In this document: positions 1-64,000 of the stretch, piece after piece
How the letters are laid out: the number at the start of each line of letters is the position of its first letter
How positions within the stretch are numbered: position 1 is the stretch's first letter
Source: Candidatus Doudnabacteria bacterium
Lineage (GTDB): Bacteria > Patescibacteriota > Doudnabacteria > UBA920
Assembly (NCBI GenBank): GCA_016218585.1
Contig: JACRDK010000010.1
Coordinates: 68,974 to 132,973 of the forward strand
Reading direction: 5' to 3'
Length of the DNA stretch: 64,000 nucleotides
The notes under the pieces: generated by a model
The model's database searches: none
What the model was told of the DNA's origin: nothing
What the model saw: the letters and a program-made list of their open reading frames with translations, nothing else
Position numbers and translations under genes: made by a program

Positions 1-2
1 CT

Positions 3-1814
3 TTGCCGGCAACCGCTTCTTACAGGAAGACCTGGTGGGATTATTTTATTAAGTACGCTTTCTTTACTCCTATAATGGCATTCTTTTTAAACCTTACCGC
101 GGTAATTGCAAATACATATAAAACTAATCCGGTACTGCAGAGTATTAACGACGGCACTTTAACGCAAAATTTGGGCGGGTCTGATATTGCCGGTTTTGTT
201 TTTAAAGTCGCAAGTAATATATTGTTATTAATATTTTTATTTGCTTCATTAATGGTTGCCGAAAAGTTTGGTGTTATGGGCGCAGGCGCAGTAACAGGAA
301 TAGCGAAGAAAGGAATTTTTGCTCCGTTTGGCGCTATTGATGCTGGTGCAAAAACTGGGGCAAGTATGTTTGGCAGGGCTTACGCCAGATACACAACTGG
401 GAAAGCAAAAGAGGCTGAGGCGGGAGACAGAAATAAAACTGCGTTTATGTGGAAAGCTGCTGGATTATTAAACCCCAAAGTAGCAAAAAAAGCTTGGGAA
501 GAGCGACAGCATGATAAGGAATTGGAATCTTATAGTGAAGCGATGGGCTTGGCCAGGGATACCTTGAATAGATACATGCCAACAGAATGGAATAATTCTC
601 ACGGTAAATTTAACCTTGGTCAAAAAACCTATTACGGCAAGATTGGCCATGAAAATATGATTGCTCATAAGAGATCGGAATGGGAGAAGGCAAATTTGAC
701 TATGCCAGAAAAAGTTGCTGCTTTTGAAGGGGCCCACCATAAGGAGGAGGTTGAGGCTTTGATGTATATTATGACAGATGGAAGGCACGAGGACGACTGG
801 ATGATGGAAGTGAAGAAGGCAGAACTACCGGAAATCAAAGCGCAGATTAAAAAGAATTTAATGGCACAAGGAAAATCAGAGGCAGAAGCAGAAAAACTCG
901 CTCAAGACAGAGCGGATGTTTATTTTGATAAGGTTGAGTATGGTGATTTGTTGTACGAAAAATTGGTTCATGGCGGTGCTTCCCACGAAGATGCTGTCAG
1001 AGCAATTTCTCACTTACAGGAGTATGCGGAAGGCCAAAGTAAAGGTAGAAACTATGGTATGACAGTAGAAGATCCTGATGGGGCTGTTCGCTTGGCGTCC
1101 GACCAGTCTATGTATAAACAAATGGACAATAAACAAATGTTGAACAGTTTAAATGATTTGGGCATTTTTGAATCTACCAAGGACGCAGATGGAAATGTAA
1201 CAGAGTTAAAATTTGTAATGAAAGACAAGGAGACTGGAAGTGTTCTTGGAACCGAAACAATAAAAAATTATTCTGATTTTGAGAGCGCAAAAGCCAGAAC
1301 TAAAGAAAAGTATGGCAACTACTATGACCATGCTTACAAAATTGCGGACTTAGAGTATGCCGTTACCGGAGCAAGGTCCTGGAGATATGATGGAAGAACT
1401 AGACAAAATAGAGGGACAGTGGAAAATCATATGAAAGGCAGAGAAAGAGGAGAGGTTGCGGTGCTTACAGGAAAAAGAGGCGCAATAGGTTCAACATCCT
1501 ATGGTAACAGAGCTACTGTAGAATTGACTGACTTGTCCACAACGGTTATTGGTAAATTGCGCAATTTACAGCCGCGTGCTTTGGAGGAAATTGGTGTTAA
1601 AAAGGATGCCCAAGGCAATTCATATATAGATTATAAACAATTTGCCATAAAATGGGCTGAAAATTCTAAGTTAGTTAGGCAATATATTACACAAGCCGGT
1701 TTAGGCGATGAAGAGAAACAAAAAATCTGCGACGAAATCAACTCGAAGTATAAAGGTACTGCTGGTATCACATTGGATATGAAGAAAGAGGATTTAGCAG
1801 TTCCAAAAGTTTAA
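3..1814 (+). CDS. Membrane protein, partial at the 5' end (N-terminal TM helices, large hydrophilic C-terminal region); possible VirB6/TrbL-like T4SS component
   Basis: The ORF runs off the window start with no upstream stop. Hydrophobic segments FLNLTAVIANTY and ILLLIFLFASLMVAEKFGVMGAGAV are present. It sits at the head of a cluster containing VirB4 and a PrgI-like gene. Confidence 0.4.
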   Translation: MPATASYRKTWWDYFIKYAFFTPIMAFFLNLTAVIANTYKTNPVLQSINDGTLTQNLGGSDIAGFVFKVASNILLLIFLFASLMVAEKFGVMGAGAVTGIAKKGIFAPFGAIDAGAKTGASMFGRAYARYTTGKAKEAEAGDRNKTAFMWKAAGLLNPKVAKKAWEERQHDKELESYSEAMGLARDTLNRYMPTEWNNSHGKFNLGQKTYYGKIGHENMIAHKRSEWEKANLTMPEKVAAFEGAHHKEEVEALMYIMTDGRHEDDWMMEVKKAELPEIKAQIKKNLMAQGKSEAEAEKLAQDRADVYFDKVEYGDLLYEKLVHGGASHEDAVRAISHLQEYAEGQSKGRNYGMTVEDPDGAVRLASDQSMYKQMDNKQMLNSLNDLGIFESTKDADGNVTELKFVMKDKETGSVLGTETIKNYSDFESAKARTKEKYGNYYDHAYKIADLEYAVTGARSWRYDGRTRQNRGTVENHMKGRERGEVAVLTGKRGAIGSTSYGNRATVELTDLSTTVIGKLRNLQPRALEEIGVKKDAQGNSYIDYKQFAIKWAENSKLVRQYITQAGLGDEEKQKICDEINSKYKGTAGITLDMKKEDLAVPKV

Positions 1815-1823
1815 TTATTTTTT

Positions 1824-3002
1824 ATGAAAATAATAAGCATAACTGAAGAAAACTTTAGCCAAATAGATTCGCAGGAGTTGCTTAACCCGGCGAGGTATGT
1901 TGAAGTTGAAAATTTGGTTTTAGCCGTAGGCTGGGAAGGTTATCCGCAAGCTGTTAATCTTGCTTCAATTCTGGTTGACCGGTTGTCAGTGGTTGCGGAA
2001 AAAATGCCAAAAGAATTATTTGCTAAATATCTTTTTTTGCTAAGGGTTTTAAAGCTCTTTGGTCTTCGGGCGCTTACAGACAAGGAAAAACAGAAATTTT
2101 TTAGCGAGGGTATTTTAGACGTATTTAAATCAGACCTTGTTAATGTTCATGAACAAGTCGATTACACCCTCAAAGCCTATGCATACGCGCCTGACATATT
2201 AAAGAGCCTGCGTGACTCCTTAATTACAGGGTTGGAAAAAAATAGCGAAATTTTAGGTAAAAAAAATATTAAAGTTACATTTAATGGTGAGGATAGGCTA
2301 GTAAACCCAATGGTTCAAAATTGGTTAGCGGACTATAATTCTTTATTTCACACTTCTTCCCAAATAAAAAAAAGAGGGGGCTACGAACAAATTAATTATA
2401 TTACTGGTTCTTCAAATGCGAGGTTGTTAGAGAAACAAGATTCTGCTGTTTTGTTAAAGTTAATTCAATTTTATGATTGGCTTAAATTTGACCCACTGTT
2501 GTATAACTTTAGAGAGCAAGGGTCGCCTTTGTGGGAAGAAGAAATAATAAATGTAGAAAAACCGGAAAAATTTATTCCAGATGATTTAGCTTCCATTATT
2601 GAAAATATAAGATCTTCAGATTCTTCAAATGGTAATGGTCCGGAAAAAAGTTATATCAGCACAGAAAAGTTAGAATTGCCGGAGGAGTTCCAGAAACAAG
2701 ACAGTGTTGTTAAAACGCCGCCAGTTACGCCAACTCCGCCGAATGTGCCAAAGTTAAAGCCGATGGAGGAAATAAGCAATTTGGCATCCAAGCCTTTGAC
2801 TACTTCCAGGCCGCTTGTCGGCGGGTATAAGGCCGCTGCAGCAAAAGGGGTAAGCGCCCGCGGAATTTTAAGCCAGTCAGATGACGGCGACAAGGGCTTA
2901 AAGATGAGTTGGCAAAATCCGGAACCGGATATTCAAGCCAAGCAGCAGGAAATAGACAAAAAGTTAGAAGATTTGGAAAAAAGAACCAAGGGCAGCAAAT
3001 AA
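1824..3002 (+). CDS. Hypothetical protein (T4SS-cluster associated)
   Basis: 392-aa ORF tightly spaced after the previous gene. It has a proline-rich C-terminal stretch and no recognisable motif. Confidence 0.45.
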   Translation: MKIISITEENFSQIDSQELLNPARYVEVENLVLAVGWEGYPQAVNLASILVDRLSVVAEKMPKELFAKYLFLLRVLKLFGLRALTDKEKQKFFSEGILDVFKSDLVNVHEQVDYTLKAYAYAPDILKSLRDSLITGLEKNSEILGKKNIKVTFNGEDRLVNPMVQNWLADYNSLFHTSSQIKKRGGYEQINYITGSSNARLLEKQDSAVLLKLIQFYDWLKFDPLLYNFREQGSPLWEEEIINVEKPEKFIPDDLASIIENIRSSDSSNGNGPEKSYISTEKLELPEEFQKQDSVVKTPPVTPTPPNVPKLKPMEEISNLASKPLTTSRPLVGGYKAAAAKGVSARGILSQSDDGDKGLKMSWQNPEPDIQAKQQEIDKKLEDLEKRTKGSK

Positions 3003-3032
3003 AATTTGTAGTTTCGCATTATACATATAATT

Positions 3033-4325
3033 ATGCAGGCTGAAAAACTTGAAAATTTGAAAAGTCTAATATCGTCGTCGCCAATATTGCTGCCTCAGGA
3101 GCGGACAGAGTGGCTGACGCTTTTGGGTTTGATGAACGACAAACAGTTAAATGAGCTGGAAAAGATTCTCCAGTCTGGAATTAAGAATCAAGAATTAAGA
3201 ATTAAGGAAGAAACACAAACCACCTCAAGCCAAAAATCTGCAAGTCAGGTTGCGTCTTTTCAACCGGCGATTTTAAAATCCGAAGCTCCCAAGCAGGTTC
3301 CGAATTTGAGCCATATAATGAACTTGCCAAAAACTTTTGACGGCAAGCCCGCGGCTTTAAAAATTCCCCAAAACCAGACAAGTGGCTTTAATTTTAAACC
3401 ATATGGCGTAAGCTTAGACAAACCGGCAATAAAAGCAGCCCCGGCGGTCTCTTCAGTCGACCAGAAAGCAAAATCCGGATTTGCGTCGAAGTTAAAATCT
3501 ATTTTTACAGAAAAAGAATTAACCACCAGTCAGCCCAAGTATGAGTTAAAGCTTCCGCCTCCGGAGGTGCCAAAACCAAAGCCGAAAGTTGTAGCGCAAC
3601 CGACTGCGGAAGCAAAGCCGGTGGTTCAGCCAAAACCTTCAGCAATTCCTGCAGTTCAACAAAAATCTGTTGTAACGCCTTTGGCTCAGCCAAAGCCGAT
3701 TACCGAAAAAAAGACGGAGATGGCGCCGGTTCAAACCCCTCAGGTAAAGCCGGAATTAAAGAAAGAGCTGGAAAAAATTGTCCCAACTGTCCCGCAGTCA
3801 GTGGAATCTATTTTAGCCAGCTTAAAAAAGCCGGCCGAGACCCCAATTTTCAATAAAGCGGAACACCAGGCTCCGGTCCAACAACAGCCACGCCCTGCAC
3901 GCCAGACCTCGGGTTTAAATTTTGGCCACGCTTCGGAAAAAATCAGGCAGGATACCCTGGCTTCGGTTAAACAGCATTTGGAAGAAACCGGCAGATCACA
4001 AAACGTTCCTATATTCCAAAAAGTATTGCCTAAAAATTGGGATATAAAATCTCTGGAAGACTTAAAAGCTATGGACGCGCTTATTCTTACCGCTGATTTG
4101 TCGACAGTTGCAAAAAAAATTAAAAAACTTTATAGCAGCCACGATTTTCATGATGTAATATTTAGCCTGGAAAATAGCGAACTCTATAAGAATTATTTAA
4201 AAACCGGCACAGAAATACTCACTAAACAAACCGACTTTGAAAATTTAAACCCCGCATCGGGTTTTTTGGACAGAAGCCAATTTGAGAAATTTACCGATCT
4301 GCTTAGGGAAATTCAAGGAGAATAG
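3033..4325 (+). CDS. Hypothetical proline/lysine-rich protein (low-complexity PKP repeats)
   Basis: 430-aa ORF with a PPPEVPKPKPKVVAQP type low-complexity region, which would fit a periplasmic or cell-envelope spanning protein. Confidence 0.45.
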   Translation: MQAEKLENLKSLISSSPILLPQERTEWLTLLGLMNDKQLNELEKILQSGIKNQELRIKEETQTTSSQKSASQVASFQPAILKSEAPKQVPNLSHIMNLPKTFDGKPAALKIPQNQTSGFNFKPYGVSLDKPAIKAAPAVSSVDQKAKSGFASKLKSIFTEKELTTSQPKYELKLPPPEVPKPKPKVVAQPTAEAKPVVQPKPSAIPAVQQKSVVTPLAQPKPITEKKTEMAPVQTPQVKPELKKELEKIVPTVPQSVESILASLKKPAETPIFNKAEHQAPVQQQPRPARQTSGLNFGHASEKIRQDTLASVKQHLEETGRSQNVPIFQKVLPKNWDIKSLEDLKAMDALILTADLSTVAKKIKKLYSSHDFHDVIFSLENSELYKNYLKTGTEILTKQTDFENLNPASGFLDRSQFEKFTDLLREIQGE

Positions 4326-4364
4326 GGACAAGTATATAGCATTTAGCATATAGAATTTAGAACA

Positions 4365-4736
4365 GTGGAAAACCATACTAAAATCCAAAATTTTACAGAT
4401 CTTATAGTTTGGCAGAAGTCACATGCTTTAGTTTTGGATGTTTATAAGCTGACTAAAAAATTTCCAAAAGATGAGTTATTTGGTTTGGTTTCTCAATTAC
4501 GTAGAGCTGCTGTGTCAATAACCTCAAATATTGCTGAAGGTTTTGGGAGGTTTTCCGAGAAGGAGAAGCTTCATTTTTATTCTTTCTCATATGGGTCACT
4601 TTTAGAAGTTAATAATCAAATATTAGTTGCAAAAGATCTTGGTTATATGAGTGAAGAAGAAAAACAAAAAGTAGTTATGCTGTCCATAGAAGTTGGCAAA
4701 ATGCTCCAAACGTTAATGGCAAGAATTAAATGCTAA
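4365..4736 (+). CDS. Four-helix-bundle protein (23S rRNA intervening-sequence protein family-like)
   Basis: 123 aa with the characteristic FPKDELFGLVSQLRRAAVSITSNIAEGFGRFSEKEKLHFY core. GTG start. Flanked by related imperfect inverted repeats. Confidence 0.7.
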   Translation: MENHTKIQNFTDLIVWQKSHALVLDVYKLTKKFPKDELFGLVSQLRRAAVSITSNIAEGFGRFSEKEKLHFYSFSYGSLLEVNNQILVAKDLGYMSEEEKQKVVMLSIEVGKMLQTLMARIKC

Positions 4737-4789
4737 GTATTTATAGAGCTAAATGCTAAATTCTATCTACTATATGCTATAATTTAGAT

Positions 4790-5248
4790 ATGCAATTCCC
4801 AGTACCACAATTTACCGACGTTGAAGATAAAATTATTGGACCGCTTACAATAAAGCAGTTTGGAATTTTGTTTGGCTTAGGAGTGGTTTTGTTTTTGGGA
4901 TATTCAGCCACTAAAAGCATAATAGTTCTGATATTTCTGTTTTTAATTCTAGGAATTCCCGGACTATCCCTTGCTTTTGCGAAAATTAATGGGCGCCCTG
5001 TTTACAATAGCATTGGATATTTTGTTAAATTTTTCTTGAGTCCTAAAGTGATGGTCTTTCATAAAGAAGCTGTTTCTTTAAGGTCAGACGCAGAAGTAAA
5101 AGACGCAAATTTGAAATCCGACACGGTAACTAAGCAGTCGGACAAAGAAGATACTCAAGACAATCTCCGCAAGGTGCAGCAATTGTTAAGGCAGACCCAG
5201 GACCAGGAAGAAGAAATGGTTAGGGCAAGAAGCAAGAGTCAGGAATAA
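4790..5248 (+). CDS. PrgI/VirB3-like small membrane protein of T4SS
   Basis: N-terminus MQFPVPQFTDVEDKIIGPLTIKQFGILFGLG is followed by two TM helices. This is the pattern usual for PrgI-family genes next to VirB4. Confidence 0.55.
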   Translation: MQFPVPQFTDVEDKIIGPLTIKQFGILFGLGVVLFLGYSATKSIIVLIFLFLILGIPGLSLAFAKINGRPVYNSIGYFVKFFLSPKVMVFHKEAVSLRSDAEVKDANLKSDTVTKQSDKEDTQDNLRKVQQLLRQTQDQEEEMVRARSKSQE

Positions 5249-5369
5249 TGAATCAAGGCACATGCAGAGATAGCTTAACAAGTTCTTATAAAGATTTATT
5301 TAGAAAGTGGTTACCCGAATTAATAAAAAGTTTCAAAACATAATTCTTAATTCTTGATTCGTAATTCTA

Positions 5370-6056
5370 ATGCGTTTAGAAATGCAAAACAAAAAAGGGG
5401 CGGTTGGCAAGCCGACACAAAGTTTTTTAAAGATATCGGAAATAAAAAACGATACTGTTGTTTTAGAGGACGGCAGCATGCGAGCTATTGTTGCGGTTTC
5501 CAGCACGAACTTTGATTTAAAAAGCCAGGACGAACAAAATTCTATTATTTTTAACTTTCAGAGATTTTTAAATTCCCTGGATTTTTCCATTCAGATTTTA
5601 ATGCAGAGCAGGAAAATGGAAATTGGCGATTATTTGGAAAAGCTTAAGCGTCTGGCGGAAAAACAGACAAACGAGCTGCTAAGAGTGCAGACTGCGGAAT
5701 ACACAGAGTTTATTAGCCGTCTTATTGAAAATGCCAGCATTATGAATAAGAATTTTTATATTATAGTTCCTTTGGGGGACAGCATTCTTCCTTCGCCCGC
5801 CGGATTTTTTAGCAAGCTTTTGGGCAATGGTAAGACCAGGGAAATTGAGGAAAAGATTCAAAATTTTGAAAGGGCCAAAGAAAAACTGGACGGGCGCGTT
5901 ACCTCGCTTATGGCAAATCTTTCCGGAATTGGGATTAGGGGTGTTAAGCTTAAAACAGAGGAAATAATTCAGCTTTACTATAATTCGTACAATTTTGGCG
6001 CCGGCCCGCTAATAGATCCTACTCAACTGGAAGAAATTAAAATCACCAAGAGTTAG
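5370..6056 (+). CDS. virB4: VirB4/TrbE N-terminal domain fragment (split gene, first part)
   Basis: ISEIKNDTVVLEDGSMRAIVAVSSTNFDLKSQDEQNSII resembles VirB4 N-terminal regions. The downstream ORF continues with the YPR...WL region and the ATPase motifs. Confidence 0.5.
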   Translation: MRLEMQNKKGAVGKPTQSFLKISEIKNDTVVLEDGSMRAIVAVSSTNFDLKSQDEQNSIIFNFQRFLNSLDFSIQILMQSRKMEIGDYLEKLKRLAEKQTNELLRVQTAEYTEFISRLIENASIMNKNFYIIVPLGDSILPSPAGFFSKLLGNGKTREIEEKIQNFERAKEKLDGRVTSLMANLSGIGIRGVKLKTEEIIQLYYNSYNFGAGPLIDPTQLEEIKITKS

Positions 6057-6074
6057 AATCAAGAATTTTGAATT

Positions 6075-6470
6075 ATGAATCAAGCAGAAAACAAAGGCAA
6101 AATAAAGTCTTTTATGGACCTGATTGCTTGGAAAGAAGCCCATCAATTAGTATTGATAATATATGATGTTACAAAAGGTTTTCCCAAAGAAGAAATATTC
6201 GGTTTAGTTATGCAATTAAGAAGAGCTGTAGTTTCAATAACATCCAATATAGCAGAAGGTTTTAGTAGGCAGTCGTATAAAGATAAGATTCATTTTTATA
6301 GTATGGCTTTAGGCTCTCTTACAGAAGTTCAAAATCAAATTTTAGTTTCAAAAGATATTAAATATTTAGCTATAGAAGAGTTTAACAAATTAGTGGACCG
6401 GACCGTAATTGTTAGTAAGTTATTAAATGGCTTAATAAAAAGCTCTAAAACCCTAATTCTTAATTCTTGA
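6075..6470 (+). CDS. Four-helix-bundle protein (second copy), inserted between the two VirB4 parts
   Basis: 131 aa, about 50% identical to the 4365..4736 product (FPKEEIFGLVMQLRRAVVSITSNIAEGFSRQSYKDKIHFY). Its stop codon lies inside the upstream repeat of the next gene. Confidence 0.7.
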   Translation: MNQAENKGKIKSFMDLIAWKEAHQLVLIIYDVTKGFPKEEIFGLVMQLRRAVVSITSNIAEGFSRQSYKDKIHFYSMALGSLTEVQNQILVSKDIKYLAIEEFNKLVDRTVIVSKLLNGLIKSSKTLILNS

Positions 6471-6484
6471 TTCGTAATTCAAAT

Positions 6485-8332
6485 ATGAGCATTTTTGGAA
6501 AAATTTCAGAGATAGAGCTTCAAGAAAAAAAGCAGTTGCTTGAAGAAAAGGAAGCTGAAAGCAGCACTCGCGCCAGCTTGCGGGATTTAGACGTGACTTA
6601 CCGGGAAGGCCTTACCACATTAAGGGACCTTATTGCCCCTTCGTCTCTAAAGTTTGAAAGTTCTTATTTTGAGCTAAACGGCAAATTAGGCCGAAGCTTT
6701 TTTGTGCTGGCATACCCAAGGTTCCTTTCTACCAACTGGCTGTCATTTATTATTCAGGCTGAAGGCGCGCTGGATTTGTCTATGTTTATTTATCCGATTG
6801 ACTCCGCGGAAATATTAAAGAAGCTTAAGTCAAAGGTGGGGGAAATTGGCTCGCAAATGTCCATTAACCAGGAAAAAGGCATGGTGCGCGACCCAATGCT
6901 TGAAACTGCTTATAAAGATGTGGAAAGTTTGCGCGACAATTTAATGCAGGGAACGGAAAAATATTTTCGATTTGCTTTGTACTTTACCATCTATGCTGAT
7001 GACCTAAAAGAACTGGAAAAGTTTTCAACTACTTTAGAAAGCTCGCTTGGCTCAAAACTTATTGTTACCAAGCGCGCGCTGCTGCAAACCCAAAATGGTT
7101 TAAATTCAACTTTACCTTTGGGAACCGACGAGTTGGATGTGGCTAATAATATGAACACCAGCCCGTTGTCGTCCTGTTTTCCTTTTGTTTCGTCTGATTT
7201 AACCAGTAATGACGGAATTTTATATGGGATTAACCGCCACAATAACAGTTTAATTTTATTTGACCGGTTTGCCATGGAAAATGCTAACGCCGTGGTATTT
7301 GCCAAGTCCGGCGCGGGAAAATCTTATGCGGTAAAACTTGAAGTTTTGCGCAGTTTGATGGTCGGCACGGAAGTTATTATTGTTGACCCGGAAAACGAAT
7401 ATCAACATTTGGCTGCGGCGGTTGGCGGCACTTATTTGAGCGTCTCCTTAAACTCAGCTTCCAGAATTAATCCGTTTGATTTGCCGGCTGCTATTGAGGG
7501 AGAAGACAACGGCGACGTGCTAAGAAGCGCGGTTATTAATTTGCTGGGTCTTTTCAGTTTAATGATAGGAAAACTTAATCCGACCGAAGAAGCTTTAATG
7601 GACAAGGCTATTTGGCAAACTTATGCCAAAAAAGATATTACCCCGAATTTAACCGATTTTCACGGCGTGGAATATCCGACTATGAACGATTTGGTGGAAA
7701 TTTTAAACAGCATGGTTGGCGCCGAAAGCTTGGCGCAGCGTTTAGAAAAGTATACCCAGGGAACTTTTGGAGGGCTTTTAAACCAGCAAACCAATGTTGT
7801 GTTAAATAACCAACTGGTTGTTTTTTCCATTCGTGATTTGGAAGAAGAGCTCAGGCCAATTGCAATGTACATAATTTTGAACTTTATTTGGAATATTGTG
7901 CGTTCGGAATTAAAAAAGAGAATTCTTGCGGTAGACGAGGCTTGGATTTTAATGCAGCACGAAGATAGCGCCAGGTTTTTGTTCGGCATTGCCAAACGCG
8001 CCCGCAAGTACTATTTAGGCCTTACCACAATTACCCAGGACGTGGCCGACTTTTTAGCCAGCCCTTATGGCAAGCCAATTGTGACTAACTCATCTATCCA
8101 GCTGTTGCTTAAACAAAGCCCGGCAGCTATAAATATTATTGCCGAAACTTTCTTTTTAACCGAAGGGGAGAAGTATTTATTGCTGGAAAGCGAAGTTGGA
8201 GAAGGAATTTTCTTTGCCGGGTTAAAGCACGCGGCAATAAAAATTTATGCTTCTTACGTGGAAGACCAAATTATTACTACAGACCCGAAGCAGCTTTTGG
8301 AAATTCAAGAGAGCCAGGACAAACTTAGTTAA
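6485..8332 (+). CDS. virB4: VirB4/TrbE-family T4SS ATPase (C-terminal main part)
   Basis: Walker A FAKSGAGKSYAVK and Walker B ILAVDEAWILM are present, and the overall architecture fits. The ATG at 6485 directly follows the heptad repeat element. Confidence 0.8.
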   Translation: MSIFGKISEIELQEKKQLLEEKEAESSTRASLRDLDVTYREGLTTLRDLIAPSSLKFESSYFELNGKLGRSFFVLAYPRFLSTNWLSFIIQAEGALDLSMFIYPIDSAEILKKLKSKVGEIGSQMSINQEKGMVRDPMLETAYKDVESLRDNLMQGTEKYFRFALYFTIYADDLKELEKFSTTLESSLGSKLIVTKRALLQTQNGLNSTLPLGTDELDVANNMNTSPLSSCFPFVSSDLTSNDGILYGINRHNNSLILFDRFAMENANAVVFAKSGAGKSYAVKLEVLRSLMVGTEVIIVDPENEYQHLAAAVGGTYLSVSLNSASRINPFDLPAAIEGEDNGDVLRSAVINLLGLFSLMIGKLNPTEEALMDKAIWQTYAKKDITPNLTDFHGVEYPTMNDLVEILNSMVGAESLAQRLEKYTQGTFGGLLNQQTNVVLNNQLVVFSIRDLEEELRPIAMYIILNFIWNIVRSELKKRILAVDEAWILMQHEDSARFLFGIAKRARKYYLGLTTITQDVADFLASPYGKPIVTNSSIQLLLKQSPAAINIIAETFFLTEGEKYLLLESEVGEGIFFAGLKHAAIKIYASYVEDQIITTDPKQLLEIQESQDKLS

Positions 8333-8400
8333 ATTTCCAATTTCCAATATCCAATTTCCAAATTTCAAACAGAATTCTTTTGGAAATTAGTCATTAGGAA

Positions 8401-11382
8401 TTGGAAATTTTTAATAATATGGCCGATACGTCCACTCAAAATGATACTCAGGAGGAAGAACTAAGCCCGCAAGCGGGTAAGCGGGAAGATTCCGATACCA
8501 TAGCAATTCGGGAGCCTTTTAATTTGGGCGGCCAGGACAGAATAGTTTATGATATCTCGGTAGATAAGGGTCCCAAATTAACTTTTGGCTGGAAAATAAA
8601 GCCCGGGTCTGTTGTGGAAATTTCCGGCAGCGGGCTGGATATTTATGACCAGATAATTTTGTGGATCGCCGGGAGCCGGGAAGAATACAGAGAGATTGAC
8701 CGCAGCAAAGACGGAAGAACTATAAGTTTTAAAGTTCGCGATAATATAAGCGAGCTTTATGCCGAGGGGGCTGCGGCTGAGTTAGAATTTGTAAATTCAG
8801 GAAACGCGCAACAGAACCGTTATTTAAAACAACAATTTAGAATTGCCCAAGAAACGGAAGAGCAAAAAAAACAACGGAAAGTGCAGGAAGAATCTGACCG
8901 CATAAAAAACGCCGCAGGGATTGCAGCCGAGCAAGCTTTAAATTCAACTCTTGCCGCCGCAGGCTCAGTTCCTGTTTCCGCTGGTGCCAATGCCGTTGCC
9001 TCGTCAGCAGCGCCAGAGCGGGCCCGGCAAATTAATGAAGAGTTAGACGATGACGGCGAAAATACTTCAGACGTTGTCACTGATGGGTCAGAACAGGAAG
9101 TTTCCGGAACAGGTGTTGCAGGCATAAAAACCCAGGAAACAATTACTCAAACCGCTACAGGAGAAACAGATAATGTTGTTTCCGGTTCAATAAATCAAAC
9201 AGTAAATACTGAAGTGCGATCGGCCGGTCAAACAGAAACAAATGTTTCGGGTTCTGTTGAAAGCCAAAGCCAAAGCCAAAACACTTCCAGGGCACAAATT
9301 AATTCTAATGTTTCTTCTTCAACCACAACTCAAACTCAAGCCTCTGCTAACGTTTCTTCTTCGGGTAAGGTAGAAAGCCAAACCAGTTCAGGCGGCTCAA
9401 GGGAAACCAAAATTTCCGGCAATGTCTCAGGCGGTGTAAGCGGGAGCGGAAAACAAACAGTTTCGGCAAAAGCTTCGACAAACAGGCAGGTTAATGCCCA
9501 AACCAGCGCAACAGTAAGCGGCCAAGGAGGTAGTAAGGGTCAGGCCGGTTTACAAACTGAGTCTGAGGTTAGCAATGAAGTTAATGCTAAGGCAACTCAA
9601 AATCAGTCAGTCCAAAATCAAGAGCAGATTCAAGAAAAAACAAAAACAGAAGCAGAAACATCAGCTAAGTCAGAAGCCAGTTCCGGACAGAACCAGTCTC
9701 AACCAGAAACCCCACAAGCTCAAAAACCAGAAACTGGTCAGGAAAAAACAGCCAAAGATACTCAACCCGAACAACCACAACAGGCAGCCCCAGCCCAGGC
9801 CAAGCCAACAAAAACCCAGGCACCTGGAAAGGGTAATATTGACGGAGCTTCCCCAAAACCTCTTGATAAAACTGCAAAAAAATCTGTTGAGCCAAAGACA
9901 GGTACAGAACAACAAGAGCAAGCTCCTGTTAAGCCGCCAAAAGGCTTAGAGGGTGTTTTAAGTAAGTTTGGGGCAAACAGCGCAGCCCTGGATTCTAAAA
10001 TTGGCTTTAGGCCTACGTCTTTAGATTTAAAAAATAATGAAAAGCAAAATAGTTCGGCCAAGCTAGGAGGAGGCAGGACAGGCGGCAGGGCGGAAGATCA
10101 GGATACAAAAGAAAAGGATGATAATCAAAAAGAACCTGAAGTCCAGCAGGGTGCCGGAGCAGCTCCGTTAAAACAGCCGCTTGGGGATATGCCGCAGGGC
10201 GATCAGAAATCGGAGGTCGGGGATCAGGCGGGTGTGCCGCCAGCAAGACAGCCCAATCAGGTGCCGGAGGAAGAACAGCCAAAGCAAGATAAAGATTCCG
10301 AAAAAGAGCCTCAAGAGGAAGTTGAGCAGCCAAAGCAAGCAGATGATAACCTGCCAAATGCGGATCAAGGCGTTAGAAGTTTTAGCATTGCCGAAGCGGA
10401 AAAGTGGTTAAACACAACAGTTAATGTTTACTTACAAACTTTGGCCACAATGGTGTGGGCAGGGGCATTGCCTACTTTAGGTTTAATGATTTTAATTGGC
10501 GCTATTGGCGGCGATTTAATTTGGCTGTTGAAAGATCGGGTTGTAAAAGAAGCATTAAAGAGAACTCCGTTGCCAAAAAGATTTGGCAATATTAAGCCTG
10601 AAGATTTAAAAATAAATATTAATTTTGCAATTAAGGCGCAAATTGTTCTTTGGAATTTAATTGTTGCTTTGATTTTGTGTTTTATTTTTGTTTTTGTGTT
10701 TACAATATTTTGGTCAATTTGTAATTCGCCGATTTATTACCCAATCAGGCAGACATCTTTAAAATCCGCCTGCGAGTATCTGGACAGCACCAAATTAAGC
10801 TCGTCTTTAAGTAATTTTCAAAGCACCGGCAGTTTTGTTGCGAGCAATAATACCCCGGGTAGTTTAATTAGCACCGCCAGTTGGACTGACCAAATAAATA
10901 GCACGGCGCAAAAATGGAATATTGACGCCTGTATTTTGCGCGTGGTAATACAAAAAGAATCAACCGGAAAAGCAGATGTAATTGGCTGCGACTGTGCTGC
11001 TGACAAACACCCGGAATATTGCCCGGATAAAAGGAAAACATACAGTTCAGACTACCAATTTAACTGGGCGCAATGTTCTTATGGTATTGGGCTCACCCAA
11101 TGGACTATTTATCCCAAAGGCGGCAGCGGATACAAGGCTTGGCAGGATGCCAGCACCCCTTCCAGGCAATTATACTCTTCCTGGTACGGCATTTCCGACT
11201 TTTTAAACCCAACCACCAGCTTGGATTTAACAGCTAAAGCTTTTAGCGCTAATTTAGCCAGGGCTAATGGGGACGTGGCCTCGGCTTTTGCGGCGTATGT
11301 AGGAGCCAGCAACGTACAGGCTCAGCTGGTAGCCGACAGAATGGCTTTATATAATTTGTGTAAAAGTTCAGCCACTCCTTAA
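8401..11382 (+). CDS. Large membrane protein with a long S/T/Q-rich disordered region and a C-terminal lytic-transglycosylase (SLT/VirB1-like) domain
   Basis: TM helices occur around aa 700-760. The C-terminal region has QKESTGKADVIGCDC and YGIGLTQWT, which are SLT-like catalytic Glu-Ser and GLxQ motifs. The likely true start is the ATG at 8419; 8401 is a TTG. Confidence 0.55.
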   Translation: MEIFNNMADTSTQNDTQEEELSPQAGKREDSDTIAIREPFNLGGQDRIVYDISVDKGPKLTFGWKIKPGSVVEISGSGLDIYDQIILWIAGSREEYREIDRSKDGRTISFKVRDNISELYAEGAAAELEFVNSGNAQQNRYLKQQFRIAQETEEQKKQRKVQEESDRIKNAAGIAAEQALNSTLAAAGSVPVSAGANAVASSAAPERARQINEELDDDGENTSDVVTDGSEQEVSGTGVAGIKTQETITQTATGETDNVVSGSINQTVNTEVRSAGQTETNVSGSVESQSQSQNTSRAQINSNVSSSTTTQTQASANVSSSGKVESQTSSGGSRETKISGNVSGGVSGSGKQTVSAKASTNRQVNAQTSATVSGQGGSKGQAGLQTESEVSNEVNAKATQNQSVQNQEQIQEKTKTEAETSAKSEASSGQNQSQPETPQAQKPETGQEKTAKDTQPEQPQQAAPAQAKPTKTQAPGKGNIDGASPKPLDKTAKKSVEPKTGTEQQEQAPVKPPKGLEGVLSKFGANSAALDSKIGFRPTSLDLKNNEKQNSSAKLGGGRTGGRAEDQDTKEKDDNQKEPEVQQGAGAAPLKQPLGDMPQGDQKSEVGDQAGVPPARQPNQVPEEEQPKQDKDSEKEPQEEVEQPKQADDNLPNADQGVRSFSIAEAEKWLNTTVNVYLQTLATMVWAGALPTLGLMILIGAIGGDLIWLLKDRVVKEALKRTPLPKRFGNIKPEDLKININFAIKAQIVLWNLIVALILCFIFVFVFTIFWSICNSPIYYPIRQTSLKSACEYLDSTKLSSSLSNFQSTGSFVASNNTPGSLISTASWTDQINSTAQKWNIDACILRVVIQKESTGKADVIGCDCAADKHPEYCPDKRKTYSSDYQFNWAQCSYGIGLTQWTIYPKGGSGYKAWQDASTPSRQLYSSWYGISDFLNPTTSLDLTAKAFSANLARANGDVASAFAAYVGASNVQAQLVADRMALYNLCKSSATP

Positions 11383-11393
11383 ACTAAAATTTT

Positions 11394-11939
11394 ATGCCAA
11401 AAAATTACAAACTTTTTCTATATTTAGGCTTATTCTTGATATTTTTACTGGGGATATTTTTAATTGTGACCAGTCTGTCCGGAAAGCCGGCTACCAGCCC
11501 TGGCAACACCTCAACCAGCACGCCGCAAAATACGTCTAATTTGCCGGACTATATTTTGAGTTCGGACGAAGAAGCAAGTTTGAAGGAATTTGTAAAAAAC
11601 TTCGTAAATTTGTATAATACTTATAGCTACGAAGATTACAGCAATCTTACGGCTTTAGGCGATTATCAAACCCAGGGTATGCAGGAAAAGACATTGGCTG
11701 TTATTGAAAATCTGAAACAAACATTGCCGATTGGCTACAGCTTGCAAACTCAAGCAGACGAAAATACATTCAGTTACAAGTACCCGTCCGCTAATGAGAT
11801 TATTGTGCAAGTCACCGCGCAGGCCAGGGAAGTCTTAAGCGAAGGAAAATTGGCGCAAAAGTACAAAATCAACGCAACTTTACAAATTAGCCGCCAGCAA
11901 AAAAGTTGGCTGGTAGATGATATAAAAATTAATCAGTAA
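11394..11939 (+). CDS. Hypothetical membrane-anchored protein
   Basis: An N-terminal TM helix (LFLYLGLFLIFLLGIFLIV) is followed by a S/T-rich linker. Confidence 0.4.
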   Translation: MPKNYKLFLYLGLFLIFLLGIFLIVTSLSGKPATSPGNTSTSTPQNTSNLPDYILSSDEEASLKEFVKNFVNLYNTYSYEDYSNLTALGDYQTQGMQEKTLAVIENLKQTLPIGYSLQTQADENTFSYKYPSANEIIVQVTAQAREVLSEGKLAQKYKINATLQISRQQKSWLVDDIKINQ

Positions 11940-11968
11940 ATTGAGTAAAAAATAAAAAACAAATAATT

Positions 11969-13132
11969 ATGAACAAAAAAGCTATCGCTATTTTAGGAGC
12001 AATTTTTTTGCTGATTGTGGGAACTTTAGGATTTTTAATCTATTCCAAATATTCATCCAGCAAAACGCCGGCTACTAACGGCATAAATAATACCGCGACC
12101 ACAACCCCGTCGGACAACACTCAGGGTACCGGCAATGACGTCGCAACAACAACTACCCAAGTCCCCGTTTCTAATATTGTTAAATTGAGTGAAGACCAGG
12201 TTGTTTCTCCGGCCTTGTTTTATAGCGGCAAGGGCATAACTTATTTTGACAAGCAGGGCGGTTTGTATCAAAGCACTCTTCAGGATGATTCCGGACAAAC
12301 AATTTTAACCCAAAAGAAACAAATAGACATTCCGGTTAAAAGCGGCATAACCAAAATCCTTTGGCCGGCTAAGGGCGATGATTTTATTGCGGAAATGCAG
12401 GACTCTGCGGGAAACAAAACCTGGAGTTATTTTAACAGCAAGACTCAAGTTTACAGCGATTATCCGGCTCAGGTGGAAAGCGTAGACTGGATGCCTACCG
12501 GGGATAAAATTATGTATGTTTGGTTAGAAAATGGCAAGGCGACTTTAAACATTAGCGACCCGGACACAAAGAACTGGAATCAATTGGCGGATATGTGGGA
12601 GTTGGACGATAAAATTAGCGTTTCTCCCAACGGCAACCAAGTGTTATATTATGAAACCTCCAGCACTTCTTCCAATATAGCAATAAACTCTGTAAGCTCC
12701 GACGGCAAGGTTTGGAAAACTTTGGTTAAGACCGGTATGAACATGGGAGTTTTGTGGAGCCCGGATGGACAAAAGTTTTTATTTGCGAAAAAAGACGCAG
12801 ACAGCCAAAAATATCAAATTTGGGTTTACAATTTGGTTTCGGACGAGGTAAAAAATTTAGGTTTGTTTACCACCACAGACAAAGCCGTTTGGGATAAAGA
12901 CAGCAATGTAATTTATTTGTCAGTGCCCACAACCGGCACAGCAGGCTCCGCTGCTTTGACCGAAGACACATTTTATAGAATGGATACTACAACTATGGAG
13001 AAGAAACAATATCCGTCTTCATCCGACTCGCCAATTGACGGCCGTGATTTGTTTTTAAATGGCATTGGTGATAAATTGTTCTTTAGAAATGCGCAAGACG
13101 GCAGCCTGTATTATTTAGATTTGACGAAATAA
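11969..13132 (+). CDS. Membrane-anchored TolB-like (PD40/WD40-like beta-propeller) protein
   Basis: An N-terminal TM helix is followed by repeated SPNGNQV and SPDGQKF PD40-like motifs. Confidence 0.5.
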   Translation: MNKKAIAILGAIFLLIVGTLGFLIYSKYSSSKTPATNGINNTATTTPSDNTQGTGNDVATTTTQVPVSNIVKLSEDQVVSPALFYSGKGITYFDKQGGLYQSTLQDDSGQTILTQKKQIDIPVKSGITKILWPAKGDDFIAEMQDSAGNKTWSYFNSKTQVYSDYPAQVESVDWMPTGDKIMYVWLENGKATLNISDPDTKNWNQLADMWELDDKISVSPNGNQVLYYETSSTSSNIAINSVSSDGKVWKTLVKTGMNMGVLWSPDGQKFLFAKKDADSQKYQIWVYNLVSDEVKNLGLFTTTDKAVWDKDSNVIYLSVPTTGTAGSAALTEDTFYRMDTTTMEKKQYPSSSDSPIDGRDLFLNGIGDKLFFRNAQDGSLYYLDLTK

Positions 13133-13289
13133 AGCAAGTTCGAACATATTTGACACTCTTTATTTTAGTGAACCTATAAATTTCTAATTTACCTAATTGA
13201 CCTAATTTCTAAACAAATCCCAATGAAGGAATTTGGGCATTAGACATTGTTTAGGTCAATTAGTACAATTAGAATAATTAGAATTTTTT

Positions 13290-14612
13290 ATGGTTAAGTC
13301 TCAAACAATTTTTGTCTGTTCCAACTGTCAGCATAAAACCCCGCGTTGGCAGGGAAAGTGCCCAAACTGCGGACAATGGAATACCCTGGAAGAACAGGTA
13401 CAGTTGTCTTCAAAGACGGCATATTCCGGCGTGGCCGTAAAACCTGTAGATTTGTCTGGCGTGGAAATATCTATGCACGAACGAATAAAAACCGGCATTG
13501 GTGAATTTGATGAAGTAGTCGGCGGCGGCGTAGTGCCCGGGAGCTTAGTTCTATTGGGCGGCGACCCCGGAATCGGAAAATCCACTTTAGCGCTCCAGTT
13601 GTCTATGAATGTGGATGCAGAGGTATTGTACGTTTCCGGCGAGGAATCGGTAAGCCAAATTAAATTGCGGGCAGACAGGATAAATAAAAACCACAGGCTA
13701 AATGTGTTGGCGGAAACTTCGCTGGACGCAATTTTAAGCGCTATAGAGGCGCAAAAACCGGAACTGGTGATTATAGACTCAATCCAGACAATGTACTTAG
13801 AGCAGGCCAGCGGCGTTGCCGGAGGCGTGGCTCAGGTAACTTCCGCAGTGCAGCAAATAATGCGCGCTGCCAAGCAGAATCATATTTCCTTTATTATTAT
13901 TGGCCATGTGACCAAGGAAGGTTACTTAGCAGGACCAAAAACTTTGGAGCATATGGTGGACACGGTTTTATATTTGGAAGGGGAGCGGTTTGCCGCCTTC
14001 CGTATTTTGCGTTGCGTAAAAAACCGTTTTGGCACCACAAACGAAGTTGGGGTGTTTGAAATGGCCGGCGGCGGTTTAGTGGAAGTAAAAAATCCTTCCC
14101 AATTATTTTTGGGCGAGGACAGCATTGAAGCCTCGGGAAATGTAATTACCGGAATAATGGAAGGCAGCCGCGCGCTGCTTTTGGAAATTCAGGCATTAAC
14201 ATCTTCTTCCAGCTTTGGTTATCCTAAGCGCACTACCGCGGGGTTTGACAATAACCGCCTGCAATTATTAGCCGCCATACTTTCCAAGCGGGCAGGTTTA
14301 AATTTATCAAACCACGATATATACGTAAATGTTGTAGGTGGAATAAAAATAGACGAACCAGCCGCAGATTTAGCCGTGGCTTTGGCAATTGTTTCCAGCA
14401 TAAAAGATAGCGTAATAAAAAATACAGTGGTAATAGGGGAGCTTGGGCTTTCCGGCGAGGTAAGGTTTGTGCCGAATTTGGAAAAAAGAATTAAGGAAGC
14501 TGAAAAATTAGGTTTTACTGAAATAATTTGCCCAAGAAATAAAATTTCTTATAAGGGTAAAATAAAAATCCACCAGGTAAAGACTTTGGCGGAGGCCTTA
14601 AAATATATTTAA
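13290..14612 (+). CDS. radA: DNA repair protein RadA/Sms
   Basis: N-terminal C4 zinc ribbon CSNCQHKTPRWQGKCPNCGQW, RecA-like Walker A GGDPGIGKST, and a C-terminal Lon-like domain. Confidence 0.9.
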   Translation: MVKSQTIFVCSNCQHKTPRWQGKCPNCGQWNTLEEQVQLSSKTAYSGVAVKPVDLSGVEISMHERIKTGIGEFDEVVGGGVVPGSLVLLGGDPGIGKSTLALQLSMNVDAEVLYVSGEESVSQIKLRADRINKNHRLNVLAETSLDAILSAIEAQKPELVIIDSIQTMYLEQASGVAGGVAQVTSAVQQIMRAAKQNHISFIIIGHVTKEGYLAGPKTLEHMVDTVLYLEGERFAAFRILRCVKNRFGTTNEVGVFEMAGGGLVEVKNPSQLFLGEDSIEASGNVITGIMEGSRALLLEIQALTSSSSFGYPKRTTAGFDNNRLQLLAAILSKRAGLNLSNHDIYVNVVGGIKIDEPAADLAVALAIVSSIKDSVIKNTVVIGELGLSGEVRFVPNLEKRIKEAEKLGFTEIICPRNKISYKGKIKIHQVKTLAEALKYI

Positions 14613-14615
14613 TTT

Positions 14616-15077
14616 ATGATTAAAAATTACAGAGAATTTTATAAAGATTTAGAAACTATTGCAGCCATTGTTGCTAATCAGGCTTACGTTGAAGTCGCTA
14701 GAGATTATCAGGAAGACTTACAAGATCCAAGAGCGGAGGCTGTATATATGGAAGGCGATAAATGCCAGCAGGTTTCCGAGCGCGCATATCAGCAGTTTAA
14801 AAAACATGGCGTTCCTGTTGAATATGTTGATGTCGATCCCGGTAAAATTATTGGAGGGAATCAGGCAAGACACCATGTATATCTATTTGTAGATGGAAAT
14901 TATTTATTTGATGGTACTTGGCAAAGTTTTCTTGAGAAATATAAAAAAGATATGCCATATATTTTTGTTTCCATAAAAAATTTAGAACAGGAGCTGGATA
15001 GAATCGGAGTTCCAAAACAAGTACAGGGGGTGTGGTTAAATTACCAAAAAGGTATAAAGACGCGAAAAGCGGCTTAG
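14616..15077 (+). CDS. Hypothetical protein
   Basis: 153-aa ORF immediately after radA. No recognisable motif. Confidence 0.35.
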   Translation: MIKNYREFYKDLETIAAIVANQAYVEVARDYQEDLQDPRAEAVYMEGDKCQQVSERAYQQFKKHGVPVEYVDVDPGKIIGGNQARHHVYLFVDGNYLFDGTWQSFLEKYKKDMPYIFVSIKNLEQELDRIGVPKQVQGVWLNYQKGIKTRKAA

Positions 15078-15121
15078 TTAGAAAGTTTTTATAGAATTTT
15101 CGATTTGCCCTAGAGTAAATT

Positions 15122-17629
15122 TTATTCAAAATGAATAACCCGGTCTTTGATTTTTTCTTTTAACGCCGGGTATTTTTTTAATTCTAAATCGGTTTCTAAA
15201 ATCGCCCTGGCTTCTTGGCGGGCGGGTTCTATGAGCGAGGTGTACGATAGGTCAAAATATTTAAAGTCCCAGCCGGCTTGTTCTGTCCCATAAAGCTGCC
15301 CGAAACCGCGCTGTTTTAAATCCAATTCCGCCAAAGCAAAACCGTCTTGCGTTTTGGCAAACTGCTGTAAGCGCGTAATTGCATCTTGGTTCTGATTCCC
15401 GCAAAAAAGGTAGCAATAAGACTGATGCTCGGCACGGCCAACGCGCCCGCGGAATTGGTGTAATTGGGAAAGGCCGAATCTTTCCGCTCCTTCAATTACA
15501 ATAACCGAAGCATTTGGAACATCTACCCCAACTTCAACCACCGAAGTGGCAACCAAAATTTGCGTTTTATTGGCCAGGAAGTCAGCCATTGCCGCCTCTT
15601 TCTCAACTCCTTTTAAACGACCGTGCAGAAGGCCGATTTTGAAGCCAGGGAAGATTTTTTGTAAGGCTTCGGCTTCATTGACCGCGGATTTAACCCCTAA
15701 GCGGTCCGATTCTTCCACCAGCGGGGTAATAACAAAAGCTTGTCTTCCGGAAGTTATTTCTTTGGCAATAAATTGGTACGCTCCGGCGCGTCCGGCTTGG
15801 TCAACAACTTTGCTTAGAATGTTTTTTCTGTTAGCGGGTTTGGATTTTATTTGTGACAGGCTAAGCTCGCCAAAGAATGCCAATTTTAAGGTGCGGGGGA
15901 TTGGAGTGGCCGAGAGCGATAGCAAGTGCGGCACTCTCGCAGGCGCAGACTTACGCGGATCTAACGCCGACTTACTCGGACCAGAACGGGCCGTGTCGTA
16001 GATAATTCTTTCTATATGCACATCATCGCTGGCAAAGTTTACTAAGAGTGCAAGTTTATAGTTGGAACTTTTTAGATATGTCCAGGCTTGCCGTTTTTCA
16101 ATATTTCCAATAAATGGCAATGCTTTAAGCTCAATTATAATAGTTTTGTCAATAATAAAATCCGGTTGATATGAACCAATGTTTTTACTTTTGTAGATAA
16201 TTGGCAGATTTTTTTCTCTTTCAAACGCAATGCCTTTTTCTTTAAATTTTATTTCTAATGCATTTTGATAAATTTTTTCTTTATGTCCTAATCCGAGCTC
16301 TTTTTTTACTTCAAAAACACAACTTCTAATTTTATAAGTCAAATCTTCAAAAAGCAGAGCTGCCGGTTCTGCGTCGGTCTGCGGCTCAGTCGGCGTTTGT
16401 CCGTGTATCAGTTGCGCGCGTTGCTCTACGCCCCAGCGGTGCTGCTCGTCTATAATTACCAAAGCTAATTTTTTAAACTTGACGTTTTTTTGCAGCAAGG
16501 CATGCGTGCCAAAATAAACCCCGGGCATACCCTCAGAAATTAGTTTTTTAAACTTGTCTTTTGCAACGGTTTCCCCATTTATAATTGAATGGGTATTGGT
16601 GAGAAGGCAAATTTTTAATTTTAAATTTTTAATTTTAAAATTCTTTAGCGCTGTTTCAAAATGCTGTTTAGCCAGAATTTCCGTGGGAGCCAAAAATACC
16701 GCTTGATACCCTTTGTTTATTGTTTGCAGGGCAGCCATTAAGGCAACCAAAGTTTTGCCGCTGCCGACATCGCCTTCCAGCAGCCTGTTCATTGGCTCCT
16801 TTTTTTCTAAGTCCTGCATAATTTCCCAGGCTGATTTTTTTTGTTCGGGAGTAAGTTCAAACGGCAATCCGGCCAAAAAAGTTTTAGTTAAATCCTGATC
16901 AAACTCAGAAGGGTAGCTTTGCTTTTGCGCCATTTCCATTTTAGTTTTTTGCGCAGCTAGCTGGCTAAAAAAGATTTCTTCAAAGGCCAGGCGTTTTTTT
17001 GCCATGTCCAAACGTTCAACTGAGTCCGGAAAGTGGGACTGGGTAATTGTCTCGCTTATGTTTAAAAGTTTTTGGTTGGAAATAATTTTGTTTGGCAGCT
17101 CATCGGTAATCTTTTCAGCCAATGGTAAAACTTCTTTTATAAAATTGCGTAAAGTTTTAGGGTATAGCCCGGCTTTGAGGTGGTAGACGGGAACCAGGCG
17201 GGAAGTGTGAACAGGGAAGTCGGAAACCTTTTCATAAATTGGGTTGGTGAGCTGGAGCTTGTCTTTATAATAATTTGCGGCTCCGGCTAAAAATATTTCT
17301 TCTCCGGCGCTCAAAGTTTTTGCCAGGTAGGGCTGGTTAAACCAGGTTACCTTTAAAGAACCGGTATCATCAGAAACCAGAGCTTCGGCTAAAGACATCC
17401 TTCCCCTAAAGGAAAAGCGAGAAGAAATGCTTTTTATTTTTACTTTTAAGCTAACATTTTCTTCAGGAACAAGTTCTTTTATAGTTTTGGTTTGGCTAAA
17501 GTCTAAATAACGGAACGGCAGGTGTAAAAGCAAATCTCGCACGTTGAAAATCTCGAGTTTTTTTAAAGCCGCAATTTGCGGCTTGGTAATTTTTGGAAGA
17601 TTTTCAATTGGAGAATCTAAGCCGTCCAT
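15122..17629 (-). CDS. recG: ATP-dependent DNA helicase RecG carrying an in-frame ~160 aa GxxExxY-domain insertion between helicase motifs II and III
   Basis: Contains the wedge/OB region, Walker A GDVGSGKT, DEQH, then the inserted GHKEKIY...FIIDKTIIIELK segment, then SATPIPRTL, the HGRL.. and QLHQFRGRVGR motifs. Confidence 0.85.
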   Translation of the reverse strand: MDGLDSPIENLPKITKPQIAALKKLEIFNVRDLLLHLPFRYLDFSQTKTIKELVPEENVSLKVKIKSISSRFSFRGRMSLAEALVSDDTGSLKVTWFNQPYLAKTLSAGEEIFLAGAANYYKDKLQLTNPIYEKVSDFPVHTSRLVPVYHLKAGLYPKTLRNFIKEVLPLAEKITDELPNKIISNQKLLNISETITQSHFPDSVERLDMAKKRLAFEEIFFSQLAAQKTKMEMAQKQSYPSEFDQDLTKTFLAGLPFELTPEQKKSAWEIMQDLEKKEPMNRLLEGDVGSGKTLVALMAALQTINKGYQAVFLAPTEILAKQHFETALKNFKIKNLKLKICLLTNTHSIINGETVAKDKFKKLISEGMPGVYFGTHALLQKNVKFKKLALVIIDEQHRWGVEQRAQLIHGQTPTEPQTDAEPAALLFEDLTYKIRSCVFEVKKELGLGHKEKIYQNALEIKFKEKGIAFEREKNLPIIYKSKNIGSYQPDFIIDKTIIIELKALPFIGNIEKRQAWTYLKSSNYKLALLVNFASDDVHIERIIYDTARSGPSKSALDPRKSAPARVPHLLSLSATPIPRTLKLAFFGELSLSQIKSKPANRKNILSKVVDQAGRAGAYQFIAKEITSGRQAFVITPLVEESDRLGVKSAVNEAEALQKIFPGFKIGLLHGRLKGVEKEAAMADFLANKTQILVATSVVEVGVDVPNASVIVIEGAERFGLSQLHQFRGRVGRAEHQSYCYLFCGNQNQDAITRLQQFAKTQDGFALAELDLKQRGFGQLYGTEQAGWDFKYFDLSYTSLIEPARQEARAILETDLELKKYPALKEKIKDRVIHFE

Positions 17630-17630
17630 A

Positions 17631-17810
17631 TTATAGAAGTAGAGAAATAAAATAAATTAAAAAGATTATCGGCCAGAAAAATGTGTAGTATAACAGAGTA
17701 ATTATATTTTCCGGGAATGGCAAACTGCCCAAGCGGGCGCTAAAAAATCCGGAGATTCCAATTAACAGGTAGCAGACAATAAAAGTAATAATTTTCTTTT
17801 TCATTTGTGT
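17631..17810 (-). CDS. Possible small 2-TM membrane protein (internal Met of a longer ORF that otherwise overlaps the tRNA)
   Basis: MKKKIITFIVCYLLIGISGFF... lies directly upstream of recG on the same strand. Confidence 0.25.
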   Translation of the reverse strand, partial: TQMKKKIITFIVCYLLIGISGFFSARLGSLPFPENIITLLYYTFFWPIIFLIYFISLLL

Positions 17811-17833
17811 TTTGGTTGTATTTGGGCCGGCGT

Positions 17834-17899
17834 GGTGACTTCGGCTGCCTGCCTGCCGGCAGGCAGGGAATCGAACCAGCTTGCCCGCCGTAGCTTTAG
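17834..17899 (-). pseudogene. tRNA 3'-half remnant (variable/T-arm/acceptor-3'/CCA) with a 20-bp palindrome inserted in the T-stem
   Basis: The minus-sense sequence reads gctgg ttcgatt cc[cctgcctgccggcaggcagg]agc cgaagtc a cca. Removing the palindrome restores a perfect gctgg/ccagc T-stem. Confidence 0.4.
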
Positions 17900-17966
17900 C
17901 GAAGGTGGGCGACCTTTCCCTGATAATGGGGAACGCCCCGCCTGCCGCGTCCTTGTATAAAATTTC

Positions 17967-18041
17967 TGGTGCTTCCAGCAGGAATCGAACCTGCATCCCA
18001 GCCTTCGGAGGGCTATACTCTATCCATTGAGCTATAGAAGC
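17967..18041 (-). tRNA. tRNA-Arg (anticodon CCG)
   Basis: 75-nt cloverleaf gcttcta..ctCCGaa..gcagg ttcgatt cctgc tggaagc a cca, with the CCA encoded. Confidence 0.8.
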
Positions 18042-18051
18042 TTAATTATAT

Positions 18052-18090
18052 GGCATGGCGGGCAGGTCTAATCCACTGAGCTACGAAGCC
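18052..18090 (-). pseudogene. tRNA 5'-half remnant (acceptor + D-arm + start of anticodon stem)
   Basis: ggcttcg ta gctc agtggatta gacc tgcccgcc. No 3' half follows it. Confidence 0.4.
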
Positions 18091-18114
18091 TCTAATTTGT
18101 TTTATAATCTATAT

Positions 18115-18168
18115 CTCAGTCCGCCTCCGGCGGAAGAGCCGCGCTCTATCCATTGAACTATAAGGACC
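18115..18168 (-). pseudogene. tRNA 5'-half remnant followed by a GC hairpin
   Basis: ggtcctt ata gttc aatggata gagc has a D-arm near-identical to tRNA-Arg. It is followed by the hairpin tccgcc-ggag-ggcgga and lacks a T-arm. Confidence 0.35.
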
Positions 18169-18177
18169 AATAATGGA

Positions 18178-18651
18178 TTAGAACTTTAGTTTGTGCATTA
18201 GCCTTTGTATAGGAGTTTCGTCCGTTTCGTGGTGTTCGGGTAAATATTTTAGCAAGAGGTTTCTAACCTGATCGCCATCTTGATTTTCCAATTCCAATAT
18301 TACGGTATTATTAATAAGCGCTGTTGTATGGAAATTTACGGTTCTGTGGCGGTCATTGTTCACAACCCAAAAATACTTCATTTGTTTGTAAGGGAAAAAC
18401 AAGTTATCAAACTTTACCCCCTTGTCATTAAGTTCAATGTTAACAATCTTTGGGGTTTGCAGGGAAAAGAATATTACCAAAACGGCAATTATTCCAAGAG
18501 TTATAGCGGCAAAAATGTCGCTTTCCACAATTATAAAAAAAGCAATGACTAATATGGCAACAGAAATTAAGGTTACGTACCAGCCGGCGCTTTTTGGATA
18601 ATGCCGGAATTCGGCAGCCGTCCAGGAAATTGTTTGATTTTTGTCTGACAT
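18178..18651 (-). CDS. Hypothetical membrane protein (2 TM helices plus PH-like C-terminal region)
   Basis: Hydrophobic helices VTLISVAILVIAFFIIV and ITLGIIAVLVIFF. Confidence 0.45.
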   Translation of the reverse strand: MSDKNQTISWTAAEFRHYPKSAGWYVTLISVAILVIAFFIIVESDIFAAITLGIIAVLVIFFSLQTPKIVNIELNDKGVKFDNLFFPYKQMKYFWVVNNDRHRTVNFHTTALINNTVILELENQDGDQVRNLLLKYLPEHHETDETPIQRLMHKLKF

Positions 18652-18674
18652 AGTATTAATTAGTTGGTTTTATT

Positions 18675-19193
18675 TTAAATTTTATAAAAATATTTGGTTA
18701 ATTTTGGCAGGTCTTCCTTGGCTTTGTCACCTTGAGCGATTTTCTCAAAAAGTGCTTTTGGCGATAGCCAGAAATATTCAGTAAAGTCATCTTTGTTATA
18801 ATTTGGGGCTTCCTCCATTTTAATTTGATATACCTTCATAAATGCAGAGACTTTATTTTCTTTGGGTGTTAGATGTCCTAATAAAAGTAGTTGGATTTTA
18901 TCAGTATCAATATTTAATTCTTCCCATGTTTCCCGTTTAAGGGCTTGTTCGTAGGTTTCCCCGCTTTTTACATGACCACCCATACTCATATCTAAACAAA
19001 GTGGAAAAATTTTTTTGTTTGAAGCTCTTCTTGGAATCCAAATTTCACCTTTTGAATTCACAACAAACGCATTTACAACTCTAAAATTTGACAGGTTTTG
19101 CGCATATATTTCTGATCTTTTTTTCTTGCCAATAACATTGTCATCCACGTCTACCAAATCAAGATATTCATCTGTTTCGTAAATTGCATTCAT
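18675..19193 (-). CDS. NUDIX hydrolase
   Basis: Nudix box GGHVKSGETYEQALKRETWEELNI. Confidence 0.75.
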   Translation of the reverse strand: MNAIYETDEYLDLVDVDDNVIGKKKRSEIYAQNLSNFRVVNAFVVNSKGEIWIPRRASNKKIFPLCLDMSMGGHVKSGETYEQALKRETWEELNIDTDKIQLLLLGHLTPKENKVSAFMKVYQIKMEEAPNYNKDDFTEYFWLSPKALFEKIAQGDKAKEDLPKLTKYFYKI

Positions 19194-19240
19194 AAGACTT
19201 AAATTTTATAGGAAAAACGGCTATTTCCTTAACAAAATTT

Positions 19241-19331
<91 letters not shown>

Positions 19332-19384
19332 AAAAAATAAGTGGTTTTGCCGGTTTATTATACCATTATATTAAGAAAAAAACA

Positions 19385-19425
19385 AAAACGACGCCTGCTC
19401 TAGAAAGGCGTCGTTTTTATATTTT
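19385..19425. terminator. Bidirectional rho-independent terminator
   Basis: An A-run, the stem cgacgcc/ggcgtcg, and a T-run. It lies downstream of the sigma/anti-sigma operon on the minus strand. Confidence 0.6.
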
Positions 19426-19608
19426 ACCCGCATTCTCTTTTTGGGAGAATTGTGGATGTTTGTTTCAAAGCTTCCATACTCTGTCGTCCTGAAGTGGAAG
19501 AAAGAAGAAATTGTGTTGAGTTGTGGATCCCGGTTCAAGTCTGCCTACCGGTAGGCAGGCCCAGGATGACACATGCAATCTTCTTTTCCGCCTCTTCAGA
19601 GCAACAGC

Positions 19609-20787
19609 TTAGCGGGTGTATTGTGGAAGTGGGTCTTCAAAAATAAATGAACCAGTGGCTTTGCTTGGATCGGTAGAAGTGCTGGAAGGCTTTTGTTCAT
19701 CAACAGTCGCTGTAGAAGTAGAGGCATTTTTGCCGACAGTTGTTGTTGAAGTTATGGTGGTGCTGGCAGATTTTACTTCAGGTTCATTTGCCTCATCTTT
19801 ATTTATAATAATTTCTTTGGCTACCAACTTGGTTTCGCTCTTTATTCCGCTAACGCTTACATTCATGGCGGTTAGGAGCTGGCTGGCCGGCAGAACTTTT
19901 CCTTCAGAATCTTTAACTATAGTTTTATCGGATAATTCAAAAGTTGTTTTATCTATGGTTATTTTGTCCTTGGAAATATTGTTTATAAGGCCGGAGACAG
20001 ATACGCTGTTGGGGTCTTGCGCAAGGGCAGCCAGAGTTTGTTCGTTGGCAGCCACGGCAATGGATTCTTTAATCTCAGAAATTTTTGCGGTGCTTTGGTT
20101 AAGCGCGGTTAATGCGCCGCTGGCGGCCTCTTGAATTTCGCTGTTGGGCTTAATGGCGCTAATTAAGTTTTGCTGTTTTTTAGTTAAGTCTTCCAGGGAA
20201 GCTATTAATGGATGGTTGCTTTGGGCTTTTGGCGATGTTTGGGTTACCGTGTTTACTACGGCAATAGCGGTGGAAGTTTGGTTGGCTAATTCGCTAAGGG
20301 CTGCTTTTTCCTGCTCAATATTGCTGGTCGGATCTTGAAATATTTTTTGCGCTTCGTCCAAGCGTTTTTTGGTAATTTCAATTTGCAGGTTAGCTTTTTC
20401 ATCCTGGCTATATGTTAAAACCAATTGAACTTGTTCCGCAGACTTTTTTACGGCAAACAAGGTTTGTCCGGGGCCGCTGTTGTAAGCCGCGTAGCCGGTT
20501 ACGGCTAAGGTGCTAACAAGCAGCATTACGCTCATGCTGACAGTGGCAAGTTTGGAAATATGAATCCAGGCAAACCAAAGTTTCTTTTCCGGAGTTAAAA
20601 TGTATTTCCTTTGCATTAGGGGAGTGGGGACCGGGTTTTTTGGCAGGTTCATTAAGCTGGCGCTTAAATCGAGCAGGGAAGAGAGTTCGTCTTTTTCTTT
20701 CGGCATATCCAAAAGCGCCTGCTCTTTACTAACTCCGTTTTTGAGCAGTTCTATGGCGTTATTGAATTTGTCTTCTAATTTATTCAT
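19609..20787 (-). CDS. Putative anti-sigma factor (N-terminal cytoplasmic domain, one TM, extracytoplasmic domain)
   Basis: Overlaps the stop of the ECF sigma gene. A TM helix sits near aa 75-100. Confidence 0.5.
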   Translation of the reverse strand: MNKLEDKFNNAIELLKNGVSKEQALLDMPKEKDELSSLLDLSASLMNLPKNPVPTPLMQRKYILTPEKKLWFAWIHISKLATVSMSVMLLVSTLAVTGYAAYNSGPGQTLFAVKKSAEQVQLVLTYSQDEKANLQIEITKKRLDEAQKIFQDPTSNIEQEKAALSELANQTSTAIAVVNTVTQTSPKAQSNHPLIASLEDLTKKQQNLISAIKPNSEIQEAASGALTALNQSTAKISEIKESIAVAANEQTLAALAQDPNSVSVSGLINNISKDKITIDKTTFELSDKTIVKDSEGKVLPASQLLTAMNVSVSGIKSETKLVAKEIIINKDEANEPEVKSASTTITSTTTVGKNASTSTATVDEQKPSSTSTDPSKATGSFIFEDPLPQYTR

Positions 20788-21373
20788 TTTTCCCTTGTTG
20801 CTTAATTAATTCTTGCAATCTGGCTAAAGCCCGATGTTGAATTACCCTAATTGCTCCTTCATTTTTGTGCAGGAGTTCGGCTATTTCCCCGTTGCTTAAA
20901 TCTTCAAAGAATTTTAATTTAATTACTACCTGCTGTTCCGCGCCTAATTCTTTCATCAAGTTAAGCAAAACTTTTTGTTGTTGGCTTAAATTTACCGTAT
21001 CAATTATGTTCGATTCATATTCCAAAATATTTTCCACGTCTTCCAGGGCAACTGTTTGCTTTTTTTGGCGATAGTAATCTATTACTAAGTTGCGGGCAAT
21101 TTGGTAAAGCCAAGCTTTAAAAGAACTGTGTCCGCTAAGCGACCCTAGCTTGGAAAAAGCTTTAATAAAAACTTCTTCGGTTAAGTCCTCGGCGGTTTCT
21201 TTATGGCTTACGCGATAAAAAATAAACCGGTATATGCTTTTAAAATACAGCTCGTAAATTTCGGCCAAAGCCGCTTCTTCTCCTTTTCTTGCTTTTTCAA
21301 GCAGGGAAGAGCTTACTTCGTTCATACTTTCGGAATTTAGGGAGCTAATGTTATAGACGGAATTGATGTCCAT
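20780..21373 (-). CDS. ECF-type RNA polymerase sigma-70 family factor
   Basis: Region 2 (YELYFKSIYRFIFYRV...AEDLTEEVFIKAF) and region 4 (LSNGEIAELLHKNEGAIRVIQHRALARL). Confidence 0.85.
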   Translation of the reverse strand: MDINSVYNISSLNSESMNEVSSSLLEKARKGEEAALAEIYELYFKSIYRFIFYRVSHKETAEDLTEEVFIKAFSKLGSLSGHSSFKAWLYQIARNLVIDYYRQKKQTVALEDVENILEYESNIIDTVNLSQQQKVLLNLMKELGAEQQVVIKLKFFEDLSNGEIAELLHKNEGAIRVIQHRALARLQELIKQQGKNE

Positions 21374-21635
21374 TTGTTACAAGGTTAGGGAATATTTTGG
21401 CTGTTTTGGCAAAATATAGGACTTACGCATTTGGCCAAGAACGAGGCATTTTCCCAAGAGATTTGGAGACGTAGTATGCCTACGGCGAGAAATACCGAGG
21501 GAAAATAACGAAGTTATTGGCCAAAAGCCGTGCCGTTAATTTGGCTAAAAGAGCGGCGGTGTGTAAGTCCTATTTGGCCCAATTTAAAACACCCAAAACA
21601 TTTTGAATGTCTGTATTTTAACACATTTTGATGAT

Positions 21636-22622
21636 TTATAGGGTGGTTATAGGGCGGCTTTGGGTAATATAGAATTGGCCTTTTTGGTAGGCCCATTCAA
21701 TATCCTGGGGGTGTTTGTAGTGCTTTTCTATGTTTTTGCAGATTTTTGCCAGTTCAACTATTTGCTTTCCGGTAAGTTTTTGTTTGCCGCCGGCAGCTTT
21801 AGAAAGTTTTTTGTTAATGTTTTTTCCGCTCGCGGTTTTAACTATGGCAAAAGACTGTTCGGAAACGTTAATGTCCAAAATAGAAAAGTCATTCTTATGA
21901 ATAATATAGGTATCCGGGGTAATCATGCCGCCGACAATGGCTTCGCCCAGACCAAGGCCGGCTTCAATTACCATTTGGCCATAATCTTTGGTTACCGGGT
22001 GCACGGTAAAGCTAATGCCGGAAATTTCGCTTTGCACCATTTTTTGCACAACTACAGCCACTGAAACTTTATTCTTATGTAATTTTTTCTCAAACCGGTA
22101 AAAAATTGCCCTGGGAGTGAATAGGGAAGACCAGCATTTTTTTACGCTGGTTAGAATATTTTTTTCCGTGACGTTAAGATAGGTTTCCAGTTCTCCGGCC
22201 CAGGAGGCGGTTTTACTGTCTTCGGCCGTGGCGGAAGAACGCACAGCAAAGAATTGGTCGGTGTGTCCTCCTCGCCCCTTGCGGGAGAGGGTGGGGTGAG
22301 GGGTTGTAAGCAATGTTAAAGACTCCATTATCTCACTTTGAATATCAACAGGAATTTTCTCGTCCAAAATAATCCTTCTAATTTCAGCGCTGGCTTTATC
22401 CACCGAGTTAACGTCTTTATGGTTAACTTTTTTTAATATTGCCTCAATGTCTGCCGCAATATTTGTCTCTTCTAAAAATCTTTCAAAAGCCCCGGCCAAA
22501 ACCACAAAACCCGGCGGAACAGGCATTCCCGCGCGCGTAATTTCGCCCAAAGAAGCCCCCTTGCCCCCGGCAATCGAAACATCTTTTTTTGAAAGTTGTT
22601 TGAAATTTTTAGTTAAATTCAT
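21636..22622 (-). CDS. PEP-synthase/pyruvate-phosphate-dikinase N-terminal ATP-binding (PEP/pyruvate-binding family) domain protein, stand-alone
   Basis: SIAGGKGASLGE and VRSSATAEDSKTASWAGELETY are signature motifs of the PPDK_N / rifampin-phosphotransferase ATP-grasp-like domain. There is no His or TIM-barrel domain. Confidence 0.75.
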   Translation of the reverse strand: MNLTKNFKQLSKKDVSIAGGKGASLGEITRAGMPVPPGFVVLAGAFERFLEETNIAADIEAILKKVNHKDVNSVDKASAEIRRIILDEKIPVDIQSEIMESLTLLTTPHPTLSRKGRGGHTDQFFAVRSSATAEDSKTASWAGELETYLNVTEKNILTSVKKCWSSLFTPRAIFYRFEKKLHKNKVSVAVVVQKMVQSEISGISFTVHPVTKDYGQMVIEAGLGLGEAIVGGMITPDTYIIHKNDFSILDINVSEQSFAIVKTASGKNINKKLSKAAGGKQKLTGKQIVELAKICKNIEKHYKHPQDIEWAYQKGQFYITQSRPITTL

Positions 22623-22707
22623 AAGGATTTAATATATTGACAAAATTATAATTTTATGGTATCATATTTAGTTCTTGTGTGCAAATTTTGGAAGGAGGAA
22701 TGGCAAG

Positions 22708-23274
22708 ATGAAAAACATCTATGTCGTTACCCATGGAAAAAAATTCCCGGGTGCAAACCCGGGGATGACCGAAGAAGGATTTGCGGAAGTCGCACAACTC
22801 CGCAACCTTCTTCCGGCTAAGGTTCGCGATGTCGTCTGTGGTACAGGCAAGCGCCACCTGGACACGGTCAAGGCTCTTGGCCTTAAACCAACGCGCTACA
22901 CCAGCGCGGTTGGTGGCCCGGACTCCGGCGAAGCCACCGTCAAAGGTGGGCCGGTAGACGTGGTGCGGTTGCCGTGCGGAACATTGGTTCCGTATTACAG
23001 ATACACGACTCTTGTCGATGGCCAGGACGGGATGAAGTCGGTCATTGCACAGCTGCGAAACAACAGCGTGGTCTGTGCCGGCCGTCCCAGCATGATCATG
23101 CTGGGCATGATGGAGGAGGACTCTAAGTCCGCTGCAGTATATAAGGTATCGGTGGCCATGGTCGTCGTATGCGTGAAGGTTGGCGACGAGCCCACGCTCC
23201 GCATAAGAATCGGGAGGGTGCTTAACATTCAGGAAGTCAAAGCGGTCGGCACCTCGGAGATTCACACGGTCTAA
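22708..23274 (+). CDS. Histidine-phosphatase superfamily (PGM/SixA-like) protein with RHG changed to THG; GC-rich foreign gene
   Basis: IYVVTHGKKF...EEGFAEVAQL...DVVCGTGKRHLDTV fits the histidine phosphatase branch-1 layout. There is a strong AGGAGG RBS. Local GC is about 58% against about 38% for the genome. Confidence 0.45.
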   Translation: MKNIYVVTHGKKFPGANPGMTEEGFAEVAQLRNLLPAKVRDVVCGTGKRHLDTVKALGLKPTRYTSAVGGPDSGEATVKGGPVDVVRLPCGTLVPYYRYTTLVDGQDGMKSVIAQLRNNSVVCAGRPSMIMLGMMEEDSKSAAVYKVSVAMVVVCVKVGDEPTLRIRIGRVLNIQEVKAVGTSEIHTV

Positions 23275-23360
23275 GCCCGCCAAATCGGCGACTACGTCCA
23301 AGCATTGATGCCCCGGCACTCCAAAAGAGTGTGCGGGGCATCTTTATATCTTTCTAACAG

Positions 23361-23426
23361 TTCCTTTATTTGCATCTACCCCAGTAGAATATGCTTCGTA
23401 TCTCTACGGGGCAAGCTTCAACCACA
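23361..23426. repeat. Conserved ~66-nt 3'-flank element, copy 1 (second copy at 25717..25782)
   Basis: Near-identical to 25717..25782. Contains the stem-loop ccccagtaga...tctacgggg. Confidence 0.7.
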
Positions 23427-24812
23427 TTATTTTCGTTTTATAAGTTTAACTATTCCCGTGTTAGCGTTAACCTCGACAATATCACCATCTTTAAAGACTT
23501 TGGTGGCGATTTTGGTACCAATAATACAGGGTTTTTTCATTTCTCTGGCAACTATTGCCGCGTGGCAGGTGAGCCCGCCTTCGTCCGTGATTATGGCTTT
23601 GGCAATTCTCATAATTGGCATAAATTCCGGATGGGTCATTGCCGTAATTAAAATGTCACCTTTTTTAAATTTTTGAAACTCGTCTTTGTGATAAATAATT
23701 TTTGCGGTTCCGGTTACAACACCTTTAAATCCAATAGTACCTGAGACAAGTTCGTTATTGTGACTTCTTGCTGTCTGTTCAGCAAGTTTTATACTTTCTT
23801 TTGCCCCCGAATGTATTTTGAATTTACCATTTTTTAACTCTAAGGCATAGCCATTCATTCTTGAGTGGGCCAAGTTTTTTAGCTGGGGTGGAAGATGCCT
23901 TAATCCCGATTTAATTTCTTCAGGCAATAAGTAATTCACTTCTTTTAAGTCCAGGTTCAAACGTTTACCCACCTCAATAAAAAACGATTGCAATATTAAA
24001 TAACAGGGTCTCCGGTAGTCGTCACGCATTTCTTTAAGGTAAGAAAAAACATGGGCAATTTTCATTAGTCGTTTTAATTTAGAATCCCGGGTATCTTTTA
24101 TAATTTTTTTGTAGTTATTTAAACCTGTTTTTTTGTGAAAGTTGTACTCGTAAATTTCTTTTTGTGCTTTTATTGGTGAGATAACTTGTTTTTTTAACGA
24201 GCTTACGTCAAGCGGTTTGTCTATAAAATCATAAATAGGAAGCCAACTGTATTTATAAGCATATTTTTGCAAAGCTTCATTTGTTGGGTTTCCTTTTAAA
24301 CACAGTTTTAAAAACTCCAACCTGGCTAAATTAACTTTAGTTTCTTTATATGGAGTAGAAATGGCTTCTAGCGTTTCTTTGTTTTTAATTTTACTCTCAA
24401 CTTCTTGTATTGGTCCTTCAAGAGCAATAAATGACAACAATTGCCACTCGCCAAATCTTCTTAATCGTTTGTCCAGAAGGCCTACGTCCGCTATTAATTC
24501 GCGGGCGCTTTTAACGGAAAAATTTTGCATTGAAAACTTTTTACAGAAGTTCAGCTCTTGAATAAATACATTTTCATAAGCCTTGGCAAAAATTTGAATG
24601 TCTTGCTTTAGCAAGAAGCTCTGAAATTTTTTAATTACCGCTTGCAGTTCTTTTTCGTCAAAAAAATAGCCGTTTAAATTGCCTTTTGGTACAAAAAGTT
24701 TATTTTTGCAGGCAGCCCATTTGGGGTCCGATTTTAGGAAGGTCAAAAAATAAGATGTTGCAATAAAAGGGGAGTATTTTCTAGCCCAAATTTCCTGCCA
24801 TTTAGTGCTCAT
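23427..24812 (-). CDS. PEP-utilising-enzyme mobile (phosphohistidine swivel) domain protein with a divergent N-terminal domain, paralog A
   Basis: C-terminus GDILITAMTHPEFMP...TDEGGLTCHAAIVAREMKKPCIIGTKIATKVFKDGD (the conserved His lies in TCHAAIV). Confidence 0.75.
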   Translation of the reverse strand: MSTKWQEIWARKYSPFIATSYFLTFLKSDPKWAACKNKLFVPKGNLNGYFFDEKELQAVIKKFQSFLLKQDIQIFAKAYENVFIQELNFCKKFSMQNFSVKSARELIADVGLLDKRLRRFGEWQLLSFIALEGPIQEVESKIKNKETLEAISTPYKETKVNLARLEFLKLCLKGNPTNEALQKYAYKYSWLPIYDFIDKPLDVSSLKKQVISPIKAQKEIYEYNFHKKTGLNNYKKIIKDTRDSKLKRLMKIAHVFSYLKEMRDDYRRPCYLILQSFFIEVGKRLNLDLKEVNYLLPEEIKSGLRHLPPQLKNLAHSRMNGYALELKNGKFKIHSGAKESIKLAEQTARSHNNELVSGTIGFKGVVTGTAKIIYHKDEFQKFKKGDILITAMTHPEFMPIMRIAKAIITDEGGLTCHAAIVAREMKKPCIIGTKIATKVFKDGDIVEVNANTGIVKLIKRK

Positions 24813-24813
24813 T

Positions 24814-25683
24814 TTAGATCCCCTCGCTAATTAATTTGTTTAGTATTTCTTCATTGATTACAATATCCCATTGTTTACCGCCGGTTTTAGCGTGAATTAT
24901 CGCAGACTGTTTTTGACCTTCATTTGTAATCTCAACCTGGAAACCTTGAAGCTCGGCAACGCCTGAGCCACCCACTTCTTTTAAATATTGATCTCTAGTT
25001 TCTGGGCCTTGGGTATCCTCTAAAAGTTTGGCAATAAAACTTTCTCCCACTGTTTGGTGGGTGCCGAAATAGCGCTCTAATTGATTATTGTAGTCTTGGT
25101 ATTTTTCTGGGCTTCTTTCAACTATTTTTTCAAAACTGTTTCCTACTTTCAAGTATTTTTTTAAAATTTTAGCTATGTTGGCTGCGATGCGTGAATAGCT
25201 AAAAGCTTCGGGGTCTTGCAGCTGTTCGGCAAGGCTGTCGCTTTCGTTAACCATAAAATCCATGATTCTTCCGGCCTTAAATGCTGCTAGGTGCTTTTGT
25301 CCAAATTCTGATTGGCGGTCTTGTTGAAAATCAAGCCTAGGATCGCTAATTATTTTTTTTCCATTTTTTATTTCGCTCTCAATAAAAGTCTCTATATCTT
25401 CAAGGCTGGCATTGCTTGGTATTTTTTCGGAGGACGCAAGCAAAACCCTACCAGCTGTTTCCTGGGCTCGCTGGCGGGGACTGCCAAAGGCAATTGATAC
25501 TTCTGGCTGCGGGTTTATTTCATTGCTTCTGTTTGTTGCCATATCTCTACCTTTTTCAGTAAGGCGAATTTCGTTTTCGGGTTTATCAACTTTTTCTTTT
25601 TCGCCGTGCCTAAAGAATTCCAATATGACTTTGGTTTTTGCAACTTCTTTTGGTTCAATATCTTGCCTAGATTTTTCGAACAT
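24814..25683 (-). CDS. Histidine phosphatase superfamily protein (RHG motif)
   Basis: LEFFRHGEKE is the catalytic RHGE signature. A C-terminal GTHQTVGESFI His motif is present. Separated from paralog A by 1 nt. Confidence 0.6.
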   Translation of the reverse strand: MFEKSRQDIEPKEVAKTKVILEFFRHGEKEKVDKPENEIRLTEKGRDMATNRSNEINPQPEVSIAFGSPRQRAQETAGRVLLASSEKIPSNASLEDIETFIESEIKNGKKIISDPRLDFQQDRQSEFGQKHLAAFKAGRIMDFMVNESDSLAEQLQDPEAFSYSRIAANIAKILKKYLKVGNSFEKIVERSPEKYQDYNNQLERYFGTHQTVGESFIAKLLEDTQGPETRDQYLKEVGGSGVAELQGFQVEITNEGQKQSAIIHAKTGGKQWDIVINEEILNKLISEGI

Positions 25684-25782
25684 ATTTTTTATTTAAGTTA
25701 TTTAATTTTTTAATGATTCCTTTATTAGCATCTACCCCAGTAGAATATGCTTCGTATCTCTACGGGGCAAGCTTCAATCACA

Positions 25783-27075
25783 TTACTTTCGTTTTATAAG
25801 TTTTACTATTCCCGTGTTAGCGTTCACTTCAACTAAATCACCGTCTTTGAAGACTTTAGTCGCGATTTTAGTGCCAATGATGCAGGGTTTTTTCATTTCC
25901 CTGGCAACTATTGCCGCGTGGCAGGTGAGCCCGCCTTCGTCGGTAACAAATCCGGCTGCCAATTTCATTGCCGGTAAAAAGTTTGGAGATGTCATATAGG
26001 TAATCAAAATGTCTCCTTTTTTAATTTTGCTCAATTCTTTTACGGTCATTAAAATTTTCGCTTTGCCCGTAATTATGCCGTTTTGAGCAACCCTCCCTTT
26101 TATTTCATTTATTTTTGAGTTATCCTTTTCTAAAAATATCGGCTCATTTAAATAATAGAATTTCTCATTTATGGAAACGCAGGAAAATTCCGGAGGATAA
26201 TATTTTGGCTTTCCCTTTATTAAGCTAGATAGCGTATAATATTTTAAATCTTGATAGGGGATGCCAAATTTTTTTGCAGGAATTTGCAGTAGCGGTTTAG
26301 CCAAGTTCATTATTTCATAATAAACATCCATCCTAAGCATTCTTAAATACACCAGTTCTCTGGCCTCTTTTATTATTTTTTCAAGTGGCTCGGGGATGGC
26401 TGGGTGTTTGTGTTTCTCTTGGGCCAGCGCATGCTTTGCAATATCAATTAGTTCAGAAGCTGAATAAGCCGGCGAAAAACCATCTCTTGCCCTCATCCAA
26501 CCGTATTTTTTTGCCAATACCCCCTTTGATATTCCTCTTTTATAATCCTCAATCATTTGTTCAAGAGAATTATGCTTAACCGGAAAAGAGGCGTCGCCAA
26601 TAAATTTTTCCAGGTCTCCTTTAACAATTTTTGAAACCCGGTTTTTTAAAAGTGGGGTAAAAAAATGTTCCGCTGTGTGAACAGCCCAAACGTAAGTTGT
26701 GATTTCCCTAAGAATGTTATCTAGAAATTTTAATTTATTAACGTTATCTTTAGAAGCGTTTTTCGCAAGCTCGGTAACTTTGGTTACCCATAATTTATGG
26801 GAAGTTTCCAGCCTCTCGGAAATTTCTTTTACTGAATGTGTTTTGAACCATTTCAAGACAATTGGTTTCGCTTTGGCATATGATTTATCAGATTTAAACC
26901 ATTCTCCATTGCTAAATAAAAAGTCGCATTGCCAGCCAGGCAAGCCGATTTTGTTAAAAGCTTTTTTGGTGTTACCGTCTTTGAAGGTGGACATAATAAA
27001 ACCAAAAAATGGGCGCTTTAACCAAGGCTCCCAGCGGTAGGACGAAGTTGCTTTTTTAATTTGTTCAGAAGTCAT
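25783..27075 (-). CDS. PEP-utilising-enzyme mobile domain protein, paralog C
   Basis: The C-terminal 40 aa are identical to paralog A. The N-terminal ~340 aa are unrelated in sequence. Confidence 0.75.
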   Translation of the reverse strand: MTSEQIKKATSSYRWEPWLKRPFFGFIMSTFKDGNTKKAFNKIGLPGWQCDFLFSNGEWFKSDKSYAKAKPIVLKWFKTHSVKEISERLETSHKLWVTKVTELAKNASKDNVNKLKFLDNILREITTYVWAVHTAEHFFTPLLKNRVSKIVKGDLEKFIGDASFPVKHNSLEQMIEDYKRGISKGVLAKKYGWMRARDGFSPAYSASELIDIAKHALAQEKHKHPAIPEPLEKIIKEARELVYLRMLRMDVYYEIMNLAKPLLQIPAKKFGIPYQDLKYYTLSSLIKGKPKYYPPEFSCVSINEKFYYLNEPIFLEKDNSKINEIKGRVAQNGIITGKAKILMTVKELSKIKKGDILITYMTSPNFLPAMKLAAGFVTDEGGLTCHAAIVAREMKKPCIIGTKIATKVFKDGDLVEVNANTGIVKLIKRK

Positions 27076-27078
27076 ATA

Positions 27079-28443
27079 TTAATTAATTTTTTTAACAGTC
27101 CCTTTATTGGCATCTACTTCAATTATATCACCATCTTTAAAGACTTTGGTGGCGATTTTGGTGCCAATAATACAGGGCTTTTTCATCTCTCTGGCAACTA
27201 TTGCCGCGTGGCAGGTGATACCTCCAGAATCAGTTACAAAAGCACCGGCCAAGTTCATCAAAGGCATAAATTCCGGACGTGTCATTGAGGTAACTAATAT
27301 TTCTCCTTTTTTTATCCTTTGAGTTATGGGGTTGTGTATAATTTTTGCTTTGCCAATATATATGCCCGGGTTTGCTGGTAGTCCTTTTATTATACTGGGA
27401 TTTTTTTTATTCTGCGCTGTCAAAATTTTATTCCATTCCTTTTTTGTGATGTCTAAGTAACCGGTTGGCGTCATTATACCTATTCGATTTTTTAGCTTGC
27501 TATAGATTTTGGCCTTTTTGACTAGAGAGATATCTTTAGTCTTCCCTGCTTTAAAAACCTCATCCATGCTTAACCAGCGCATATCATGAAAATTCCAATT
27601 TTTCTTTTCGCACTCAAACCTAAGCCATTTATCCATTAGATCAATTGCAATAAGCTGCAATTTCTTTTTATCGTCCCTAAACGTAACGGCGGTTTTTGCG
27701 AGTTTAGCAAAGAGTTGATATTTTTTGGGAATTTTATCAAGCTTTATAATTTTTTTTATTGCCGATACTTCAAAAGATGTTTTTTTAATGTACGCATCAA
27801 GCCATTTAGGGCTAAGTTTGAAAACGCCAGCGTACGAATTTAGAAACCAGCCGAATTCCAAGTTAAAAGCCGGGTAGATTTTATTTAAATCTCCTTTGTA
27901 TTTTTTTTCTAGCTCAACAAGCTTGAATTGAGCTTGGCTCATAAAAGAAGGGGAGCCTTGGAAAATATAATTTTGAAGTAACTCAAAAAGTTTTGAATCC
28001 GTGAGTTGTATTTTTTTTAGTTCTTCGTCCAGTGCAAAGTCAAAATGAAAATAAATATTAGCGATTTCCGAGTATGATTTTTGAATTTTCGGCCAAAGTT
28101 TAATAAATTGGTCAATATCCGAAGTCGATTGGGCCTTTAGACAAGCTGTTGTTGCCCAATTTATTTCTTTGTAAATTTTATTTATTATATTTGAATATTC
28201 TTTTTTACCAGATTTAGTATCAGTAATAATTTTGTTTCCAACAACACTCATTTTTTTGGTTGGCAGAAATGCTATTAAAAATCCATTTTCAAAATTACAA
28301 AGAAATTTATCCCAAACTACATGGTAGGGCCGTGTTTGTTTCTTTGCAGCCAAGTTGTATAAGGAGGAAAAAAAAGGGTAAGCAAGATATTCCCAGCGAA
28401 TACTTGTTTCCCAATTTTTAGGATTTGTTAGTGAATTATTCAT
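27079..28443 (-). CDS. PEP-utilising-enzyme mobile domain protein, paralog D
   Basis: C-terminus GEILVTSMTRPEFMP...GGITCHAAIVAREMKKPCIIGTKIATKVFKDGD. Confidence 0.75.
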   Translation of the reverse strand: MNNSLTNPKNWETSIRWEYLAYPFFSSLYNLAAKKQTRPYHVVWDKFLCNFENGFLIAFLPTKKMSVVGNKIITDTKSGKKEYSNIINKIYKEINWATTACLKAQSTSDIDQFIKLWPKIQKSYSEIANIYFHFDFALDEELKKIQLTDSKLFELLQNYIFQGSPSFMSQAQFKLVELEKKYKGDLNKIYPAFNLEFGWFLNSYAGVFKLSPKWLDAYIKKTSFEVSAIKKIIKLDKIPKKYQLFAKLAKTAVTFRDDKKKLQLIAIDLMDKWLRFECEKKNWNFHDMRWLSMDEVFKAGKTKDISLVKKAKIYSKLKNRIGIMTPTGYLDITKKEWNKILTAQNKKNPSIIKGLPANPGIYIGKAKIIHNPITQRIKKGEILVTSMTRPEFMPLMNLAGAFVTDSGGITCHAAIVAREMKKPCIIGTKIATKVFKDGDIIEVDANKGTVKKIN

Positions 28444-29897
28444 ATCTTTCTAACAATACCTTTATTTGCGTCTACTTCCACCATATCCCCATCTTTAAAA
28501 ACTTTGGTGGCGATTTTGGTATTAACAATGCAGGGAATGCCGAGTTCCCTGGAAACTACGGCCGCATGAGACATTAATCCACCAACATCTGTAATAATTG
28601 CAGCGGCTTTGCGCATTGCGTGAATGTAGTCAGGCGAGGTCATAGCTGTGATTAAAATTTCTCCAGCTTTCATTTTATTGCTTTCAAGAGCTGAATGCAA
28701 AACTCTGGCCCTGCCTTTTACTATATCAGCCTTGCGGCTAACCACTGTGCCATTTAAGTTTGCAGTGTTTGATTTTGAATAAAGTTCAGAAAAATATTTT
28801 GCCAGTCTCGTTGCTTTTTTTCCGGTATAAAAAGTATAGAAACCTAACTTTGAATAAAAAACATAAAACTTTTTTCTTTGAGCGATAGTTTTTTCTGCAA
28901 CTTTTTTGTCAGTGTCAAATGCCTTCGCCCATTCATCTGCTGAATAATGCAGAATATCTGGCAAAGGGACTTCTAGTCTGTTTGCTAAATGCTTGCTAAG
29001 TATGGTGATTACGCTGGAAGACCGCCAGGCCATACCTTTCCTGTGGTCCTGCAGCCAGATTGATGACGAAAGCGCATGGGCAAGTTTTCGAGTTTGAGAG
29101 GGGATTTTATATTCTTTACTAATCTTCGATTTTTGTTTTTTTATTTTTGATGGGTAGGAAACAATTTCTTTATATTCGTCTTTAATTTTTTTAAGTGAAA
29201 GTTTTCTTATTCTGTTATAAAAGTATTTCTTATTTAGATCTTTTGAACCAAAATAGCTGTTGTTTAGCCAAAACCATTTTTTGGCATAATCTTCTAATAG
29301 CTTATCTAGATGAGCAGATGTCTTAGCTTTTAATTTGCATTCCAAAAGTTCTTTTTGGCTGAGTTGGTTGAAGCTTAATTTTTCCGGCGCTAATAAAATT
29401 TCAAGCAGGGTCTCAACTTTGTCAGCAGGAACCAGCTTGGCTAATGCGCTTTTTAATAACACGGGCGCTCCGTAATTAGCAACCTCAAAAACATCAGTTA
29501 AGCACCAGAATTGATAATATAGTCTATGCCACTCTAAGGCCAAGTTTTTTATTTCATTATTTTTTGAGGCAGAAAAAGAAACTGCGTTAATTTTTTTTAC
29601 TATCCCATTTAATTGTTTTACGTAGGAATAATAAATTTTTTCTATTTTTTTTCTTTTTTCTCCAGGTAAAACCCATTTTTTTATGGAGGCGATGCCATTT
29701 TTTTCAAGGCCGGCCTTTCTCCAATAAAAAGTACCCTTGTCATTTTTAATAATGCCAACCATGCTTTCCCAATAAATACCCCAAGGGCTTTTTATTGTTC
29801 CCGACATTGGGGCAAACCAAAAAGAGGGGTAAATTAGTTTCATATCTATTGGCCCCCATTGTTCAACTTCGTCTTTTGTCGGAAGAATGATTCTCAT
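28440..29897 (-). CDS. PEP-utilising-enzyme mobile domain protein, paralog E
   Basis: C-terminus GEILITAMTSPDY...GGLMSHAAVVSRELGIPCIVNTKIATKVFKDGD. Confidence 0.75.
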   Translation of the reverse strand: MRIILPTKDEVEQWGPIDMKLIYPSFWFAPMSGTIKSPWGIYWESMVGIIKNDKGTFYWRKAGLEKNGIASIKKWVLPGEKRKKIEKIYYSYVKQLNGIVKKINAVSFSASKNNEIKNLALEWHRLYYQFWCLTDVFEVANYGAPVLLKSALAKLVPADKVETLLEILLAPEKLSFNQLSQKELLECKLKAKTSAHLDKLLEDYAKKWFWLNNSYFGSKDLNKKYFYNRIRKLSLKKIKDEYKEIVSYPSKIKKQKSKISKEYKIPSQTRKLAHALSSSIWLQDHRKGMAWRSSSVITILSKHLANRLEVPLPDILHYSADEWAKAFDTDKKVAEKTIAQRKKFYVFYSKLGFYTFYTGKKATRLAKYFSELYSKSNTANLNGTVVSRKADIVKGRARVLHSALESNKMKAGEILITAMTSPDYIHAMRKAAAIITDVGGLMSHAAVVSRELGIPCIVNTKIATKVFKDGDMVEVDANKGIVRKI

Positions 29898-31309
29898 ATT
29901 TTCCTAACGATTCCTTTATTTGCGTCTACTTCCACCATGTCGCCATCTTTTAATACTCGGGTAGCGATTTTGGTGCCAATAATGCACGGCTTATTCATTT
30001 CTCGGGATACAATGCCTGCGTGTGAAGTTACTCCGCCTTCGTCTGTAACAAAACCAGCTGCCTTTTGCATTGCTGGTAAAAACTCAGGCCTTGTCATCGA
30101 GGTTACAAGTATCTCGCCTTTTTTTACTTTTGCAATATCATGATAGCTGGCACATATTTTCACCCGGCCTTTTACAAATCCTTTACAGGCAACCATCCCT
30201 TTTAGTTCCATCAGTCTTTGGTTATTTGGTTTGTTAAGACACTTTTCAATATATGCCGAGTCTTTTTCTGTAAATATAAAGATTTTATTTTTTATAGCGT
30301 AGCTATCGCTTTTAGGGTAACGATTTAGTAGTAGTTTAACAAACTTGGGGCTTGTAAGATTTGGGTATGTTAGCTCCCGTGAGTGAATAAATTTAAAATT
30401 TTCTGTAGGGATATTTACTCTTAAGGCCAACTCTTCTACGACAGGTTCCAGCCAGCTCAGTGTTTCCAATAAGTATTTTTTTCTGTCATCTTGCCAGCTT
30501 GTACATACTTCAACTGTATTTATTACAAATTTTTCTTTTTCTGACAGCCCCAATTCTTTTATTAGCCTAGCTTTACTGCTTTTATTATTTTTTAATTTTT
30601 CAAATGTTGGTAAATATTTTTGTGCTTTAGATTTTTTTACGACATCCTCGTGAGACAAAACTATTGCTTTGACATAACTATTATCTATCCATCCAAATTT
30701 TTTCAAAAATCTTTTTACTAGAATTTTTTGTTTTTCTTTTTTTGCATTTTTTATTTGCCAAAGCATCATCTGTGCCTGGGAAAGGAAGGAGGGCTTAATT
30801 GCTGCGGAAAGAATTTGAAAATTTTCATGGTTGTTTAAACCACGCTTGTCTAGCATCTCTTTAATTTTAAGTTCGCTTACAAATGATATGCCCTCAATAC
30901 AATGAGCGGTTCCCACAGCCATCGATAGTTCCTTGGTAGTTTTTTGGGCCACTCTTACCAGTTCTTTTAATGAAAGTGTTTGCAGATGTTTCGGGTTTTT
31001 TTTGGCCAGCCTTTTCGCTTTTAAATAATCTTGTTTGTGCAAACGTATAAAATATTTTAGCTGTTTTACAGTTTTGTTTTTTTTGTAGTAGCCAAAGCCT
31101 ATGGATGCCAAGTCAGCCTCGTCGTAATAGTATTTTGCTCTCGTCCCATCCATGCGTAAAAAGAAATGAGAGTAGTTAACTCCTGTTATTGGTTTTATCA
31201 TCCAGCCGGTGTTGCTTGCAACAGTATGAAGATATAGAGGTAAACCATTAAAACCCTGAACCATCCACGCCTTATTTTTTAGTATTTCTACAAGCCTCTC
31301 TTTGGTCAT
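29894..31309 (-). CDS. PEP-utilising-enzyme mobile domain protein, paralog F
   Basis: C-terminus GEILVTSMTRPEFLP...GGVTSHAGIVSREMNKPCIIGTKIATRVLKDGD. Confidence 0.75.
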   Translation of the reverse strand: MTKERLVEILKNKAWMVQGFNGLPLYLHTVASNTGWMIKPITGVNYSHFFLRMDGTRAKYYYDEADLASIGFGYYKKNKTVKQLKYFIRLHKQDYLKAKRLAKKNPKHLQTLSLKELVRVAQKTTKELSMAVGTAHCIEGISFVSELKIKEMLDKRGLNNHENFQILSAAIKPSFLSQAQMMLWQIKNAKKEKQKILVKRFLKKFGWIDNSYVKAIVLSHEDVVKKSKAQKYLPTFEKLKNNKSSKARLIKELGLSEKEKFVINTVEVCTSWQDDRKKYLLETLSWLEPVVEELALRVNIPTENFKFIHSRELTYPNLTSPKFVKLLLNRYPKSDSYAIKNKIFIFTEKDSAYIEKCLNKPNNQRLMELKGMVACKGFVKGRVKICASYHDIAKVKKGEILVTSMTRPEFLPAMQKAAGFVTDEGGVTSHAGIVSREMNKPCIIGTKIATRVLKDGDMVEVDANKGIVRKI

Positions 31310-31325
31310 ATTTGTGGAGTAAATC

Positions 31326-32087
31326 TTAAGCTTTGATTTTGGCTGTATTTAAAAATTTTCCATCTGTATTAAATTGGTAAATTTGGCAAAATTCAGGTTC
31401 GTCACCGAGCTTGGCGTCTTCGTTCATATTTTCTCTTTGGAAATATCCAAGAGTGCCGCTGTGTCCGATACCTAAAAAAGTTATGCTACTATTTTCGCTT
31501 GTAATATTGTTAAAAATATTTTTTATTAGTTTTTGGTGTCTTTCAATAGCTTCGGTTGGGTGAATTTTATCATCAACTTCAGGTTTGCTATTATACATAT
31601 CATTCATCCAGCGAACAAGGGCCTCATTTTCAGAAATGCCTTCATTTTTCATCATGTCAGCATAAGGGGCCCACGTGGCTTCGTCAGCATCCGATAAAAG
31701 TTTTCTTAAATTTAAATCCTCAATTCTTATAATATCAACATCCTTGCCGTTTTTGTTAGAAGTTTTTTTATTTTTATTTGAAAGTTGGTCGATGCGGGCG
31801 CACACTAAGTCATTTGTCAGTTTGGCTCGGTCTTTGGCGCTATCTATGCTAATTACAATATTTCTTCCTTGGGGTAAACTTTCAAAAACCTTATCCCCAA
31901 GTCTCAGGCTTCTTATTAGGCCTTCCATTTTTAAAGTAGTTTCCGTTTTTTCAGGCAATTCTTCGCTTAGTACACCTAAGACTAAATTTGCCTCATCTTC
32001 CGGAAGATTTTGTTTTAATTCGTCTTTATTTATTTGCCACGTTCCTTTGTCTGCATGACGAGTTATAAAAGCTTTATTTTCTTGCAT
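31326..32087 (-). CDS. Histidine-phosphatase-like protein (RHA variant of RHG)
   Basis: N-terminal ITRHADKGTW and C-terminal FLGIGHSGTLGY are arranged like histidine phosphatase branch-1 catalytic His motifs. Confidence 0.4.
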   Translation of the reverse strand: MQENKAFITRHADKGTWQINKDELKQNLPEDEANLVLGVLSEELPEKTETTLKMEGLIRSLRLGDKVFESLPQGRNIVISIDSAKDRAKLTNDLVCARIDQLSNKNKKTSNKNGKDVDIIRIEDLNLRKLLSDADEATWAPYADMMKNEGISENEALVRWMNDMYNSKPEVDDKIHPTEAIERHQKLIKNIFNNITSENSSITFLGIGHSGTLGYFQRENMNEDAKLGDEPEFCQIYQFNTDGKFLNTAKIKA

Positions 32088-32174
32088 ATTTTTATGATTA
32101 GAATTAGTTATTTTTATTCTACATTAAACATAAAAATCAGCCAAGTTGTCAATTTTGGATGTGCCAAATTAAAA

Positions 32175-32206
32175 CAAAAAACACCATCTAAAATGATGGT
32201 GTTTTT
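32175..32206 (-). terminator. Rho-independent terminator immediately downstream of tRNA-Ser(GCT)
   Basis: Stem acaccatc/gatggtgt with flanking A-run and T-run. Confidence 0.6.
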
Positions 32207-32298
32207 TGGCGGAGAGGGAGGGATTCGAACCCTCGAAAGGATTTGACTCCTTTACCGGTTTAGCAAACCAGCGCACTAGGCCTCTATGCGACCTCTCC
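32207..32298 (-). tRNA. tRNA-Ser (anticodon GCT), class II
   Basis: ggagagg...ctggt ttgctaa accgg taaaggagtcaaatccttt cgagg gttcgaatcc ...ctctcc g cca. Confidence 0.8.
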
Positions 32299-32359
32299 AT
32301 ATTTATTATATTTTGTCGTGATTTGGAAGGTAATAAACCCTCGTCCGCCTGAGGCGAAT

Positions 32360-32415
32360 GACTCCTTTACCGGTTTAGCAAACCAAGGCTACTTAGGCCT
32401 CCATGAGACCTCTCC
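32360..32415 (-). pseudogene. Truncated duplicate of tRNA-Ser(GCT): acceptor-5', D-arm, anticodon arm and variable arm, with no T-arm
   Basis: Anticodon/variable-arm segment near-identical to the Ser(GCT) gene, acceptor/D-arm diverged. The T-arm is replaced by the hairpin cgcctgaggcg. Confidence 0.5.
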
Positions 32416-32574
32416 ATATTTATAACCTTGAAACTAAAACCTCTCTGTCGCTCAAAAGCATTCGCGACATCTCCCCTCACCAGGGGAGAAGGGAGCATCT
32501 AATAAAAATGCGCCAGGCACTGAAGCTGAACAACGGCATTGATATAGATTACGAAGTTTATTTTATCATATTGT

Positions 32575-33333
32575 TTAATCTCTGGCAACGGTCAGGCAAA
32601 TGACTTTGGCGGCGCCTGCCCTTTTAAGGATTTTAGCTGCTTCCTGCAAGGTAGCGCCAGTGGTTGTGACATCGTCGACCAATAGGCATATATGATTTAA
32701 GATAGAAGATTTATGATTTTCAGGAACTTCAAAAGCATCGCGGACGTTTTTAAGGCGGGCTTCGCGTTTCAGGTCTTTTTGGGTTTTAGTGTGCTTTTTT
32801 CTAATTAGCGCGTCAATAACCGGCAGGTTCGTTTCTTTCGCAATTGCCTCGCAGAGAATTTTTGACTGATTAAAACCCCTCCAGCGCAGGCGCCATTTAT
32901 TTAAGGGGGTGGGGACGAGGATGGGATTTAAGATATATGATTTAAGATTTAAGAATTGGGAATCAGACGTAAGCTTGTTTGCCAGCATGCCGCCGAGGAT
33001 TTGGTAGGCCTCAGGCAAAAAAGAATATTTTCCTTTAATTAAAATTTTTGCCAGGTTAGCATCGTGATAATCATAAAAACTAATTAGCGCGTCCGCTCCG
33101 TAAGGGGTTTGGCAGCTTAAGTGGGTGAGTCCGAAGGGGGAGGGTTTTTGGCACATAATACAGCGCTGGTGTTCGAGCGGTTTTAGCCGGACTTTGCAAT
33201 CCAGGCAAATAAACGAGCCTTCTTGTTCGCAGCAGAGGCAGGAAATGGGGAAAAGAGTGTCTAAAACAAACGCTTTAATATCTGCAAATAGCGGGCGAAA
33301 GAAATTAGAATAAAGCATATAGAATTTAGGCAA
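32575..33333 (-). CDS. comF: ComF-family protein (double zinc ribbon plus phosphoribosyltransferase domain)
   Basis: CxxC pairs in the N-terminus, and the PRTase motif ICLLVDDVTTTGATL. Confidence 0.75.
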   Translation of the reverse strand: MPKFYMLYSNFFRPLFADIKAFVLDTLFPISCLCCEQEGSFICLDCKVRLKPLEHQRCIMCQKPSPFGLTHLSCQTPYGADALISFYDYHDANLAKILIKGKYSFLPEAYQILGGMLANKLTSDSQFLNLKSYILNPILVPTPLNKWRLRWRGFNQSKILCEAIAKETNLPVIDALIRKKHTKTQKDLKREARLKNVRDAFEVPENHKSSILNHICLLVDDVTTTGATLQEAAKILKRAGAAKVICLTVARD

Positions 33334-33367
33334 ACAAAAAGCCCCGCAATTTTAAGGGGCTTTTTGT

Positions 33368-35923
33368 TTAGGCTGGGACTGCAACTTTTTCCATTTTTTG
33401 GAGGGAAAAAATTACCTTCTCATTTTTTAATTCCGCGGAGATTTTTGCTCCGTTAATTGCTCTGCCGGCAATTATTTTTTCCGCCAGCGGATCTTCTATT
33501 AACGTTTGAATATTTTTGCGGACAAAGCGCGCGCCTTGCGCCGGGTCAAAACTTTTCTCGGCCACAAACTTAATTACCGCCGGAGAAATTTTCAGTTGCA
33601 GATTTTGCTCGAGCAGCCTGGCTTGGAGAATAGAAATTTGCAGTTGGGAAATTTTCTTTAATTCTTCAAAGCCCAGAGGCTTAAAGACAATAATTTTGTC
33701 TATGCGGTTTAAGAACTCGGGGCGGAATTCTTTTTTCAAATTATCCAACACCCCGGTTTTAATGTTCTCGTATTCTTTTTCCAGGCGGTCTTTCTGATTC
33801 TTTGATTCATCGCTCTTATCCGCAAAACCAATTTTTGCTGCCTGCTGGTTTAATTCCTGCATGCCCAGGTTGGAAGTCATAATAATTACCGTATTGCGGA
33901 AAGAAACTTTTTTTCCCTCGGCATCGGTAAGCTGTCCGTCTTCCAAAATTTGCAGGAAGATGTTAAAGACTTCCGGATTGGCTTTTTCTATTTCATCGAA
34001 CAAGACAACCGCGTACGGTTTGCGCCTTACGGCTTCGGTTAGCCTGCCGCCTTCGCCATAGCCGACATAGCCGGCCGGGGCGCCAATGAGGCGGGAGACA
34101 TTGTGGCGTTCCATAAATTCTGACATATCCACGCGGATGAGTGCATCCTCGTCTTCAAATATTTCGGAGGCTAAAGCCTTGGCGGTTTCGGTTTTGCCGA
34201 CTCCGGTCGGCCCAAGGAAAATAAAGCTTCCCAAAGGGCGCTTAGGGTCGGAAAGTCCGGCCCGGCTTCTGCGGACGGCTTTGGAAATTTCTTCCACGGC
34301 TTCATCCTGCCCGACAATTTTAGCCTTTAAAACTTTTTCCAAGGAGGAAAGTTTGCCTATTTCCGTCTTCGCCAACTTATTAAGCGGAATTTTAGTCATC
34401 ATTGAAACAGTGTGGGCAATGTCTTCCGCGGTTATGGTATGGGTGGGGACTTTTTCTTCCGCAGCCAGGCTTTTAGAGAGTTGTTCTTTTTGTTTGAATA
34501 ACTTTTCTTCCTGGGTGCGCAAATGCAAAGCGGTGGTAAAATCCTGGGCCAATACTGCCTTGGTTTTTTCTTCTTCCAAAGCCGCCAGGTCGCTTTCTAT
34601 TTTTTTTGTAGCTCTGAGCAATTTGCTGTTTGAATTAATGGAGCGCAAGAAAGCAGCTGTTTCATCTATTAAATCCACGGCTTTGTCCGGCAAATAGCGG
34701 TCTTGAATGTAGCGGGAAGAAAGTTCAACCGCGGATTTTATGGCTTCGTCGGTAATGGTAACATTATGATGTTTTTCGTAAGACGGTTTTAGTCCCTGTA
34801 AAATCTCCACGGTTTCTAAGGCGCTTGGCTCTTCCACCAGAATCGGCTGGAAGCGGCGCTCTAAGGCCGCGTCTTTTTCTATGTGCTGTTTGTATTCGGT
34901 TAAAGTAGTTGCGCCAATTGCCCTAAGCTCGCCGCGCGCAAGAGCCGGCTTTAAAATGTTGGCCGCGTCTAAACTGCCGGTGGTCGCGCCTGCGCCAACC
35001 ATAGTATGTAGCTCGTCTATAAATAGAATAACGTCTTTGTCGTTTTTAACTTCGTCAATAATTTGCTTTAAACGATTTTCAAATTCTCCGCGGAACATGC
35101 TGCCGGCAACAATTAACGCCAAATCTAAGGACAGAATTTTTTTGTCCAAGAGGGAATCGGGGACTTCCCGTTTAGTTATAGCTAAAGCCAAACCCTCTAC
35201 AATGGCGGTTTTGCCAACGCCGGCTTCGCCAATTAGGATTGGATTGTTTTTTGTGCGGCGGTTAAGAATGGAAATCATTCTTTCGATTTCATGGCGGCGG
35301 CCAATTACCGGATCAATTAAACCTTGCCCGGCTTTTTTTGTTAAGTCGGTAGTAAAGTATTCAAGCAGGTTTCCTTTTTTTGGATCCATCATTTTTGGCT
35401 GAGGGCCGGCTGGGCCTTCAAACGGAGGCTGCTGCATATTCTCGGCGCCGGAAGGCATTTCCGGAAATTTAGAAATATTTTCAAAGACGTTAACTAAATT
35501 CTGCTCCAGCTCGGAAATATCTATTCCCAGCTTAGACAAAATTACTTTAGCCTTGTTGTGGGGGACATTAAGCAATCCATACAAAAAATGTTCGGTGCCA
35601 ATAAACTGGTAGCCATACTGGCTGGCAATAATTGCCGCTTTTTCTATTACAGATTTTAAATTTTCACTCAAAACCGGTTTCCAGGAAGCAACCGAATTGT
35701 TGCTGTTTACAAAAATCAGCTCCTGTTTTACAACTTCCGGAGTGAGTTTGGTTTTTGTTAAAATTTCCGCGGCAAAAGAACTTTTTTCGGAAACGACTCC
35801 GTACAAAAGATGCTCAGTGCCAATATGGTCGTGTTTTAATTCCTCGCTAACCAACTGCGCCATAATAAGCGCGTTCTTAGCGCGGGAGGAAAGACGTTCT
35901 AAAATGTAGGTGAAATTAGTCAT
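33368..35923 (-). CDS. clpC: ATP-dependent Clp protease ATP-binding subunit ClpC/ClpB-family AAA+ chaperone
   Basis: Clp_N repeats, and two AAA+ modules (GEAGVGKTAIVEGLA and GPTGVGKTETAKALA) joined by a short M-domain. Confidence 0.9.
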   Translation of the reverse strand: MTNFTYILERLSSRAKNALIMAQLVSEELKHDHIGTEHLLYGVVSEKSSFAAEILTKTKLTPEVVKQELIFVNSNNSVASWKPVLSENLKSVIEKAAIIASQYGYQFIGTEHFLYGLLNVPHNKAKVILSKLGIDISELEQNLVNVFENISKFPEMPSGAENMQQPPFEGPAGPQPKMMDPKKGNLLEYFTTDLTKKAGQGLIDPVIGRRHEIERMISILNRRTKNNPILIGEAGVGKTAIVEGLALAITKREVPDSLLDKKILSLDLALIVAGSMFRGEFENRLKQIIDEVKNDKDVILFIDELHTMVGAGATTGSLDAANILKPALARGELRAIGATTLTEYKQHIEKDAALERRFQPILVEEPSALETVEILQGLKPSYEKHHNVTITDEAIKSAVELSSRYIQDRYLPDKAVDLIDETAAFLRSINSNSKLLRATKKIESDLAALEEEKTKAVLAQDFTTALHLRTQEEKLFKQKEQLSKSLAAEEKVPTHTITAEDIAHTVSMMTKIPLNKLAKTEIGKLSSLEKVLKAKIVGQDEAVEEISKAVRRSRAGLSDPKRPLGSFIFLGPTGVGKTETAKALASEIFEDEDALIRVDMSEFMERHNVSRLIGAPAGYVGYGEGGRLTEAVRRKPYAVVLFDEIEKANPEVFNIFLQILEDGQLTDAEGKKVSFRNTVIIMTSNLGMQELNQQAAKIGFADKSDESKNQKDRLEKEYENIKTGVLDNLKKEFRPEFLNRIDKIIVFKPLGFEELKKISQLQISILQARLLEQNLQLKISPAVIKFVAEKSFDPAQGARFVRKNIQTLIEDPLAEKIIAGRAINGAKISAELKNEKVIFSLQKMEKVAVPA

Positions 35924-36056
35924 AGAATCGCAGATACACGGATTAATTACAGATTACGCTGATAAATATGATACACTTAAATTATCTCATATAAGGTGAT
36001 TATAACAAAATTATCACTCTAGTCAATAGTTTGATAATAGAATTTTAAAAGTTTTT

Positions 36057-36560
36057 ATGTTTAAGCCAAAAATAAAAGCCCGACAGCCGGAAAGTTTTGA
36101 AAAGGCTTATGATTACGCGATGTATTTATTGAATCTGCAGCTTAGAACTTCGGGAGAGTTGGAGAGTAAAATGAAAGATAAAGGTTATCAGCAGGAAACT
36201 ATCCACAAAGTTTTGGTTGAATTAGCCGCCAATAAATATATAGACGACCAGCGCTACGCTGAAGTTTATTTGGAAAATTTAAAAAAATATAAAACTTTCG
36301 GCTTTTACGGAATTAAGAAAAAGCTGATGGAAAAAAGGCTGTCTAATTCTTTAATTGAAAAAGTTTTGGGCGGAGGTTTGGGCGTTGAAGAAGAAATGAA
36401 GATTGCAAAGAAATTTGCCTTGAAGCAAAAATCAAGAATTAAGAGTCAAGAAGCAGGCCGTACGCATCAAGAAATAAATATTGAGAAACAAAAGCTCGCC
36501 CAAAAACTTCGGGCGAGGGGGTTTAGGTCTGAAATAATTATGAAAGTTTGTGCTTATTAG
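36057..36560 (+). CDS. recX: RecX-family regulatory protein
   Basis: Three-helix repeat pattern: AYDYAMYLLNLQLRTSGELESKMKDKGY...YIDDQRYAEVYL. Confidence 0.6.
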   Translation: MFKPKIKARQPESFEKAYDYAMYLLNLQLRTSGELESKMKDKGYQQETIHKVLVELAANKYIDDQRYAEVYLENLKKYKTFGFYGIKKKLMEKRLSNSLIEKVLGGGLGVEEEMKIAKKFALKQKSRIKSQEAGRTHQEINIEKQKLAQKLRARGFRSEIIMKVCAY

Positions 36561-37110
36561 CATCCCAATAAGCGTATAAAGTTTTGGTTAATTCCGAAAA
36601 ATTTTTTTCTTTGAAAGCAGTTATTATTTCCTTTTCTGATGGCAGTTCATTGTTTTGAATTTTTTCTCTTAATAGTGCAGTAACATCGCGACGGCTTTGT
36701 CCCTGAGCAAGCCACATAAAAACCAGCTTCTCAGTTTCCAGTTTAATTTCTCCATTTGTTTGCTGTGTCTCTTCTTTAGGAGTTTTATTTGGGCTTTCTT
36801 CTCCGCCGGATCGTTTTTCAGTTTTTTGATTAGTTTGTATTGCTTTTGCAATGTTCAGCAGGTTTGCGTCTAAGAAGTGGACGTTCAAAAATTTTGCTAG
36901 GGCATTTGGAGAAAGAAGACCCTCTGCATTTCCTAATAAGTTATTTGTATCCGACCAAAGATTTTCCAGTTTGTATGACCCAGAAATAATTGCTTCTATG
37001 TTTTGGTGGATTAGCTGGCTAATAGTAGTCCTTCTTTTTTTAGAGATAATTTTTCGTTCCCAATCATCTCTAGCCATAAATTCTCCCACCTTATACTTGC
37101 CTTCAGTCAT
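36538..37110 (-). CDS. Hypothetical protein
   Basis: 190-aa ORF converging on recX. No recognisable motif. Confidence 0.35.
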   Translation of the reverse strand: MTEGKYKVGEFMARDDWERKIISKKRRTTISQLIHQNIEAIISGSYKLENLWSDTNNLLGNAEGLLSPNALAKFLNVHFLDANLLNIAKAIQTNQKTEKRSGGEESPNKTPKEETQQTNGEIKLETEKLVFMWLAQGQSRRDVTALLREKIQNNELPSEKEIITAFKEKNFSELTKTLYAYWDANKHKLS

Positions 37111-37119
37111 ATTTTTTCT

Positions 37120-38034
37120 TTATAAATTCATTTCTCTTAATCTTTTTACTCTGTCTTCAATTGGCGGGTGGGTGTTAAACAGCCCGGCGAGCCAAGGCTT
37201 TTTGCCGTTTTCATCGGCCTTAAGCGGGCTGACAATGTATAAATGCGCAGTGGCTTTATTGGCGGCTTCAAGCGGTTCGCGATCAGAAGAAATCTTTTCT
37301 AATGCCCGAGCCAAGCCTTCCGGGTAGCGGGTTAGCAGCGCGCCCGAAGCGTCGGCTAAATATTCGCGTTGGCGGGAAATGGCCAGCTTAATTAATGTTG
37401 CAATAATAGGAGAAAGAATAGCTAATATTATCCCGGCAATCATTAAAATGAGTTGGATTTGGCTGCCGCCCTCGCTGTTATTTGATTTCTTGCGGCCTCC
37501 CCAAAAGCCGGCGCGCAAAAACCAATCCGCTAAAAGCGTAATGGTGCCAACCAACACAACCACCAATGTCATAACGCGAATGTCGTAATTGCCAATATGG
37601 GAAAGTTCGTGGGCAATAACCCCTTCCAGTTCCGGTTTTTCCAGTTTGGCTAAAATTCCGGTGGTCACGCAAACTACCGCGTGTTTTGGGTCGCGGCCCG
37701 TGGCAAAAGCATTCGGGGCGGTGTCATCTATAATATAAATTTTTGGCGTTGGCAGCCCCGCGGCAATGCATAAGTTTTCTACTATATTATAGAGTTGGGG
37801 ATTGGCTGCTCTGTCTACTTCCTGGGCGCGGGAAAGCGCCAGAGTTATGGAATCGGAAAAGTAATAGGAGATGAAGCTAGAAAATACGGAAAAGCCTACG
37901 GCAAAAAATAGAATTGCCGGGTCGTCATAGACTCTCGCAAAAATAAATCCAAGCAAAGAAATAATGAGCAAAAAGCTGAATATTAAAATCCAGCTTTCGC
38001 GTTTGTTCTTGTTAATTAGATCGTAGGTTAACAT
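37120..38034 (-). CDS. htpX: Zinc metalloprotease HtpX (M48 family)
   Basis: HELSHIGNYD is an HExxH motif. TM helices are present at the N-terminus and centrally. Confidence 0.85.
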   Translation of the reverse strand: MLTYDLINKNKRESWILIFSFLLIISLLGFIFARVYDDPAILFFAVGFSVFSSFISYYFSDSITLALSRAQEVDRAANPQLYNIVENLCIAAGLPTPKIYIIDDTAPNAFATGRDPKHAVVCVTTGILAKLEKPELEGVIAHELSHIGNYDIRVMTLVVVLVGTITLLADWFLRAGFWGGRKKSNNSEGGSQIQLILMIAGIILAILSPIIATLIKLAISRQREYLADASGALLTRYPEGLARALEKISSDREPLEAANKATAHLYIVSPLKADENGKKPWLAGLFNTHPPIEDRVKRLREMNL

Positions 38035-38115
38035 AAAAATTATAAAGTTTTCAAGTTCATAAAGTTTATCAAGTGCACCGACTTGATAGCTTGATGAACT
38101 TTGTAACTTGATGGA

Positions 38116-38661
38116 CTAAAATTTTACGTTTACCGGCTGGCCTTCTGGGCCTTTTTCGTCGATGTCAAAAAATTCACGTTTGCCAAAACCAAACATCCCT
38201 GCAAAAAGGTTGGTGGGGAATTGCTGAATTTTGGTATTGTAGTCGCGGACATTGCCGTTGTAAAAACGTCTGGCTGCCTGGATTTTGTCTTCCGTGTCGG
38301 TAAGGTCGGCCTGCAGCTTCATAAAATTTTGGTTGGACTTTAAGTCCGGATAGGCTTCGCTCACGGCGAACAAGCTTTTTAACGCGCCGGAAAGCATATT
38401 TTCATCCTTTAATTTTTCCGCCATTGATCCGGCGCCCATAGCCATAGTGCGGGCTTTGGTTACATTTTCCAAAACAGAAGATTCCTGCTTGGCATAACCT
38501 TTAACGGTTTCAACCAAGTTGGGTATAAGGTCATACCTTCTTTTTAACTGAACTTCAATGTCGCTCCAGGCTTCGTCTACCTGGTTCTTGGAACGGACAA
38601 GCCCGTTAAACAAGATTACGGCAATTACGACTATTGCCAAAATTATCCATACAAATATCAT
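38116..38661 (-). CDS. lemA: LemA family protein
   Basis: An N-terminal TM helix and a LemA-like conserved layout. Confidence 0.75.
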   Translation of the reverse strand: MIFVWIILAIVVIAVILFNGLVRSKNQVDEAWSDIEVQLKRRYDLIPNLVETVKGYAKQESSVLENVTKARTMAMGAGSMAEKLKDENMLSGALKSLFAVSEAYPDLKSNQNFMKLQADLTDTEDKIQAARRFYNGNVRDYNTKIQQFPTNLFAGMFGFGKREFFDIDEKGPEGQPVNVKF

Positions 38662-38762
38662 ATTTTTGATTTAGTTGCTTAATTTTTCTACGCCATAATT
38701 ATAGCACAAAAGGGGGGATTTGTGTGAGTTTAACTAGATTATCCACAAGTTGCCCGGCCCGC

Positions 38763-38824
38763 TTGACAGAGTTTTATTTACTGCTATACTTAGATATATC
38801 GCTATACTTAAGTATAGCAGTAAA
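38763..38824 (+). promoter_or_regulatory. Sigma-70-like promoter (TTGACA-N16-TATACT) overlapping a perfect 16-bp inverted repeat, a putative operator of the TrpR-like gene
   Basis: TTGACA at 38763-68. The inverted-repeat arms are tttactgctatactta (38777-92) and taagtatagcagtaaa (38809-24). Confidence 0.55.
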
Positions 38825-38848
38825 TTTTAAGAGAAATATAATAATTTT

Positions 38849-39172
38849 ATGCCGGTTTCTTGGGAGAATAAAAAAACAGACAGTCTTGTTAATGCGTTTT
38901 TGGCTTTGCGAAATAGCGCCGAAGCCAAGATTTTTTTGCGTGATTTAATGACGGTTTCGGAAATTAACGAATTTGGCAACCGCTGGCAAGCGGCGCAGAT
39001 GCTAAGCCAAAATGAATCTTATTCAACTATCCGCGGAAAAACCGGCTTGAGCCCCCGCACTATTGCCCGCATTTCCAAATGGCTCAAAAGCGGCATGAGC
39101 GGCTACAGCCTTATTATCAATCGTTTGCAGAAGCATCACACAAGCTCTTCTTCTAAGAAAGGGCTGGCTTGA
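38849..39172 (+). CDS. TrpR/YerC-YecD-like DNA-binding protein
   Basis: LRDLMTVSEINEFGNRWQAAQML...GKTGLSPRTIARISKWLK is a TrpR-like HTH. Confidence 0.55.
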   Translation: MPVSWENKKTDSLVNAFLALRNSAEAKIFLRDLMTVSEINEFGNRWQAAQMLSQNESYSTIRGKTGLSPRTIARISKWLKSGMSGYSLIINRLQKHHTSSSSKKGLA

Positions 39173-39245
39173 TAATGCTTTAAGTAAAATTGTCACTCAA
39201 CCCCTTCTTGGAAGAGAAGGGGTTTTTAATATTAATTATAAATTT

Positions 39246-40484
39246 ATGAGGAAAATTCAAATTGGAGTTATTGGCTCAATGGCTGATTTAAAATACCCAA
39301 AAAAAATTGAAAAAGTTGCTGAGAGGGTTGGTTTTTGGATTGCTAAAAATCAAGCAGTTTTAATATTCGGTGCCGAAAAGGACTCCGATTCCCTTTCTGG
39401 TGCTGCTTGTCGGGGGGCTAAAAAAGCAGGGGGTTTGGCAATTGGCGTTACTTACGGAAAAGGTTTAAAGATTTTTGAGCAGCAAGCGGATGTGGTGATT
39501 GCAAGTGGTTTAGAGAGAGGTGGGGGGCGAGAGTTTCCTTTGGTGCTGAGCTGTGATGTTGTTATAGCTATTAGCGGAGGGTCAGGAACTTTAAATGAAA
39601 TTTGTGTTGCTTATCAGGCGGGTATTCCGGTGGTAGCAATTAAAAATAGTGGCGGTTGGAGCGAAAAGTTAATTGGTACTTTTTTGGACAACAGAAAACG
39701 CGAAAAAATTTATGAAGCAACTAATTCTTTATCTGCTGTGAAAAAAGCGCTTGAATTAGCTAATGGAGCGGTAAATAAATTAGTTCTCCCAGTTTTTTTA
39801 ACTGGTGTACATGGAGATGAAAAAGTTGGGCAGAAAGTTTTAAATTCTTTGCAAAAAGAAGGTAAAAATTTCTCATGGCTTTTGGGAAATAAAAAGGCTT
39901 TTATTAAAAATCAGAGGTTTGTAGAAGGGGATTTAAATCGTTTGGCTCCTGGAAATATAAAAAGCAAAGTTTATGAAGAAAGGTTGGCGGCTCGACTTTT
40001 AAAAAAGTTGATTTTGTATGATTATGTAATTGATATTCACGAAACTGTTTCGGCAAGCGGAATTTTTACTATAGTTACAAATCCAACAAGGGAAAATTTG
40101 TTGCTCGCTGGTTGCCTACCAATACAAAATATTGTTATTTGGCAGTCTGGATTAAATAGTGGAACAGGTCCATTAATGAATTTTGTAAAGTGCGGAGTTG
40201 AAATAGAGTGTGGTCCTAAAGGCTTGAACCAAATGGAGATAAATTTAAAAAAGGTTATAGAAAAAATATTAGAAGATGGAATAAATTTTGAAAATTCTGG
40301 TTTTGGCAATAAACAGATATTCAAAGTATATGGGAAGTTACAAAATAACCAAGCTATTAAGCCCATCGATTTCAAACTTACAAAAATTTGTGGGGAAGAA
40401 TTTTATCCTTTATTAGTCGGACAGTACCCTAACATTATCTGTTATAAAATGAAAAAAATTAATAAAAATTTATGGAAGTTTTAA
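39246..40484 (+). CDS. Fusion protein: LOG/TIGR00725-like (SLOG) Rossmann domain plus AstE/AspA (succinylglutamate desuccinylase/aspartoacylase) zinc-hydrolase-like domain
   Basis: N-terminal IGVIGSMADL and ISGGSGTLNEI are LOG-like motifs. C-terminal LTGVHGDEKVG and DIHE are AstE/AspA-like metal ligands. Confidence 0.5.
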   Translation: MRKIQIGVIGSMADLKYPKKIEKVAERVGFWIAKNQAVLIFGAEKDSDSLSGAACRGAKKAGGLAIGVTYGKGLKIFEQQADVVIASGLERGGGREFPLVLSCDVVIAISGGSGTLNEICVAYQAGIPVVAIKNSGGWSEKLIGTFLDNRKREKIYEATNSLSAVKKALELANGAVNKLVLPVFLTGVHGDEKVGQKVLNSLQKEGKNFSWLLGNKKAFIKNQRFVEGDLNRLAPGNIKSKVYEERLAARLLKKLILYDYVIDIHETVSASGIFTIVTNPTRENLLLAGCLPIQNIVIWQSGLNSGTGPLMNFVKCGVEIECGPKGLNQMEINLKKVIEKILEDGINFENSGFGNKQIFKVYGKLQNNQAIKPIDFKLTKICGEEFYPLLVGQYPNIICYKMKKINKNLWKF

Positions 40485-40591
40485 AATCTAAAAAAATTTA
40501 TCATATGGCCAATCCTCGTGCGCGGGGATTGATTGTGTATTTTTTTAGCACGCTCAATCCCTTCGCAAGAAGGAAACTCTAAGGAGGTAAA

Positions 40592-41188
40592 ATGAATATT
40601 ACAATAGAAGAGTACGATTCTTCGGGCGCTTCGGCACATCTAATTGATGCAGCAATTACCGCTAGTTACCAGGCAGCCTTTAGTGGTTTTCCATGGAATA
40701 GCCAGGTAACCGCTGAAGAAGCAAAAATTCAATTTGAAAAGCATAAGCGGAAAAATGGTTTTAAATGTCTTTATGCCATGACCATTATTCCAACGGCTTC
40801 AAATAATATTTTTTCAGTTAGTGAGCATGAACTTCTTGGAGCTCTGTGGTGGGATTGCCCTACTGAAAACCAACTACTTGAAGAACGGGGAGAAAAGTTG
40901 GTCAAATTTGCTCGCCAAAAAGCAAACACCCTTTTAATCTGGGAAAGAGAAATCTTTGTTCGCCCCGAGTATCATGGTAATGGTATAGGCAAGATGCTGC
41001 GGAAGTCTTTTTTGGAAAAATTGCCAATCATTTATGGGTCATTCTTAGTTCTTACTCGAATGCGTGATGATAACATACCTGTTATCAAAATTGCTGAGGA
41101 ATTTGGGTATGAAAGAACTGGAATTAAAATTTCTTCTAGCAAGCCGGGGATAGATCATGAATATTGGTTTTACAAAGCGAAAGAATAG
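40592..41188 (+). CDS. GNAT family N-acetyltransferase
   Basis: Motif A VRPEYHGNGIGKMLRKSF. Strong AAGGAGGT RBS. Confidence 0.7.
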   Translation: MNITIEEYDSSGASAHLIDAAITASYQAAFSGFPWNSQVTAEEAKIQFEKHKRKNGFKCLYAMTIIPTASNNIFSVSEHELLGALWWDCPTENQLLEERGEKLVKFARQKANTLLIWEREIFVRPEYHGNGIGKMLRKSFLEKLPIIYGSFLVLTRMRDDNIPVIKIAEEFGYERTGIKISSSKPGIDHEYWFYKAKE

Positions 41189-41202
41189 GAGATGCTGGAA
41201 AC

Positions 41203-42069
41203 ATGAAGGATAAGCCGTTTGTACTTTCCGAAGATGTCGAGGTGTTAATGGGTGGTTGGTCTATGCAGCGGGGCTTTAAGCTTCCGCCACCCGCTTTCTA
41301 TGGCGATTTACTGAATGCTATGAATAAATTGCTGGAAAATTTTTTTGGCACTGTTGTTATTGCCGAGGAAAAAATTATAAGCGGGCAAATAAATTCATGG
41401 GTTCAATCTTGTGGTTTGCCAGCTATATCTATGGATGGGGTATATTTCAAGTCGCCTCTTACAATCCAAGTCACAAGGTCGGTTGATGCTAAGGGTAAAG
41501 ACGTTGGGTTGTTGCCTAGGTACGGAGCATTGCCGCTCCCAGAACAAGTTAGACAAATTAGCGAAAGTGGGATTAAAGAGGCCGTGCTGGTAGATGATGT
41601 GGTGTTTAGTGGCGAACAAGCCATCTTCATTATTCAAAAGCTTTTATCTGCCGGAGTGAGGGTAAGAAAAGTTTTGACTGGCGTATCAGTAGGCGCAGGC
41701 CAAAAAATGCTTGAAGAATTCAAAGTAGAAAATCTGGCTGTGTACCAAGTGCCTGAAGTCATTGATGAAGTTTGCCAGCGGGATTTTTTACCTGGCGTGC
41801 CGCGATCTGGGCGTACGGTAGTGAACGCTGGTAATATGGGCATGCCCTACATACTTCCCTTTGGCAACCCACATAAGTGGGCTTCGATTCCAATAGCTAG
41901 TCAGTATAAATTTTCTAAGGAATGCATAGCAATAACAATGACACTGTTTGAGGCTGTAGAAAAGGCTTCCGGAGGCAAAACTGTTTTATGCTCAGACTTG
42001 GGCCGTATGGTTTTTTCTTTGCCTCATGACAAAACTAGATTTGTTGATGCCTTGCGCAGATTATTGTAA
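41203..42069 (+). CDS. Phosphoribosyltransferase-like protein
   Basis: VLVDDVVFSGEQ is a PRTase-type PRPP-binding motif. The start is taken as the ATG at 41203, after a GGAGA RBS. Confidence 0.45.
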   Translation: MKDKPFVLSEDVEVLMGGWSMQRGFKLPPPAFYGDLLNAMNKLLENFFGTVVIAEEKIISGQINSWVQSCGLPAISMDGVYFKSPLTIQVTRSVDAKGKDVGLLPRYGALPLPEQVRQISESGIKEAVLVDDVVFSGEQAIFIIQKLLSAGVRVRKVLTGVSVGAGQKMLEEFKVENLAVYQVPEVIDEVCQRDFLPGVPRSGRTVVNAGNMGMPYILPFGNPHKWASIPIASQYKFSKECIAITMTLFEAVEKASGGKTVLCSDLGRMVFSLPHDKTRFVDALRRLL

Positions 42070-42158
42070 TTCATCCGGCAGGATTAATATTCTGCCGGTT
42101 TTGTTTTAATTACTTTTTATGGTATAATTTATAAGTAAAAACAAATTTTCGAAACAAA

Positions 42159-44576
42159 ATGTCTTGGGTAGAAAAAATAAAAACCAGTGTTGATAAATAC
42201 ATTGATGACTTGGCTTTGCGCGAACTTCAGTATCGCGTAAAGTTGGTTTTGCGCGAACGGGCGGAACTGCAAACCTGGACAGATAGGGAAATAAAGCTTG
42301 CGGCCCTAGCCTTTAAGGATGATTTGAAAAAAGGTAAAAGCTTGGACACTTTGGTGGTTCAGGCCTTTGCTGTTGTAAACGAGGCCGCAAGGCGCGTTTT
42401 GGGTCAGTCCGCTTATGAAGTGCAAATTTTAGCAGGCATGGTTATTCATTCCGGCCGCGTGGCGGAAATGAATGCGGGAGAAGGAAAAACTTTAACCGAA
42501 ACTATGCCCGTGTATTTAAATGCGCTTACCGGAAAAGGCGTTCACATAATAACCACCAACGATTATTTAGCCGAACGCGACGCTAAATGGATGGGCAAGC
42601 TGTATGAATTTCTAGGTTTGAGCGTGGGATATGTAACATCTACAATGGAAAATGACGAACGGCGGAAGGCTTACGCTTGCGACATAACTTATGTCACAAA
42701 CCAAGAAATTGGTTTTGATTATTTGCGCGATAATTTAGTTTTTAGCAAAAAAGACAGAGTGTTGCGCGCGAACCACCCGTTATATTTTGGCATTGTGGAT
42801 GAAATTGACAGTATTTTGGTGGATGAATCGCGCACGCCGTTAATTATAGCGGAACCGGTTAAAGAGGAGCGCCAGGAATATGACAAGTTCGCTAAAATCG
42901 CGCAAAAATTAAAAGAGGAAGAGGACTATAAAGTAGATTACGCAAACAAACAGGTAAAAATGACAGATGCCGGTTTGGATAAAGCGGAGAAACTTTTAGG
43001 GAGCCCGGTTTTCTCGCGCGACAACCCAATGTATGTTTTTTATTTGGACGTAAGCTTAAAAGCCAAAGTTATTTTTGAAAAAGACCGGGATTATATTATT
43101 AGCGACGAAGGCGTGGAAATCGTGGACGAATTTACGGGACGCGTTTTGCCCGGGCGCAGGTTTACCGACGGCGTGCATCAGGCCATTGAAGCTAAAGAAA
43201 ATGTTAAAGTCAAAGATGCCGACCGCACCCAGGCAGCTATTACATTTCAGAATTTTTTTCCGATGTATGAAAAACTTTCCGGCATGAGCGGAACGGTTAT
43301 GCGCGCGCGTTCGGAATTTAATAAAGTTTATAAATTAGACGTAATTAAAATTCCTACTAACCGCCCGCTGGCGCGCATTGAACATAATGATTTGTTCTTT
43401 AAAACGGAAAAAGGCAAATTTTTGGGAATGATGAAACGGGTAATGCAAATTCACCGAAAAAACCAACCGCTGCTAATTGGCGCGCGCAATGTGGAAACAG
43501 CGCACAAGGTTGCCGGGCTGCTGGAAGAAGTAAATTTGCCGTTCCAATTGCTTACCGCCAAGGATCATAAGGCGGAAGCGGAAAAAATTGCCAAGGCCGG
43601 GCAGCCGGGAATGATTACAGTGGCGACCAATATGGCCGGGCGCGGTACCGACATTTTGCTCGGGCCCGGAGTTAAAGAGGCTGGCGGATTATTTGTTCTG
43701 GGAACAGAGCGCCATGAATCGCGCCGCATTGACGACCAGTTAGTCGGCCGCGCCGGCAGGCAGGGGGAGCCGGGCGAGTCGCTGTTTGTAATTTCTATGG
43801 AAGATGAAATTATGCAGCTATTCGGCAGTGAAAAAATTATTAATGTCATGGAGCAATATGACATTCCGGAAGACGAATATATTTCCGGGCAAACTTTAAG
43901 CGAGGCATTTAAAAAAGCTCAGGATTTTGTGGAGAGTAAAAATTTGGACAGCCGGTTGTATTTATACAAATACGATAACATTGCCAACCATCAGAGAAAA
44001 GTAATTTGCCAGTTGCGTGATTCGTTATTGGAAAATGAGCCAAATTTTTGGGAATTTGCCAAAACATCGGTGGCGGAAATTTTGCAGGACACGCTTAAAT
44101 TGGGCGACGCTTCCTTAATTGCCAAAGAAATGCTCGCGGTTTTTCATATTGCCGCGGATACTGAAGAGGTAATAAAGGCTTTTGGCGCCTCGCATACGGG
44201 ACAGGGGAGTTTTGCAAATGAATGGTTAAATCCATTTTATACAGAACCGCAAAACAGCAAGCAGGCGGAAGAACTTTTTTCAAAATTGTTAAAGTTTTTA
44301 ATCGACACAATGGAAAAAATTAAACAGGAAGAAGTAGTTTACGCCGCCAGCCAGAATTTAATTTTAGAAACAATCGACAATCAGTGGAGCAACCATTTGG
44401 AATTAATGGATTTGCTTAAGCAGGAAGCCAACCTTTTTTCTTACGCTTCGGAAGACCCGCTAATTGACTATATATTAGAGAGCGCCAAGCTGTTTGAAAA
44501 CATGCAAAAGCAAATAAAGAGGCAATTTTTGACGAATATTTTTTTGCATTTGCAGCAACAGGGCTTAATCGGGTAA
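42159..44576 (+). CDS. secA: Preprotein translocase ATPase SecA
   Basis: MNAGEGKTLTETMPVYLNAL is a Walker A. The DEAD-like motor and C-terminal domain layout are present. Confidence 0.9.
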   Translation: MSWVEKIKTSVDKYIDDLALRELQYRVKLVLRERAELQTWTDREIKLAALAFKDDLKKGKSLDTLVVQAFAVVNEAARRVLGQSAYEVQILAGMVIHSGRVAEMNAGEGKTLTETMPVYLNALTGKGVHIITTNDYLAERDAKWMGKLYEFLGLSVGYVTSTMENDERRKAYACDITYVTNQEIGFDYLRDNLVFSKKDRVLRANHPLYFGIVDEIDSILVDESRTPLIIAEPVKEERQEYDKFAKIAQKLKEEEDYKVDYANKQVKMTDAGLDKAEKLLGSPVFSRDNPMYVFYLDVSLKAKVIFEKDRDYIISDEGVEIVDEFTGRVLPGRRFTDGVHQAIEAKENVKVKDADRTQAAITFQNFFPMYEKLSGMSGTVMRARSEFNKVYKLDVIKIPTNRPLARIEHNDLFFKTEKGKFLGMMKRVMQIHRKNQPLLIGARNVETAHKVAGLLEEVNLPFQLLTAKDHKAEAEKIAKAGQPGMITVATNMAGRGTDILLGPGVKEAGGLFVLGTERHESRRIDDQLVGRAGRQGEPGESLFVISMEDEIMQLFGSEKIINVMEQYDIPEDEYISGQTLSEAFKKAQDFVESKNLDSRLYLYKYDNIANHQRKVICQLRDSLLENEPNFWEFAKTSVAEILQDTLKLGDASLIAKEMLAVFHIAADTEEVIKAFGASHTGQGSFANEWLNPFYTEPQNSKQAEELFSKLLKFLIDTMEKIKQEEVVYAASQNLILETIDNQWSNHLELMDLLKQEANLFSYASEDPLIDYILESAKLFENMQKQIKRQFLTNIFLHLQQQGLIG

Positions 44577-44587
44577 TTTTGTTTTTT

Positions 44588-44656
44588 TGTAGGGGCTGGC
44601 CTTGGCCGCCCAAAATCTCAGTAATTTAAAACGGGCGGCTGAAGCCGGCCCCTACA
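44588..44656. repeat. REP-like palindromic element, left copy (TGTAGGGGC...GCCCCTACA)
   Basis: A long imperfect hairpin immediately after the secA stop. It is paired with the copy at 45166..45249. Confidence 0.7.
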
Positions 44657-44708
44657 AAAGCAATTCTTTTGTATGAGTGTTTTGCCGGAAAGAAAACTAA
44701 ATCGTTAA

Positions 44709-45170
44709 AAAAATTTTGACTACGCGTCAGCGGGATATTATTTTATTACCTTATGTACAAAAAATAAGAAGCATTATTTTGGCAAAATTGAGAATGGCTT
44801 ACCAGTCTTAAATAAAGTTGGAAAACTGGTTTGCGAAACATGGCTCACTTTACCGGAAATATTTTCAGGCATAGAATTAGACTTAAGTGTGGTTATGCCA
44901 AACCATTTTCATGGGGTTATAATTTTTAAACGAAACCCTCATTATGCAAAAGCCTGTAAGCAGGCAAGTCTCGGACAAATTATTGGAGCTTTGAAATCAA
45001 AGACAAATGTTTTGACAAGAAAAAATATTTTTCCTGACATGAAAAGTGTTGAATTATGGCAAAAAAGTTTCTATGACAGAGTTATAAGAAGCGAAGTTGA
45101 ATTGTTAAAAATTAGAGAGTATATTCAGAATAATCCATTAAAGTGGAGTTTGGATGAATATTATGTGTAG
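44709..45170 (+). mobile_element. REP-associated tyrosine transposase (RAYT / IS200-TnpA-like, HUH-Y1), start disrupted by an in-frame TAA
   Basis: AGYYFITLCTKNKK, the HUH motif VMPNHFHGVI, and C-terminal REYIQNNPLKW. The upstream ATG at 44673 is in frame but separated by a TAA at 44706-08. Confidence 0.7.
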
Positions 45171-45249
45171 GGGCGAGCTTTATCTGCCCGAAAATTAAAA
45201 GCCCAGTTAAATATAAATCAACCGCGGGCGCCTAAAGGCTGCCCCTACA
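45166..45249. repeat. REP-like palindromic element, right copy, overlapping the RAYT stop codon
   Basis: tgtaggggcgagctttatctgcccg...cgggcgcctaaaggctgcccctaca. Confidence 0.7.
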
Positions 45250-45340
45250 AACCATTAATAAAATCAGATGGTTACGAAACCAGCGAGCATTTACGCCCAA
45301 GTGTATTGCCATAAAGGCTTTTTTTTTATATAATAATCCC

Positions 45341-45622
45341 ATGTTAAGCCGTGAAGAAGTATTAAAATTAGCCAAAATGGCTCGCATTGCTTTAAGCGAT
45401 GCGGAAGTCGAAAAGTTCCAAAAGAATTTGGATGCTGTTTTAGGCTATGTGGATGACTTAAAACAGGTAGATACTTCCGGTTTGGAAGAGGTTTCCCAGG
45501 TTACTGGTTTAATAAACGTTCAGCGTGACGATAAGGTTGTAGTTGAAGAAAACCGGGAAGATATTTTTTCCCAAGCCCCGGAAATGAAAGACGGATATTT
45601 TAAAGTAAAAGCAATATTATAG
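45341..45622 (+). CDS. gatC: Asp/Glu-tRNA amidotransferase subunit C
   Basis: N-terminal LAKMARIALSDAEVEKFQKNLDAVLGYVDDL. Lies upstream of gatA. Confidence 0.85.
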   Translation: MLSREEVLKLAKMARIALSDAEVEKFQKNLDAVLGYVDDLKQVDTSGLEEVSQVTGLINVQRDDKVVVEENREDIFSQAPEMKDGYFKVKAIL

Positions 45623-45647
45623 CGAGAAGAATTAAGAATCAAGAATC

Positions 45648-47138
45648 ATGGAGTTGGAATTTTTAGAACTTACTGAGCTTAGAAAAAAATTAGACAACAA
45701 AGAACTGTCTTCGGTTGAGCTAACGAAGCATTTTTTGTCGCGCATAAAAAATTTGGACAAAGATTATAATTCTTTTGTTACGGTAACCGAAGAAGAGGCT
45801 TTAAAAAATGCCAAAGAAGCGGACGATTTTATAAATTCCCCCGGTGAAAATCCTTTTTTGTGCGGCATACCTTATGCTTCCAAAGATTTATTTTCAACCA
45901 AAGGAATACGAACTACGGCTTCTTCAAAAATTTTGGATCAGTTTAAACCGGCTTTTGATGCCACGGTAACCAAGAAATTAAAAGAACAAAAATCTGTTTT
46001 ACTGGGAAAAACTAATTTAGATGAATTTGCGCATGGTTCGTCCACGGAAACTTCCGCTTACGGCCCGTCAAAGAATCCCTGGGACACTTCCCGTATTCCG
46101 GGCGGCTCTTCCGGCGGCTCAACCGCTGCGGTTGCGGCCGGCTTAACCCCTTGGGCTACAGCAACGGAAACAGGGGGAAGCATTCGCCAGCCGGCATCTT
46201 TGTGCGGCCTTTCCGGATGGAAACCAACCTACGGGCGCGTGAGCCGCTACGGCGTTATTGCCATGGCCTCATCTTTAGACAGCCCGGGAGCGGTTGCAAA
46301 TAGCGTGGTAGACTTAGCCCATTTGGCGGAGATTATGTCCGGGCAAGACGAAAAAGATTCCACCACCAGCCCGGTTCCGGTACCGGCTTACGCAAAAAAT
46401 TTGTCCGCCGATATGTCGGGCATAAAAATTGGCGTACCCAAAGAATATTTTGTTGATGGAATGGAAGATGGCGTAAAGCAGCGAGTTATGGAAGCCGTAA
46501 AGCATTACGAAAAAATGGGCGCAAAAATTCAGGAAGTAAGTTTGCCAAATACCAAATTTGGTTCTTTGGTATATGCTATTGTTTGCCCTTCGGAAGTTTC
46601 TTCCAACTTAATGCGCTTTGACGGTATTCGTTACGGCCATACCACTAAAGATGCCAAAGACTTAATGGAAGTTTATGAAAAATCCCGCGCCGAGGGTTTT
46701 GGCGATGAGGCCAAGAGAAGAATTTTAACCGGAACTTACGTACTTTCCGCCGGCTATTACGATGCCTACTATAAAAAAGCGCAGAAGGTCCGTAGTTTAA
46801 TTATCAATGAATTTAAAGATGTGTTTAAACAGGTAGATGTACTGGCTTGTCCCTCTAGTCCTAATGTTGCGGTAAAAATTGGCGGGGCAAAAGATAACCC
46901 GTTATTTGGGTACATTGCCGACCAGTTAAATATTCCCGGCAGTTTGGCCGGACTTCCGGCATTGTCTATTCCTTGCGGTTTTGGCCGTCCTTCTGACGGG
47001 GAAACTCCAAGCTTGGATGGTCTACCGGTTGGCTTGCAGATAATCGGTCCGCAGTGGGGCGAGCAAATTGTATTTAACGCAGGGTTTGCGTACCAGCAGG
47101 AAACAGATTGGCACTTAAAGCATCCTGGCCTTGCCTAA
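45648..47138 (+). CDS. gatA: Asp/Glu-tRNA amidotransferase subunit A (amidase signature family)
   Basis: GGSSGGSTAAVAAG amidase signature. Confidence 0.9.
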   Translation: MELEFLELTELRKKLDNKELSSVELTKHFLSRIKNLDKDYNSFVTVTEEEALKNAKEADDFINSPGENPFLCGIPYASKDLFSTKGIRTTASSKILDQFKPAFDATVTKKLKEQKSVLLGKTNLDEFAHGSSTETSAYGPSKNPWDTSRIPGGSSGGSTAAVAAGLTPWATATETGGSIRQPASLCGLSGWKPTYGRVSRYGVIAMASSLDSPGAVANSVVDLAHLAEIMSGQDEKDSTTSPVPVPAYAKNLSADMSGIKIGVPKEYFVDGMEDGVKQRVMEAVKHYEKMGAKIQEVSLPNTKFGSLVYAIVCPSEVSSNLMRFDGIRYGHTTKDAKDLMEVYEKSRAEGFGDEAKRRILTGTYVLSAGYYDAYYKKAQKVRSLIINEFKDVFKQVDVLACPSSPNVAVKIGGAKDNPLFGYIADQLNIPGSLAGLPALSIPCGFGRPSDGETPSLDGLPVGLQIIGPQWGEQIVFNAGFAYQQETDWHLKHPGLA

Positions 47139-47199
47139 AGTCAAGGAATTTCTAATACCTAATTACTAATTTCTAAACAGTTTTCAATTTAAAATTTAT

Positions 47200-47532
47200 A
47201 TGGACAGTTTGAATCAAGAGAATAAAAAATATTTAGAAATTTACAAACAAGAAAAACTCTTGTCTATTATTTGGTTTGGTGTTGGAATAGCGTTTCTGTT
47301 GTTATATTTTTTTCTGCAAGCACCTTTTGTTTTCATTATTTTGGCTTATTGGACACTTGCCTTTAGTCTTTATATTTTGTGCATTGCATTAGCAAGAAAG
47401 AGCAAAAAATCAGATTTGCCTGCTTTTTTTCAAATAGGAAGAGGTATTCAGTTGGATAGCATGATAATTTTTAATTTACTATTTTTGCCCCATTGGTTGA
47501 TAAGCGTTTTTTTAAAAAAGGTATTATTTTAG
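47200..47532 (+). CDS. Small hypothetical membrane protein
   Basis: Two or three hydrophobic helices. Sits between gatA and gatB. Confidence 0.35.
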   Translation: MDSLNQENKKYLEIYKQEKLLSIIWFGVGIAFLLLYFFLQAPFVFIILAYWTLAFSLYILCIALARKSKKSDLPAFFQIGRGIQLDSMIIFNLLFLPHWLISVFLKKVLF

Positions 47533-47536
47533 TTTT

Positions 47537-49039
47537 ATGAAAGAATATCCCAAGTCAACTGAATACAAACCGGTAATTGGGTTTGAAATACATATTGAAC
47601 TTAAAACTAAGTCCAAGATGTTTGGTACGGCGGCTAATAATCCGGATGAAAAACAGCCAAACACTAATATCGATGAAATTGATACCGGGCAGCCCGGAAC
47701 TTTGCCTGTGGCAAACAAAGAAGCTATCCGTTTGTCAGCTCTGGTTGGCTTGGCTTTAAATTGCCAAATTGATGAATTTTCCAAGTTTGACCGCAAACAT
47801 TATTTTTATCCGGATTTGCCCAAAGGGTATCAGATTTCCCAGTACGACCAGCCTATTTCAAAAAATGGTTATTTGGATATTGAAGTTAACGGCAAAACTA
47901 AGCGCATAGGCATTACTCGCGCCCACTTGGAGGAAGATGCCGGAAAAAATGTGCACCCAGATGGCTTGCCTTATTCTTTGGTAGATTATAATCGCGCCGG
48001 CGCGCCGCTTTTGGAAATTGTTACTGAGCCGGATATTGAAAGCGGAGAAGAAGCGCGAATTTTTTTGCAGGAGCTGCGCAACATTGTTCGCTATTTGGGA
48101 GCTAGTGATGCCAATATGGAAAAGGGGACAATGCGCTGCGAACCGAATATTTCCGTGCGCCAGCCGGGCGAAACAAACTTGCCAAAATATAAAGTGGAAG
48201 TAAAAAATATTAACAGCTTTAAATTTGCCGAGAGCGCAATTAATTATGAAATCCCGCGCCATATTGAAATGCTTAAAGAGGGGAAGACCCCAAAGCAGGT
48301 CACTATGGGCTGGAATGAAAAAGATTCCTGCACGGTTGAGCAGCGCAGCAAAGAAGAGGCTGACGGTTACCGTTATATGCCGGAACCGGACTTGCCGATT
48401 TTACAGTTTACCAAAGAATATTTGGACAACCTGCGCAATATAATGCCGGAATTGCCGACGCAAAAACGCGCGCGATTTTTGGAAGAATACAAACTTCCTG
48501 CGGCAGACGTGGAAAACTTAATTAACTGGAAAGAACTGGCGTTTTATTTTGAAGATGTTGTCTCGGAAATAGATGAATGGATGACGCAAGAAGCGGGACT
48601 GGACAGGAACCAAATGATTAAGCTGGCGGCTAACTGGTGTCTGCAGGATTTTAGCGCATTGTTAAATCAACAGTTAATTAATCCTTCGGATTCCGTTGTA
48701 ACGGCCGAAAATTTTTCGGAGTTAATTAAGTTAATAGTTAGCGGGAAAATTTCTTCCAGCGCGGCCAAACAAGTTTTTAAAGTAATGTATGAAAAAGGGG
48801 GCGATCCAAGCAATATTGTGGAAGACTTAGGATTAACTCAGGTATCCGACGAGGGCGCCATTGCCGAAGCCTTAGACAAAGTAATTGCCGCTAATGAAAA
48901 GGCTGTGGCAGATTATAAAGCGGGAATGCAAAAAAGTTTTGGTTTTCTTGTCGGTATGGCAATGAAAGAGCTAAAAGGCAAAGGCAACCCGCAAATTATA
49001 AACGAACTGCTAAAAAAGAAACTGAATAACACGGATTAG
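47537..49039 (+). CDS. gatB: Asp/Glu-tRNA amidotransferase subunit B
   Basis: N-terminal YKPVIGFEIHIELKTKSKMF and a GatB/YqeY C-terminal domain. Confidence 0.9.
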   Translation: MKEYPKSTEYKPVIGFEIHIELKTKSKMFGTAANNPDEKQPNTNIDEIDTGQPGTLPVANKEAIRLSALVGLALNCQIDEFSKFDRKHYFYPDLPKGYQISQYDQPISKNGYLDIEVNGKTKRIGITRAHLEEDAGKNVHPDGLPYSLVDYNRAGAPLLEIVTEPDIESGEEARIFLQELRNIVRYLGASDANMEKGTMRCEPNISVRQPGETNLPKYKVEVKNINSFKFAESAINYEIPRHIEMLKEGKTPKQVTMGWNEKDSCTVEQRSKEEADGYRYMPEPDLPILQFTKEYLDNLRNIMPELPTQKRARFLEEYKLPAADVENLINWKELAFYFEDVVSEIDEWMTQEAGLDRNQMIKLAANWCLQDFSALLNQQLINPSDSVVTAENFSELIKLIVSGKISSSAAKQVFKVMYEKGGDPSNIVEDLGLTQVSDEGAIAEALDKVIAANEKAVADYKAGMQKSFGFLVGMAMKELKGKGNPQIINELLKKKLNNTD

Positions 49040-49070
49040 TAAACATAAATACACAGATATAAACAGAGAA

Positions 49071-49101
49071 CGCCGCCCTTTGTACTATGGGGCGGCGTTT
49101 T
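49071..49101 (+). terminator. Rho-independent terminator of gatCAB
   Basis: gccgccc tttgtactatg gggcggc gtttt. Confidence 0.75.
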
Positions 49102-49122
49102 AGTTTGTTCGCGGCATGATGG

Positions 49123-49320
49123 TTATTTATTGCTGTGTGCCTTGATCAGGCGAGCGTGGTAGCGAAGCGCGAACGCCCCGTTAATCCACTCGCCTATAGG
49201 CCTAGGCAGAAAGCTGGTCAGCTTTTCCAGCTGTGTTAGGGCTTCCCTTGTTTTCTCCAGGTTGGTCATGCTCATTCTATTGAGCCTCCTTATTAGAGAG
49301 TATAAGAAAATAAGTACCAA
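49123..49320 (-). CDS. Small hypothetical protein on the edge of the GC-rich island
   Basis: 65-aa ORF with weak support. Confidence 0.2.
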   Translation of the reverse strand: MVLIFLYSLIRRLNRMSMTNLEKTREALTQLEKLTSFLPRPIGEWINGAFALRYHARLIKAHSNK

Positions 49321-49484
49321 GAGTCAATAAAAAAGCTGGCCAAATAAAAATTGTGCAGTTTTGGACGATCGTCCAAAACTGCACAATTTGTTTAATATAT
49401 TTTTGCGGTATAAATGTGTTATATAAATGATTCACGGGCAGCGGTTTTAAGGCCGCTGCCCGCGTTGGTTGCTTGAGACGCCGA

Positions 49485-49844
49485 TTAGCGCCGTCCGGCC
49501 GTGGTCCGCCGCGCAAGTCGTTCTTTGGCAGAAGGGGCTGGCCTTGTTGGTCGGTGGTGGATTGTCACTGAGGATGTATCCGATTTCTCTTCCTTGAACC
49601 TTGCCTCTACGAGTGTCCTGACAGTCTTTTTGTCTGTTGTTTCGACATGCCACTTGAGAATGAGGACGTCATCCTTTTTAGGTTTAGGCTTGTTATCCTC
49701 CTTCCAAGGACTGCCTTCACCGCTTGTCGTGAATGTTTCGTAGCCGTCCTGGCCGTCAACGGATACGGTAACCCGCAGTTTGTTGTCAATGACTGTAGTA
49801 TACAGCACATACGCTTCAGCAGTAGTTATTTGAATGTCTGACAT
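49485..49844 (-). CDS. Hypothetical protein in the GC-rich island
   Basis: 119-aa ORF with a GGAGGA RBS. A palindromic operator-like site lies upstream. Confidence 0.4.
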   Translation of the reverse strand: MSDIQITTAEAYVLYTTVIDNKLRVTVSVDGQDGYETFTTSGEGSPWKEDNKPKPKKDDVLILKWHVETTDKKTVRTLVEARFKEEKSDTSSVTIHHRPTRPAPSAKERLARRTTAGRR

Positions 49845-49953
49845 TCATCCTCCTGTGTTGTTTATTTTTTGTCCAGACTTTCGTCTGGAAAATCCAGAGA
49901 CAATAGTGTAATAAATTTTTGCAGATAATGCAATAGAAAAAAGCAAAAACAAA

Positions 49954-49987
49954 AGCGCCGACGGTCCATAAAGGAGCCGTCGGCGCT
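49954..49987 (-). terminator. Rho-independent terminator of the secreted-protein gene
   Basis: 11-bp perfect stem agcgccgacgg/ccgtcggcgct. It is followed by a T-run on the minus strand. Confidence 0.7.
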
Positions 49988-50033
49988 AAGTGTGTTCATC
50001 TCCCGCCACAGTTGGCGAGAGGGAGAGGGGAGA

Positions 50034-51005
50034 TTACTGCTTGGCGGGGACCACCGCGAGTCCTGCGAGCATGGTTTGCTCGCCGGCCTCGTAGTAGACC
50101 TTCACCTTCCCGCGGGTGCTGGGGTTGTACCGGACAATTGTGTGTTGTCCGGCGACCCAGTAAATGTCGTCTTTACCCGCGGCGACCCTGTTGAGGTTGG
50201 TGACCGGGTCTACATTGATCCCATCGAGCACAACCTTCTGGCTGACCTCGCTTTGACCGTAGTCAAAGCTCACTTCGACTAGCTTTCCAGGAACGACGGA
50301 GGTTGGCGCCACAGGGGAGCAGACGGGGTCGTTGCAGGGAGGGTAGGTGAACTCGTTGGCGAGCAGTAGGTAGAGCTTCCCGCCAATCGCCGCAGTGCCA
50401 ACTGGGTACTGATCCAGGTTCACACTGAGTTCTTCCCGGTGCCCGGCGAAGTCCGATGGTCGGGACATGGTGAACCGTTTGTTGTTAGAGTCGGCACATA
50501 CGATGATGTCCTGCGGATTGGCGGACGACATCGTGCAGTAGTCTAGGTTAGTCATGGGCATTGAATCAGCGGTGTAGAATCCGCCAGCCCAAAGGCCAAG
50601 TCCGAGCTTTTCACGCTCCCAGCGATCGGTGAGAGTGAAGCCAAACCTATTTTCGTTGCGCAACCGGCCGTTGGCGGGCAGCAACCACTGCCAGGTTTGT
50701 TCCGGTGTGTGCCAGCGCACCCTGCCTGACGTTGAGTATGTCAGGAAGTTGTAGGCGCCATCGAGCGGTAGAATCTGTTGAGCCGATGGTGCCCAAACAC
50801 GGTTCACTACCTCAATGTTGCCTGCGTAGCTGTGGCAAATGGACCGGGCTTCCCCGGAGTTCCACTCGCCGACCAGAACAACGTCCTTTGTTGGGTCGCA
50901 AATCATAGAAGTCTGCGCGACCGGCACAGGAGCGGTGTTGTTCTGCGCATTGGCTGAAAAGGCCGCGAGGGCGGCCAGGACGAAAATCGAGAAAAACTTT
51001 TTCAT
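50034..51005 (-). CDS. Secreted hypothetical protein (signal peptide), GC-rich foreign gene
   Basis: Start at MKKFFSIFVLAALAAFSANA with an AGGAAG RBS 9 nt upstream. GC is about 58% against about 38% for the surrounding genome. Confidence 0.5.
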   Translation of the reverse strand: MKKFFSIFVLAALAAFSANAQNNTAPVPVAQTSMICDPTKDVVLVGEWNSGEARSICHSYAGNIEVVNRVWAPSAQQILPLDGAYNFLTYSTSGRVRWHTPEQTWQWLLPANGRLRNENRFGFTLTDRWEREKLGLGLWAGGFYTADSMPMTNLDYCTMSSANPQDIIVCADSNNKRFTMSRPSDFAGHREELSVNLDQYPVGTAAIGGKLYLLLANEFTYPPCNDPVCSPVAPTSVVPGKLVEVSFDYGQSEVSQKVVLDGINVDPVTNLNRVAAGKDDIYWVAGQHTIVRYNPSTRGKVKVYYEAGEQTMLAGLAVVPAKQ

Positions 51006-51333
51006 GGTAATCATCTTCCTTGCCGGGGTTGCCGGCGTTTGCCCAATGAGAAACCCTGCAGAAGTTCCCTTGGACAAGCTGAATACCAGGCTTATGGATT
51101 CCGGGTAGCCCGATGTGGCTCCCGGAATGACAAGCTGATATACAATTTGTCCAAGGGAATAATAATCTCCTCTTAAATATCCTCCATAGATATTATTAAG
51201 AACAAAAAATAGGTCTTAAATTTTGCACGATGAGTGCATTATTAAGACCCAATATTATACACCTTTTTGGCTATTTTGTCAAGAGAATAATAAAAAAACA
51301 CGCTTGTTTAAGCGTGTTGAAAATAGGGCAAAA

Positions 51334-52323
51334 TTAGCTATTTAGGAATTTTTGCGTGAGTTTTTCGGCCTTTTTTATGTCCGGTTTTATCCAAATAATA
51401 TTCTTATTTCTTTTCCACCAAGTCATTTGCCGTTTGGCATAGTGTTTAATGGCAAATGAAAGTTGGATAAAAAGTTCATCTTTGGATATTTTCTTTTGCA
51501 AGAATAACGAAACAAATTTATACTCCAAACCGAAACTAATTAATTTTTTCCAGCTTAACGCGGACTGACGCGGAAATTTGCGCGGACTGACCCGGAAGCC
51601 ATCATGAAGATTTTGGACTTCTTTTATCATCCCGTGTTTTAATCTTTCTTTGAGGCGCCTGTCAATTTTTTCATAAAGTGTTTTTTGCGGAAGATTGGTG
51701 CCGAGAATCAGAGTAACATAGAGAGGCGAGGGTTCAGGGTTCAGCGGCGGAACAGGGCGGCCCGTGGAGATTACAATTTCTAAAGCTCTTATAAGCCGCC
51801 TTCGGTTAAACTTATCTATAGTTTTTGCCCGTTGTGGATCCAAACGGCTAATTCGTGCGAATAAGCCGGTGGTGGAAAGCTTTTCCAAGCGCGCGCGAAG
51901 TTTTAAGTTAGGTTTAATTTCCGGGATTTTTTGGTCATAAATAACCGCGTCAATCCAGTGCATGGTGCCGCCGCAAAGAATAGGCAAGCGCCCGCGCTTT
52001 AAAATTTCAGCAATAATTTTTTTTGCTTCTTTTTGAAAACGAGCTGCGGAATATTGGCGGGCCGGATTTTGAAAATCTATCAGGTGGTGGGGAATAGATT
52101 TGTAAACATAAGTCAAATAGGACTTATTAGACTTATTTGTCTGATTAACTTTTTGCCAAGAGCCAGCCACTTTTCCCGTGCCAATGTCCATGCCTTTATA
52201 GACTTGCCGGCTGTCGCAAGAGATAATTTCACCATTAAATTTTTTTGCTAAGGCAACCGCCAGTTCCGATTTGCCCGAGGCGGTGGGGCCGACTACGGCG
52301 AGTAGTTTAGAATTATGATTCAT
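51334..52323 (-). CDS. miaA: tRNA dimethylallyltransferase
   Basis: P-loop GPTASGKSELAVALA and a conserved MiaA layout. Confidence 0.9.
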   Translation of the reverse strand: MNHNSKLLAVVGPTASGKSELAVALAKKFNGEIISCDSRQVYKGMDIGTGKVAGSWQKVNQTNKSNKSYLTYVYKSIPHHLIDFQNPARQYSAARFQKEAKKIIAEILKRGRLPILCGGTMHWIDAVIYDQKIPEIKPNLKLRARLEKLSTTGLFARISRLDPQRAKTIDKFNRRRLIRALEIVISTGRPVPPLNPEPSPLYVTLILGTNLPQKTLYEKIDRRLKERLKHGMIKEVQNLHDGFRVSPRKFPRQSALSWKKLISFGLEYKFVSLFLQKKISKDELFIQLSFAIKHYAKRQMTWWKRNKNIIWIKPDIKKAEKLTQKFLNS

Positions 52324-52580
52324 GAATTAAGAATTTAGGAAAGCAGAAAATTTGCTAAATTAACTTTTCACGGTTAATTTTTTACCGGCATGGGATTTTT
52401 GAACGAGCAATGAGCGGCCGTGAACGCGCATGCGCGGCCGTTTTTTTATTTCCCGTTTTTTTGCCTTGGTAGGCGGCTCCCCAATAATTATTTTTCGCAT
52501 ATCGCTTAGGCTTTTTCAAATAGAAAAGAATTTCTTAAATCTACATGGTATAATTATAGTATAACATTAACAATATTATT

Positions 52581-53123
52581 ATGAAAAAAACAATTATTAT
52601 AATAGTGGTCCTGGCTGTTTTAGCCGGAGCCGGCTACTATTTGTATGGCAGAAATCAGGCTAAGGCCCCGGCCGAACAATTTAATCAAACGTCGGATTCA
52701 AACCAAACTCAGCAATCGCAATCTGAACAGTTAGAATCATCTTCAACGCCGGAGATGGGTAAATTAAATACAAAAAATAATTCTTCCAGTCCGGATTACA
52801 CACCCGGAAAATTTAGCAACGGGGAAGACGAGGCCGCTGCTCCCGATATTCAGGTTTGGGAGGTGGACTTTGACGGCGCGCAGTTTAGCCCCAGCACTAT
52901 AACTATAAAAGCCGGGGATTACATTATGTTTAAAAATAAAAGCACTCAGGATTTTTGGCCGGCATCCGACCCGCATCCAACCCATACCGGTTATCCGGGT
53001 TTTGATTCCGGCAAGGCTGTTGCCGCCGGCGCAAAATTTAATTTTCAGTTTGATAAGGTTGGGAGTTGGGGCTATCACGACCACTTAAACCCAATCATAA
53101 AAGGAACGGTTATAGTTAAATAG
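52581..53123 (+). CDS. Cupredoxin-like domain protein with an N-terminal membrane anchor or signal
   Basis: An N-terminal hydrophobic helix. C-terminal GDYIMFKNKSTQDFWPASDPHPTH is a plastocyanin-like fold motif. Confidence 0.45.
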   Translation: MKKTIIIIVVLAVLAGAGYYLYGRNQAKAPAEQFNQTSDSNQTQQSQSEQLESSSTPEMGKLNTKNNSSSPDYTPGKFSNGEDEAAAPDIQVWEVDFDGAQFSPSTITIKAGDYIMFKNKSTQDFWPASDPHPTHTGYPGFDSGKAVAAGAKFNFQFDKVGSWGYHDHLNPIIKGTVIVK

Positions 53124-53139
53124 CAGAAATTTCAAACAG

Positions 53140-53186
53140 CCCGGCTTTTAATAAACAAAAGCCGGGCTGTTTTTTGCTAAATAAAG
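53140..53186 (+). terminator. Rho-independent terminator
   Basis: 13-bp stem cagcccggctttt/aaaagccgggctg followed by a T-run. Confidence 0.7.
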
Positions 53187-53211
53187 GCTTAAATGTTATA
53201 ATTTTTAAGTT

Positions 53212-54045
53212 ATGACATGGGAAACATTTGGCCACGACAACGTGAAAGCAATTTTGGAAAAACAGCTTAAGCATAAGGTTTTTCCCCATGCGTATCTTTT
53301 CCATGGACCTTCCGGGGTAGGTAAAAAAAAATTGGCTCTTGAATTTGCCAAAAAAGTTTTGGAAACGGAAAATTTAAGCAGCCACCCGGATTTTTTAAGC
53401 TTAGACAGCAGCGGTCAAATAACTATGGAGGCGACGCGGGAATTTATTTCCAGGCTTGGCTTAAAACCTTTTGCGGGAAAGTACAAGGTTGCCATTTTGA
53501 ATGATGCGGAAAATTTAAGCTCCCAGAGCGCCAATGCCTTGCTAAAGACTTTAGAAGAGCCGGCGGAAAATACAATTATAATTTTAATTTCCTCTTCCTC
53601 TAGGCTATTGTCTACCATTTTGTCCCGCTGCCAGGCATTTAGTTTTAATGCTTTTAGCAAAGCCAGGTTAAGTGAGTTTGCCAAGAGAGAAAAGTTAGAA
53701 ATTAGCGAAGAAATTTTGGAGCTTAGCTACGGCAGCATTTCGATTTTAAATAAAATTGTGGCGGATAAAGATTTTTTTTCCTTGAGGAAAGAAGCGGTTG
53801 AAGAATATAAAAGTTTAATTAAGGCAAAAAGCGGGGAGCGGCTGGCGCGTTTGAGTGAGATCGCGGAAAATGAGAATGAGGAGCTGGAAGAAAAGTTTAA
53901 GGACTGGCTATCCTGGCAGTTGGCGGCCTTGCATAAAAACCCCGGCGATTATTTAAAAGTTCAGGCTTTAAGCGAAGCTTTGTCCGGATTGAAGAAGAAT
54001 TTAAATAAAAAGCTGGTGCTGCAAAGTTTGCTGTTAAAAATATAA
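53212..54045 (+). CDS. holB: DNA polymerase III delta-prime subunit
   Basis: HAYLFHGPSGVGKKKLALEFAK is an AAA+ clamp-loader Walker A. SRC-like TILSRCQ. Confidence 0.8.
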   Translation: MTWETFGHDNVKAILEKQLKHKVFPHAYLFHGPSGVGKKKLALEFAKKVLETENLSSHPDFLSLDSSGQITMEATREFISRLGLKPFAGKYKVAILNDAENLSSQSANALLKTLEEPAENTIIILISSSSRLLSTILSRCQAFSFNAFSKARLSEFAKREKLEISEEILELSYGSISILNKIVADKDFFSLRKEAVEEYKSLIKAKSGERLARLSEIAENENEELEEKFKDWLSWQLAALHKNPGDYLKVQALSEALSGLKKNLNKKLVLQSLLLKI

Positions 54046-54131
54046 ATCGCAGATGTACAGATAAAAACCAGATGGCGCGGATACTTAATTACATTATTTA
54101 ATAGTTAATTGTTTGCATTAAAAAATAAGCT

Positions 54132-55196
54132 ATGCAAAAAAACAAAAAATTTATTCTCGGGATTGCTTTAATATTTTTAGCGGCAGGTTGCAACTTTTTT
54201 TCCTCCAGCCTGCCGGCAGGAGTAATGAAGAGCACGAATGGCGGAGCGGATTGGCAATTTTCTAACGCTATAAAAGGCAATTCCGCGCAGAGCCTGGTGT
54301 CGCTAAGTATTTCCAAAATGGCTTTCGCTCCCAGCAACCGGGAAACGGTTTACGCAGGCAGTTATACTTCGGGATTATTTAAATCGGAAGATTCAGGAGC
54401 CAACTGGAGCAAAATTCTTTCTAACGTATTTGTTTATGACTTTGCCATTAGCCCGGGAGACCCAAAAATTATTTATGCCGCCGGTTATTTTGCGGATCAC
54501 GGACGGGTGGTAAAAACCACGGACGGGGGCGCGAGTTGGAATCAGGTTTACAATGAAGAAAGCACATTAAACGCGGTAAGGGCTATTGCTATTAATCCAA
54601 ATAACCCAAATCAAATAATTATTGGCACGACATCCGGCAGTATAATCAAAAGCGCGGACGGCGGAATTAGCTGGCAATTAGCAAGGAACTTCAGCGACCG
54701 GGTAAACAGAATGCTGTGGCAGAATGGAAATATTTATGTGCTGCTTAAAGCCAAGGGCCTGTTTAAGTCCACCGGATTTGCGGAAAATTTTGACGAAGTA
54801 AGCTCAACTTTAAGTAAAACCTATAATTTAGGTTCATTGTCCTATACCAGTTCGACCATAGATTCTTTTAGCCAGCTGTATGTAGATTACACCACGCCAG
54901 GATTAATTTATGTTACAACCAACAAAGGCTTGTTTAAAACGGTGGATGATGGGAAGAATTGGCAGCAGTTGCAGCTGCCGGTAAAGGCGGAAGACGCCGA
55001 CGCCAGAGCAGTGGCAATTGCCCCAAGCAGCAGCAATATAGTTTTTACCAGCGTTGGTTCAACAATATATAAATCTACCGATGGCGGGCAGACTTTCCAA
55101 ACGCAAAGCAAGCAGACGGCCGGGTTTATAAATTATATTTTAATCGACCCGCAGCTGCCGCAAATCGTTTACGCCGGAGTATACTCGTCTCAGTAA
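54132..55196 (+). CDS. BNR/Asp-box repeat (Ycf48/sortilin-like beta-propeller) lipoprotein
   Basis: Six S/TxDxGxxW repeats: TNGGADWQ, SEDSGANWS, TTDGGASWN, SADGGISWQ, TVDDGKNWQ and STDGGQTFQ. The N-terminus has the lipobox-like LAAGC. Confidence 0.7.
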   Translation: MQKNKKFILGIALIFLAAGCNFFSSSLPAGVMKSTNGGADWQFSNAIKGNSAQSLVSLSISKMAFAPSNRETVYAGSYTSGLFKSEDSGANWSKILSNVFVYDFAISPGDPKIIYAAGYFADHGRVVKTTDGGASWNQVYNEESTLNAVRAIAINPNNPNQIIIGTTSGSIIKSADGGISWQLARNFSDRVNRMLWQNGNIYVLLKAKGLFKSTGFAENFDEVSSTLSKTYNLGSLSYTSSTIDSFSQLYVDYTTPGLIYVTTNKGLFKTVDDGKNWQQLQLPVKAEDADARAVAIAPSSSNIVFTSVGSTIYKSTDGGQTFQTQSKQTAGFINYILIDPQLPQIVYAGVYSSQ

Positions 55197-55326
55197 GCAT
55201 TTAGTAGATAGCATATAGAATATAGAAAAATAATTATTATCCACGAATTCACTAATCTGCGCGAATCATACTAAAGAGCATTTGTGAAATTAGTGAAAAT
55301 TCGCGAATTAGCGGAAAATTAAAAAT

Positions 55327-55884
55327 ATGATAGACCAAATTTTAAATTCACATAAAGAAAATTTTGAAAAAGCGTTGGAACATTTTGTCCACGAACTTTC
55401 CGGCGTCCGCACCGGGCGCGCTAATCCGGCTCTGCTTAACACCGTTACCGTAGAATCTTACGGCTCTAAAATGCCGCTCGAACACGTAGCCTCGGTTACG
55501 GTTGCTGACGCAAAAACATTAGTTATTTCTCCCTGGGACAAAGGCACTATGCAGGCCATTGAAAAAGGAATTCAAATGGCTAACTTAGGTTTTAATCCTA
55601 GTAACGACGGTGTAGTTATTCGCATTACTTTGCCCGCGTTAAATGAAGACCGCAGAAAAGAAATGGTTAAATTAGTCGGCCAGTTGGCGGAAAAAGGAAA
55701 GATTGGAATTCGCAATGCCCGTGAAGGCGTGCAAAAAGAAATGAAAAAAGCGGAAAGCGACGGCAAAATCAGCAAGGATGATTTGCAGGTTGGGCAGAAA
55801 AAATTGCAGGAAGTGGTGGACAAATATAACGATGAAATTAAAAAACACGCCGAGGCAAAAGAAAAAGAAATAATGACAGTTTAA
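55327..55884 (+). CDS. frr: Ribosome recycling factor
   Basis: Conserved RRF layout (LSGVRTGRANPALLN...). Confidence 0.9.
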   Translation: MIDQILNSHKENFEKALEHFVHELSGVRTGRANPALLNTVTVESYGSKMPLEHVASVTVADAKTLVISPWDKGTMQAIEKGIQMANLGFNPSNDGVVIRITLPALNEDRRKEMVKLVGQLAEKGKIGIRNAREGVQKEMKKAESDGKISKDDLQVGQKKLQEVVDKYNDEIKKHAEAKEKEIMTV

Positions 55885-55974
55885 CAGAATTATGAAGTAT
55901 GAGTTAAGAATTATGTGGTAAACATCCTAATTCATAATTCCAGATTCTTGATTCATATTTAAACAGAATAATTT

Positions 55975-57093
55975 ATGATTATAACAATTTTAATTTTTGT
56001 AGCGATTCTCGCGGTTTTAATTTTCGTCCACGAATTCGGGCACTTTATTGTGGCAAAAAAAAGCGGAATGCAGGTGGAAGAGTTTGGTTTTGGTTTCCCG
56101 CCGCGATTAGCCGGAATTCAAAAAACAGGCGGCAAGTGGAAGTGGGTTTGGGGCCATAAAGAAGTGGCGGACAAAGACCAGACGGTTTATTCCATAAACT
56201 GGATTCCTTTGGGCGGCTTTGTCAGAATTTTAGGCGAGAACAACGAGCACCAGGACAACCCCGGAAGTTTTATTAACAAAGGTTTTTGGCCGCGGTTTTT
56301 AACTTTAGTTGCCGGCGTAATTATGAATGTGCTTTTGGCCTGGGTACTTTTATCTATAGGTTTTAGCGTGGGTTTGCCGGTTGCGGTAAATAATTTAAAC
56401 GATGTGCCAAAATCCGCGCATTTTGTTGCCGGTAACATTGCCATACTGGAAGTGGTAAAAGATTTGCCGGCAGATAAAGCGGGCTTAAAGCCAAACGATA
56501 TAATTTTAGGAATTGACGGACAAAAATTTAGCGCGGTGGAAGAAGTCCAAAAATATGTTAAGGACCACGCCGGACAAAGCATTTCCTTTAATATAAAAAG
56601 AGGGCAGCAGCAGGAAAATATAAACGTAGTTCCAACCGCTAATCCGCCTGCCGGCGAAGGTCCGACGGGTATTGCCTTGGCTTTAATTGGAAAATTAAAA
56701 TATCCGGTATATTCCGCATTTTGGGAAGGCGCTAAAACCACGTGGTCAGCTTTAACCGGAATTGTTAGCGGGTTATATAATTTAATTGCTTCCCACTCTG
56801 GTTTTTCAAATCTTGGCGGTCCGGTAAAAATTGCCAAACTCACCGGCGAAGTTGCGGGCATGGGTTTTATTTATTTATTGCAATTTACCGCTTTTCTTTC
56901 CTTGAACCTGGCGGTTTTAAATATTTTGCCGTTCCCGGCATTAGACGGCGGCCGCGTTTTGTTTTTGCTGATTGAAGTTGTCCGCCGAAAAAAGAATAAT
57001 CAAAAAGTTGAGCAAATTGTAAACGGCGTTGGTTTTGCTTTGCTTTTATTACTGATGGTAGTTGTAACAATTCATGATTTAATTAAGAAATAG
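55975..57093 (+). CDS. rseP: RIP metalloprotease RseP (site-2 protease, M50, with PDZ domain)
   Basis: HEFGHFIVAK is an HExxH motif. A PDZ domain is present, and LDGG lies near the C-terminus. Confidence 0.85.
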   Translation: MIITILIFVAILAVLIFVHEFGHFIVAKKSGMQVEEFGFGFPPRLAGIQKTGGKWKWVWGHKEVADKDQTVYSINWIPLGGFVRILGENNEHQDNPGSFINKGFWPRFLTLVAGVIMNVLLAWVLLSIGFSVGLPVAVNNLNDVPKSAHFVAGNIAILEVVKDLPADKAGLKPNDIILGIDGQKFSAVEEVQKYVKDHAGQSISFNIKRGQQQENINVVPTANPPAGEGPTGIALALIGKLKYPVYSAFWEGAKTTWSALTGIVSGLYNLIASHSGFSNLGGPVKIAKLTGEVAGMGFIYLLQFTAFLSLNLAVLNILPFPALDGGRVLFLLIEVVRRKKNNQKVEQIVNGVGFALLLLLMVVVTIHDLIKK

Positions 57094-57094
57094 T

Positions 57095-57637
57095 ATGTGG
57101 GAAAAACACAGGCCAGGGTTGGATCAAGAAAAGCAGAATAGATCTTTATTCGAAGCTGCTAATCCTGATGTAGTAAGACTTGAACGTTTAAAACCTCACT
57201 ATGACGCCAGTTTAGAGTTTGATGCCGAGCGTCCGCCTAAGATTTATCCGCAAGAAGTACAATCCGAGCCTGCTGAGCTTGCCTTGGCGGAAAGTAAATT
57301 TTCTGGAAAAGAAAATCTTGAAAAAATTACCAATGCATTATATTCCGAAATTGCAGAGTCGCCTTATACAATAGAAAAAATGCAGAAAACTTCTGTTTCA
57401 GACATCCGCTCATTTCTCGTTGAGGAACTAGCAAAGTTGGGGCCAAAGCACATAAAACTTTTAATTGATGTGATAGTAAAAAATATTCCATTTACGGAAA
57501 TTCTTAAAGAACAAAAAGGCGGAGAGGTGCAGTACCAGGGCAGTAATAGCGGAGACTATAAAATGCTTCGTTACAAATACGCTAGCTTAATAGAAAGGCT
57601 AACTAAAGTTAATTTATTAAAGAAATTTAAAAAATGA
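57095..57637 (+). CDS. Hypothetical protein
   Basis: 180-aa ORF overlapping the neighbouring genes by 1-4 nt. Confidence 0.4.
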   Translation: MWEKHRPGLDQEKQNRSLFEAANPDVVRLERLKPHYDASLEFDAERPPKIYPQEVQSEPAELALAESKFSGKENLEKITNALYSEIAESPYTIEKMQKTSVSDIRSFLVEELAKLGPKHIKLLIDVIVKNIPFTEILKEQKGGEVQYQGSNSGDYKMLRYKYASLIERLTKVNLLKKFKK

Positions 57638-58863
57638 GACAATCTAAATATTTTTTAAAAACCTCCAAAACTACTCCTGCAGACGACGTTTCTGTAAACG
57701 CAAAATTGTTGGAGCAGGGAGGATTTGTTCAAAAAGCTTTGGCCGGGGTGTATTCATATTTGCCTTTGGGCTGGCGTGTGCTAAAAAAAATTGAAGCCAT
57801 TGTTCGCGAGGAGATGGACGCCGCCGGCGGTCAGGAAGTTTTTATGCCGTCATTGCATCCAAAAGCCAATTGGGAAGCAACCGGCAGATGGCAGGGCTTG
57901 GATGTGTTGTTTAAAGTTAAATCGCAGCACGGCAATGAATATGCTTTAGGCCCGACGCACGAAGAAATAGTTACCCCAATGGCCATACCGGTTATCAATT
58001 CTTATAAAGACTTGCCTTTGGCGGTTTATCAAATTCAAACCAAATTCCGCGATGAACCAAGAGCTAAAAGCGGGTTGTTGCGCGGCCGTGAATTTAGAAT
58101 GAAAGATTTGTACAGCTTTCACGCATCCTCTGAAGATTTAGAAAAATATTATAATGAAGTGGCAATTCCCGCTTATGAAAAGATTTTTCAGCGCCTTGGG
58201 TTAAATGCGTTATTTACAGAGGCCTCCGGCGGGACATTTTCCAAATTTTCTCACGAGTATCAGGTGGAGATTGAAAGCGGGGAAGATGTAATTTATATTT
58301 GTGAGAAGTGCGGAATGGCAAAGAACAAGGAAGTTTTTGAAGATGGGGCAGAATGCACTAAGTGCGGTAAAACCTCCTGGAGGGAAGCCAAGGCTTCCGA
58401 AGTCGGAAATATTTTTATGCTTCAGGAAAAATATTCCAAGCCGTTTAACTTACAATTTACAGACAGCGACGGCTCCAAGAAAACAGTAATAATGGGCTGT
58501 TATGGCATTGGAACTTCCCGTTTAATGGGCGTGATTGTAGAAAAATTCCACGACGATAAGGGGATTATTTGGCCAGCCGCGGTTGCTCCTTTTAAAGTCC
58601 ACTTAATTTCGCTTAAAGGCGGGGAAGAAACAGCGGAAAACCTCTATCAGGATTTACTAAACTCAGGCGTTGAGGTATTATATGATGACAGGGATTTGTC
58701 CGCCGGTTCAAAATTTGCAGATGCGGATTTAATCGGATTGCCATACCGCGTGGTCGTGTCGGCTAAAACCGTGGCCCAGGAAAGCGTTGAATTAAAGGAA
58801 CGCGCAGGGCAAGAATCGCAACTTGTTAAAATCAACGAGTTGGCAGATAAATTAAAAAACTAA
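57634..58863 (+). CDS. proS: Proline--tRNA ligase (short form with a CxxC...CxxC zinc-ribbon insertion)
   Basis: Class II motifs (FRDEPRAKSGLLRGREF), an anticodon-binding C-terminal domain, and CEKCG...CTKCG. Confidence 0.8.
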   Translation: MRQSKYFLKTSKTTPADDVSVNAKLLEQGGFVQKALAGVYSYLPLGWRVLKKIEAIVREEMDAAGGQEVFMPSLHPKANWEATGRWQGLDVLFKVKSQHGNEYALGPTHEEIVTPMAIPVINSYKDLPLAVYQIQTKFRDEPRAKSGLLRGREFRMKDLYSFHASSEDLEKYYNEVAIPAYEKIFQRLGLNALFTEASGGTFSKFSHEYQVEIESGEDVIYICEKCGMAKNKEVFEDGAECTKCGKTSWREAKASEVGNIFMLQEKYSKPFNLQFTDSDGSKKTVIMGCYGIGTSRLMGVIVEKFHDDKGIIWPAAVAPFKVHLISLKGGEETAENLYQDLLNSGVEVLYDDRDLSAGSKFADADLIGLPYRVVVSAKTVAQESVELKERAGQESQLVKINELADKLKN

Positions 58864-58942
58864 AATTAAAACAAAATTAAAATGCAAACAGTATGGGCAT
58901 TTTAATTTTGTTTTGTCTACGTTTAACTGATTAATAAAAATT

Positions 58943-59998
58943 TTGATGTTTGATCGATTTTATCAGAAATTTTCTAAAGATATTGGCATAGACCTGGGTA
59001 CGGCAAATACCCTGGTTTATGTTAAAGGCAAGGGGATTGTTATTAACGAGCCTTCTGTTGTGGCGGTAAACCAGCGCACCAAGCAAATTTTAGCCATTGG
59101 TTCCGAAGCAAGATTAATGGTTGGGCGAACTCCTCAGCACATTGTGGCAACCAGGCCGCTGGTAGACGGGGTTATTTCCGATTTTGAAGTTACCGAAGCA
59201 ATGCTTAGATATTTTATCGACAAGGTCCATTCCCAAACTTATACTTTTTTGCGCCGTCCGCGCGTGGTAATTGGCATTCCCTCCGGCGTTACCGAAGTAG
59301 AGAAGCGCGCGGTGCAAGACGCGGCTATTAATGCCGGCGCGGCTTCCGCTTATTTAATAGAGGAACCAATGGCCGCAGCTATTGGCAGCCGTCTTAATGT
59401 GCAGGATGCTTCCGGAAGCATGATTGTTGATATTGGGGGCGGTACAGCGGAAATAGCGGTAATTTCTTTGGGCGGGATTGTTATTTCAAAGAGCATCCGC
59501 ATTGCCGGCGACGAAATGAACGAGAATATAATTCAGTATGCCAGAGAAAATTTTAATTTATTGCTTGGCGAGCGAACCGCTGAAGACGTAAAAATAAAAA
59601 TAGGCAGCGCTTACCCGCTTGAACAGCCGCTTTATGCCCAAATGCGCGGAAGGGATTTGGTTTCCGGCTTGCCAAAAGAAGTAACCATTTCCGATACCCA
59701 GGTGCGGGAAGCTTTAATGCATAGCCTGAGAATCATCGTAAACAGCATTAAGAGCGTGATTGAAGAAGTTCCTCCGGAATTAATTTCGGATATTATGAAC
59801 AAAGGCATTGTTATGGCCGGAGGCGGGGCGCTGCTCCGCGGTTTAGACAAGTTGGTTAGGGACGCCACCGCAATGCCAATTTCTATTGCAGAAGATCCGC
59901 TCACATGCGTTGCTCGTGGCGCCGGAGTGGTGGTAGAAGATTTGGAACTTCTTAAAGATGTTTTAGTGCCGACTGAATTTGCTAAAATCCCAAGATAA
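58943..59998 (+). CDS. mreB: Rod shape-determining protein MreB
   Basis: DIGIDLGTANTLVY actin-like phosphate-1 motif. Full MreB layout. The ATG is at 58946. Confidence 0.9.
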   Translation: MMFDRFYQKFSKDIGIDLGTANTLVYVKGKGIVINEPSVVAVNQRTKQILAIGSEARLMVGRTPQHIVATRPLVDGVISDFEVTEAMLRYFIDKVHSQTYTFLRRPRVVIGIPSGVTEVEKRAVQDAAINAGAASAYLIEEPMAAAIGSRLNVQDASGSMIVDIGGGTAEIAVISLGGIVISKSIRIAGDEMNENIIQYARENFNLLLGERTAEDVKIKIGSAYPLEQPLYAQMRGRDLVSGLPKEVTISDTQVREALMHSLRIIVNSIKSVIEEVPPELISDIMNKGIVMAGGGALLRGLDKLVRDATAMPISIAEDPLTCVARGAGVVVEDLELLKDVLVPTEFAKIPR

Positions 59999-60102
59999 TA
60001 AATCGATCCGAATACAACGAATTGGTATCCGAATCTGTCCACTGTTAGGAAGGTTGGATTCATTCGGATAATTCGGATGCTATTCGGAGATTAGGATCGC
60101 TA

Positions 60103-60903
60103 ATGCGTTTTATATATACAAAAGCTTTTGCTATTTTTTTTGCTTGCCTGGTCCTCCTGGTTTTTTTGGTTTTTTTTCAAACAAAAGGCTGGCTTGATCC
60201 GGTCCGCAATGCCGTGCTTCAGTCGCCAAGGCCGGTGATTTACTTGGTTAAAGGAGTGGTAAGCCCGGTAAAAACTTTTTTCTCCACGGTTTATAGATTA
60301 AAAGATATTTCCAGTGAAAACACCCGCTTAAATTCCCGAGTCTTAGAATTGCAACAGAACTTGGTTCAGTATGAGGAAGTGTTAAGGGAAAATGAAACTT
60401 TAACTAAGGAGTTGGGTTTTGTTAAAAATAGTAAACAATCTTTGGTGGCTTGTACCGTGCTTTCTCATAACCCGTTTGGCCTTACCGACTCGTTGGTTTT
60501 AAATTGCGGGACAGAGTCCGGGGTTATAGAAGGGCAGGCCGCAATTTCTCAAGGCTATATGGTGGGCAAAGTAATATATTCCGGAAAAAATTCCAGCACC
60601 ATCCTGCTTTCAACCAGCTCGAAATTTTCTACCGACGCCAAAGTAAGCCAAACCAATGCCAGCGCAATTGTAAAGGGATCTTTTGGTTCCGGATTAATTT
60701 TAGACCAGGTTCCCCAATCCACAGATTTACAAAAAGGGTTTTTGGCCGTCACCGCAGGAATTAACGATAAAATCCCAAAAGATATTTTAATTGGCGAGGT
60801 TGGTGATATTGTTTCCACCAGCAACGACTTGTTTAAAAGAGCGTCTCTGGTAAGCCCGGCGGATTTTGAAAACCTGCAGTTTGTTTTTATTGTTAAGCAA
60901 TAA
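60103..60903 (+). CDS. mreC: Rod shape-determining protein MreC
   Basis: An N-terminal TM helix, a coiled-coil and a beta domain. It follows mreB. Confidence 0.7.
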   Translation: MRFIYTKAFAIFFACLVLLVFLVFFQTKGWLDPVRNAVLQSPRPVIYLVKGVVSPVKTFFSTVYRLKDISSENTRLNSRVLELQQNLVQYEEVLRENETLTKELGFVKNSKQSLVACTVLSHNPFGLTDSLVLNCGTESGVIEGQAAISQGYMVGKVIYSGKNSSTILLSTSSKFSTDAKVSQTNASAIVKGSFGSGLILDQVPQSTDLQKGFLAVTAGINDKIPKDILIGEVGDIVSTSNDLFKRASLVSPADFENLQFVFIVKQ

Positions 60904-61046
60904 ATTAAAGATGCAAATTTGCAGATGCACTAATGAAACTAATATCTACAGATGCTAAAAAAACAGAATTAACGGTTATTTGCCTGCCTACCGGCAGGCA
61001 GGTATTATTAGTGCATTAGTATATTAGTATCGCGTATTAGTACACT

Positions 61047-61583
61047 ATGAAATATATAATTTATTTATTTTTAATAGTCTTGCTTCTTGGAATTAATTTG
61101 GGGCTGTTTGGCCAGATGCCGATTGCCAAACAGGTTCCTAATTTGCTTTTTTTATTCACGATTTTTTTTGCCCTGGAGAAAAAAGGATACGACTTTTACT
61201 TTATTGCTTTTATTTCCGGCTTGCTGTTAGATTTTTTTTATACCGGTTTTTTTGGCTCCTTTACCCTGGCGTTCTTAATTTCTTCATCTTGCCTGCACCT
61301 GTTAAGTGACACTTTTATAGTTTTTGAATTAAACTGGAAATCTTTAAGCGGGTTGCTATTCGGGGCTTTGGCCGTTGCTTATCTGGTTGTCTGGCTGTAT
61401 GGGCTTATGGTTTATAAATTTAATTGGACTCATGATTTTGAAAGTTTTTCTTTGTTTTCCCGTTACTTCTTAATAAATTTTTTGTACAATTGGGCTTTGC
61501 TTTATCCAATGTATATTGTCTATACCCTGTTAAAGCAAGGGGTGGACAGTTTAACTATTCGCCGTCGTGGCATAGTGAGGTGA
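61047..61583 (+). CDS. mreD: Polytopic membrane protein, probable MreD
   Basis: Five hydrophobic helices. Lies between mreC and PBP2. Confidence 0.5.
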   Translation: MKYIIYLFLIVLLLGINLGLFGQMPIAKQVPNLLFLFTIFFALEKKGYDFYFIAFISGLLLDFFYTGFFGSFTLAFLISSSCLHLLSDTFIVFELNWKSLSGLLFGALAVAYLVVWLYGLMVYKFNWTHDFESFSLFSRYFLINFLYNWALLYPMYIVYTLLKQGVDSLTIRRRGIVR

Positions 61584-61587
61584 GCTT

Positions 61588-63540
61588 ATGAGAAATCCAT
61601 TTGAAATAAAAACCAGTTTTAGAAAACCGGACAGTTTAAAACCTTTAGACTGGGAAGAATCTGCCGTTGACTCAAATAGTTCGGTAGACGAGCTGCACGA
61701 TGCCGAAAGAGTCGGCCCTAAGCAGAGCTGGCTATGGATGGTTTTGGTTTTGACGTTTGGAATTTTTGGCGCGAGAATATTTTTTTTGCAGATTGTCCGC
61801 GGTTCGGATTTTAGAACAATGTCGGACAATAATCGCGTGCGCAGCCAAAGCCTGCTTGCTCCCCGCGGTTTAATTTTGGACAATTACGGACAAATTCTTG
61901 CGCAAAATACCGCCAGTTTTAACCTGGTGGCAATTCCTTTTGATTTGCCTAAAAACGCGCAGGATCTGGAAACGGAAGTAAATACAATTTCCTCAACTTT
62001 TATTTTTGATAAAGATGAAGTTTTAAAAAAATTGCGCGCAGCTTCGCCGGCACAGCTTACTCCCATTGTAATTTTGCAGGACATAAGCCAGGATCAGGCG
62101 ATTTTATTTGAAACCAGAGCCAGCGAATTTATTGGTTTTTCGGTTCAGCAGATTCCCGTGCGCGATTACGTGGAGGCTCCGGTTTTTTCCCATATTCTTG
62201 GCTATACGGGATTGGTAAGCGAAGATGATTTAAAACATTTAAACAAAGACATATACGATTCAGTTGATTTTACCGGAAAGTCCGGAATTGAGTCGGTTTA
62301 TGAAAATTATCTGCACGGAGAAAATGGCAGGGATTTAGTGGAGGTAGACGCGACCGGAAAGCTGCTTAATATTTTGGGGCAAAATAGTCCGCTTCCGGGC
62401 AACACGCTGCAGTTAAATATAGACAAAGGGCTTCAGGAAAAACTTTATAATGATTTAAAAGCCGGCAATAATCCCAAAGCGGCCGCGGTTGCTATTAATC
62501 CAAAGACCGGGCAAGTTTTGGCGCTGGTGAGTTTGCCGGGTTTTGATAATAATTTATTTGCCCATGGCATAAAAAAACAAGACTACAGCCTGTTAATAAA
62601 CGACAAAAATTTACCATTATTTAACCGCGCCATTGCCGGGACTTATCCGCCGGGATCAACAGTAAAGCCAATGGTGGCGTTAGCGGCGCTGCAGGAGGGA
62701 ACAATAAGCCCGAATACCGTAATTAATGACCGCGGAGTTTTAGTAATTCCAAATCAGTTCAATCCCGCTATTAGCTATAATTTTTACGGCTGGGACAGGG
62801 GAGGCTTAGGCCCGATGAATGTTTATTCCGCGATTGCCGAAAGTAGCGACATTTATTTTTATACCGTTGCCGGCGGGCATCCGAGCAGCCAGGTAAAAGG
62901 CTTGGGCGCGGAAAAATTGGCGGAGTATTATAAAAAATTTAATTTGGGCAGCCCGGTTGGAATTGATTTGCCAGGAGAGAAGCCCGGGGTTGTGGCGGAT
63001 CCAACCTGGAAGGCAAATTATTTTAAAAATGACCCAATTTTAAGCAAGTGGTATTTGGGCGACACCTACCATATTGGCATTGGCCAGGGAGATATGCTGG
63101 TAACACCTCTGCAGGTGGCCGAATGGACCGCAACAATTGCCAATGGCGGAACCGGCATGAAGCCGCAGCTTTTAAACAAAGTTATGGACACTAATGGAAA
63201 AACAATCTTTCAAAACCAGCCCCAGGTTTTAGTCCAGAAATTTGTTGATGATGCAAATATTAAAGCAGTGCAGCAAGGCATGCGGGAAACAGTTATTTCC
63301 GGCAGCGGACACCAGCTTGCTTCTTTGCCGATTACATCCGCCGGAAAAACCGGTACTTCTCAGTTCGACGGAGCCGACCCAAAGCGAACCCACGCCTGGT
63401 TTACGGCTTATGCGCCTTATGAAGATCCGCAAATTGTAATTACTGTTTTGGTGGAAGCCGGCGGTGAAGGGCACATTGCTTCCGTGCCGGTTGTAAAAGA
63501 CGCGTTATTGTGGTGGGCGCAGAATAGATATGGAAAATAG
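61588..63540 (+). CDS. mrdA: Penicillin-binding protein 2 (transpeptidase)
   Basis: An N-terminal TM helix, a dimerisation domain, and the transpeptidase motifs STVKP, SxN-like and KTGT. Confidence 0.85.
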   Translation: MRNPFEIKTSFRKPDSLKPLDWEESAVDSNSSVDELHDAERVGPKQSWLWMVLVLTFGIFGARIFFLQIVRGSDFRTMSDNNRVRSQSLLAPRGLILDNYGQILAQNTASFNLVAIPFDLPKNAQDLETEVNTISSTFIFDKDEVLKKLRAASPAQLTPIVILQDISQDQAILFETRASEFIGFSVQQIPVRDYVEAPVFSHILGYTGLVSEDDLKHLNKDIYDSVDFTGKSGIESVYENYLHGENGRDLVEVDATGKLLNILGQNSPLPGNTLQLNIDKGLQEKLYNDLKAGNNPKAAAVAINPKTGQVLALVSLPGFDNNLFAHGIKKQDYSLLINDKNLPLFNRAIAGTYPPGSTVKPMVALAALQEGTISPNTVINDRGVLVIPNQFNPAISYNFYGWDRGGLGPMNVYSAIAESSDIYFYTVAGGHPSSQVKGLGAEKLAEYYKKFNLGSPVGIDLPGEKPGVVADPTWKANYFKNDPILSKWYLGDTYHIGIGQGDMLVTPLQVAEWTATIANGGTGMKPQLLNKVMDTNGKTIFQNQPQVLVQKFVDDANIKAVQQGMRETVISGSGHQLASLPITSAGKTGTSQFDGADPKRTHAWFTAYAPYEDPQIVITVLVEAGGEGHIASVPVVKDALLWWAQNRYGK

Positions 63541-63618
63541 CATATAGGATTTAGGACGGGGGATGTGTTATGTAGGCTGCTTGATACTAAGCGTTAATTC
63601 CCTTATACTTGAACTAAT

Positions 63619-64000
63619 ATGATAATTGACGGGAAAAAAATTGCCGCAGAAATTTTAAGTTCGGTAAAAGAACAGGTTAAGGCTTTGCCTTTTGTGCCGA
63701 TTTTTTGCGATGTGCTGGTTGGCGAAGATCCTTCTTCCACCCAGTATGTTCGAATGAAGGCAAAAACCGCCGACGACATTGGAATTAAATTTTTACAGGC
63801 AAATTTTCCCGAATCAATTTCTACTGAGGAATTAGTTAATGAAATTCAAGCGCTAAACAAAACCCCGGGGCTTTGCGGGCTAATTGTTCAGTTGCCATTG
63901 CCAAAACACATTGCCACCCAGCAAATTTTGGATGCGATTGACCCTAGTATAGACGTGGACTGTACTGGAACTGCTAATTCAGGGCTTTTTTACAACAATC
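63619..64000 (+). CDS. folD: Bifunctional methylenetetrahydrofolate dehydrogenase/cyclohydrolase FolD, partial at the 3' end
   Basis: MIIDGKKIAAEI...YVRMKAKTADDIGI...GLIVQLPLP. The ORF runs off the window end. Confidence 0.8.
   Translation, partial: MIIDGKKIAAEILSSVKEQVKALPFVPIFCDVLVGEDPSSTQYVRMKAKTADDIGIKFLQANFPESISTEELVNEIQALNKTPGLCGLIVQLPLPKHIATQQILDAIDPSIDVDCTGTANSGLFYNN

Follow-up and report, generated by a model that had tools for sequence, protein, structure and literature searches.

Dikinases of the rifampin phosphotransferase (RPH) type are already known in split form. In HpeHI of Rhodococcus, CreHI of Corynebacterium and PpsAB of Thauera/Aromatoleum, a separate ATP-grasp subunit of about 35–40 kDa is accompanied by a second subunit made of an RPH-like substrate-binding domain and a C-terminal phospho-His swivel domain. 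For HpeHI, phosphotransfer in trans between the separate ATP-grasp and substrate/swivel subunits has been established experimentally (PMC12167813). The locus described here has the same two kinds of subunit, and we infer for it the dikinase mechanism ATP → His~P → substrate-OH, as in these systems (PMC12167813). Since PpsAB, CreHI and HpeHI are known (PMC12167813), the splitting of an RPH-type dikinase is not new; what appears to be undescribed is an array with one ATP-grasp gene and many substrate subunits, the turnover of this array, the phosphatases that recur and the gene that we call X.

The array is located in Candidatus Doudnabacteria, a CPR bacterium with a tiny genome, at positions 21636–32087 of the 64 000 nucleotides analysed (the window). 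It consists of an ATP-grasp gene (A), five genes for substrate/swivel proteins (P1–P5) and the genes H1, H2 and X; every gene described in an earlier, sequence-only reading of this DNA was found in place. We consider it likely, taking the explanation as a whole, that the locus encodes an RPH-type small-molecule dikinase of the two-component, one-to-many kind, in which the P proteins are old orthogroups of distinct specificity that share one charger, and any one genome carries an accessory set of them that turns over rapidly at a fixed position between tRNA-Ser and A.

The ATP-grasp subunit and the five P proteins

The gene A (21636–22622, minus strand) codes for a stand-alone ATP-grasp subunit of 328 aa. 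Its sole Pfam domain is PPDK_N (E = 7e-97, profile positions 2–311 of 328), in agreement with the sequence-only reading, which had recognized in it the ATP-binding domain of PPDK/PEP synthase and nothing else. The NCBIfam models for the PEP-synthase N-terminus (NF005057, 2e-100) and for RPH (1.6e-83) both match far under their whole-protein cut-offs. The protein aligns end to end with residues 8–316 of RPH-Lm and with PEP synthase 8a8e, and its C-terminus (...QSRPITTL) falls exactly on the border of the RPH/PEP-synthase ATP-grasp domain. The ATP-site residues Lys22, Arg117 and Thr136 of RPH-Lm are kept as Lys21, Arg128 and Thr147. Orthologues of 305–330 aa are found in 16 CPR genomes (58–94% identity); a further match of A is to 9goj (E = 3e-54), a chain of 387 aa labelled 'phosphoenolpyruvate synthase' that likewise stands alone.

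The P genes are all on the minus strand: P1 (23427–24812, 461 aa), P2 (25783–27075, 430 aa), P3 (27079–28443, 454 aa), P4 (28440–29897, 485 aa) and P5 (29894–31309, 471 aa). They had been described as five consecutive, tightly packed genes; the number and strand stand, but H1 sits between P2 and P1 and is separated from P2 by 99 nt. The remaining junctions of the array measure −4, −4, +3, +1 and +16 nt.

Each P protein carries a PEP-utilizers domain at its C-terminus (Pfam, E about 1e-25), with the catalytic His in the context GG[LIV][TM][CS]HA: H417 in P1 (codon 23562–23564), H386 in P2 (25918–25920), H412 in P3 (27208–27210), H444 in P4 (28566–28568) and H430 in P5 (30020–30022). The N-terminal parts match no Pfam family and measure 316–374 aa, not the 340–400 aa or so first estimated. 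The swivel, previously taken to be nearly invariant, is 50–72% identical between paralogues over the last 110 aa, and the 30-residue string on which that description relied is nearly identical only among P1–P3 (29–30/30, compared with 21–23/30 against P4 and P5). Among P1–P3 the string differs synonymously at 4–10 of about 30 codons, which argues that it is maintained by selection and not by gene conversion alone. Swivels of orthologues are 74–91% identical across genomes, those of paralogues inside one genome 50–76%, and each orthogroup keeps its own swivel variants across genomes. The supposed contrast of an invariant swivel with variable N-domains was overstated; the N-domains of the paralogues show 21–29% pairwise identity.

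Structure prediction of the N-domain, proposed in the earlier reading, relates it to RPH. The model of P4, the paralogue chosen for modelling, matches RPH-Lm over 407 residues, its best and only full-length structural match. In a profile HMM alignment, N-domain positions 184–460 correspond to residues 566–862 of RPH-Lm (the rifampin-binding domain), and a family motif falls on the RPH helix R666-E667-x-x-K670. The second phosphotransfer of RPH is abolished by R666A and by E667A (PMC4844700). Of 120 family members, 117 have D or E at the acidic position, 108 have K at the Lys position and 119 have R or K just before the Lys. The motif reads KEMRD in P1 (residues 260–264), RDDKK in P3, QDHRK in P4 and QDDRK in P5. 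Two features count against the mechanism proposed below: in P4, P5 and the majority of family members, Gln stands where RPH has the essential Arg666, and P2 and its orthologues lack an acidic residue at the position of Glu667, P2 having the variant RMLRM-D, of which R-x-x-R-x-D is kept in six orthologues. The N-domain family comprises 2331 clusters at 50% identity (E ≤ 1e-3); one member also carries a fused XRE-type HTH domain.

Candidate histidine phosphatases

Two or three histidine-phosphatase-like genes had been noticed in the array, and each now has a link to branch 1 of the superfamily: H1 passes Pfam, X has the fold, and H2, with weak profile support, has the RHA...GHSG motifs. H1 (24814–25683, minus strand, 289 aa) exceeds the His_Phos_1 cut-off in its N-terminal part only (28.2 versus 21.7 bits, 1.8e-6) and contains the motifs RHGE, GSPRQRAQETA and GTHQ. 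It also gives a faint match to SixA (TIGR00249, 6e-4). Within this superfamily, SixA offers a precedent for the dephosphorylation of a phospho-His carrier in a PTS-type relay.

The first gene of the operon, H2 (31326–32087, minus strand, 253 aa), is judged from its sequence to be probably a divergent histidine phosphatase. The alignment of its family shows the invariants RHADKG, S..RA, E153, R183 and GHSG; His_Phos_1 is matched weakly by two of the nine members (best E 0.0033), and H2 gave no PDB profile match and no significant profile match.

The gene X (22708–23274, plus strand, 188 aa, HY918_02205) starts at the ATG at 22708 and has 41 homologues. Its AF2 model (pLDDT 96) matches histidine-phosphatase/phosphoglycerate-mutase-like structures in the PDB (Foldseek, E about 1e-6, TM 0.5–0.6), among them TTHB049, Rv3214 and the F26BPase domain. 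In X, THG replaces RHG and CAGRP replaces SHG, so that two residues of the canonical catalytic core are missing, its first Arg and its second His. X is encoded on the other strand from the array and has a high GC content (0.56, GC3 0.66). Upstream is a candidate sigma-70-type promoter, recognized by consensus match only (22637–22665, plus strand, TTGACA-17-TATCAT with TG; 11/12 consensus matches, the best in the scanned region).

All three genes recur in related loci. Homologues of H2 adjoin P genes in L001, L005, L026 and L027, an orthologue of H1 (40% identity) lies within the L009 array, and X is found within the arrays of L001, L028, L109, L110, L112, L113–115 and a JGI contig. Genes of His_Phos_1-like and HAD type recur in the arrays of L003, L005, L008, L009, L026, L028 and a JGI contig.

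Related arrays and turnover at a fixed site

The search for homologous arrays in other genomes was successful. Exactly one A and one to nine P genes are present in the window, where the copy number of A was judged within 64 kb of the genome, and in L001, L004–L014, L017, L019, L026, L028 and L109. In some CPR relatives there is just one P gene, or no P gene lies closer than 10 kb to A.

The locus L004 belongs to a close relative (A 94% and ClpC 88% identical) and has the same flanks, namely tRNA-Ser/ComF/ClpC at one end and A/ECF sigma/anti-sigma at the other. Comparison with L004 (blastn and blastp against the window, and N-domain comparisons) delimits a variable segment of 9.5 kb (22634–32172), L004 synteny ending at 32173. 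The conserved upstream edge is a tRNA-Ser(gct) gene (32207–32298, minus strand) with a terminator-like hairpin (32208–32175). At the same site L004 has 4.0 kb with two P genes that are not orthologous to P1–P5. The more distant L001 (A 76% identical) has orthologues of P2 (N-domain 67% identical), P4, P5 (42–49%), H2 and X; a further orthologue of P5 is found in L026 (47%). The best cross-locus match of the P1 N-domain is a gene of L005 (38% over about 340 aa), and P3 has no orthologue among the fetched loci.

Within the window, the 3' end of P1 with 76 nt downstream (23351–23588, minus strand) is 90% identical to the 3' end of P2 with its downstream sequence (25707–25944). Both copies contain an identical 33-nt hairpin (23379–23411 and 25735–25767), with two exact matches found and none expected by chance.

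Natural fusion proteins of the types A-P-P (P0011), A-P-..-P (P0097, P0108), P-P and P-P-P were found, with no start codons at their junctions. Together with the match between P4 and RPH-Lm and the border of A, they favour the domain logic proposed from the sequence, that of RPH distributed over one shared ATP-domain protein and several substrate/His-carrier proteins.

Proposed mechanism, alternatives and relation to known systems

From the gene content, folds, catalytic residues, single A per locus, turnover and fusions observed here, the following cycle can be proposed. A would bind ATP; the swivel domain of a P protein would dock on A, and its catalytic His would accept the beta-phosphate, so that P-His~P is formed and AMP and Pi are released. 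The swivel domain would then go back to its own RPH-like N-domain, where the basic/acidic helix [Q/R/K]-[D/E]-x-[R/K]-K, counterpart of Arg666-Glu667-Lys670 of RPH, would position the phospho-His for transfer of the phosphate to a hydroxyl group on whichever small molecule occupies the pocket of that paralogue. That A charges the P proteins in trans is suggested by analogy with HpeHI, PpsAB and CreHI, and each P paralogue may have one substrate. H1, H2 and X, as well as the HAD phosphatases of sister arrays, may act as phosphatases that dephosphorylate products or reset the phospho-His carriers.

The most likely role, and the weakest step of the explanation, is the modification of exogenous small molecules of diverse kinds, to inactivate or process them, as met in a symbiotic or competitive lifestyle. 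The earlier interpretation is partly supported overall, and well supported in its structural part; the antibiotics or toxins that it suggested may be among the substrates. The locus genes examined give no pointer to any substrate, and because the P paralogues are stable orthogroups that do not diversify rapidly, fixed metabolites fit as well as toxin defence. If drugs were simply inactivated, it is hard to see why one operon should hold both kinases and phosphatases.

Pools of metabolites are commonly controlled by a kinase paired with a phosphatase. The modules might phosphorylate imported host metabolites (e.g. nucleosides, sugars, vitamins), retaining or activating them in CPR bacteria, which lack many biosynthetic pathways, with the phosphatases balancing the pools. 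The stable orthogroups, the conserved catalytic motifs and the space given to the arrays (about 10–20 kb despite the small genomes) are in line with such salvage, as is the description of HpeHI as a scavenging system with a submicromolar Km (PMC12167813). We nevertheless regard it as unlikely: the gene sets differ wholly between close relatives, which is unexpected for essential salvage, relatives with one P gene or none near A exist, and the arrays have no linked transporter gene.

The variable site adjoining a tRNA gene, with contents that differ in close relatives, also resembles a defence-island hotspot, where the modules would phosphorylate phage or competitor molecules, or act in sensing. 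One engine with many specificity modules recalls other defence architectures, toxin–antitoxin genes (PIN/RHH, PhdYeFM, HicB) are embedded in sister arrays, and the XRE-type HTH fusion would fit. This is quite unlikely, however, since none of the nine array proteins matches a PADLOC family, no nuclease or other effector is present, the paralogues are conserved orthogroups rather than hypervariable, and neither an N-domain gene nor an array was found in the 80 viral loci that one swivel-motif scan of IMG/VR retained.

A catabolic function like that of PpsAB, CreHI and HpeHI, activating phenolic or aromatic growth substrates for carboxylation or oxidation, seems very unlikely, even though these systems have the same subunit split and RPH-like fold and dephosphorylation follows phosphorylation in the Hpe pathway, which could account for the phosphatases (PMC12167813). 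The P proteins have 430–485 aa against about 600–640 aa for PpsA and HpeH, and NCBIfam PRK08296 matches only their swivel region (91–99 bits, cut-offs at least 578). Their swivel motif is the PEP-synthase-like GGxT[CS]H and not the Met-containing form of HpeH, CreH and PpsA (PMC12167813). The hosts are reduced-genome CPR bacteria, and the window and more than 20 related loci contain no carboxylase, oxygenase or other aromatic-catabolism gene.

Although PEP-synthase models score best for A and the swivel domains, the reading of the locus as a decaying or fragmented ppsA, with remnants that were duplicated and serve no coherent function, is refuted, its probability being negligible: A stops at the domain border and is kept as a gene of its own in the 16 genomes, the P ORFs are all intact and tightly spaced with an invariant catalytic His, their orthologues are conserved across genomes, the N-domains are not PEP-synthase domains, and PEP-utilizers_C (Pfam) is absent anywhere in the window.

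Compared with known systems, the one-to-many dikinase proposed here is closest in sequence to PEP synthase (PpsA)/pyruvate phosphate dikinase in its ATP-grasp and swivel domains (swivel profile against 8a8e, 1e-40; common motif GGxT[CS]HAA), but it differs in domain order and gene split, has no PEP/pyruvate-binding TIM-barrel and scores far below the equivalog cut-offs. With RPH (RPH-Lm, PDB 5FBS/5FBT/5HV1) it shares three domain types, the catalytic His of the C-terminal swivel and the homologous Arg666-Glu667-Lys670 helix. RPH is, however, a single polypeptide of about 865 aa; identity is only 15–19%, the P proteins reach 60–83 bits and A 281 bits with the NCBIfam RPH model, whose cut-off is 999, the rifampin-binding domain exceeds the N-domain by about 100 aa and Gln mostly replaces Arg666. 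The substrate subunits have about 150 aa fewer than those of HpeHI, CreHI and PpsAB, and their swivel motif has a PEP-synthase-like Thr at −2 from the catalytic His. In place of an aromatic-catabolism context, there is a variable CPR island with embedded phosphatase-fold genes, where one ATP-grasp gene stands beside five (up to nine) substrate subunits, and not one.

Gene content and organization of the array

The array belongs to a metagenome-assembled genome of Candidatus Doudnabacteria (CPR), in which the deposited proteins have the identifiers HY918_02205 to HY918_02240. In transcription order it begins with the histidine-phosphatase-like gene H2 (31326–32087, minus strand), followed on the same strand by P5 (29894–31309), P4 (28440–29897), P3 (27079–28443) and P2 (25783–27075), by a second histidine-phosphatase-like gene, H1 (24814–25683), by P1 (23427–24812) and, last, by the stand-alone ATP-grasp gene A (21636–22622). 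A third histidine-phosphatase-like gene, X (22708–23274, +), lies on the opposite strand. From H2 onwards, the successive gene junctions are +16, −4, −4 and +3 nt; P2 and H1 are separated by 99 nt and H1 and P1 by +1 nt. The array described by the sequence-only reading is real, and its domain logic had been read correctly. No further swivel or ATP-grasp gene was found by domain search of the ORFs in the 64 kb. Rfam and tRNA scans of the window returned three tRNAs and nothing else, and a PADLOC scan of all nine array proteins gave no match.

The P, H1 and H2 genes (window 24000–32000) have a GC content of 0.34–0.40 and a GC3 of 0.30–0.37, compared with a GC content of 0.43 for A and 0.44–0.45 for the flanking ClpC and ComF genes. 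This relative AT-richness would fit a segment that is accessory or has been exchanged. The deposited P4 protein (HY918_02230) has 440 aa and the ORF (28440–29897, −) has 485 aa; since the alignment with six homologues of 483–493 aa begins at residue 1 of the longer form, the ATG at 29897 is the likelier start.

Only P1 and P2 share a local tract of 238 nt. It comprises their 3′ ends and 76 nt past each stop codon (23351–23588 and 25707–25944; 90% identity), the two proteins being about 26% identical elsewhere. The non-coding part contains an identical 33-nt inverted repeat, CCCCAGTAGA...TCTACGGGG, at 23379–23411 and 25735–25767, which is absent from the 28 related loci searched. The shared stretch could result from recombination or act as a regulatory 3′ element. 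At the other end of the array, a degenerate second copy of tRNA-Ser (its 5′ two-thirds; about 32330–32423, −) lies upstream of tRNA-Ser(gct) (32207–32298), with a repeat of 30 nt at 93% identity between 32277–32306 and 32394–32423. This copy is called by neither ARAGORN nor Rfam, and the stretch is kept in the close relative L004 (5822–5884, 88% identity). Elsewhere in the window, the 835-aa RecG helicase (15122–17629, −) has an insertion between DEAD and Helicase_C that is a complete PD-(D/E)XK nuclease domain (PDDEXK_3, residues 429–541, E 5e-32).

Domain composition and sequence relationships

Protein A consists of a PPDK_N/ATP-grasp domain only (Pfam, 7e-97). [quoted passage not shown] Each P protein ends in a PEP-utilizers swivel domain (E ~1e-25), in which the catalytic histidine is invariant within the motif GG[LIV][TM][CS]HA; the N-terminal 316–374 aa match no Pfam family. 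The N-domains of P1–P5 are 21–29% mutually identical. The near-invariance claimed earlier for the swivel domain was overstated, as the last 110 aa are 50–72% identical between paralogues; the 30-residue string quoted at the time is indeed identical among P1–P3, and among those only. Within that string, P1–P3 differ by 4–10 synonymous codon changes, which rules out recent gene conversion as its sole cause and argues that the string is kept by selection.

Alignment of paralogue profile HMMs places positions 184–460 of the P N-domain on RPH-Lm 566–862. The N-domain has the fold of the RPH-type central substrate-binding domain. A family motif coincides in the profile alignment with the RPH helix G-Y-R666-E667-Y-P-K670, of which Arg666 and Glu667 are required for the second phosphotransfer (PMC4844700). 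Counted over 120 members of the family, the motif is [Q86/R19/K12]-[D106/E11]-x-[R102/K17]-[K108]: an acidic residue is present at the aligned helix in 117 members and a lysine in 108, while the position of Arg666 is occupied by Gln in 86 of 120 and by R or K in 31, and three positions further on an R/K is conserved. In P2 the sequence is RMLRM (residues 245–249, window 26329–26343), and its orthogroup (orthologues in L001, L003, L007, L009 and L028) keeps R-x-x-R-x-D in place of [Q/R/K]-[D/E]-x-[R/K]-K, without an acidic residue at the position of the essential Glu667. The P2 orthogroup may be a mechanistically distinct subtype.

Judged by profile scores, the array is outside the RPH, PRK08296-model and PEP synthase families. 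With the RPH model NF041857 (cut-off 999 bits), the P proteins score 60–83 bits and A 281 bits; with NF000283 (cut-off 1700), the values are 44–63 and 198 bits. The NCBIfam PRK08296 models, which describe the large subunit of two-component dikinases, give 91–99 bits against cut-offs of 578–730, and the match of the P proteins is confined to their last ~110 aa. Scores with the PEP synthase models TIGR01418 and NF005057 are 107–337 bits against cut-offs of 598 and 740, and no ORF of the window carries PEP-utilizers_C, the PEP/pyruvate-binding domain that is C-terminal in PEP synthase. By sequence, true PEP synthase is a closer relative of A and the swivel domains than RPH is, and P1, P2, P3 and P5 have the Thr two residues before the catalytic His that is typical of PEP synthase. 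In this comparison of likely origins, the RPH-like substrate domain contrasts with a PEP-synthase-like A and swivel.

Among the phosphatase-like proteins, H1 exceeds the Pfam gathering cut-off for His_Phos_1 (PF00300; 28.2 versus 21.7 bits, residues 23–97), and RHGE, GSPRQRAQETA and GTHQ are common to H1 and its orthologue in L009. The H2 family has the invariants RHADKG, S..RA, E, R and GHSG; two of its nine members match PF00300 weakly (best E 0.0033), and hhalign compares H2 with H1 at E 0.058. H2 is probably, but not demonstrably, a member of the histidine phosphatase superfamily. X has no Pfam match at the sequence level; the AF2 model (pLDDT 96) has the fold of this superfamily, as the top 50 PDB matches obtained with Foldseek are all histidine-phosphatase or phosphoglycerate-mutase-like (E 1e-6 to 5e-5). 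X departs from the canonical core (Arg-His-Gly, second Arg, acid, second His): it has T8-H9-G10, with the Thr invariant in the family, and C-A-G-R-P at the place of SHG. The family retains the catalytic His and conserves R49, R63, E75, D104 and R126. Searched against the PDB by sequence and by profile, H1, H2 and X gave no significant match. Since hhalign among the three families is not significant either, they are not shown to be mutual close relatives.

X recurs in at least eight loci of different organisms, each time encoded opposite to the array and much richer in GC than its surroundings: the window, L001 (16231–16761), L028 (1363–1926), L109 (1362–1925), L112 (9851–10534) and L113–L115. 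Its GC content is 0.52–0.60 and its GC3 0.56–0.74, against 0.30–0.45 for neighbouring genes. A near-consensus promoter is present upstream, and a minus-strand hairpin with a T-run lies inside the gene (22763–22736). In both the window and L028, the antisense frame is open throughout. The resulting ORF of 221 aa in the window (22654–23319, −) was judged a by-product of the high GC3 of X and rejected because the plus-strand product has 41 conserved homologues and a confident known fold.

Related loci and turnover of the paralogues

In an exhaustive search with HMMs of the five N-domains, the family comprised 2331 clusters (50% identity) at E <= 1e-3, of which 683 passed E <= 1e-10; 119 of the 155 best members have the N-domain plus swivel architecture (median 476 aa). 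A search with A in species-representative genomes gave 16 CPR loci, labelled Doudnabacteria, Parcubacteria, Berkelbacteria, Magasanikbacteria and others, each with a stand-alone A protein of 305–330 aa at 58–94% identity. These loci and the others reached through homologues of P4, H2 and X always have one A and one to nine P genes.

The closely related locus L004 shares with the window the A (94% identical), ClpC (88%) and ComF (73%) genes, tRNA-Ser and an ECF sigma/anti-sigma pair. The 9.5 kb at 22634–32172 of the window are replaced in L004 by 4.0 kb with two P genes, whose N-domains share no more than 27% identity with any of the window paralogues. Array content turns over rapidly at a fixed site bounded by the tRNA gene and A. 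The more distant locus L001 (A 76%) has nine P genes and contains orthologues of P2 (67%), P4 (57%), P5 (42%), H2 (37%) and X (49%). Swivel domains are 74–91% identical between orthologues across genomes and 50–76% between paralogues within a genome. As the swivels of orthologues are the more alike, concerted evolution of the swivels within a genome, taken as a sign of co-adaptation to the local A, was rejected as a general rule, and the paralogues are distinct types of old origin, subject to gain and loss, rather than products of local hypervariation. A phage-borne origin was also rejected: in the 80 loci retained from a single swivel-motif scan of IMG/VR, the matches are just ordinary single-gene ATP-grasp plus swivel proteins, with neither an N-domain gene nor an array.

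Sister arrays recurrently carry phosphatases, both His_Phos_1-like and HAD, and occasionally an alpha/beta hydrolase, an HD protein, an APH-type kinase, a methyltransferase or toxin–antitoxin pairs. Such pairs (RHH + PIN, PhdYeFM-like, HicB-like) lie between P genes in L001 (7918–8585), L026 (6477–7086) and the JGI contig of P0198.

Metagenomic family proteins include the fusions A-P-P (P0011), A-P-..-P (P0097, P0108), P-P and P-P-P, as well as a single-chain, RPH-like A-P (P0079). The multi-module fusions (P0011, P0097, P0108, P0035, P0052 and P0092) are metagenomic representatives known as protein sequences. A read-through artefact was rejected, as their junctions, at the protein level, have neither start codons nor Gly/Trp read-through signatures. 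The A-P-P-type fusions provide support of the Rosetta-stone type for one ATP-grasp domain acting with several modules. One multi-module fusion includes a phosphate acetyltransferase (PTA_PTB) domain, and in P0092 an XRE-type HTH domain precedes the N-domain and swivel.

Proposed mechanism and comparison with known dikinases

The analysis itself establishes the folds, the catalytic residues, the stoichiometry of the genes, the fusions and the turnover; the mechanism that we propose is based on homology with RPH (PMC4844700) and HpeHI (PMC12167813). A would bind ATP, the swivel of a P protein would dock on A and be converted to His~P with release of AMP and Pi, and the ligand bound by the RPH-type domain of that P protein would then be phosphorylated on a hydroxyl. 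Such phosphotransfer in trans from ATP through His to a substrate hydroxyl is also suggested by the natural A-P-P fusions. Each paralogue may have one substrate, and H1, H2 and X could be product phosphatases or reset the phospho-His.

The variable accessory repertoire favours the handling of small molecules that are exogenous or specific to the niche; stable orthogroups and phosphatases within the array would fit metabolite salvage or processing just as well. Tentatively, and as a possibility that we consider rather unlikely, the system could be a CPR platform of 'one charger, many adaptors': A would load the phospho-His arms in a genome-specific, horizontally exchanged repertoire of substrate modules drawn from more than 2000 clusters, with dedicated phosphatase-fold partners including X, and the whole would amount to an accessory island for chemical interaction or defence, neutralizing or reprogramming small molecules of hosts and competitors.

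CPR genomes are of ~1 Mb, yet the system spans 10–20 kb, its content shifts between close relatives at one fixed site, and the large N-domain family (~2300 clusters at 50% identity) has no Pfam model. If the model is true, the arrays would offer a handle on the small molecules met by unculturable CPR symbionts, an example of natural combinatorial enzyme modularity reusable for engineering, and a possible environmental reservoir of drug-phosphorylating enzymes, entered in CPR resistome surveys simply as 'rph-like' (PMC8651080).

The literature search found no description of one-to-many A/P arrays in CPR, of such arrays turning over rapidly between a tRNA gene and A, of the shorter CPR-type N-domain family, or of recurrent phosphatase partners, X included; a survey of the CPR resistome merely counted rph-like matches (PMC8651080). 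RPH-type dikinase chemistry is known, and RPH differs from the array in uniting the ATP-grasp, rifampin-binding and swivel domains in one polypeptide. The split noted in the sequence-only reading is not new: as in the two-component dikinases PpsAB, CreHI and HpeHI, a separate ATP-grasp gene adjoins a gene for substrate-binding and swivel domains, and in HpeHI the ATP-grasp subunit has been shown experimentally to charge the His of the other subunit (PMC12167813). What we did not find described is one A apparently serving five to nine modules. PpsAB, CreHI and HpeHI have 1:1 subunits encoded in an aromatic-catabolic cluster, and no catabolic genes are present near the array or in the related loci inspected; the ratio of A to P genes is here 1:5, and 1:1 to 1:9 in the related loci.

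Follow-up and report, generated by a model that had tools for sequence, protein, structure and literature searches.

In Escherichia coli, the repressor TrpR is autoregulated, with operators that overlap the promoter and dimers that bind in tandem, and two tandem codons are enough in a trp leader. HisR, the YerC protein of Bacillus subtilis, needs L-histidine to bind DNA in vitro, recognizes the operator consensus cacTTTAnnnnnnTAAAgtg and contains a helix proposed to bind histidine (Ashniev et al. 2022, PMC9413887). The same study does not report HisR from CPR/Patescibacteria and describes histidine attenuators only in taxa devoid of HisR.

Here, we compare these systems with a locus of an uncultured ultrasmall CPR bacterium, Candidatus Doudnabacteria bacterium (GCA_016218585.1, contig JACRDK010000010.1, positions 68,974–132,973, forward strand), from which a stretch of 64,000 nt, hereafter the window, was analysed. 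An earlier reading of the same DNA (the original prediction) had proposed an autoregulated TrpR/YerC-like repressor controlling three downstream enzyme genes. Its elements (promoter, repeat and genes) were all recovered and its interpretation is partly supported. The features discussed below are compiled in Table 1.

Table 1. Positions of features of the regulator–enzyme cluster, numbered from the first letter of the window
Feature	Position	Strand	Remarks
–35 hexamer TTGACA, regulator promoter	38763–38768	+	Consensus scan; 16-nt spacer; layout also in two related loci (L086, L081)
Inverted repeat of the original prediction	38776–38825	.	Left half of O1, right half of O2 and flanks
Extended –10 TGcTATACT	38782–38790	+	Inside O1; –10 box at 38785–38790
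Operator O1, GCTATA-cttaga-TATATC	38783–38800	.	Imperfect HisR-type 18-bp palindrome
Operator O2, GCTATA-cttaag-TATAGC	38801–38818	.	Perfect 18-bp palindrome; about +4 to +21 of the inferred transcript
hisR/yerC-like repressor gene	38849–39172	+	107 aa; TIGR02531, 70.4 bits (cut-off 42.2); PF01371
Tandem His codons CAT CAC	39134–39139	+	Proposed sensing codons; no other His codon in the ORF; stop follows at a distance of 10 codons
Hairpin 1:2 in the ORF end	39143–39165	+	Segment 1 CUCUUCUUCU, segment 2 AAGAAAGGG
Predicted antiterminator	39150–39214	+	39150–39176 pairs with 39189–39214; whole terminator 5′ arm sequestered
Intrinsic terminator and U tract	39199–39229	+	11-bp stem, GGAA loop; gap between regulator and fusion gene
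Fusion protein gene	39246–40484	+	412 aa; SLOG cluster 4 at about aa 1–175, AstE/AspA-type zinc deacylase at about aa 183–412
Terminator-like hairpin, weak	40510–40531	+	Distal U run; gap between fusion and GNAT genes; –14.4 kcal/mol, z –1.8
GNAT N-acyltransferase gene	40592–41188	+	198 aa; PF00583, 21.7 bits; strong Shine-Dalgarno AAGGAGG
PRTase-like protein gene	41203–42069	+	288 aa; type I PRTase core and large conserved C-terminal 'hood'
Intrinsic terminator closing the cluster	42075–42098	+	Before secA; –16.5 kcal/mol, z –5.5

The regulator and its operators

The predicted family of the regulator was confirmed by matches to TIGR02531 (E 1.3e-19) and PF01371 (E 3.4e-17). These matches, together with the PDB relatives 3frw, 3kor and 3g1c (YerC/HisR) as nearest solved structures, assign the protein to the TrpR family and, within it, to the HisR (YerC/YecD) branch. 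With E. coli TrpR it shares the fold and PF01371, whereas the match to the TrpR equivalog TIGR01321 is weak (17.8 bits vs. a cut-off of 67), the half-site differs and no tryptophan genes were found near the regulator.

As proposed originally, the gene is preceded by a TTGACA-N16-TATACT promoter, which is the best promoter-like site of the region in a consensus scan (11 of 12 consensus matches plus the TG extension) and whose –10 box puts the inferred transcription start near 38797. The 16-bp perfect inverted repeat of the prediction does exist, within perfect arms of 17 nt (38776–38792 and 38809–38825) that belong to 23-nt arms of 91% complementarity (38776–38798 and 38803–38825), but, rather than as a single repeat with a 16-nt spacer, is better read as two abutting HisR-type palindromes: O2, with the sequence GCTATACTTAAGTATAGC, and O1, a three-mismatch copy directly upstream. 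Together (38783–38818), they probably form the functional unit. No further match to the palindrome occurs within the 64 kb, where shuffled sequences led us to expect 0.03 matches and none of 100 shuffles reached two. Covering the –10 box and transcription start, the repeat is very probably the regulator's own operator; autoregulation, promoter-overlapping operators and tandem dimer binding, as in E. coli TrpR, are also ascribed to the protein encoded here.

Such sites lie upstream of the regulator gene in about 140 related CPR loci, among which abutting tandem sites recur. The 18–20-bp palindrome with N6 spacer and the position before its own gene are shared with the described HisR (PMC9413887), and most CPR relatives keep the published consensus ACTTTA-N6-TAAAGT: 51 such sites, with 11 or all 12 positions matching, were counted in CPR loci totalling 1.0 Mb, nearly all just 5′ of yerC or a SLOG gene. 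From sequence comparison, the GCTATA-type O1 and O2 appear to be a lineage variant of the published operator cacTTTA-N6-TAAAgtg, and another relative (L036) carries a third operator class in an unchanged layout. L086 repeats the imperfect-plus-perfect operator pair and promoter layout of the window ahead of hisG–hisD–hisC, one example of histidine genes being targets in relatives, as they are of HisR. Alignments further indicate that the recognition helix co-varies with the operator half-site across related CPR loci. GLSPRT is paired with GCTATA half-sites in the window, L001, L086, L088 and L089, GLSS[T/R/A]T with [A/G]CTTTA half-sites in about 60 loci, and the intermediate L134 combines GLSPTT with an ACTATA half-site.

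This GCTATA/GLSPRT pair distinguishes the lineage of the window from described HisR, as do the His-codon tail and terminator of its regulator, and CPR targets include SLOG4, PRTase-like, AstE and GNAT genes. A further difference concerns the ligand helix, which reads FFEDVCT in Firmicutes HisR and F[FL]RDL[LM]T in CPR, with an invariant E-to-R change; histidine binding by the CPR regulator is therefore not assured.

An attenuator-like element behind the regulator gene

An intrinsic terminator hairpin (39199–39224; –17.2 kcal/mol, z –3.0), which the original prediction did not mention, starts 27 nt past the regulator stop codon. Of the proposed control over downstream genes, the conserved linkage stands; given the terminator, this control cannot be simple co-transcription. 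The regulator bears a C-terminal extension, QKHHTSSSSKKGLA, and the proposed sensing codons in the window amount to two His codons only. Over its last 30 nt, the ORF is able to pair with the terminator 5′ arm. In naked RNA, hairpin 1:2, which has direct-repeat similarity to the terminator, belongs to the minimum free energy (MFE) structure. Folding predicts the antiterminator to be the MFE structure (–23.7 kcal/mol) when the RNA from 39150 onward is free, and the terminator to form when a ribosome mask is set on the stop codon. Under a slightly longer mask (to 39150), the terminator fold is ahead by about 1 kcal/mol, so the switch must be kinetic.

Among 63 metagenomic relatives, the run of His codons and its spacing are conserved, as are the terminator and the pairing of the antiterminator. 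The His run occurred in 65 of 70 related loci and a terminator in 63 of the 65 relatives with a His tail, and the distance from the His codons to the stop was 10 codons in 31 of 63 loci and 9–11 codons in 46. Within the terminator, 90% of cells were paired and 66 were compensatory. For the antiterminator, an alignment of 39 loci that was not fitted to this structure held 32 compensatory cells vs. 16.5 expected, a value reached in none of 500 shuffles, and pairing was stronger with the own terminator arm (–11.3 kcal/mol) than with arms swapped among loci (–8.6 kcal/mol; p<5e-5); both controls treat loci as independent and ignore kinship. Register shifts abolished the pairing. The stop state gave the terminator in 62 of 62 loci, and the stalled state favored the antiterminator in 39 of 63, the antiterminator not being the MFE structure in the other 24. 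No antiterminator was detected after the His-tail-less regulator genes with a terminator in L002, L005, L058 and L066. The conserved regulator tail (...GKGL-R/S) could also be selected at the protein level.

Judged by these folding models, the element matches a classical his-type attenuator with the repressor ORF as leader peptide. As in the his and trp leaders of Enterobacteria, segments pairing as 1:2, 2:3 and 3:4 and a terminator come after a run of cognate codons, with the predicted choice between terminator and antiterminator set by ribosome position. It differs from them in that a functional repressor of 107 aa supplies the leader with its C-terminal tail, in place of a short dedicated ORF, and in lying 3′ of the regulator and 5′ of the enzymes. 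The Rfam His_leader (RF00514) is matched in neither sequence nor structure.

Three enzyme genes and their histidine-linked neighborhoods

The LOG/SLOG–AstE/AspA fusion was borne out by matches to SLOG cluster 4 (PF18306, E 3.9e-29) and the AstE/AspA catalytic domain (PF24827, E 1.7e-12). In CPR, full-length homologues number about 35; conserved motifs are GAEKDxDSLS, RGGGRE and GGSGTLxE, and conserved residues are H189, E192, R224, N231, R232, H265, E319 and E321. In the structure model (pLDDT 87), the SLOG4 domain resembles TM1055 and Moco carrier/binding proteins (TM-score 0.85–0.88). It shares the Rossmann-like fold and GGxGTxxE motif with LOG/PpnN nucleotide 5′-monophosphate phosphoribohydrolases and TIGR00725 proteins, but has its own invariant GAEKDxDSLS and RGGGRE, scores below the TIGR00725 cut-off (80.6 vs. 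106.9) and is fused to a zinc deacylase. We know of no activity for SLOG cluster 4. The AstE domain is structurally closest to aminoacylase 3 and aspartoacylase (E 7e-14), whose zinc ligands, catalytic Glu and Arg/Asn/Arg α-carboxylate clamp it keeps; it is shorter, however (about 230 vs. about 300 aa), and, by eye rather than by structural alignment, shows no invariant Arg in the region that corresponds to the β-carboxylate-binding part of aspartoacylase.

The GNAT assignment held with a marginal profile match (cut-off 20.7 bits); phosphinothricin N-acetyltransferase and YpeA, the nearest solved relatives, are weakly similar, and the family is rare (10 clusters) and always accompanied by AstE. 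The weak hairpin preceding this gene, a feature absent from the original prediction, may uncouple the GNAT and PRTase-like genes. The PRTase-like protein, too, proved correctly named: its sequence matches are weak, and a fold search with the model (pLDDT 96.5) returned a type I PRTase core. Homologues support the ATG at 41203, rather than the TTG at 41164, as start, which is likewise new. Core fold and DD-x-x-x-S-G ribose-phosphate loop are shared with OPRT, APRT, XPRT and HisG; in Foldseek, OPRT, APRT and XPRT align over the core only (TM-score on query 0.27–0.30), and the large C-terminal region is extra. The family comprises 1180 representatives at E≤1e-3, mostly annotated as hypothetical, and includes HAD-PRT and GNAT-PRT fusions. 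The gene stands at the position that hisG has in L072; five loci contain both it and HisG, and it is therefore not simply a HisG substitute.

Profile and structure searches matched none of the enzymes to a housekeeping enzyme with a known role, in line with the original prediction; the results neither establish nor rule out the suggested pathway to a modified nucleotide or a nucleoside-amino-acid conjugate. Conserved linkage was found, the four genes being linked across many CPR lineages, and the cluster occupies a housekeeping slot, itself conserved, that is flanked by lemA and secA. The gene immediately 3′ of yerC is SLOG or a his gene in 38 genome loci and in the majority of 70 metagenome loci. 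Genes 3′ of the attenuator in relatives encode HisG (11), HisI (9), SLOG4 (5), AstE (4), GNAT (4) and HisD (3), and hisC and PRTase-like genes are also among the downstream genes. HisRS was close to SLOG in 21 of 84 loci, a check of 20 loci showed tRNA-His in 8, and HisI–SLOG fusions occur in both domain orders. The original prediction was silent on this histidine theme (HisR and, in related loci, hisG/I/E/D/C, HisRS, tRNA-His and histidine ammonia-lyase). Within the 64-kb window itself, no his biosynthetic genes, HisRS or tRNA-His were found.

A two-layer model and its alternatives

We favor, with a probability of roughly 0.6, a model in which the repressor gene senses histidine in two layers, by its operators and by a His-codon attenuator, and so governs the three enzyme genes; the regulatory design is well supported. 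On strong comparative evidence, HisR dimers on O1 and O2 would repress their own promoter, with histidine or a related ligand as presumed co-repressor. Structure prediction and covariation suggest that transcripts from this promoter run into the terminator: a ribosome reaching the stop codon would cover the purine-rich ORF end (AAGAAAGGG...) and let the terminator form, whereas scarce His-tRNA would stall it at the tandem His codons, leaving the ORF end to pair with the terminator 5′ arm and RNA polymerase to continue into the SLOG4–AstE, GNAT and PRTase-like genes. Since ribosome position at the His codons would select the fold, the repressor ORF would double as a his-type leader peptide. If so, expression of the enzyme genes would require histidine shortage to be signalled at both layers. 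More weakly, it is suggested that the enzymes form part of a network found throughout CPR and linked to histidine, in which SLOG4, PRTase-like, AstE, GNAT, HAD, PfkB and HisI proteins are connected through pairwise fusions. By family resemblance and gene context, SLOG4–AstE would most likely hydrolyse an N-(5-phosphoribosyl) bond and an N-α-acyl-amino-acid amide, and GNAT (acylation) and the PRTase-like protein (phosphoribosylation with PRPP) would catalyse the opposite transfers, with histidine, acyl-histidine or an early histidine-pathway nucleotide as candidate substrates.

A distinctly less probable variant keeps this design and replaces histidine by another ligand, e.g. PRPP, a phosphoribosyl nucleotide or AICAR, with SLOG4, PRTase, HAD and PfkB proteins serving nucleotide or ribose-phosphate salvage tied to the early histidine pathway. 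The invariant Glu-to-Arg and further substitutions in the helix proposed for histidine binding (PMC9413887), salvage-type partners (kinase, phosphatase, nucleotide N-glycosidase-like, PRTase), the HisI–SLOG fusions and the many loci in which hisG, hisE and hisI were the only his genes, hisA, hisF, hisH and hisB not being found among neighbors, would all suit it. Yet the operators have the specificity of HisR, the codons read by the attenuator are those for His, the neighborhoods also contain HisRS, tRNA-His, hisD, hisC and histidine ammonia-lyase, and the AstE domain, with aminoacylase 3 as top structural match, retains the α-carboxylate clamp of N-acyl-amino-acid deacylases.

Somewhat more doubtful is that the regulator forms a self-contained autoregulated monocistron with an ordinary terminator, and that the enzymes, linked by synteny alone, have promoters of their own. 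Besides the good terminator and its persistence as MFE structure under one mask choice, the window and L001 lack a second operator before the SLOG or fusion gene, and a palindrome scan of the window revealed none directly 5′ of the fusion gene. Such an operator does, however, lie immediately 5′ of SLOG in three operator classes, replacing the attenuator in terminator-less loci; a consensus scan of the window revealed no convincing promoter directly 5′ of the fusion gene and no promoter-like site between 39173 and 39245, where a weak internal promoter may still exist. The recurrent position of yerC, the covariation of the ORF end with the terminator arm, the fixed His codon spacing and the missing alternative pairing at terminators of His-less regulators also speak against it.

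That the cluster serves conflict or defence by way of nucleotides, with a small HTH regulator in control, as hinted at by the occurrence of SLOG and PRTase domains in such systems and by weak matches to PF24390 (PRTase-CE), PF18171 and PF18185, is very improbable: PADLOC gave no significant match for the three enzyme proteins and a weak, uninformative JetA match for the regulator (E 0.0023), effector-type domains are absent from the cluster, and the families, widespread in CPR, accompany his genes, HisRS and tRNA-His, here in a housekeeping slot. Equally improbable is a role for the inverted repeat in RNA, as a hairpin of the 5′ leader, and not as a DNA operator, for although its 51-nt stretch folds strongly as RNA (–23 kcal/mol, z –7.8), a start near 38797 leaves the left arm untranscribed, and relatives keep the 18-bp N6 palindromes, co-varying with the recognition helix, rather than a long hairpin.

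Gene cluster and HisR-type operator

Inspection of the slot between lemA and secA, in DNA of an uncultured CPR bacterium, confirmed the promoter, the inverted repeat and all genes of the original prediction, according to which a TrpR/YerC-like regulator with an inverted-repeat operator controls a LOG/SLOG-AstE/AspA fusion, a GNAT and a PRTase-like gene. The repeat is real (17 nt perfect; 23 nt 91% complementary) and breaks down into two palindromes of 18 bp each, O1 and O2, which abut and are the sole two matches to the palindrome across 64 kb, with 0.03 expected. A 190-aa ORF lies nearby on the minus strand (36538–37110), between recX and an M48 (HtpX-like) peptidase gene, and shares 23 nt with the end of recX.

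Coordinates of the regulator cluster and its signals
Feature	Position	Strand	Remarks
Cluster slot	between lemA (38116–38661, minus) and secA (42159 onward)	+	four genes
Promoter TTGACA-16-TATACT	38763–38790		11/12 positions match consensus, with TG extension
O1, GCTATA-cttaga-TATATC	38783–38800		abuts O2
O2, GCTATA-cttaag-TATAGC	38801–38818		abuts O1
YerC/TrpR-family protein, 107 aa	38849–39172	+	TIGR02531, E 1.3e-19
Terminator-like hairpin	39199–39224
SLOG cluster 4 + AstE/AspA catalytic domain fusion, 412 aa	39246–40484	+
Terminator-like hairpin	40510–40531
GNAT, 198 aa	40592–41188	+
PRTase-like protein, 288 aa	ATG start 41203	+	start set by homologue comparison
Terminator-like hairpin	42075–42098

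YerC appears in the literature as HisR, a histidine repressor of the TrpR family with the operator consensus cacTTTAnnnnnnTAAAgtg, whose in vitro DNA binding requires L-histidine (PMC9413887). In that study, which did not cover CPR, autoregulatory HisR sites occurred in about half of the genomes and attenuators were found only where HisR was absent (PMC9413887). The regulator in the window matched the HisR family model TIGR02531 with 70.4 bits (cutoff 42.2) and PF01371 with 62.7 bits (cutoff 27), and has the palindromic operator (~20 bp) with a 6-nt spacer found for this family. Its site GCTATA-N6-TATAGC differs from the HisR consensus by one change per half-site core; relatives carry the consensus itself. 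Across 80 CPR genome loci retrieved via the fusion protein (1.0 Mb), ACTTTA-N6-TAAAGT with at least 11/12 matches occurred at 51 sites, nearly all directly upstream of a yerC or SLOG gene, and the same operator layout was present in the TGTATTAA-type and ATATTAAC-type classes. A further 80 metagenome loci were retrieved via the regulator.

Across CPR loci (L-numbers below), the recognition helix of the regulator co-varies with the operator half-site: GLSPRT accompanies GCTATA in the window, L001, L086, L088 and L089, GLSS[T/R/A]T accompanies [A/G]CTTTA in ~60 loci, and L134 is intermediate (GLSPTT with ACTATA). The closest regulator (72% identity) is encoded by L086, which shares the TTGACA promoter and the imperfect-plus-perfect operator pair with the window, and in which hisG, hisD and a class I/II aminotransferase gene in the hisC position come after the regulator. 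HisR regulons consist of genes for histidine biosynthesis or uptake, and in relatives hisG, hisI, hisD and hisC follow the regulator. Given the operator sites, helix co-variation and L086 layout, we place the regulator in the HisR family, expect it to repress its own promoter, and assign the HisR-type autoregulated operator with high confidence. Its targets in the window would be the SLOG4-AstE, GNAT and PRTase-like genes, for which the histidine link is contextual. The effector of the CPR regulator is not certain, since its proposed ligand helix differs from that of Firmicutes HisR (an invariant E is replaced by R).

A second operator was sought ahead of the window's fusion gene and not found, the best look-alike matching at 8/18 positions. 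At ten related loci lacking a terminator (L016–L020, L025, L030, L031, L049 and L056), a second HisR-type operator ends 3–30 nt ahead of the start codon of SLOG, and the yerC-SLOG intergenic region shows no Shine-Dalgarno sequence. This combination suggests that these SLOG transcripts may be leaderless or near-leaderless, with the –10 box inside the operator.

A candidate His-codon attenuator

Within the window, a terminator (–17.2 kcal/mol) is located 27 nt past the regulator's stop codon, and a promoter scan found no promoter-like site between 39173 and 39245. The regulator bears the C-terminal extension QKHHTSSSSKKGLA, and the only two His codons of the ORF, CAT CAC (39134–39139), lie 10 codons ahead of its stop. 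The RNA has the four classical attenuator segments: 1 and 2 pair as a hairpin (39143–39165), 3 and 4 constitute the terminator, and 2 is also able to pair with 3. As naked RNA, it is predicted to fold into 1:2 plus 3:4. Stalling of the ribosome at the His codons would be expected to leave everything from 39150 onward free; the minimum free energy fold of this state is the antiterminator, in which 39150–39176 pairs with 39189–39214 (–23.7 kcal/mol), burying the terminator's entire predicted 5′ arm. With a ribosome at the stop codon, 39158–39185 would be covered and only the terminator is predicted to remain. In a first thermodynamic test, in which the mask reached 39150, the terminator was still the fold. 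The energies are close, so the choice between the two structures would be kinetic, as in the trp attenuator.

Comparison across relatives bears on this model. Among genome loci, a terminator follows 7/7 regulators with an HH tail; the tail is present at 0/18 loci without a terminator, where a second operator precedes SLOG or the genes abut. His-less regulators with a terminator (L002, L005, L058, L066) offer no alternative pairing. HH to HHHH was encoded at 65 of 70 distinct metagenome loci, in a stereotyped tail (N-H-H-(H)-N-S-S-x-x-G-K-G-L-R/S), and 63 of these 65 have a terminator, mostly 16–38 nt past the stop codon. HH-to-stop spacing is 10 codons in 31/63 and 9–11 codons in 46/63. Pairing of the ORF's last 30 nt with the terminator arm gave –11.3 kcal/mol for a locus's own arm vs. 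–8.6 kcal/mol for swapped arms (0/20,000 permutations as good), a difference that was not significant with 8 loci (p 0.13) but was with 63, under a swap control that ignores kinship of loci.

For covariation analysis, the alignment was anchored on the stop codon and terminator loop only and not fitted to the antiterminator. Here, 78.8% of the cells in the 12 antiterminator pairs were paired vs. 74.1 ± 0.8 in shuffles, likewise blind to kinship, and 32 compensatory cells were counted vs. 16.5 expected (0/500 shuffles as many). Sliding the register by one column lowered antiterminator pairing to 57–60%; the terminator itself was 90% paired, with 66 compensatory cells. Fold tests favoured the antiterminator for the stalled state in 39/63 loci and predicted the terminator for the stop state in 62/62. 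Selection at the protein level could also act on the conserved tail. That codon identity, spacing, pairing and covariation all agree would, however, be hard to explain without an attenuator, and we assign a His-codon attenuator with moderate to good confidence.

As in his-type leaders, a run of cognate His codons precedes a terminator at the window's regulator, and judging from folds and covariation, the ribosome would select between mutually exclusive terminator and antiterminator, as it does in his and trp leaders. Unlike his leaders with their short dedicated ORF, the sensing ORF here would be the 107-aa repressor gene, and the element is not a member of the His_leader family (RF00514): an Rfam search of 38000–42600 at E≤1 returned no match, His_leader included, and one of the window plus nine related loci returned tRNAs only. 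With moderate to good confidence, the modelled element would work like his and trp leaders, a functional repressor ORF taking the part of the leader.

Two smaller features emerged from the alignments. Apart from the tail, the bodies of His-tail regulators (the window's and its relatives'; alignment A4) are devoid of His, and relatives lacking the tail frequently carry His in the recognition region (VHKWL). In alignment A5, the sixth antiterminator pair (columns 27 and 48; window 39160 and 39204) is a conserved A-C mismatch, unpaired in 25/39 sequences, which could ensure that the antiterminator stays the weaker of the two structures or can be kinetically reversed in favour of the terminator.

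Enzyme families behind the regulator

The original interpretation stood in part and was much extended; any specific enzyme chemistry carries low confidence. The SLOG domain scored 101.7 bits against PF18306 (cutoff 26.3) and 80.6 bits against TIGR00725 (cutoff 106.9). By fold it is nearest to TM1055 and Moco-binding proteins (TM-score 0.85–0.88), with LOG enzymes less near. LOG phosphoribohydrolases are marked by a PGGxGTxxE motif and by hydrolysis of N-glycosidic bonds in nucleotides; the window protein keeps an invariant GGSGTLxE alongside invariant charged motifs of its own, and matches the LOG model weakly (TIGR00730, E 9e-4). A role as HisE replacement was rejected, as hisE adjoins SLOG in L040, L068 and L069. 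In Saccharibacteria-type loci, the main SLOG4 gene has a further, divergent cluster 4 paralogue (~230–290 aa) beside it (L040:2907–3788, L057:6814–7569, L059:8544–9284, L070:5896–6591).

The AstE domain (47.7 bits against PF24827, cutoff 25), whose fold matches those of 3nfz and 2i3c, retains its zinc ligands (His-Glu-His site), catalytic Glu and the Arg/Asn/Arg alpha-carboxylate clamp, with H189, E192, H265, E319, E321, R224, N231 and R232 invariant in 23 sequences. Together with the best structural match, aminoacylase 3 with bound N-acetyl-tyrosine, these residues point to a deacylase of N-acyl-amino acids, for which acyl-histidine can reasonably be guessed as the substrate, though this is only a guess. 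The GNAT matched PF00583 marginally (21.7 bits, cutoff 20.7), reads YHGNGIG at the acyl-CoA loop (R/Q-x-x-G-x-G/A) and weakly resembles amino-acid N-acetyltransferases. The confident model of the PRTase-like protein (pLDDT 96.5) has the core of a type I PRTase with a DDxxxSG loop, plus a large additional region of high conservation, and matches OPRT, APRT and XPRT over ~140–160 residues. The loop reads VLVDDVVFSG, without the terminal G-T that is usual; PF00156 matches 20/33 members of the family, the window protein not among them, and 1180 representatives were found at E≤1e-3. The presence of hisG in its place in L072 had raised the idea of a simple HisG analogue, which was rejected as both genes are present in L040, L042, L057, L059 and L070.

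Judging from domain content, the window may set two hydrolytic domains (SLOG-AstE) against two transferases (GNAT, PRTase-like) whose chemistry is the opposite. There is no sign in these sequences of a defence system: PADLOC matched none of the three enzymes to a defence-system protein model and gave a single weak, uninformative match for the regulator.

Histidine link and proposed circuit

Neighbourhoods of SLOG4 (84 genome loci) contain PRTase-like genes (52), yerC (38), HisRS (21), AstE (~16), PfkB-like (12), HAD (9–12), HisG (8), GNAT (7), HisE (5) and M20 peptidase genes (5), with HisI, HisD and histidine ammonia-lyase in a few. For HisRS, about one such locus would be expected by chance (±8 kb window, ~1 Mb genome). 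tRNA-His genes were present in 8/20 loci checked. The first two ORFs past the candidate attenuator (60 loci) are chiefly HisG (11), PRA-CH/HisI (9), SLOG4 (5), AstE (4), GNAT (4) and HisD (3), and one histidine ammonia-lyase is among them; GNAT-AstE pairs and one SLOG-PRTase-like pair also stand directly behind it.

Pairwise fusions (SLOG-AstE, SLOG-PfkB, SLOG-HAD, SLOG-HisI in both domain orders, AstE-HAD, HAD-PRT and GNAT-PRT) tie these families into one network. In L081, a HisI-SLOG fusion replaces the window's three genes in the lemA-yerC-...-secA slot. HisI-SLOG4 proteins P0089 (L081:10001–11068) and P0101 represent the two domain orders, implying independent fusion events. Owing to the neighbour counts, fusions and L081 slot, the histidine link of these families is robust across relatives; for the window's own genes it comes from context, as his genes, HisRS and tRNA-His are absent from its 64 kb.

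To our knowledge, gene regulation and amino-acid handling are almost wholly obscure in the CPR/Patescibacteria, a large share of bacterial diversity. We tentatively propose, at a probability of roughly 0.3, that the repressor gene is its own attenuation leader, the operators reading histidine or a related ligand and the His-codon tail reading charged tRNA-His, both gating a new CPR histidine-linked network (SLOG4, PRTase-like, AstE, GNAT, HAD, PfkB, HisI). If true, the network could perform new chemistry, e.g. a shortened HisG-HisE-HisI-SLOG route on phosphoribosyl-AMP or ProFAR or, alternatively, a phosphoribosyl/acyl conjugation cycle on histidine. We see its regulation as a variation on known kinds, acting on uncharacterised enzyme families. 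The locus provides a concrete, testable circuit built from two known principles and conserved in well over 100 loci, and ties hypothetical families to histidine (SLOG cluster 4/TIGR00725 relatives, the PRTase-like family with ~1200 representatives, and the short AstE/AspA form), leaving fewer candidate substrates worth testing. The combination of HisR repression and leader-peptide attenuation in one circuit is without description in the literature searched. Searches on YerC, TIGR00725 and HisR with CPR returned nothing relevant beyond PMC9413887, and none brought up a paper tying HisR, TIGR00725 or the enzyme families here to histidine biology in CPR.

In many CPR loci, hisG alone, or hisG with hisE, hisI and at times hisD, adjoins SLOG4 or the regulator (genome loci L040, L042, L057, L059, L068–L070, L072; metagenome loci L091, L098, L106, L113, L128, L136). 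None of hisA, hisF, hisH and hisB is among the neighbours of these loci, and neither these nor hisC are among the strongest Pfam families of neighbours at his-rich genome loci; among the loci, hisC, completing the hisG-hisD-hisC start of a normal operon, is seen in L086 only. These neighbourhoods may reflect a shortened histidine pathway. The locus also raises the question why many CPR genomes seem to keep only hisG, hisE and hisI beside the cluster's families.

Other neighbours were observed in individual loci. A small-genome locus, L068, holds two HisRS-like and two tRNA-His genes (353–4699 and 9705–9780) adjoining the PRTase-like gene, and PRTase-like and HisRS genes overlap or abut in several others, e.g. 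L042:10104–12360. Behind the candidate attenuator, hisG or hisI is followed by S66 LD-carboxypeptidase (MccF-like) genes and by an aaRS-like gene of class II (tRNA-synt_2, 369 aa) (L128:4756–5742, L155:1073–3222), and Radical SAM/4Fe-4S-domain genes are first behind the His-tail regulator and terminator in L089 (3455–4501) and L096 (741–1865).

Follow-up and report, generated by a model that had tools for sequence, protein, structure and literature searches.

The locus described here lies in a metagenome-assembled genome (MAG) of Candidatus Doudnabacteria, within a window of 64 kb (the whole stretch of DNA that was analysed), and comprises a frame for a TnpA-REP-type HUH/Y1 nuclease (RAYT) placed between the housekeeping genes secA and gatC, with two inverted REP units on each side (Table 1). 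Regarding the neighbours, the Pfam domains of SecA are recorded for the syntenic genes in the loci L001, L005 and L129, and GatC and Amidase domains are present on the syntenic loci as well. The surroundings had been described as AT-rich and CPR-like in the initial annotation, which is loosely true, given the source organism and a GC content of 35-50% in the window.

Table 1. Features of the secA-gatC interval and its flanks, in positions of the 64-kb window.
Feature	Position	Strand	Description
secA	42159..44576	+	805-aa ORF; upstream housekeeping gene anchoring the conserved locus; TAA stop at 44574-44576
REPIN A (palindrome A)	44588..44656	.	Two inverted REP units, 19-nt AT-rich spacer; TGTAGGGGC...GCCCCTACA
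REP unit A1	44589..44612	+	GTAG GGGC-T-GGC CTTG GCC-GCCC; R1 34.8 bits, E = 1.3e-6
REP unit A2	44632..44655	-	GTAG GGGC-C-GGC TTCA GCC-GCCC; R1 34.7 bits, E = 1.4e-6
RAYT (TnpA-REP-type HUH/Y1 nuclease) frame	44673..45170	+	165 codons; broken at codon 12
In-frame TAA	44706..44708	+	In place of conserved Leu (NR-L-KNFDY)
Remnant ORF, 91 aa (P0008)	44895..45170	+	GenBank annotation; HuH and Tyr kept; without the N-terminal 74 residues
HuH motif H78-F-H80, inside PNHFHG	44904..44912	+	Invariant columns in alignment A1; opposite PEHMHC of 4ER8
Presumed catalytic Y150 (YIQNNP)	45120..45122	+	Invariant in alignment A1; opposite YIYINP of 4ER8
REPIN B (palindrome B)	45166..45249	.	Two inverted REP units, 34-nt AT-rich spacer
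REP unit B1	45167..45190	+	GTAG GGGC-G-AGC TTTA TCT-GCCC; R1 32.4 bits
REP unit B2	45225..45248	-	GTAG GGGC-A-GCC TTTA GGC-GCCC; R1 36.9 bits, E = 3.9e-7
Promoter-like site	45306..45334		Before gatC; TTGCCA-17-TATAAT, 11/12 matches
gatC	45341..45622	+	Downstream housekeeping gene; then gatA 45648-47138 and gatB 47537-49039

The transposase frame and its premature stop

Read from the ATG at 44673 to the TAG at 45168-45170, the frame gives MSVLPERKLNR, a stop, and then KNFDYASAGYYFITL...MPNHFHGVI...YIQNNPLKW...YYV. Residues 66-154 match the Pfam family Y1_Tnp (PF01797) with 27.1 bits, above the gathering cutoff of 23 (E = 4.9e-6), and the sole and best match in NCBIfam is REP_Tyr_transpos (NF047646), with 56.8 bits, below the equivalog cutoff of 80. 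Both H78-F-H80 and Y150 are invariant in the alignment and line up with the corresponding motifs, HuH and Y, of 4ER8, the E. coli TnpA-REP, which the family profile also reaches with E = 8.7e-5; a search of the PDB with the single sequence returned nothing relevant, baculovirus P35 appearing at E of about 0.09. The AF2 model has a pLDDT of 83 and, when submitted to Foldseek, is matched to 2F4F, 2XM3, 2VIH and 4ER8 (E from 2.5e-6 to 8e-6), that is, to the TnpA of IS200, IS608 and ISDra2 and to TnpA-REP, with 4ER8 giving the best global superposition of the predicted fold (TM 0.62, rmsd 3.9 A, 151 columns, about 16% identity). In addition, the protein is 70-74% identical to full-length relatives of 166 aa, relatives carry the JGI name 'REP element-mobilizing transposase RayT', and all 21 invariant residues of the family are retained. 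The ORF thus matches HUH models, and the proposal of an HUH/Y1 transposase of the RAYT type is borne out by the Y1_Tnp match above cutoff, by REP_Tyr_transpos as the top NCBIfam family and by a predicted fold that matches 4ER8. Regarding its class, the signature NH[IFV]H, WQ and YIxNNP of subclass 2.4 is present as NHFH, WQ (W129-Q130) and YIQNNP; these motifs and the type of REP, which are the whole basis of the assignment, support its placement in subclass 2.4 (Group 4).

The frame is not intact, as the ATG at 44673 is followed in frame by a TAA at codon 12, which the initial annotation had already pointed out. All relatives have a leucine at this site, encoded by TTA in L006 and L128 and by CTN in the others, and, judged from these sequences, the disruption is a single nonsense change of the TTA-to-TAA type at a conserved leucine. 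A reassigned or read-through stop was considered and rejected, since secA itself ends in TAA, so that the triplet is a genuine stop here, and since leucine occupies the position in all relatives. Beyond the TAA, 153 codons stay open, and the first ATG, GTG or TTG is the GTG at 44889 or the ATG at 44895, from which the protein would be made without the N-terminal half of its fold. The GenBank entry 'transposase [Candidatus Doudnabacteria bacterium]' is the 91-aa remnant and, for annotation, represents the tail of a nonsense-disrupted RAYT.

The long open frame after codon 12 and the full set of invariant residues would also suit a gene that is intact in the organism and encodes a functional RAYT, the TAA then being either a minority allele of the population or an error of sequencing or consensus building. 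Moreover, the stop results from a single-base change where a T-run meets an A-run (CGTTAAAAAAAT), and the sequence of a MAG is a population consensus. However, the Logan assembly L005 of SRR12113407, the product of a second assembler, has the same TAA and agrees over 9,293 bp. Since it may derive from the reads behind the deposited genome, this agreement is still compatible with an error in the reads, or with a minority allele, at 44707. No intact protein more than 74% identical was found among 5.8 billion clustered proteins, where only the 91-aa remnant appeared. In addition, the L129 orthologue carries an independent disruption, a frameshift, and RAYT decay is therefore recurrent. An intact gene is thus regarded as rather unlikely, and the RAYT is probably a recent pseudogene, because the TAA replaces a conserved leucine and recurs in a second assembly, and because the remaining frame and all invariant residues are intact, which makes a recent loss probable. 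Between the pseudogene and the internal start that had been offered as alternatives, the former is the probable one, and the latter would leave a truncated fold. An intact allele was also looked for in the JGI metagenomes with the 45-nt context of the stop, its codon left free, which gave 0 matches.

REP units, doublets and their dispersal

GC-rich palindromic elements of about 70-85 nt had been reported on both sides of the transposase, one abutting the secA stop and the other overlapping the transposase stop, and both are present. Palindrome A starts 11 nt past the secA stop, has arms of 27 nt that are 85% complementary and folds as single-stranded DNA with -25.3 kcal/mol (z = -6.8); palindrome B has arms of 25 nt that are 76% complementary (z = -3.3), and its first GTAG holds the TAG of the RAYT, an arrangement that is also seen in L002, L007 and L130. 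The sequence TGTAGGGGC occurs exactly four times in the 64-kb window, every time at one of the four palindrome termini, and four further matches with one mismatch are as many as shuffling expects.

The conserved element is not the palindrome as such, which is a doublet (REPIN) of two tail-to-tail units, but the REP unit of 24 nt, formed by a 5' GTAG at the foot of the hairpin GGGC-N-NNNY-TT-RNNN-GCCC, whose 5' arm has a single bulged base. Four of these units, in inverted orientation, flank the RAYT (44589+, 44655-, 45167+ and 45248-). Unit A1, a GTAG tag with a bulged hairpin, and unit B2 each fold with -6.6 kcal/mol; in unit B1 the 3' arm is degenerate and the hairpin weaker, with only -3.7 kcal/mol.

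Covariation was followed in 29 distinct units, anchored only on GTAGGGGC and drawn from the window and 12 loci, which makes 13 Patescibacteria sources. In this set, 92% of the cells are paired, compared to 36-52% when the partner column is slid, and double-sided changes amount to 33 cells, compared to 0-4, with none of 500 shuffles reaching the observed paired percentage, number of double-change cells or covariation score. Within the doublets, the variable positions inside a unit are Watson-Crick in 104 of 112 cases, whereas agreement between the two units of a doublet is limited to 74 of 154 positions. This supports the hairpin of the 24-nt unit, and not the long palindrome, as the conserved structure. 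Simple long hairpins were consequently dropped as a description, because each half is complementary to itself, yet roughly half of the variable positions are not the same in the two. The GGG/CCC foot of the stem is near invariant, GTAG and CTAC stand at opposite ends of the doublets, and these mostly combine two REP subtypes, one with a TTTA loop and the other with a CTTG loop. As a side observation, VGAGLARP-like peptides in neighbouring ORF calls are translated REPs.

With the covariance model of the REP unit (R1), only the four sites of the locus were recovered from the 64-kb window (E from 4e-7 to 5e-6), the next hit having E = 0.6; no REP was thus found outside the locus in the window, and a genome-wide REP population of this organism is therefore not shown. 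A dispersed population, the usual hallmark, is seen in related genomes only, this genome being surveyed over 64 kb. In other Doudnabacteria and Patescibacteria, REPs and doublets are found apart from any RAYT, as in the intergenic doublet of L019 and in those lying in frame within uvrC (L121) and prfA (L060). Among the matches listed, a RAYT is encoded in three of 120 REP-bearing genome blocks, and the other 117 have hairpins without the gene. In distant relatives, the RAYT gene may itself contain REPs (L020, L067, L166, L168, L170, L171 and L177). The palindromes are then not unique to this locus, as GTAG hairpins flank the orthologues and are dispersed in other Patescibacteria genomes. Nevertheless, one identical REP family across phyla is not claimed, because many of the non-CPR matches to the pattern are an unbulged variant (GGGCGGG/CCCGCCC).

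Inheritance of the locus and weight of the readings

The order secA-RAYT-gatC is kept in five other lineages (L001, L006, L007, L129 and L130), with identities to these syntenic orthologues of 70-73% for RAYT, 73-75% for SecA and 68-79% for GatC. No second RAYT copy was found in the 64-kb window, so that the gene is single-copy there and, by its synteny in the five lineages, vertically inherited. In L002 and L128, relatives stand in other contexts, following an SHMT gene and dnaE, respectively, and inverted flanking REPs accompany the gene in L001, L002, L007, L128, L129 and L130. A protein search of JGI metagenomes kept 80 loci, all at most 47% identical and without synteny information, although REPs inserted in RAYT genes were seen among them. 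Because the gene order is conserved and the divergence of RAYT is close to that of its neighbours, a native, vertically inherited locus is favoured over a recent transfer; the initial annotation had allowed for either. On the same comparison of sequences, the locus is ancestral in the Doudnabacteria lineage, fixed between secA and gatCAB.

The succession of hairpin, gene and hairpin could also be seen as an autonomous insertion sequence of the IS200/IS605 type that arrived recently by horizontal transfer and moves as one piece. Elements of that group transpose whole, with a left end distinct from the right one, often carry tnpB and have no GTAG-tagged dispersed repeat. The fold and the Pfam family are indeed common to the TnpA of IS200 and IS608, L001 and L129 have just one inverted REP per side, resembling terminal hairpins, and the relatives after SHMT and dnaE show the gene elsewhere. 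However, the position between secA and gatC is held in six lineages, counting the window, with neighbour-like divergence, there is no second copy in the window and no tnpB-like ORF adjacent, both ends have the same type of GTAG hairpin, and hairpins are found without the gene in most of the listed blocks, which makes this origin very unlikely. It is just as improbable that the palindromes are primarily terminators or RNA stability elements for secA and the transposase gene, with an incidental link to the transposase: palindrome A, which TTTT and AAAA frame, comes closely after the secA stop, the long palindromes form stable hairpins, and REPs elsewhere affect termination and mRNA stability (PMC3733652), but a terminator scan calls neither palindrome, the Rfam scan of 44000-45800 gave only sub-threshold noise (microRNA-precursor matches on palindrome A were rejected as such), RAYT recognition is characterised by the conserved GTAG tag and the bulge, units are found in either orientation, also as single copies and in frame within coding genes, and covariation favours the 24-nt unit over the long stem. 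Such a role can hold as a secondary effect beside the REP reading.

It is therefore considered very probable (about 0.85) that the locus is a REPtron, that is, a single-copy, host-resident RAYT (TnpA-REP, an HUH/Y1 ssDNA nuclease) between its cognate REPs; the REP-RAYT-REP unit that had been proposed is supported by the protein models, the predicted fold and the REP doublets. By analogy with E. coli TnpA-REP and IS608, the RAYT would bind the folded hairpin on single-stranded DNA, recognising the GTAG tag and the bulge, and would cleave and rejoin it through the HuH-bound metal and the tyrosine, by which REP doublets may be copied to new sites while the gene stays in place. The change of TTA to TAA at codon 12 would have inactivated the RAYT here, and the four flanking REPs are most likely immobile relics now. 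Any remaining role would be, at most, that of passive hairpins separating the secA transcription unit from that of gatCAB.

The literature discusses REPIN-RAYT systems as residents of bacterial genomes that persist for long by vertical descent and, to our knowledge, has looked at them nearly exclusively in Proteobacteria whose genomes are large. Their architecture, with a bulged GTAG hairpin, doublets of two types and a syntenic single-copy transposase, is now seen in a lineage of reduced genomes, and a syntenic RAYT that diverges at the pace of housekeeping genes extends the host range and argues against recent horizontal transfer. We give about an even chance to a broader history, in which REPIN-RAYT has long resided, by vertical descent, in Doudnabacteria and other Patescibacteria, whose genomes are very small, and is fixed at secA-gatCAB, with doublets still mobile enough to enter the essential genes prfA and uvrC in frame and with the RAYT just lost here and in L129. 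If true, it would offer a natural test of whether REPIN populations collapse after the death of the transposase; no paper was found that describes such a resident history for the candidate phyla radiation. The locus itself is an ordinary example of a known system, in a bacterial group for which no paper describing it was found, and, as no concept is changed, its value is incremental.

Comparison with known REP systems

The closest likeness is to subclass 2.4 of Quentin et al. 2018 (PMC6006769), which corresponds to RAYT Group 4 of Bertels et al. 2017 (PMC5581495). The motifs NHFH, WQ and YIQNNP match the signature given in Table 1 of the former (PMC6006769), the length is about 165-195 aa without a conserved C-terminal extension, the 5' GTAG tag and the three G-C pairs at the foot of the stem agree with 'canonical long' REPs, and the GTAG...CTAC doublets fit the 'double-foot' REPs. 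As published, distant relatives have a REP inside the RAYT gene, and the phyla are scattered. The differences lie in the host, here Candidatus Doudnabacteria (Patescibacteria/CPR), and in the copy itself, which has a nonsense codon and no REP inserted in the gene. The earlier statement that REP/RAYT systems are mostly described in proteobacteria holds for RAYT groups 2 and 3 but not for subclass 2.4, already reported from Cyanobacteria, Bacteroidetes and scattered phyla (PMC6006769, PMC5581495). Genomes with tnpA-REP are reported to be larger on average than those without it (PMC6006769), and no paper was found that links RAYT or REPIN to CPR taxa.

Compared to the E. coli REPtron, in which tnpA-REP/yafM (structure 4ER8) goes with BIMEs made of Y and Z2 REPs, the locus shares a single-copy HUH/Y1 gene, inverted pairs of REPs and a GTAG tag with an imperfect hairpin bearing an unpaired base; its doublets of two subtypes resemble Y and Z, and the predicted fold superposes on 4ER8. 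However, identity is low (about 16%), the E. coli protein belongs to subclass 2.2, with DHLH, WE and YIHYNP, the NCBIfam REP_Tyr_transpos cutoff is missed here, and dispersed REPs are absent from the 64-kb window. The REPIN-RAYT system of Pseudomonas (Bertels and Rainey 2011, PMC3116915) is similar in that the RAYT, single-copy and inherited vertically, stands between hairpin-forming doublets, in that doublets are also scattered over related genomes and in that the RAYT decays or is lost in some lineages, whereas it is of Group 3 and subclass 2.5, with another REP sequence, and the number of REPs seen here (64-kb window) is very low. Regarding the TnpA of IS200/IS605 (IS608, ISDra2), the HUH/Y1 fold, the Pfam family and, by analogy, the recognition of hairpins on ssDNA would be shared, but the gene described here keeps its synteny from lineage to lineage, and its hairpins are dispersed where the gene itself is missing.

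The transposase frame between secA and gatC

The source of the window is a metagenome-assembled genome of Candidatus Doudnabacteria, and the initial annotation of this locus (a transposase frame, two flanking palindromes, one abutting secA and the other overlapping the transposase stop, and an early TAA) is borne out in every detail by the layout in the table below, the promoter-like site being followed by gatC, gatA and gatB. The frame of the REP-associated tyrosine transposase (RAYT) translates as MSVLPERKLNR*KNFDYASAGYYFITL...VVMPNHFHGVII...WQKSFYDRVIR...YIQNNPLKW...YYV*. The 9-mer TGTAGGGGC has exactly four copies in the 64-kb window, every one at a palindrome end, and its one-mismatch matches elsewhere in the window are at chance level. 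Two other repeats lie apart from the locus: a perfect 42-nt palindrome with no spacer at 49348-49389 (AAATTGTGCAGTTTTGGACGA / TCGTCCAAAACTGCACAATTT), about 300 nt downstream of gatB, and an inverted repeat of TTCCAA-type short repeats at 8331-8410, with arms of 32 nt that are 84% complementary.

Features of the RAYT locus in the window and REP doublets in comparison loci from other genomes (L-numbers)
Feature	Position	Strand	Remarks
secA	42159-44576	+	stop TAA
Upstream GC-rich palindrome, 69 nt	44588-44656		ends TGTAGGGGC...GCCCCTACA; begins 11 bases past the secA stop
RAYT frame	ATG 44673 to TAG 45168-70	+	in-frame TAA at 44706-08
91-aa remnant ORF (P0008)	ATG 44895		deposited as Candidatus Doudnabacteria 'transposase'
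Downstream palindrome, 84 nt	45166-45249		first GTAG contains the RAYT stop TAG
Promoter-like site	45306-45334		11/12 matches; downstream of the second palindrome, before gatC
REP doublet	L019		intergenic
REP doublet, 59 nt	L121 837-895		Doudnabacteria isolate nzgw384, JAHFJK010000025.1; in frame in uvrC ORF 24-1337
REP doublet, 58 nt	L060 4340-4397		Patescibacteria isolate FK_Sedi_B_Bin.235, JAMDAY010000015.1; in frame in prfA

For protein searches, the premature stop was replaced by leucine, giving a 165-aa product. The proposed identity as an HUH/Y1 transposase is supported by the Pfam Y1_Tnp profile (27.1 bits, cutoff 23), and the sole NCBIfam match is REP_Tyr_transpos (56.8 bits, under the equivalog cutoff of 80). 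The search gave 342 relatives; the nearest full-length proteins among them (166 aa) share 63-74% identity with the product, and several more distant ones carry the JGI name 'REP element-mobilizing transposase RayT'. The solved structure of E. coli TnpA-REP (4ER8) was not found by a single-sequence search with the product; a profile of 15 family members matches it at E = 8.7e-5, in an alignment that includes the HuH and Y motifs. Moreover, the AlphaFold2 model (mean pLDDT 83) matches 4ER8 and the TnpA of IS200, IS608 and ISDra2 (E 2.5e-6 to 8e-6), its best global superposition being with 4ER8 (TM 0.62, rmsd 3.9 Å, 151 columns). All invariant family positions are kept (21/21, including H78, H80, W129, Q130 and Y150), and the motifs NHFH, WQ and YIQNNP coincide with the signature published for TnpA-REP subclass 2.4 (PMC6006769 Table 1). 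This subclass equals RAYT Group 4, which is frequent in Cyanobacteria and Bacteroidetes and has a scattered presence elsewhere among the phyla (PMC6006769, PMC5581495).

The REP unit and its hairpin

Comparing the flanks of RAYT relatives, the palindromes turn out to be composite. The recurring unit has 24 nt, GTAG GGGC-N-NNN-YTTR-NNN-GCCC-G, with the GTAG tag at the hairpin foot and a single bulged base in the 5' arm; the REPs published for subclass 2.4 are long with a stem foot of three G-C pairs, or have a 'double foot' GTAG...CTAC (PMC6006769, PMC5581495). The hairpin was examined in all GTAGGGGC sites of the window and 12 further Patescibacteria loci (13 sources in total), anchored on that 8-mer alone, which yielded 29 distinct units. 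Among them, 92% of cells are paired, compared to 36-52% with the 3' partner shifted by 1-3 columns, and 33 cells are changed on both sides, compared to 0-4 after the shift (for instance GGC/GCC, GCG/CGC, GGG/CCC, GCC/GGC and AAG/CTT), while the loop-closing pair alternates between C-G and T-A. None of 500 shuffles matched the observed percentage paired, double-change count or covariation score; the counts of pairs and of pair types are unremarkable, being reached by 205/500 and 206/500 shuffles.

The ~70-85-nt palindromic elements of the initial annotation do exist and flank the RAYT on both sides; however, they are REP doublets (REPINs), and the structure is conserved at another level. In 14 doublets, variable stem positions are Watson-Crick inside the unit in 104/112 cases, whereas the two units of one doublet agree at just 74/154 variable positions, most doublets pairing a TTTA-loop unit with a CTTG-loop unit. 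This pairing within units and disagreement between them indicate that the conserved structure is the unit hairpin. In the window, three of the four units fold alone as a bulged hairpin at -6.6 kcal/mol, and B1 (45167+), in the downstream palindrome, has a degenerate 3' arm and a weak fold (-3.7 kcal/mol). The doublet spacers of 19 and 34 nt are longer than the 7-15 nt of relatives.

Dispersal of REPs and inheritance of the locus

Run over the 64-kb window with filters off, the unit's covariance model recovered the four locus sites (E 4e-7 to 5e-6) and no further REP, the next match having E = 0.6. The palindromes are not unique to this locus, as the degenerate pattern matches at least 120 blocks of species-representative genomes; among the matches listed are four Doudnabacteria, two Saccharibacteria and one other Patescibacteria genome, as well as many Clostridiales/Oscillospiraceae, Bacteroidota and Anaerolineae. 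Many non-CPR matches are an unbulged variant, thus a shared REP type is claimed rather than one identical family. Only 3/120 blocks among the matches listed encode a RAYT relative, and in two of these, from Prevotellaceae genomes, a REP lies inside the RAYT gene (L020 4024-4046, L067 1937-1959), as it does in the distant metagenomic relatives L166, L168, L170, L171 and L177; this is a published hallmark of subclass 2.4 (PMC6006769). Regarding gene prediction, callers run RAYT ORFs into flanking REPs (L001 3001-3060, L128 3316-3360 and the C-terminus of the database protein P0004), and tails such as MSAVGARLARP and VGAGLARPLK on these ORFs are translated REPs, not protein features.

Patescibacteria genomes carry the bulged type as 55-63-nt doublets away from any RAYT. 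The uvrC doublet places the extra peptide DVGASFSRPSGDGGGASAAPT in the RNase H endonuclease domain of UvrC; the Pfam match of this domain spans 176 residues against a 159-position profile. The prfA doublet adds VGAGFSRPKLEAVGQGRPLQ within the PCRF domain of peptide chain release factor 1 (gene 3860-4972), indicating that a REPIN is tolerated by an essential gene. Such insertions in coding genes imply that REP elements have moved.

Five further assemblies, which come from different samples (L001, L006, L007, L129 and L130), share the order secA-RAYT-gatC, with identities to the window of 70-73% for RAYT, 73-75% for SecA (near-full-length matches) and 68-79% for GatC. Judging from this order and these identities, the transposase is a long resident of the secA-gatC site that has diverged at the pace of its housekeeping neighbours, a behaviour published for RAYTs (PMC5581495). 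Of the suggested origins, horizontal transfer or a native REP system, the native one is therefore favoured, and this divergence at a conserved site argues against recent transfer. The window, L130 and L002 have the doublet-gene-doublet arrangement, L001 and L129 a single REP on either side of the gene, and L006 many REPs; the RAYT stop is the TAG of the downstream GTAG in 4/8 loci. Other contexts are found in L002 (after an SHMT gene) and L128 (after dnaE). In the latter (2833-3360, Doudnabacteria nzgw384), the RAYT is annotated as a 119-aa fragment (P0010), but an ATG further upstream begins an uninterrupted frame (MNLPVRKPNRL...), so it is probably an intact full-length gene called too short. 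The stretch between gatC and gatA of L006 at 1321-1378 (AGTAGGGAAGTAGGCAAGTAGGTTCGTAGGCCTACCACCCTACCACCCTACC...) is rich in GTAGG, tandem and palindromic, and does not resemble the REP unit.

The premature stop and the present state of the system

All relatives have leucine where the window RAYT has TAA (NRLKNFDY); L006 and L128 encode this leucine as TTA, from which one TTA-to-TAA change would be enough. The stop is taken as a real, recent nonsense mutation, with a probability of about 0.7-0.8. An artefact or polymorphism is unlikely: the Logan assembly of SRR12113407 matches the window exactly over 9,293 bp, TAA included, though it may share the same reads, and no intact RAYT allele more than 74% identical was found in the protein collection. 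Among JGI contigs, none has the sequence context of this allele. The initial annotation left a choice between pseudogene and internal start; the TAA is in frame and the pseudogene is favoured, since the next ATG/GTG/TTG lies 60 codons past the stop, and a product starting there would miss the fold's first strand and first helix. A programmed stop is unsupported. In another lineage, the RAYT at secA-gatC is frameshifted in an A-run near codon 30 (L129 2819-3312; JGI 3300031241, Ga0265325_10006882), a second and independent disruption. Just past the premature stop, at 44716-44744, there is a weak promoter-like TTGACT-17-TATTTT (9/12 matches), probably due to chance in AT-rich sequence.

By analogy with E. 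coli TnpA-REP and IS608 (PMC3479197, PMC6006769), the enzyme would bind the folded REP on single-stranded DNA, recognising the GTAG tag and the stem irregularity, and the HuH motif and tyrosine would cut and rejoin DNA, which may spread REP doublets while the RAYT gene stays put. The enzyme encoded in this genome is probably no longer active, and its four REPs are probably relics. The palindromes might have a secondary role as hairpins separating the transcription units of secA and gatCAB; a terminator scan was negative for them and an Rfam scan gave noise only.

Vertical inheritance and the insertion of REPs in genes have been published before, as have this type of system, its subclass and its REP form; the host is the new point. 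No paper linking RAYT, TnpA-REP or REPIN with CPR taxa was found in the literature; database annotations already name such proteins transposases in Patescibacteria. As for known systems, the REPINs of the window can be compared with the E. coli Y/Z pairs.
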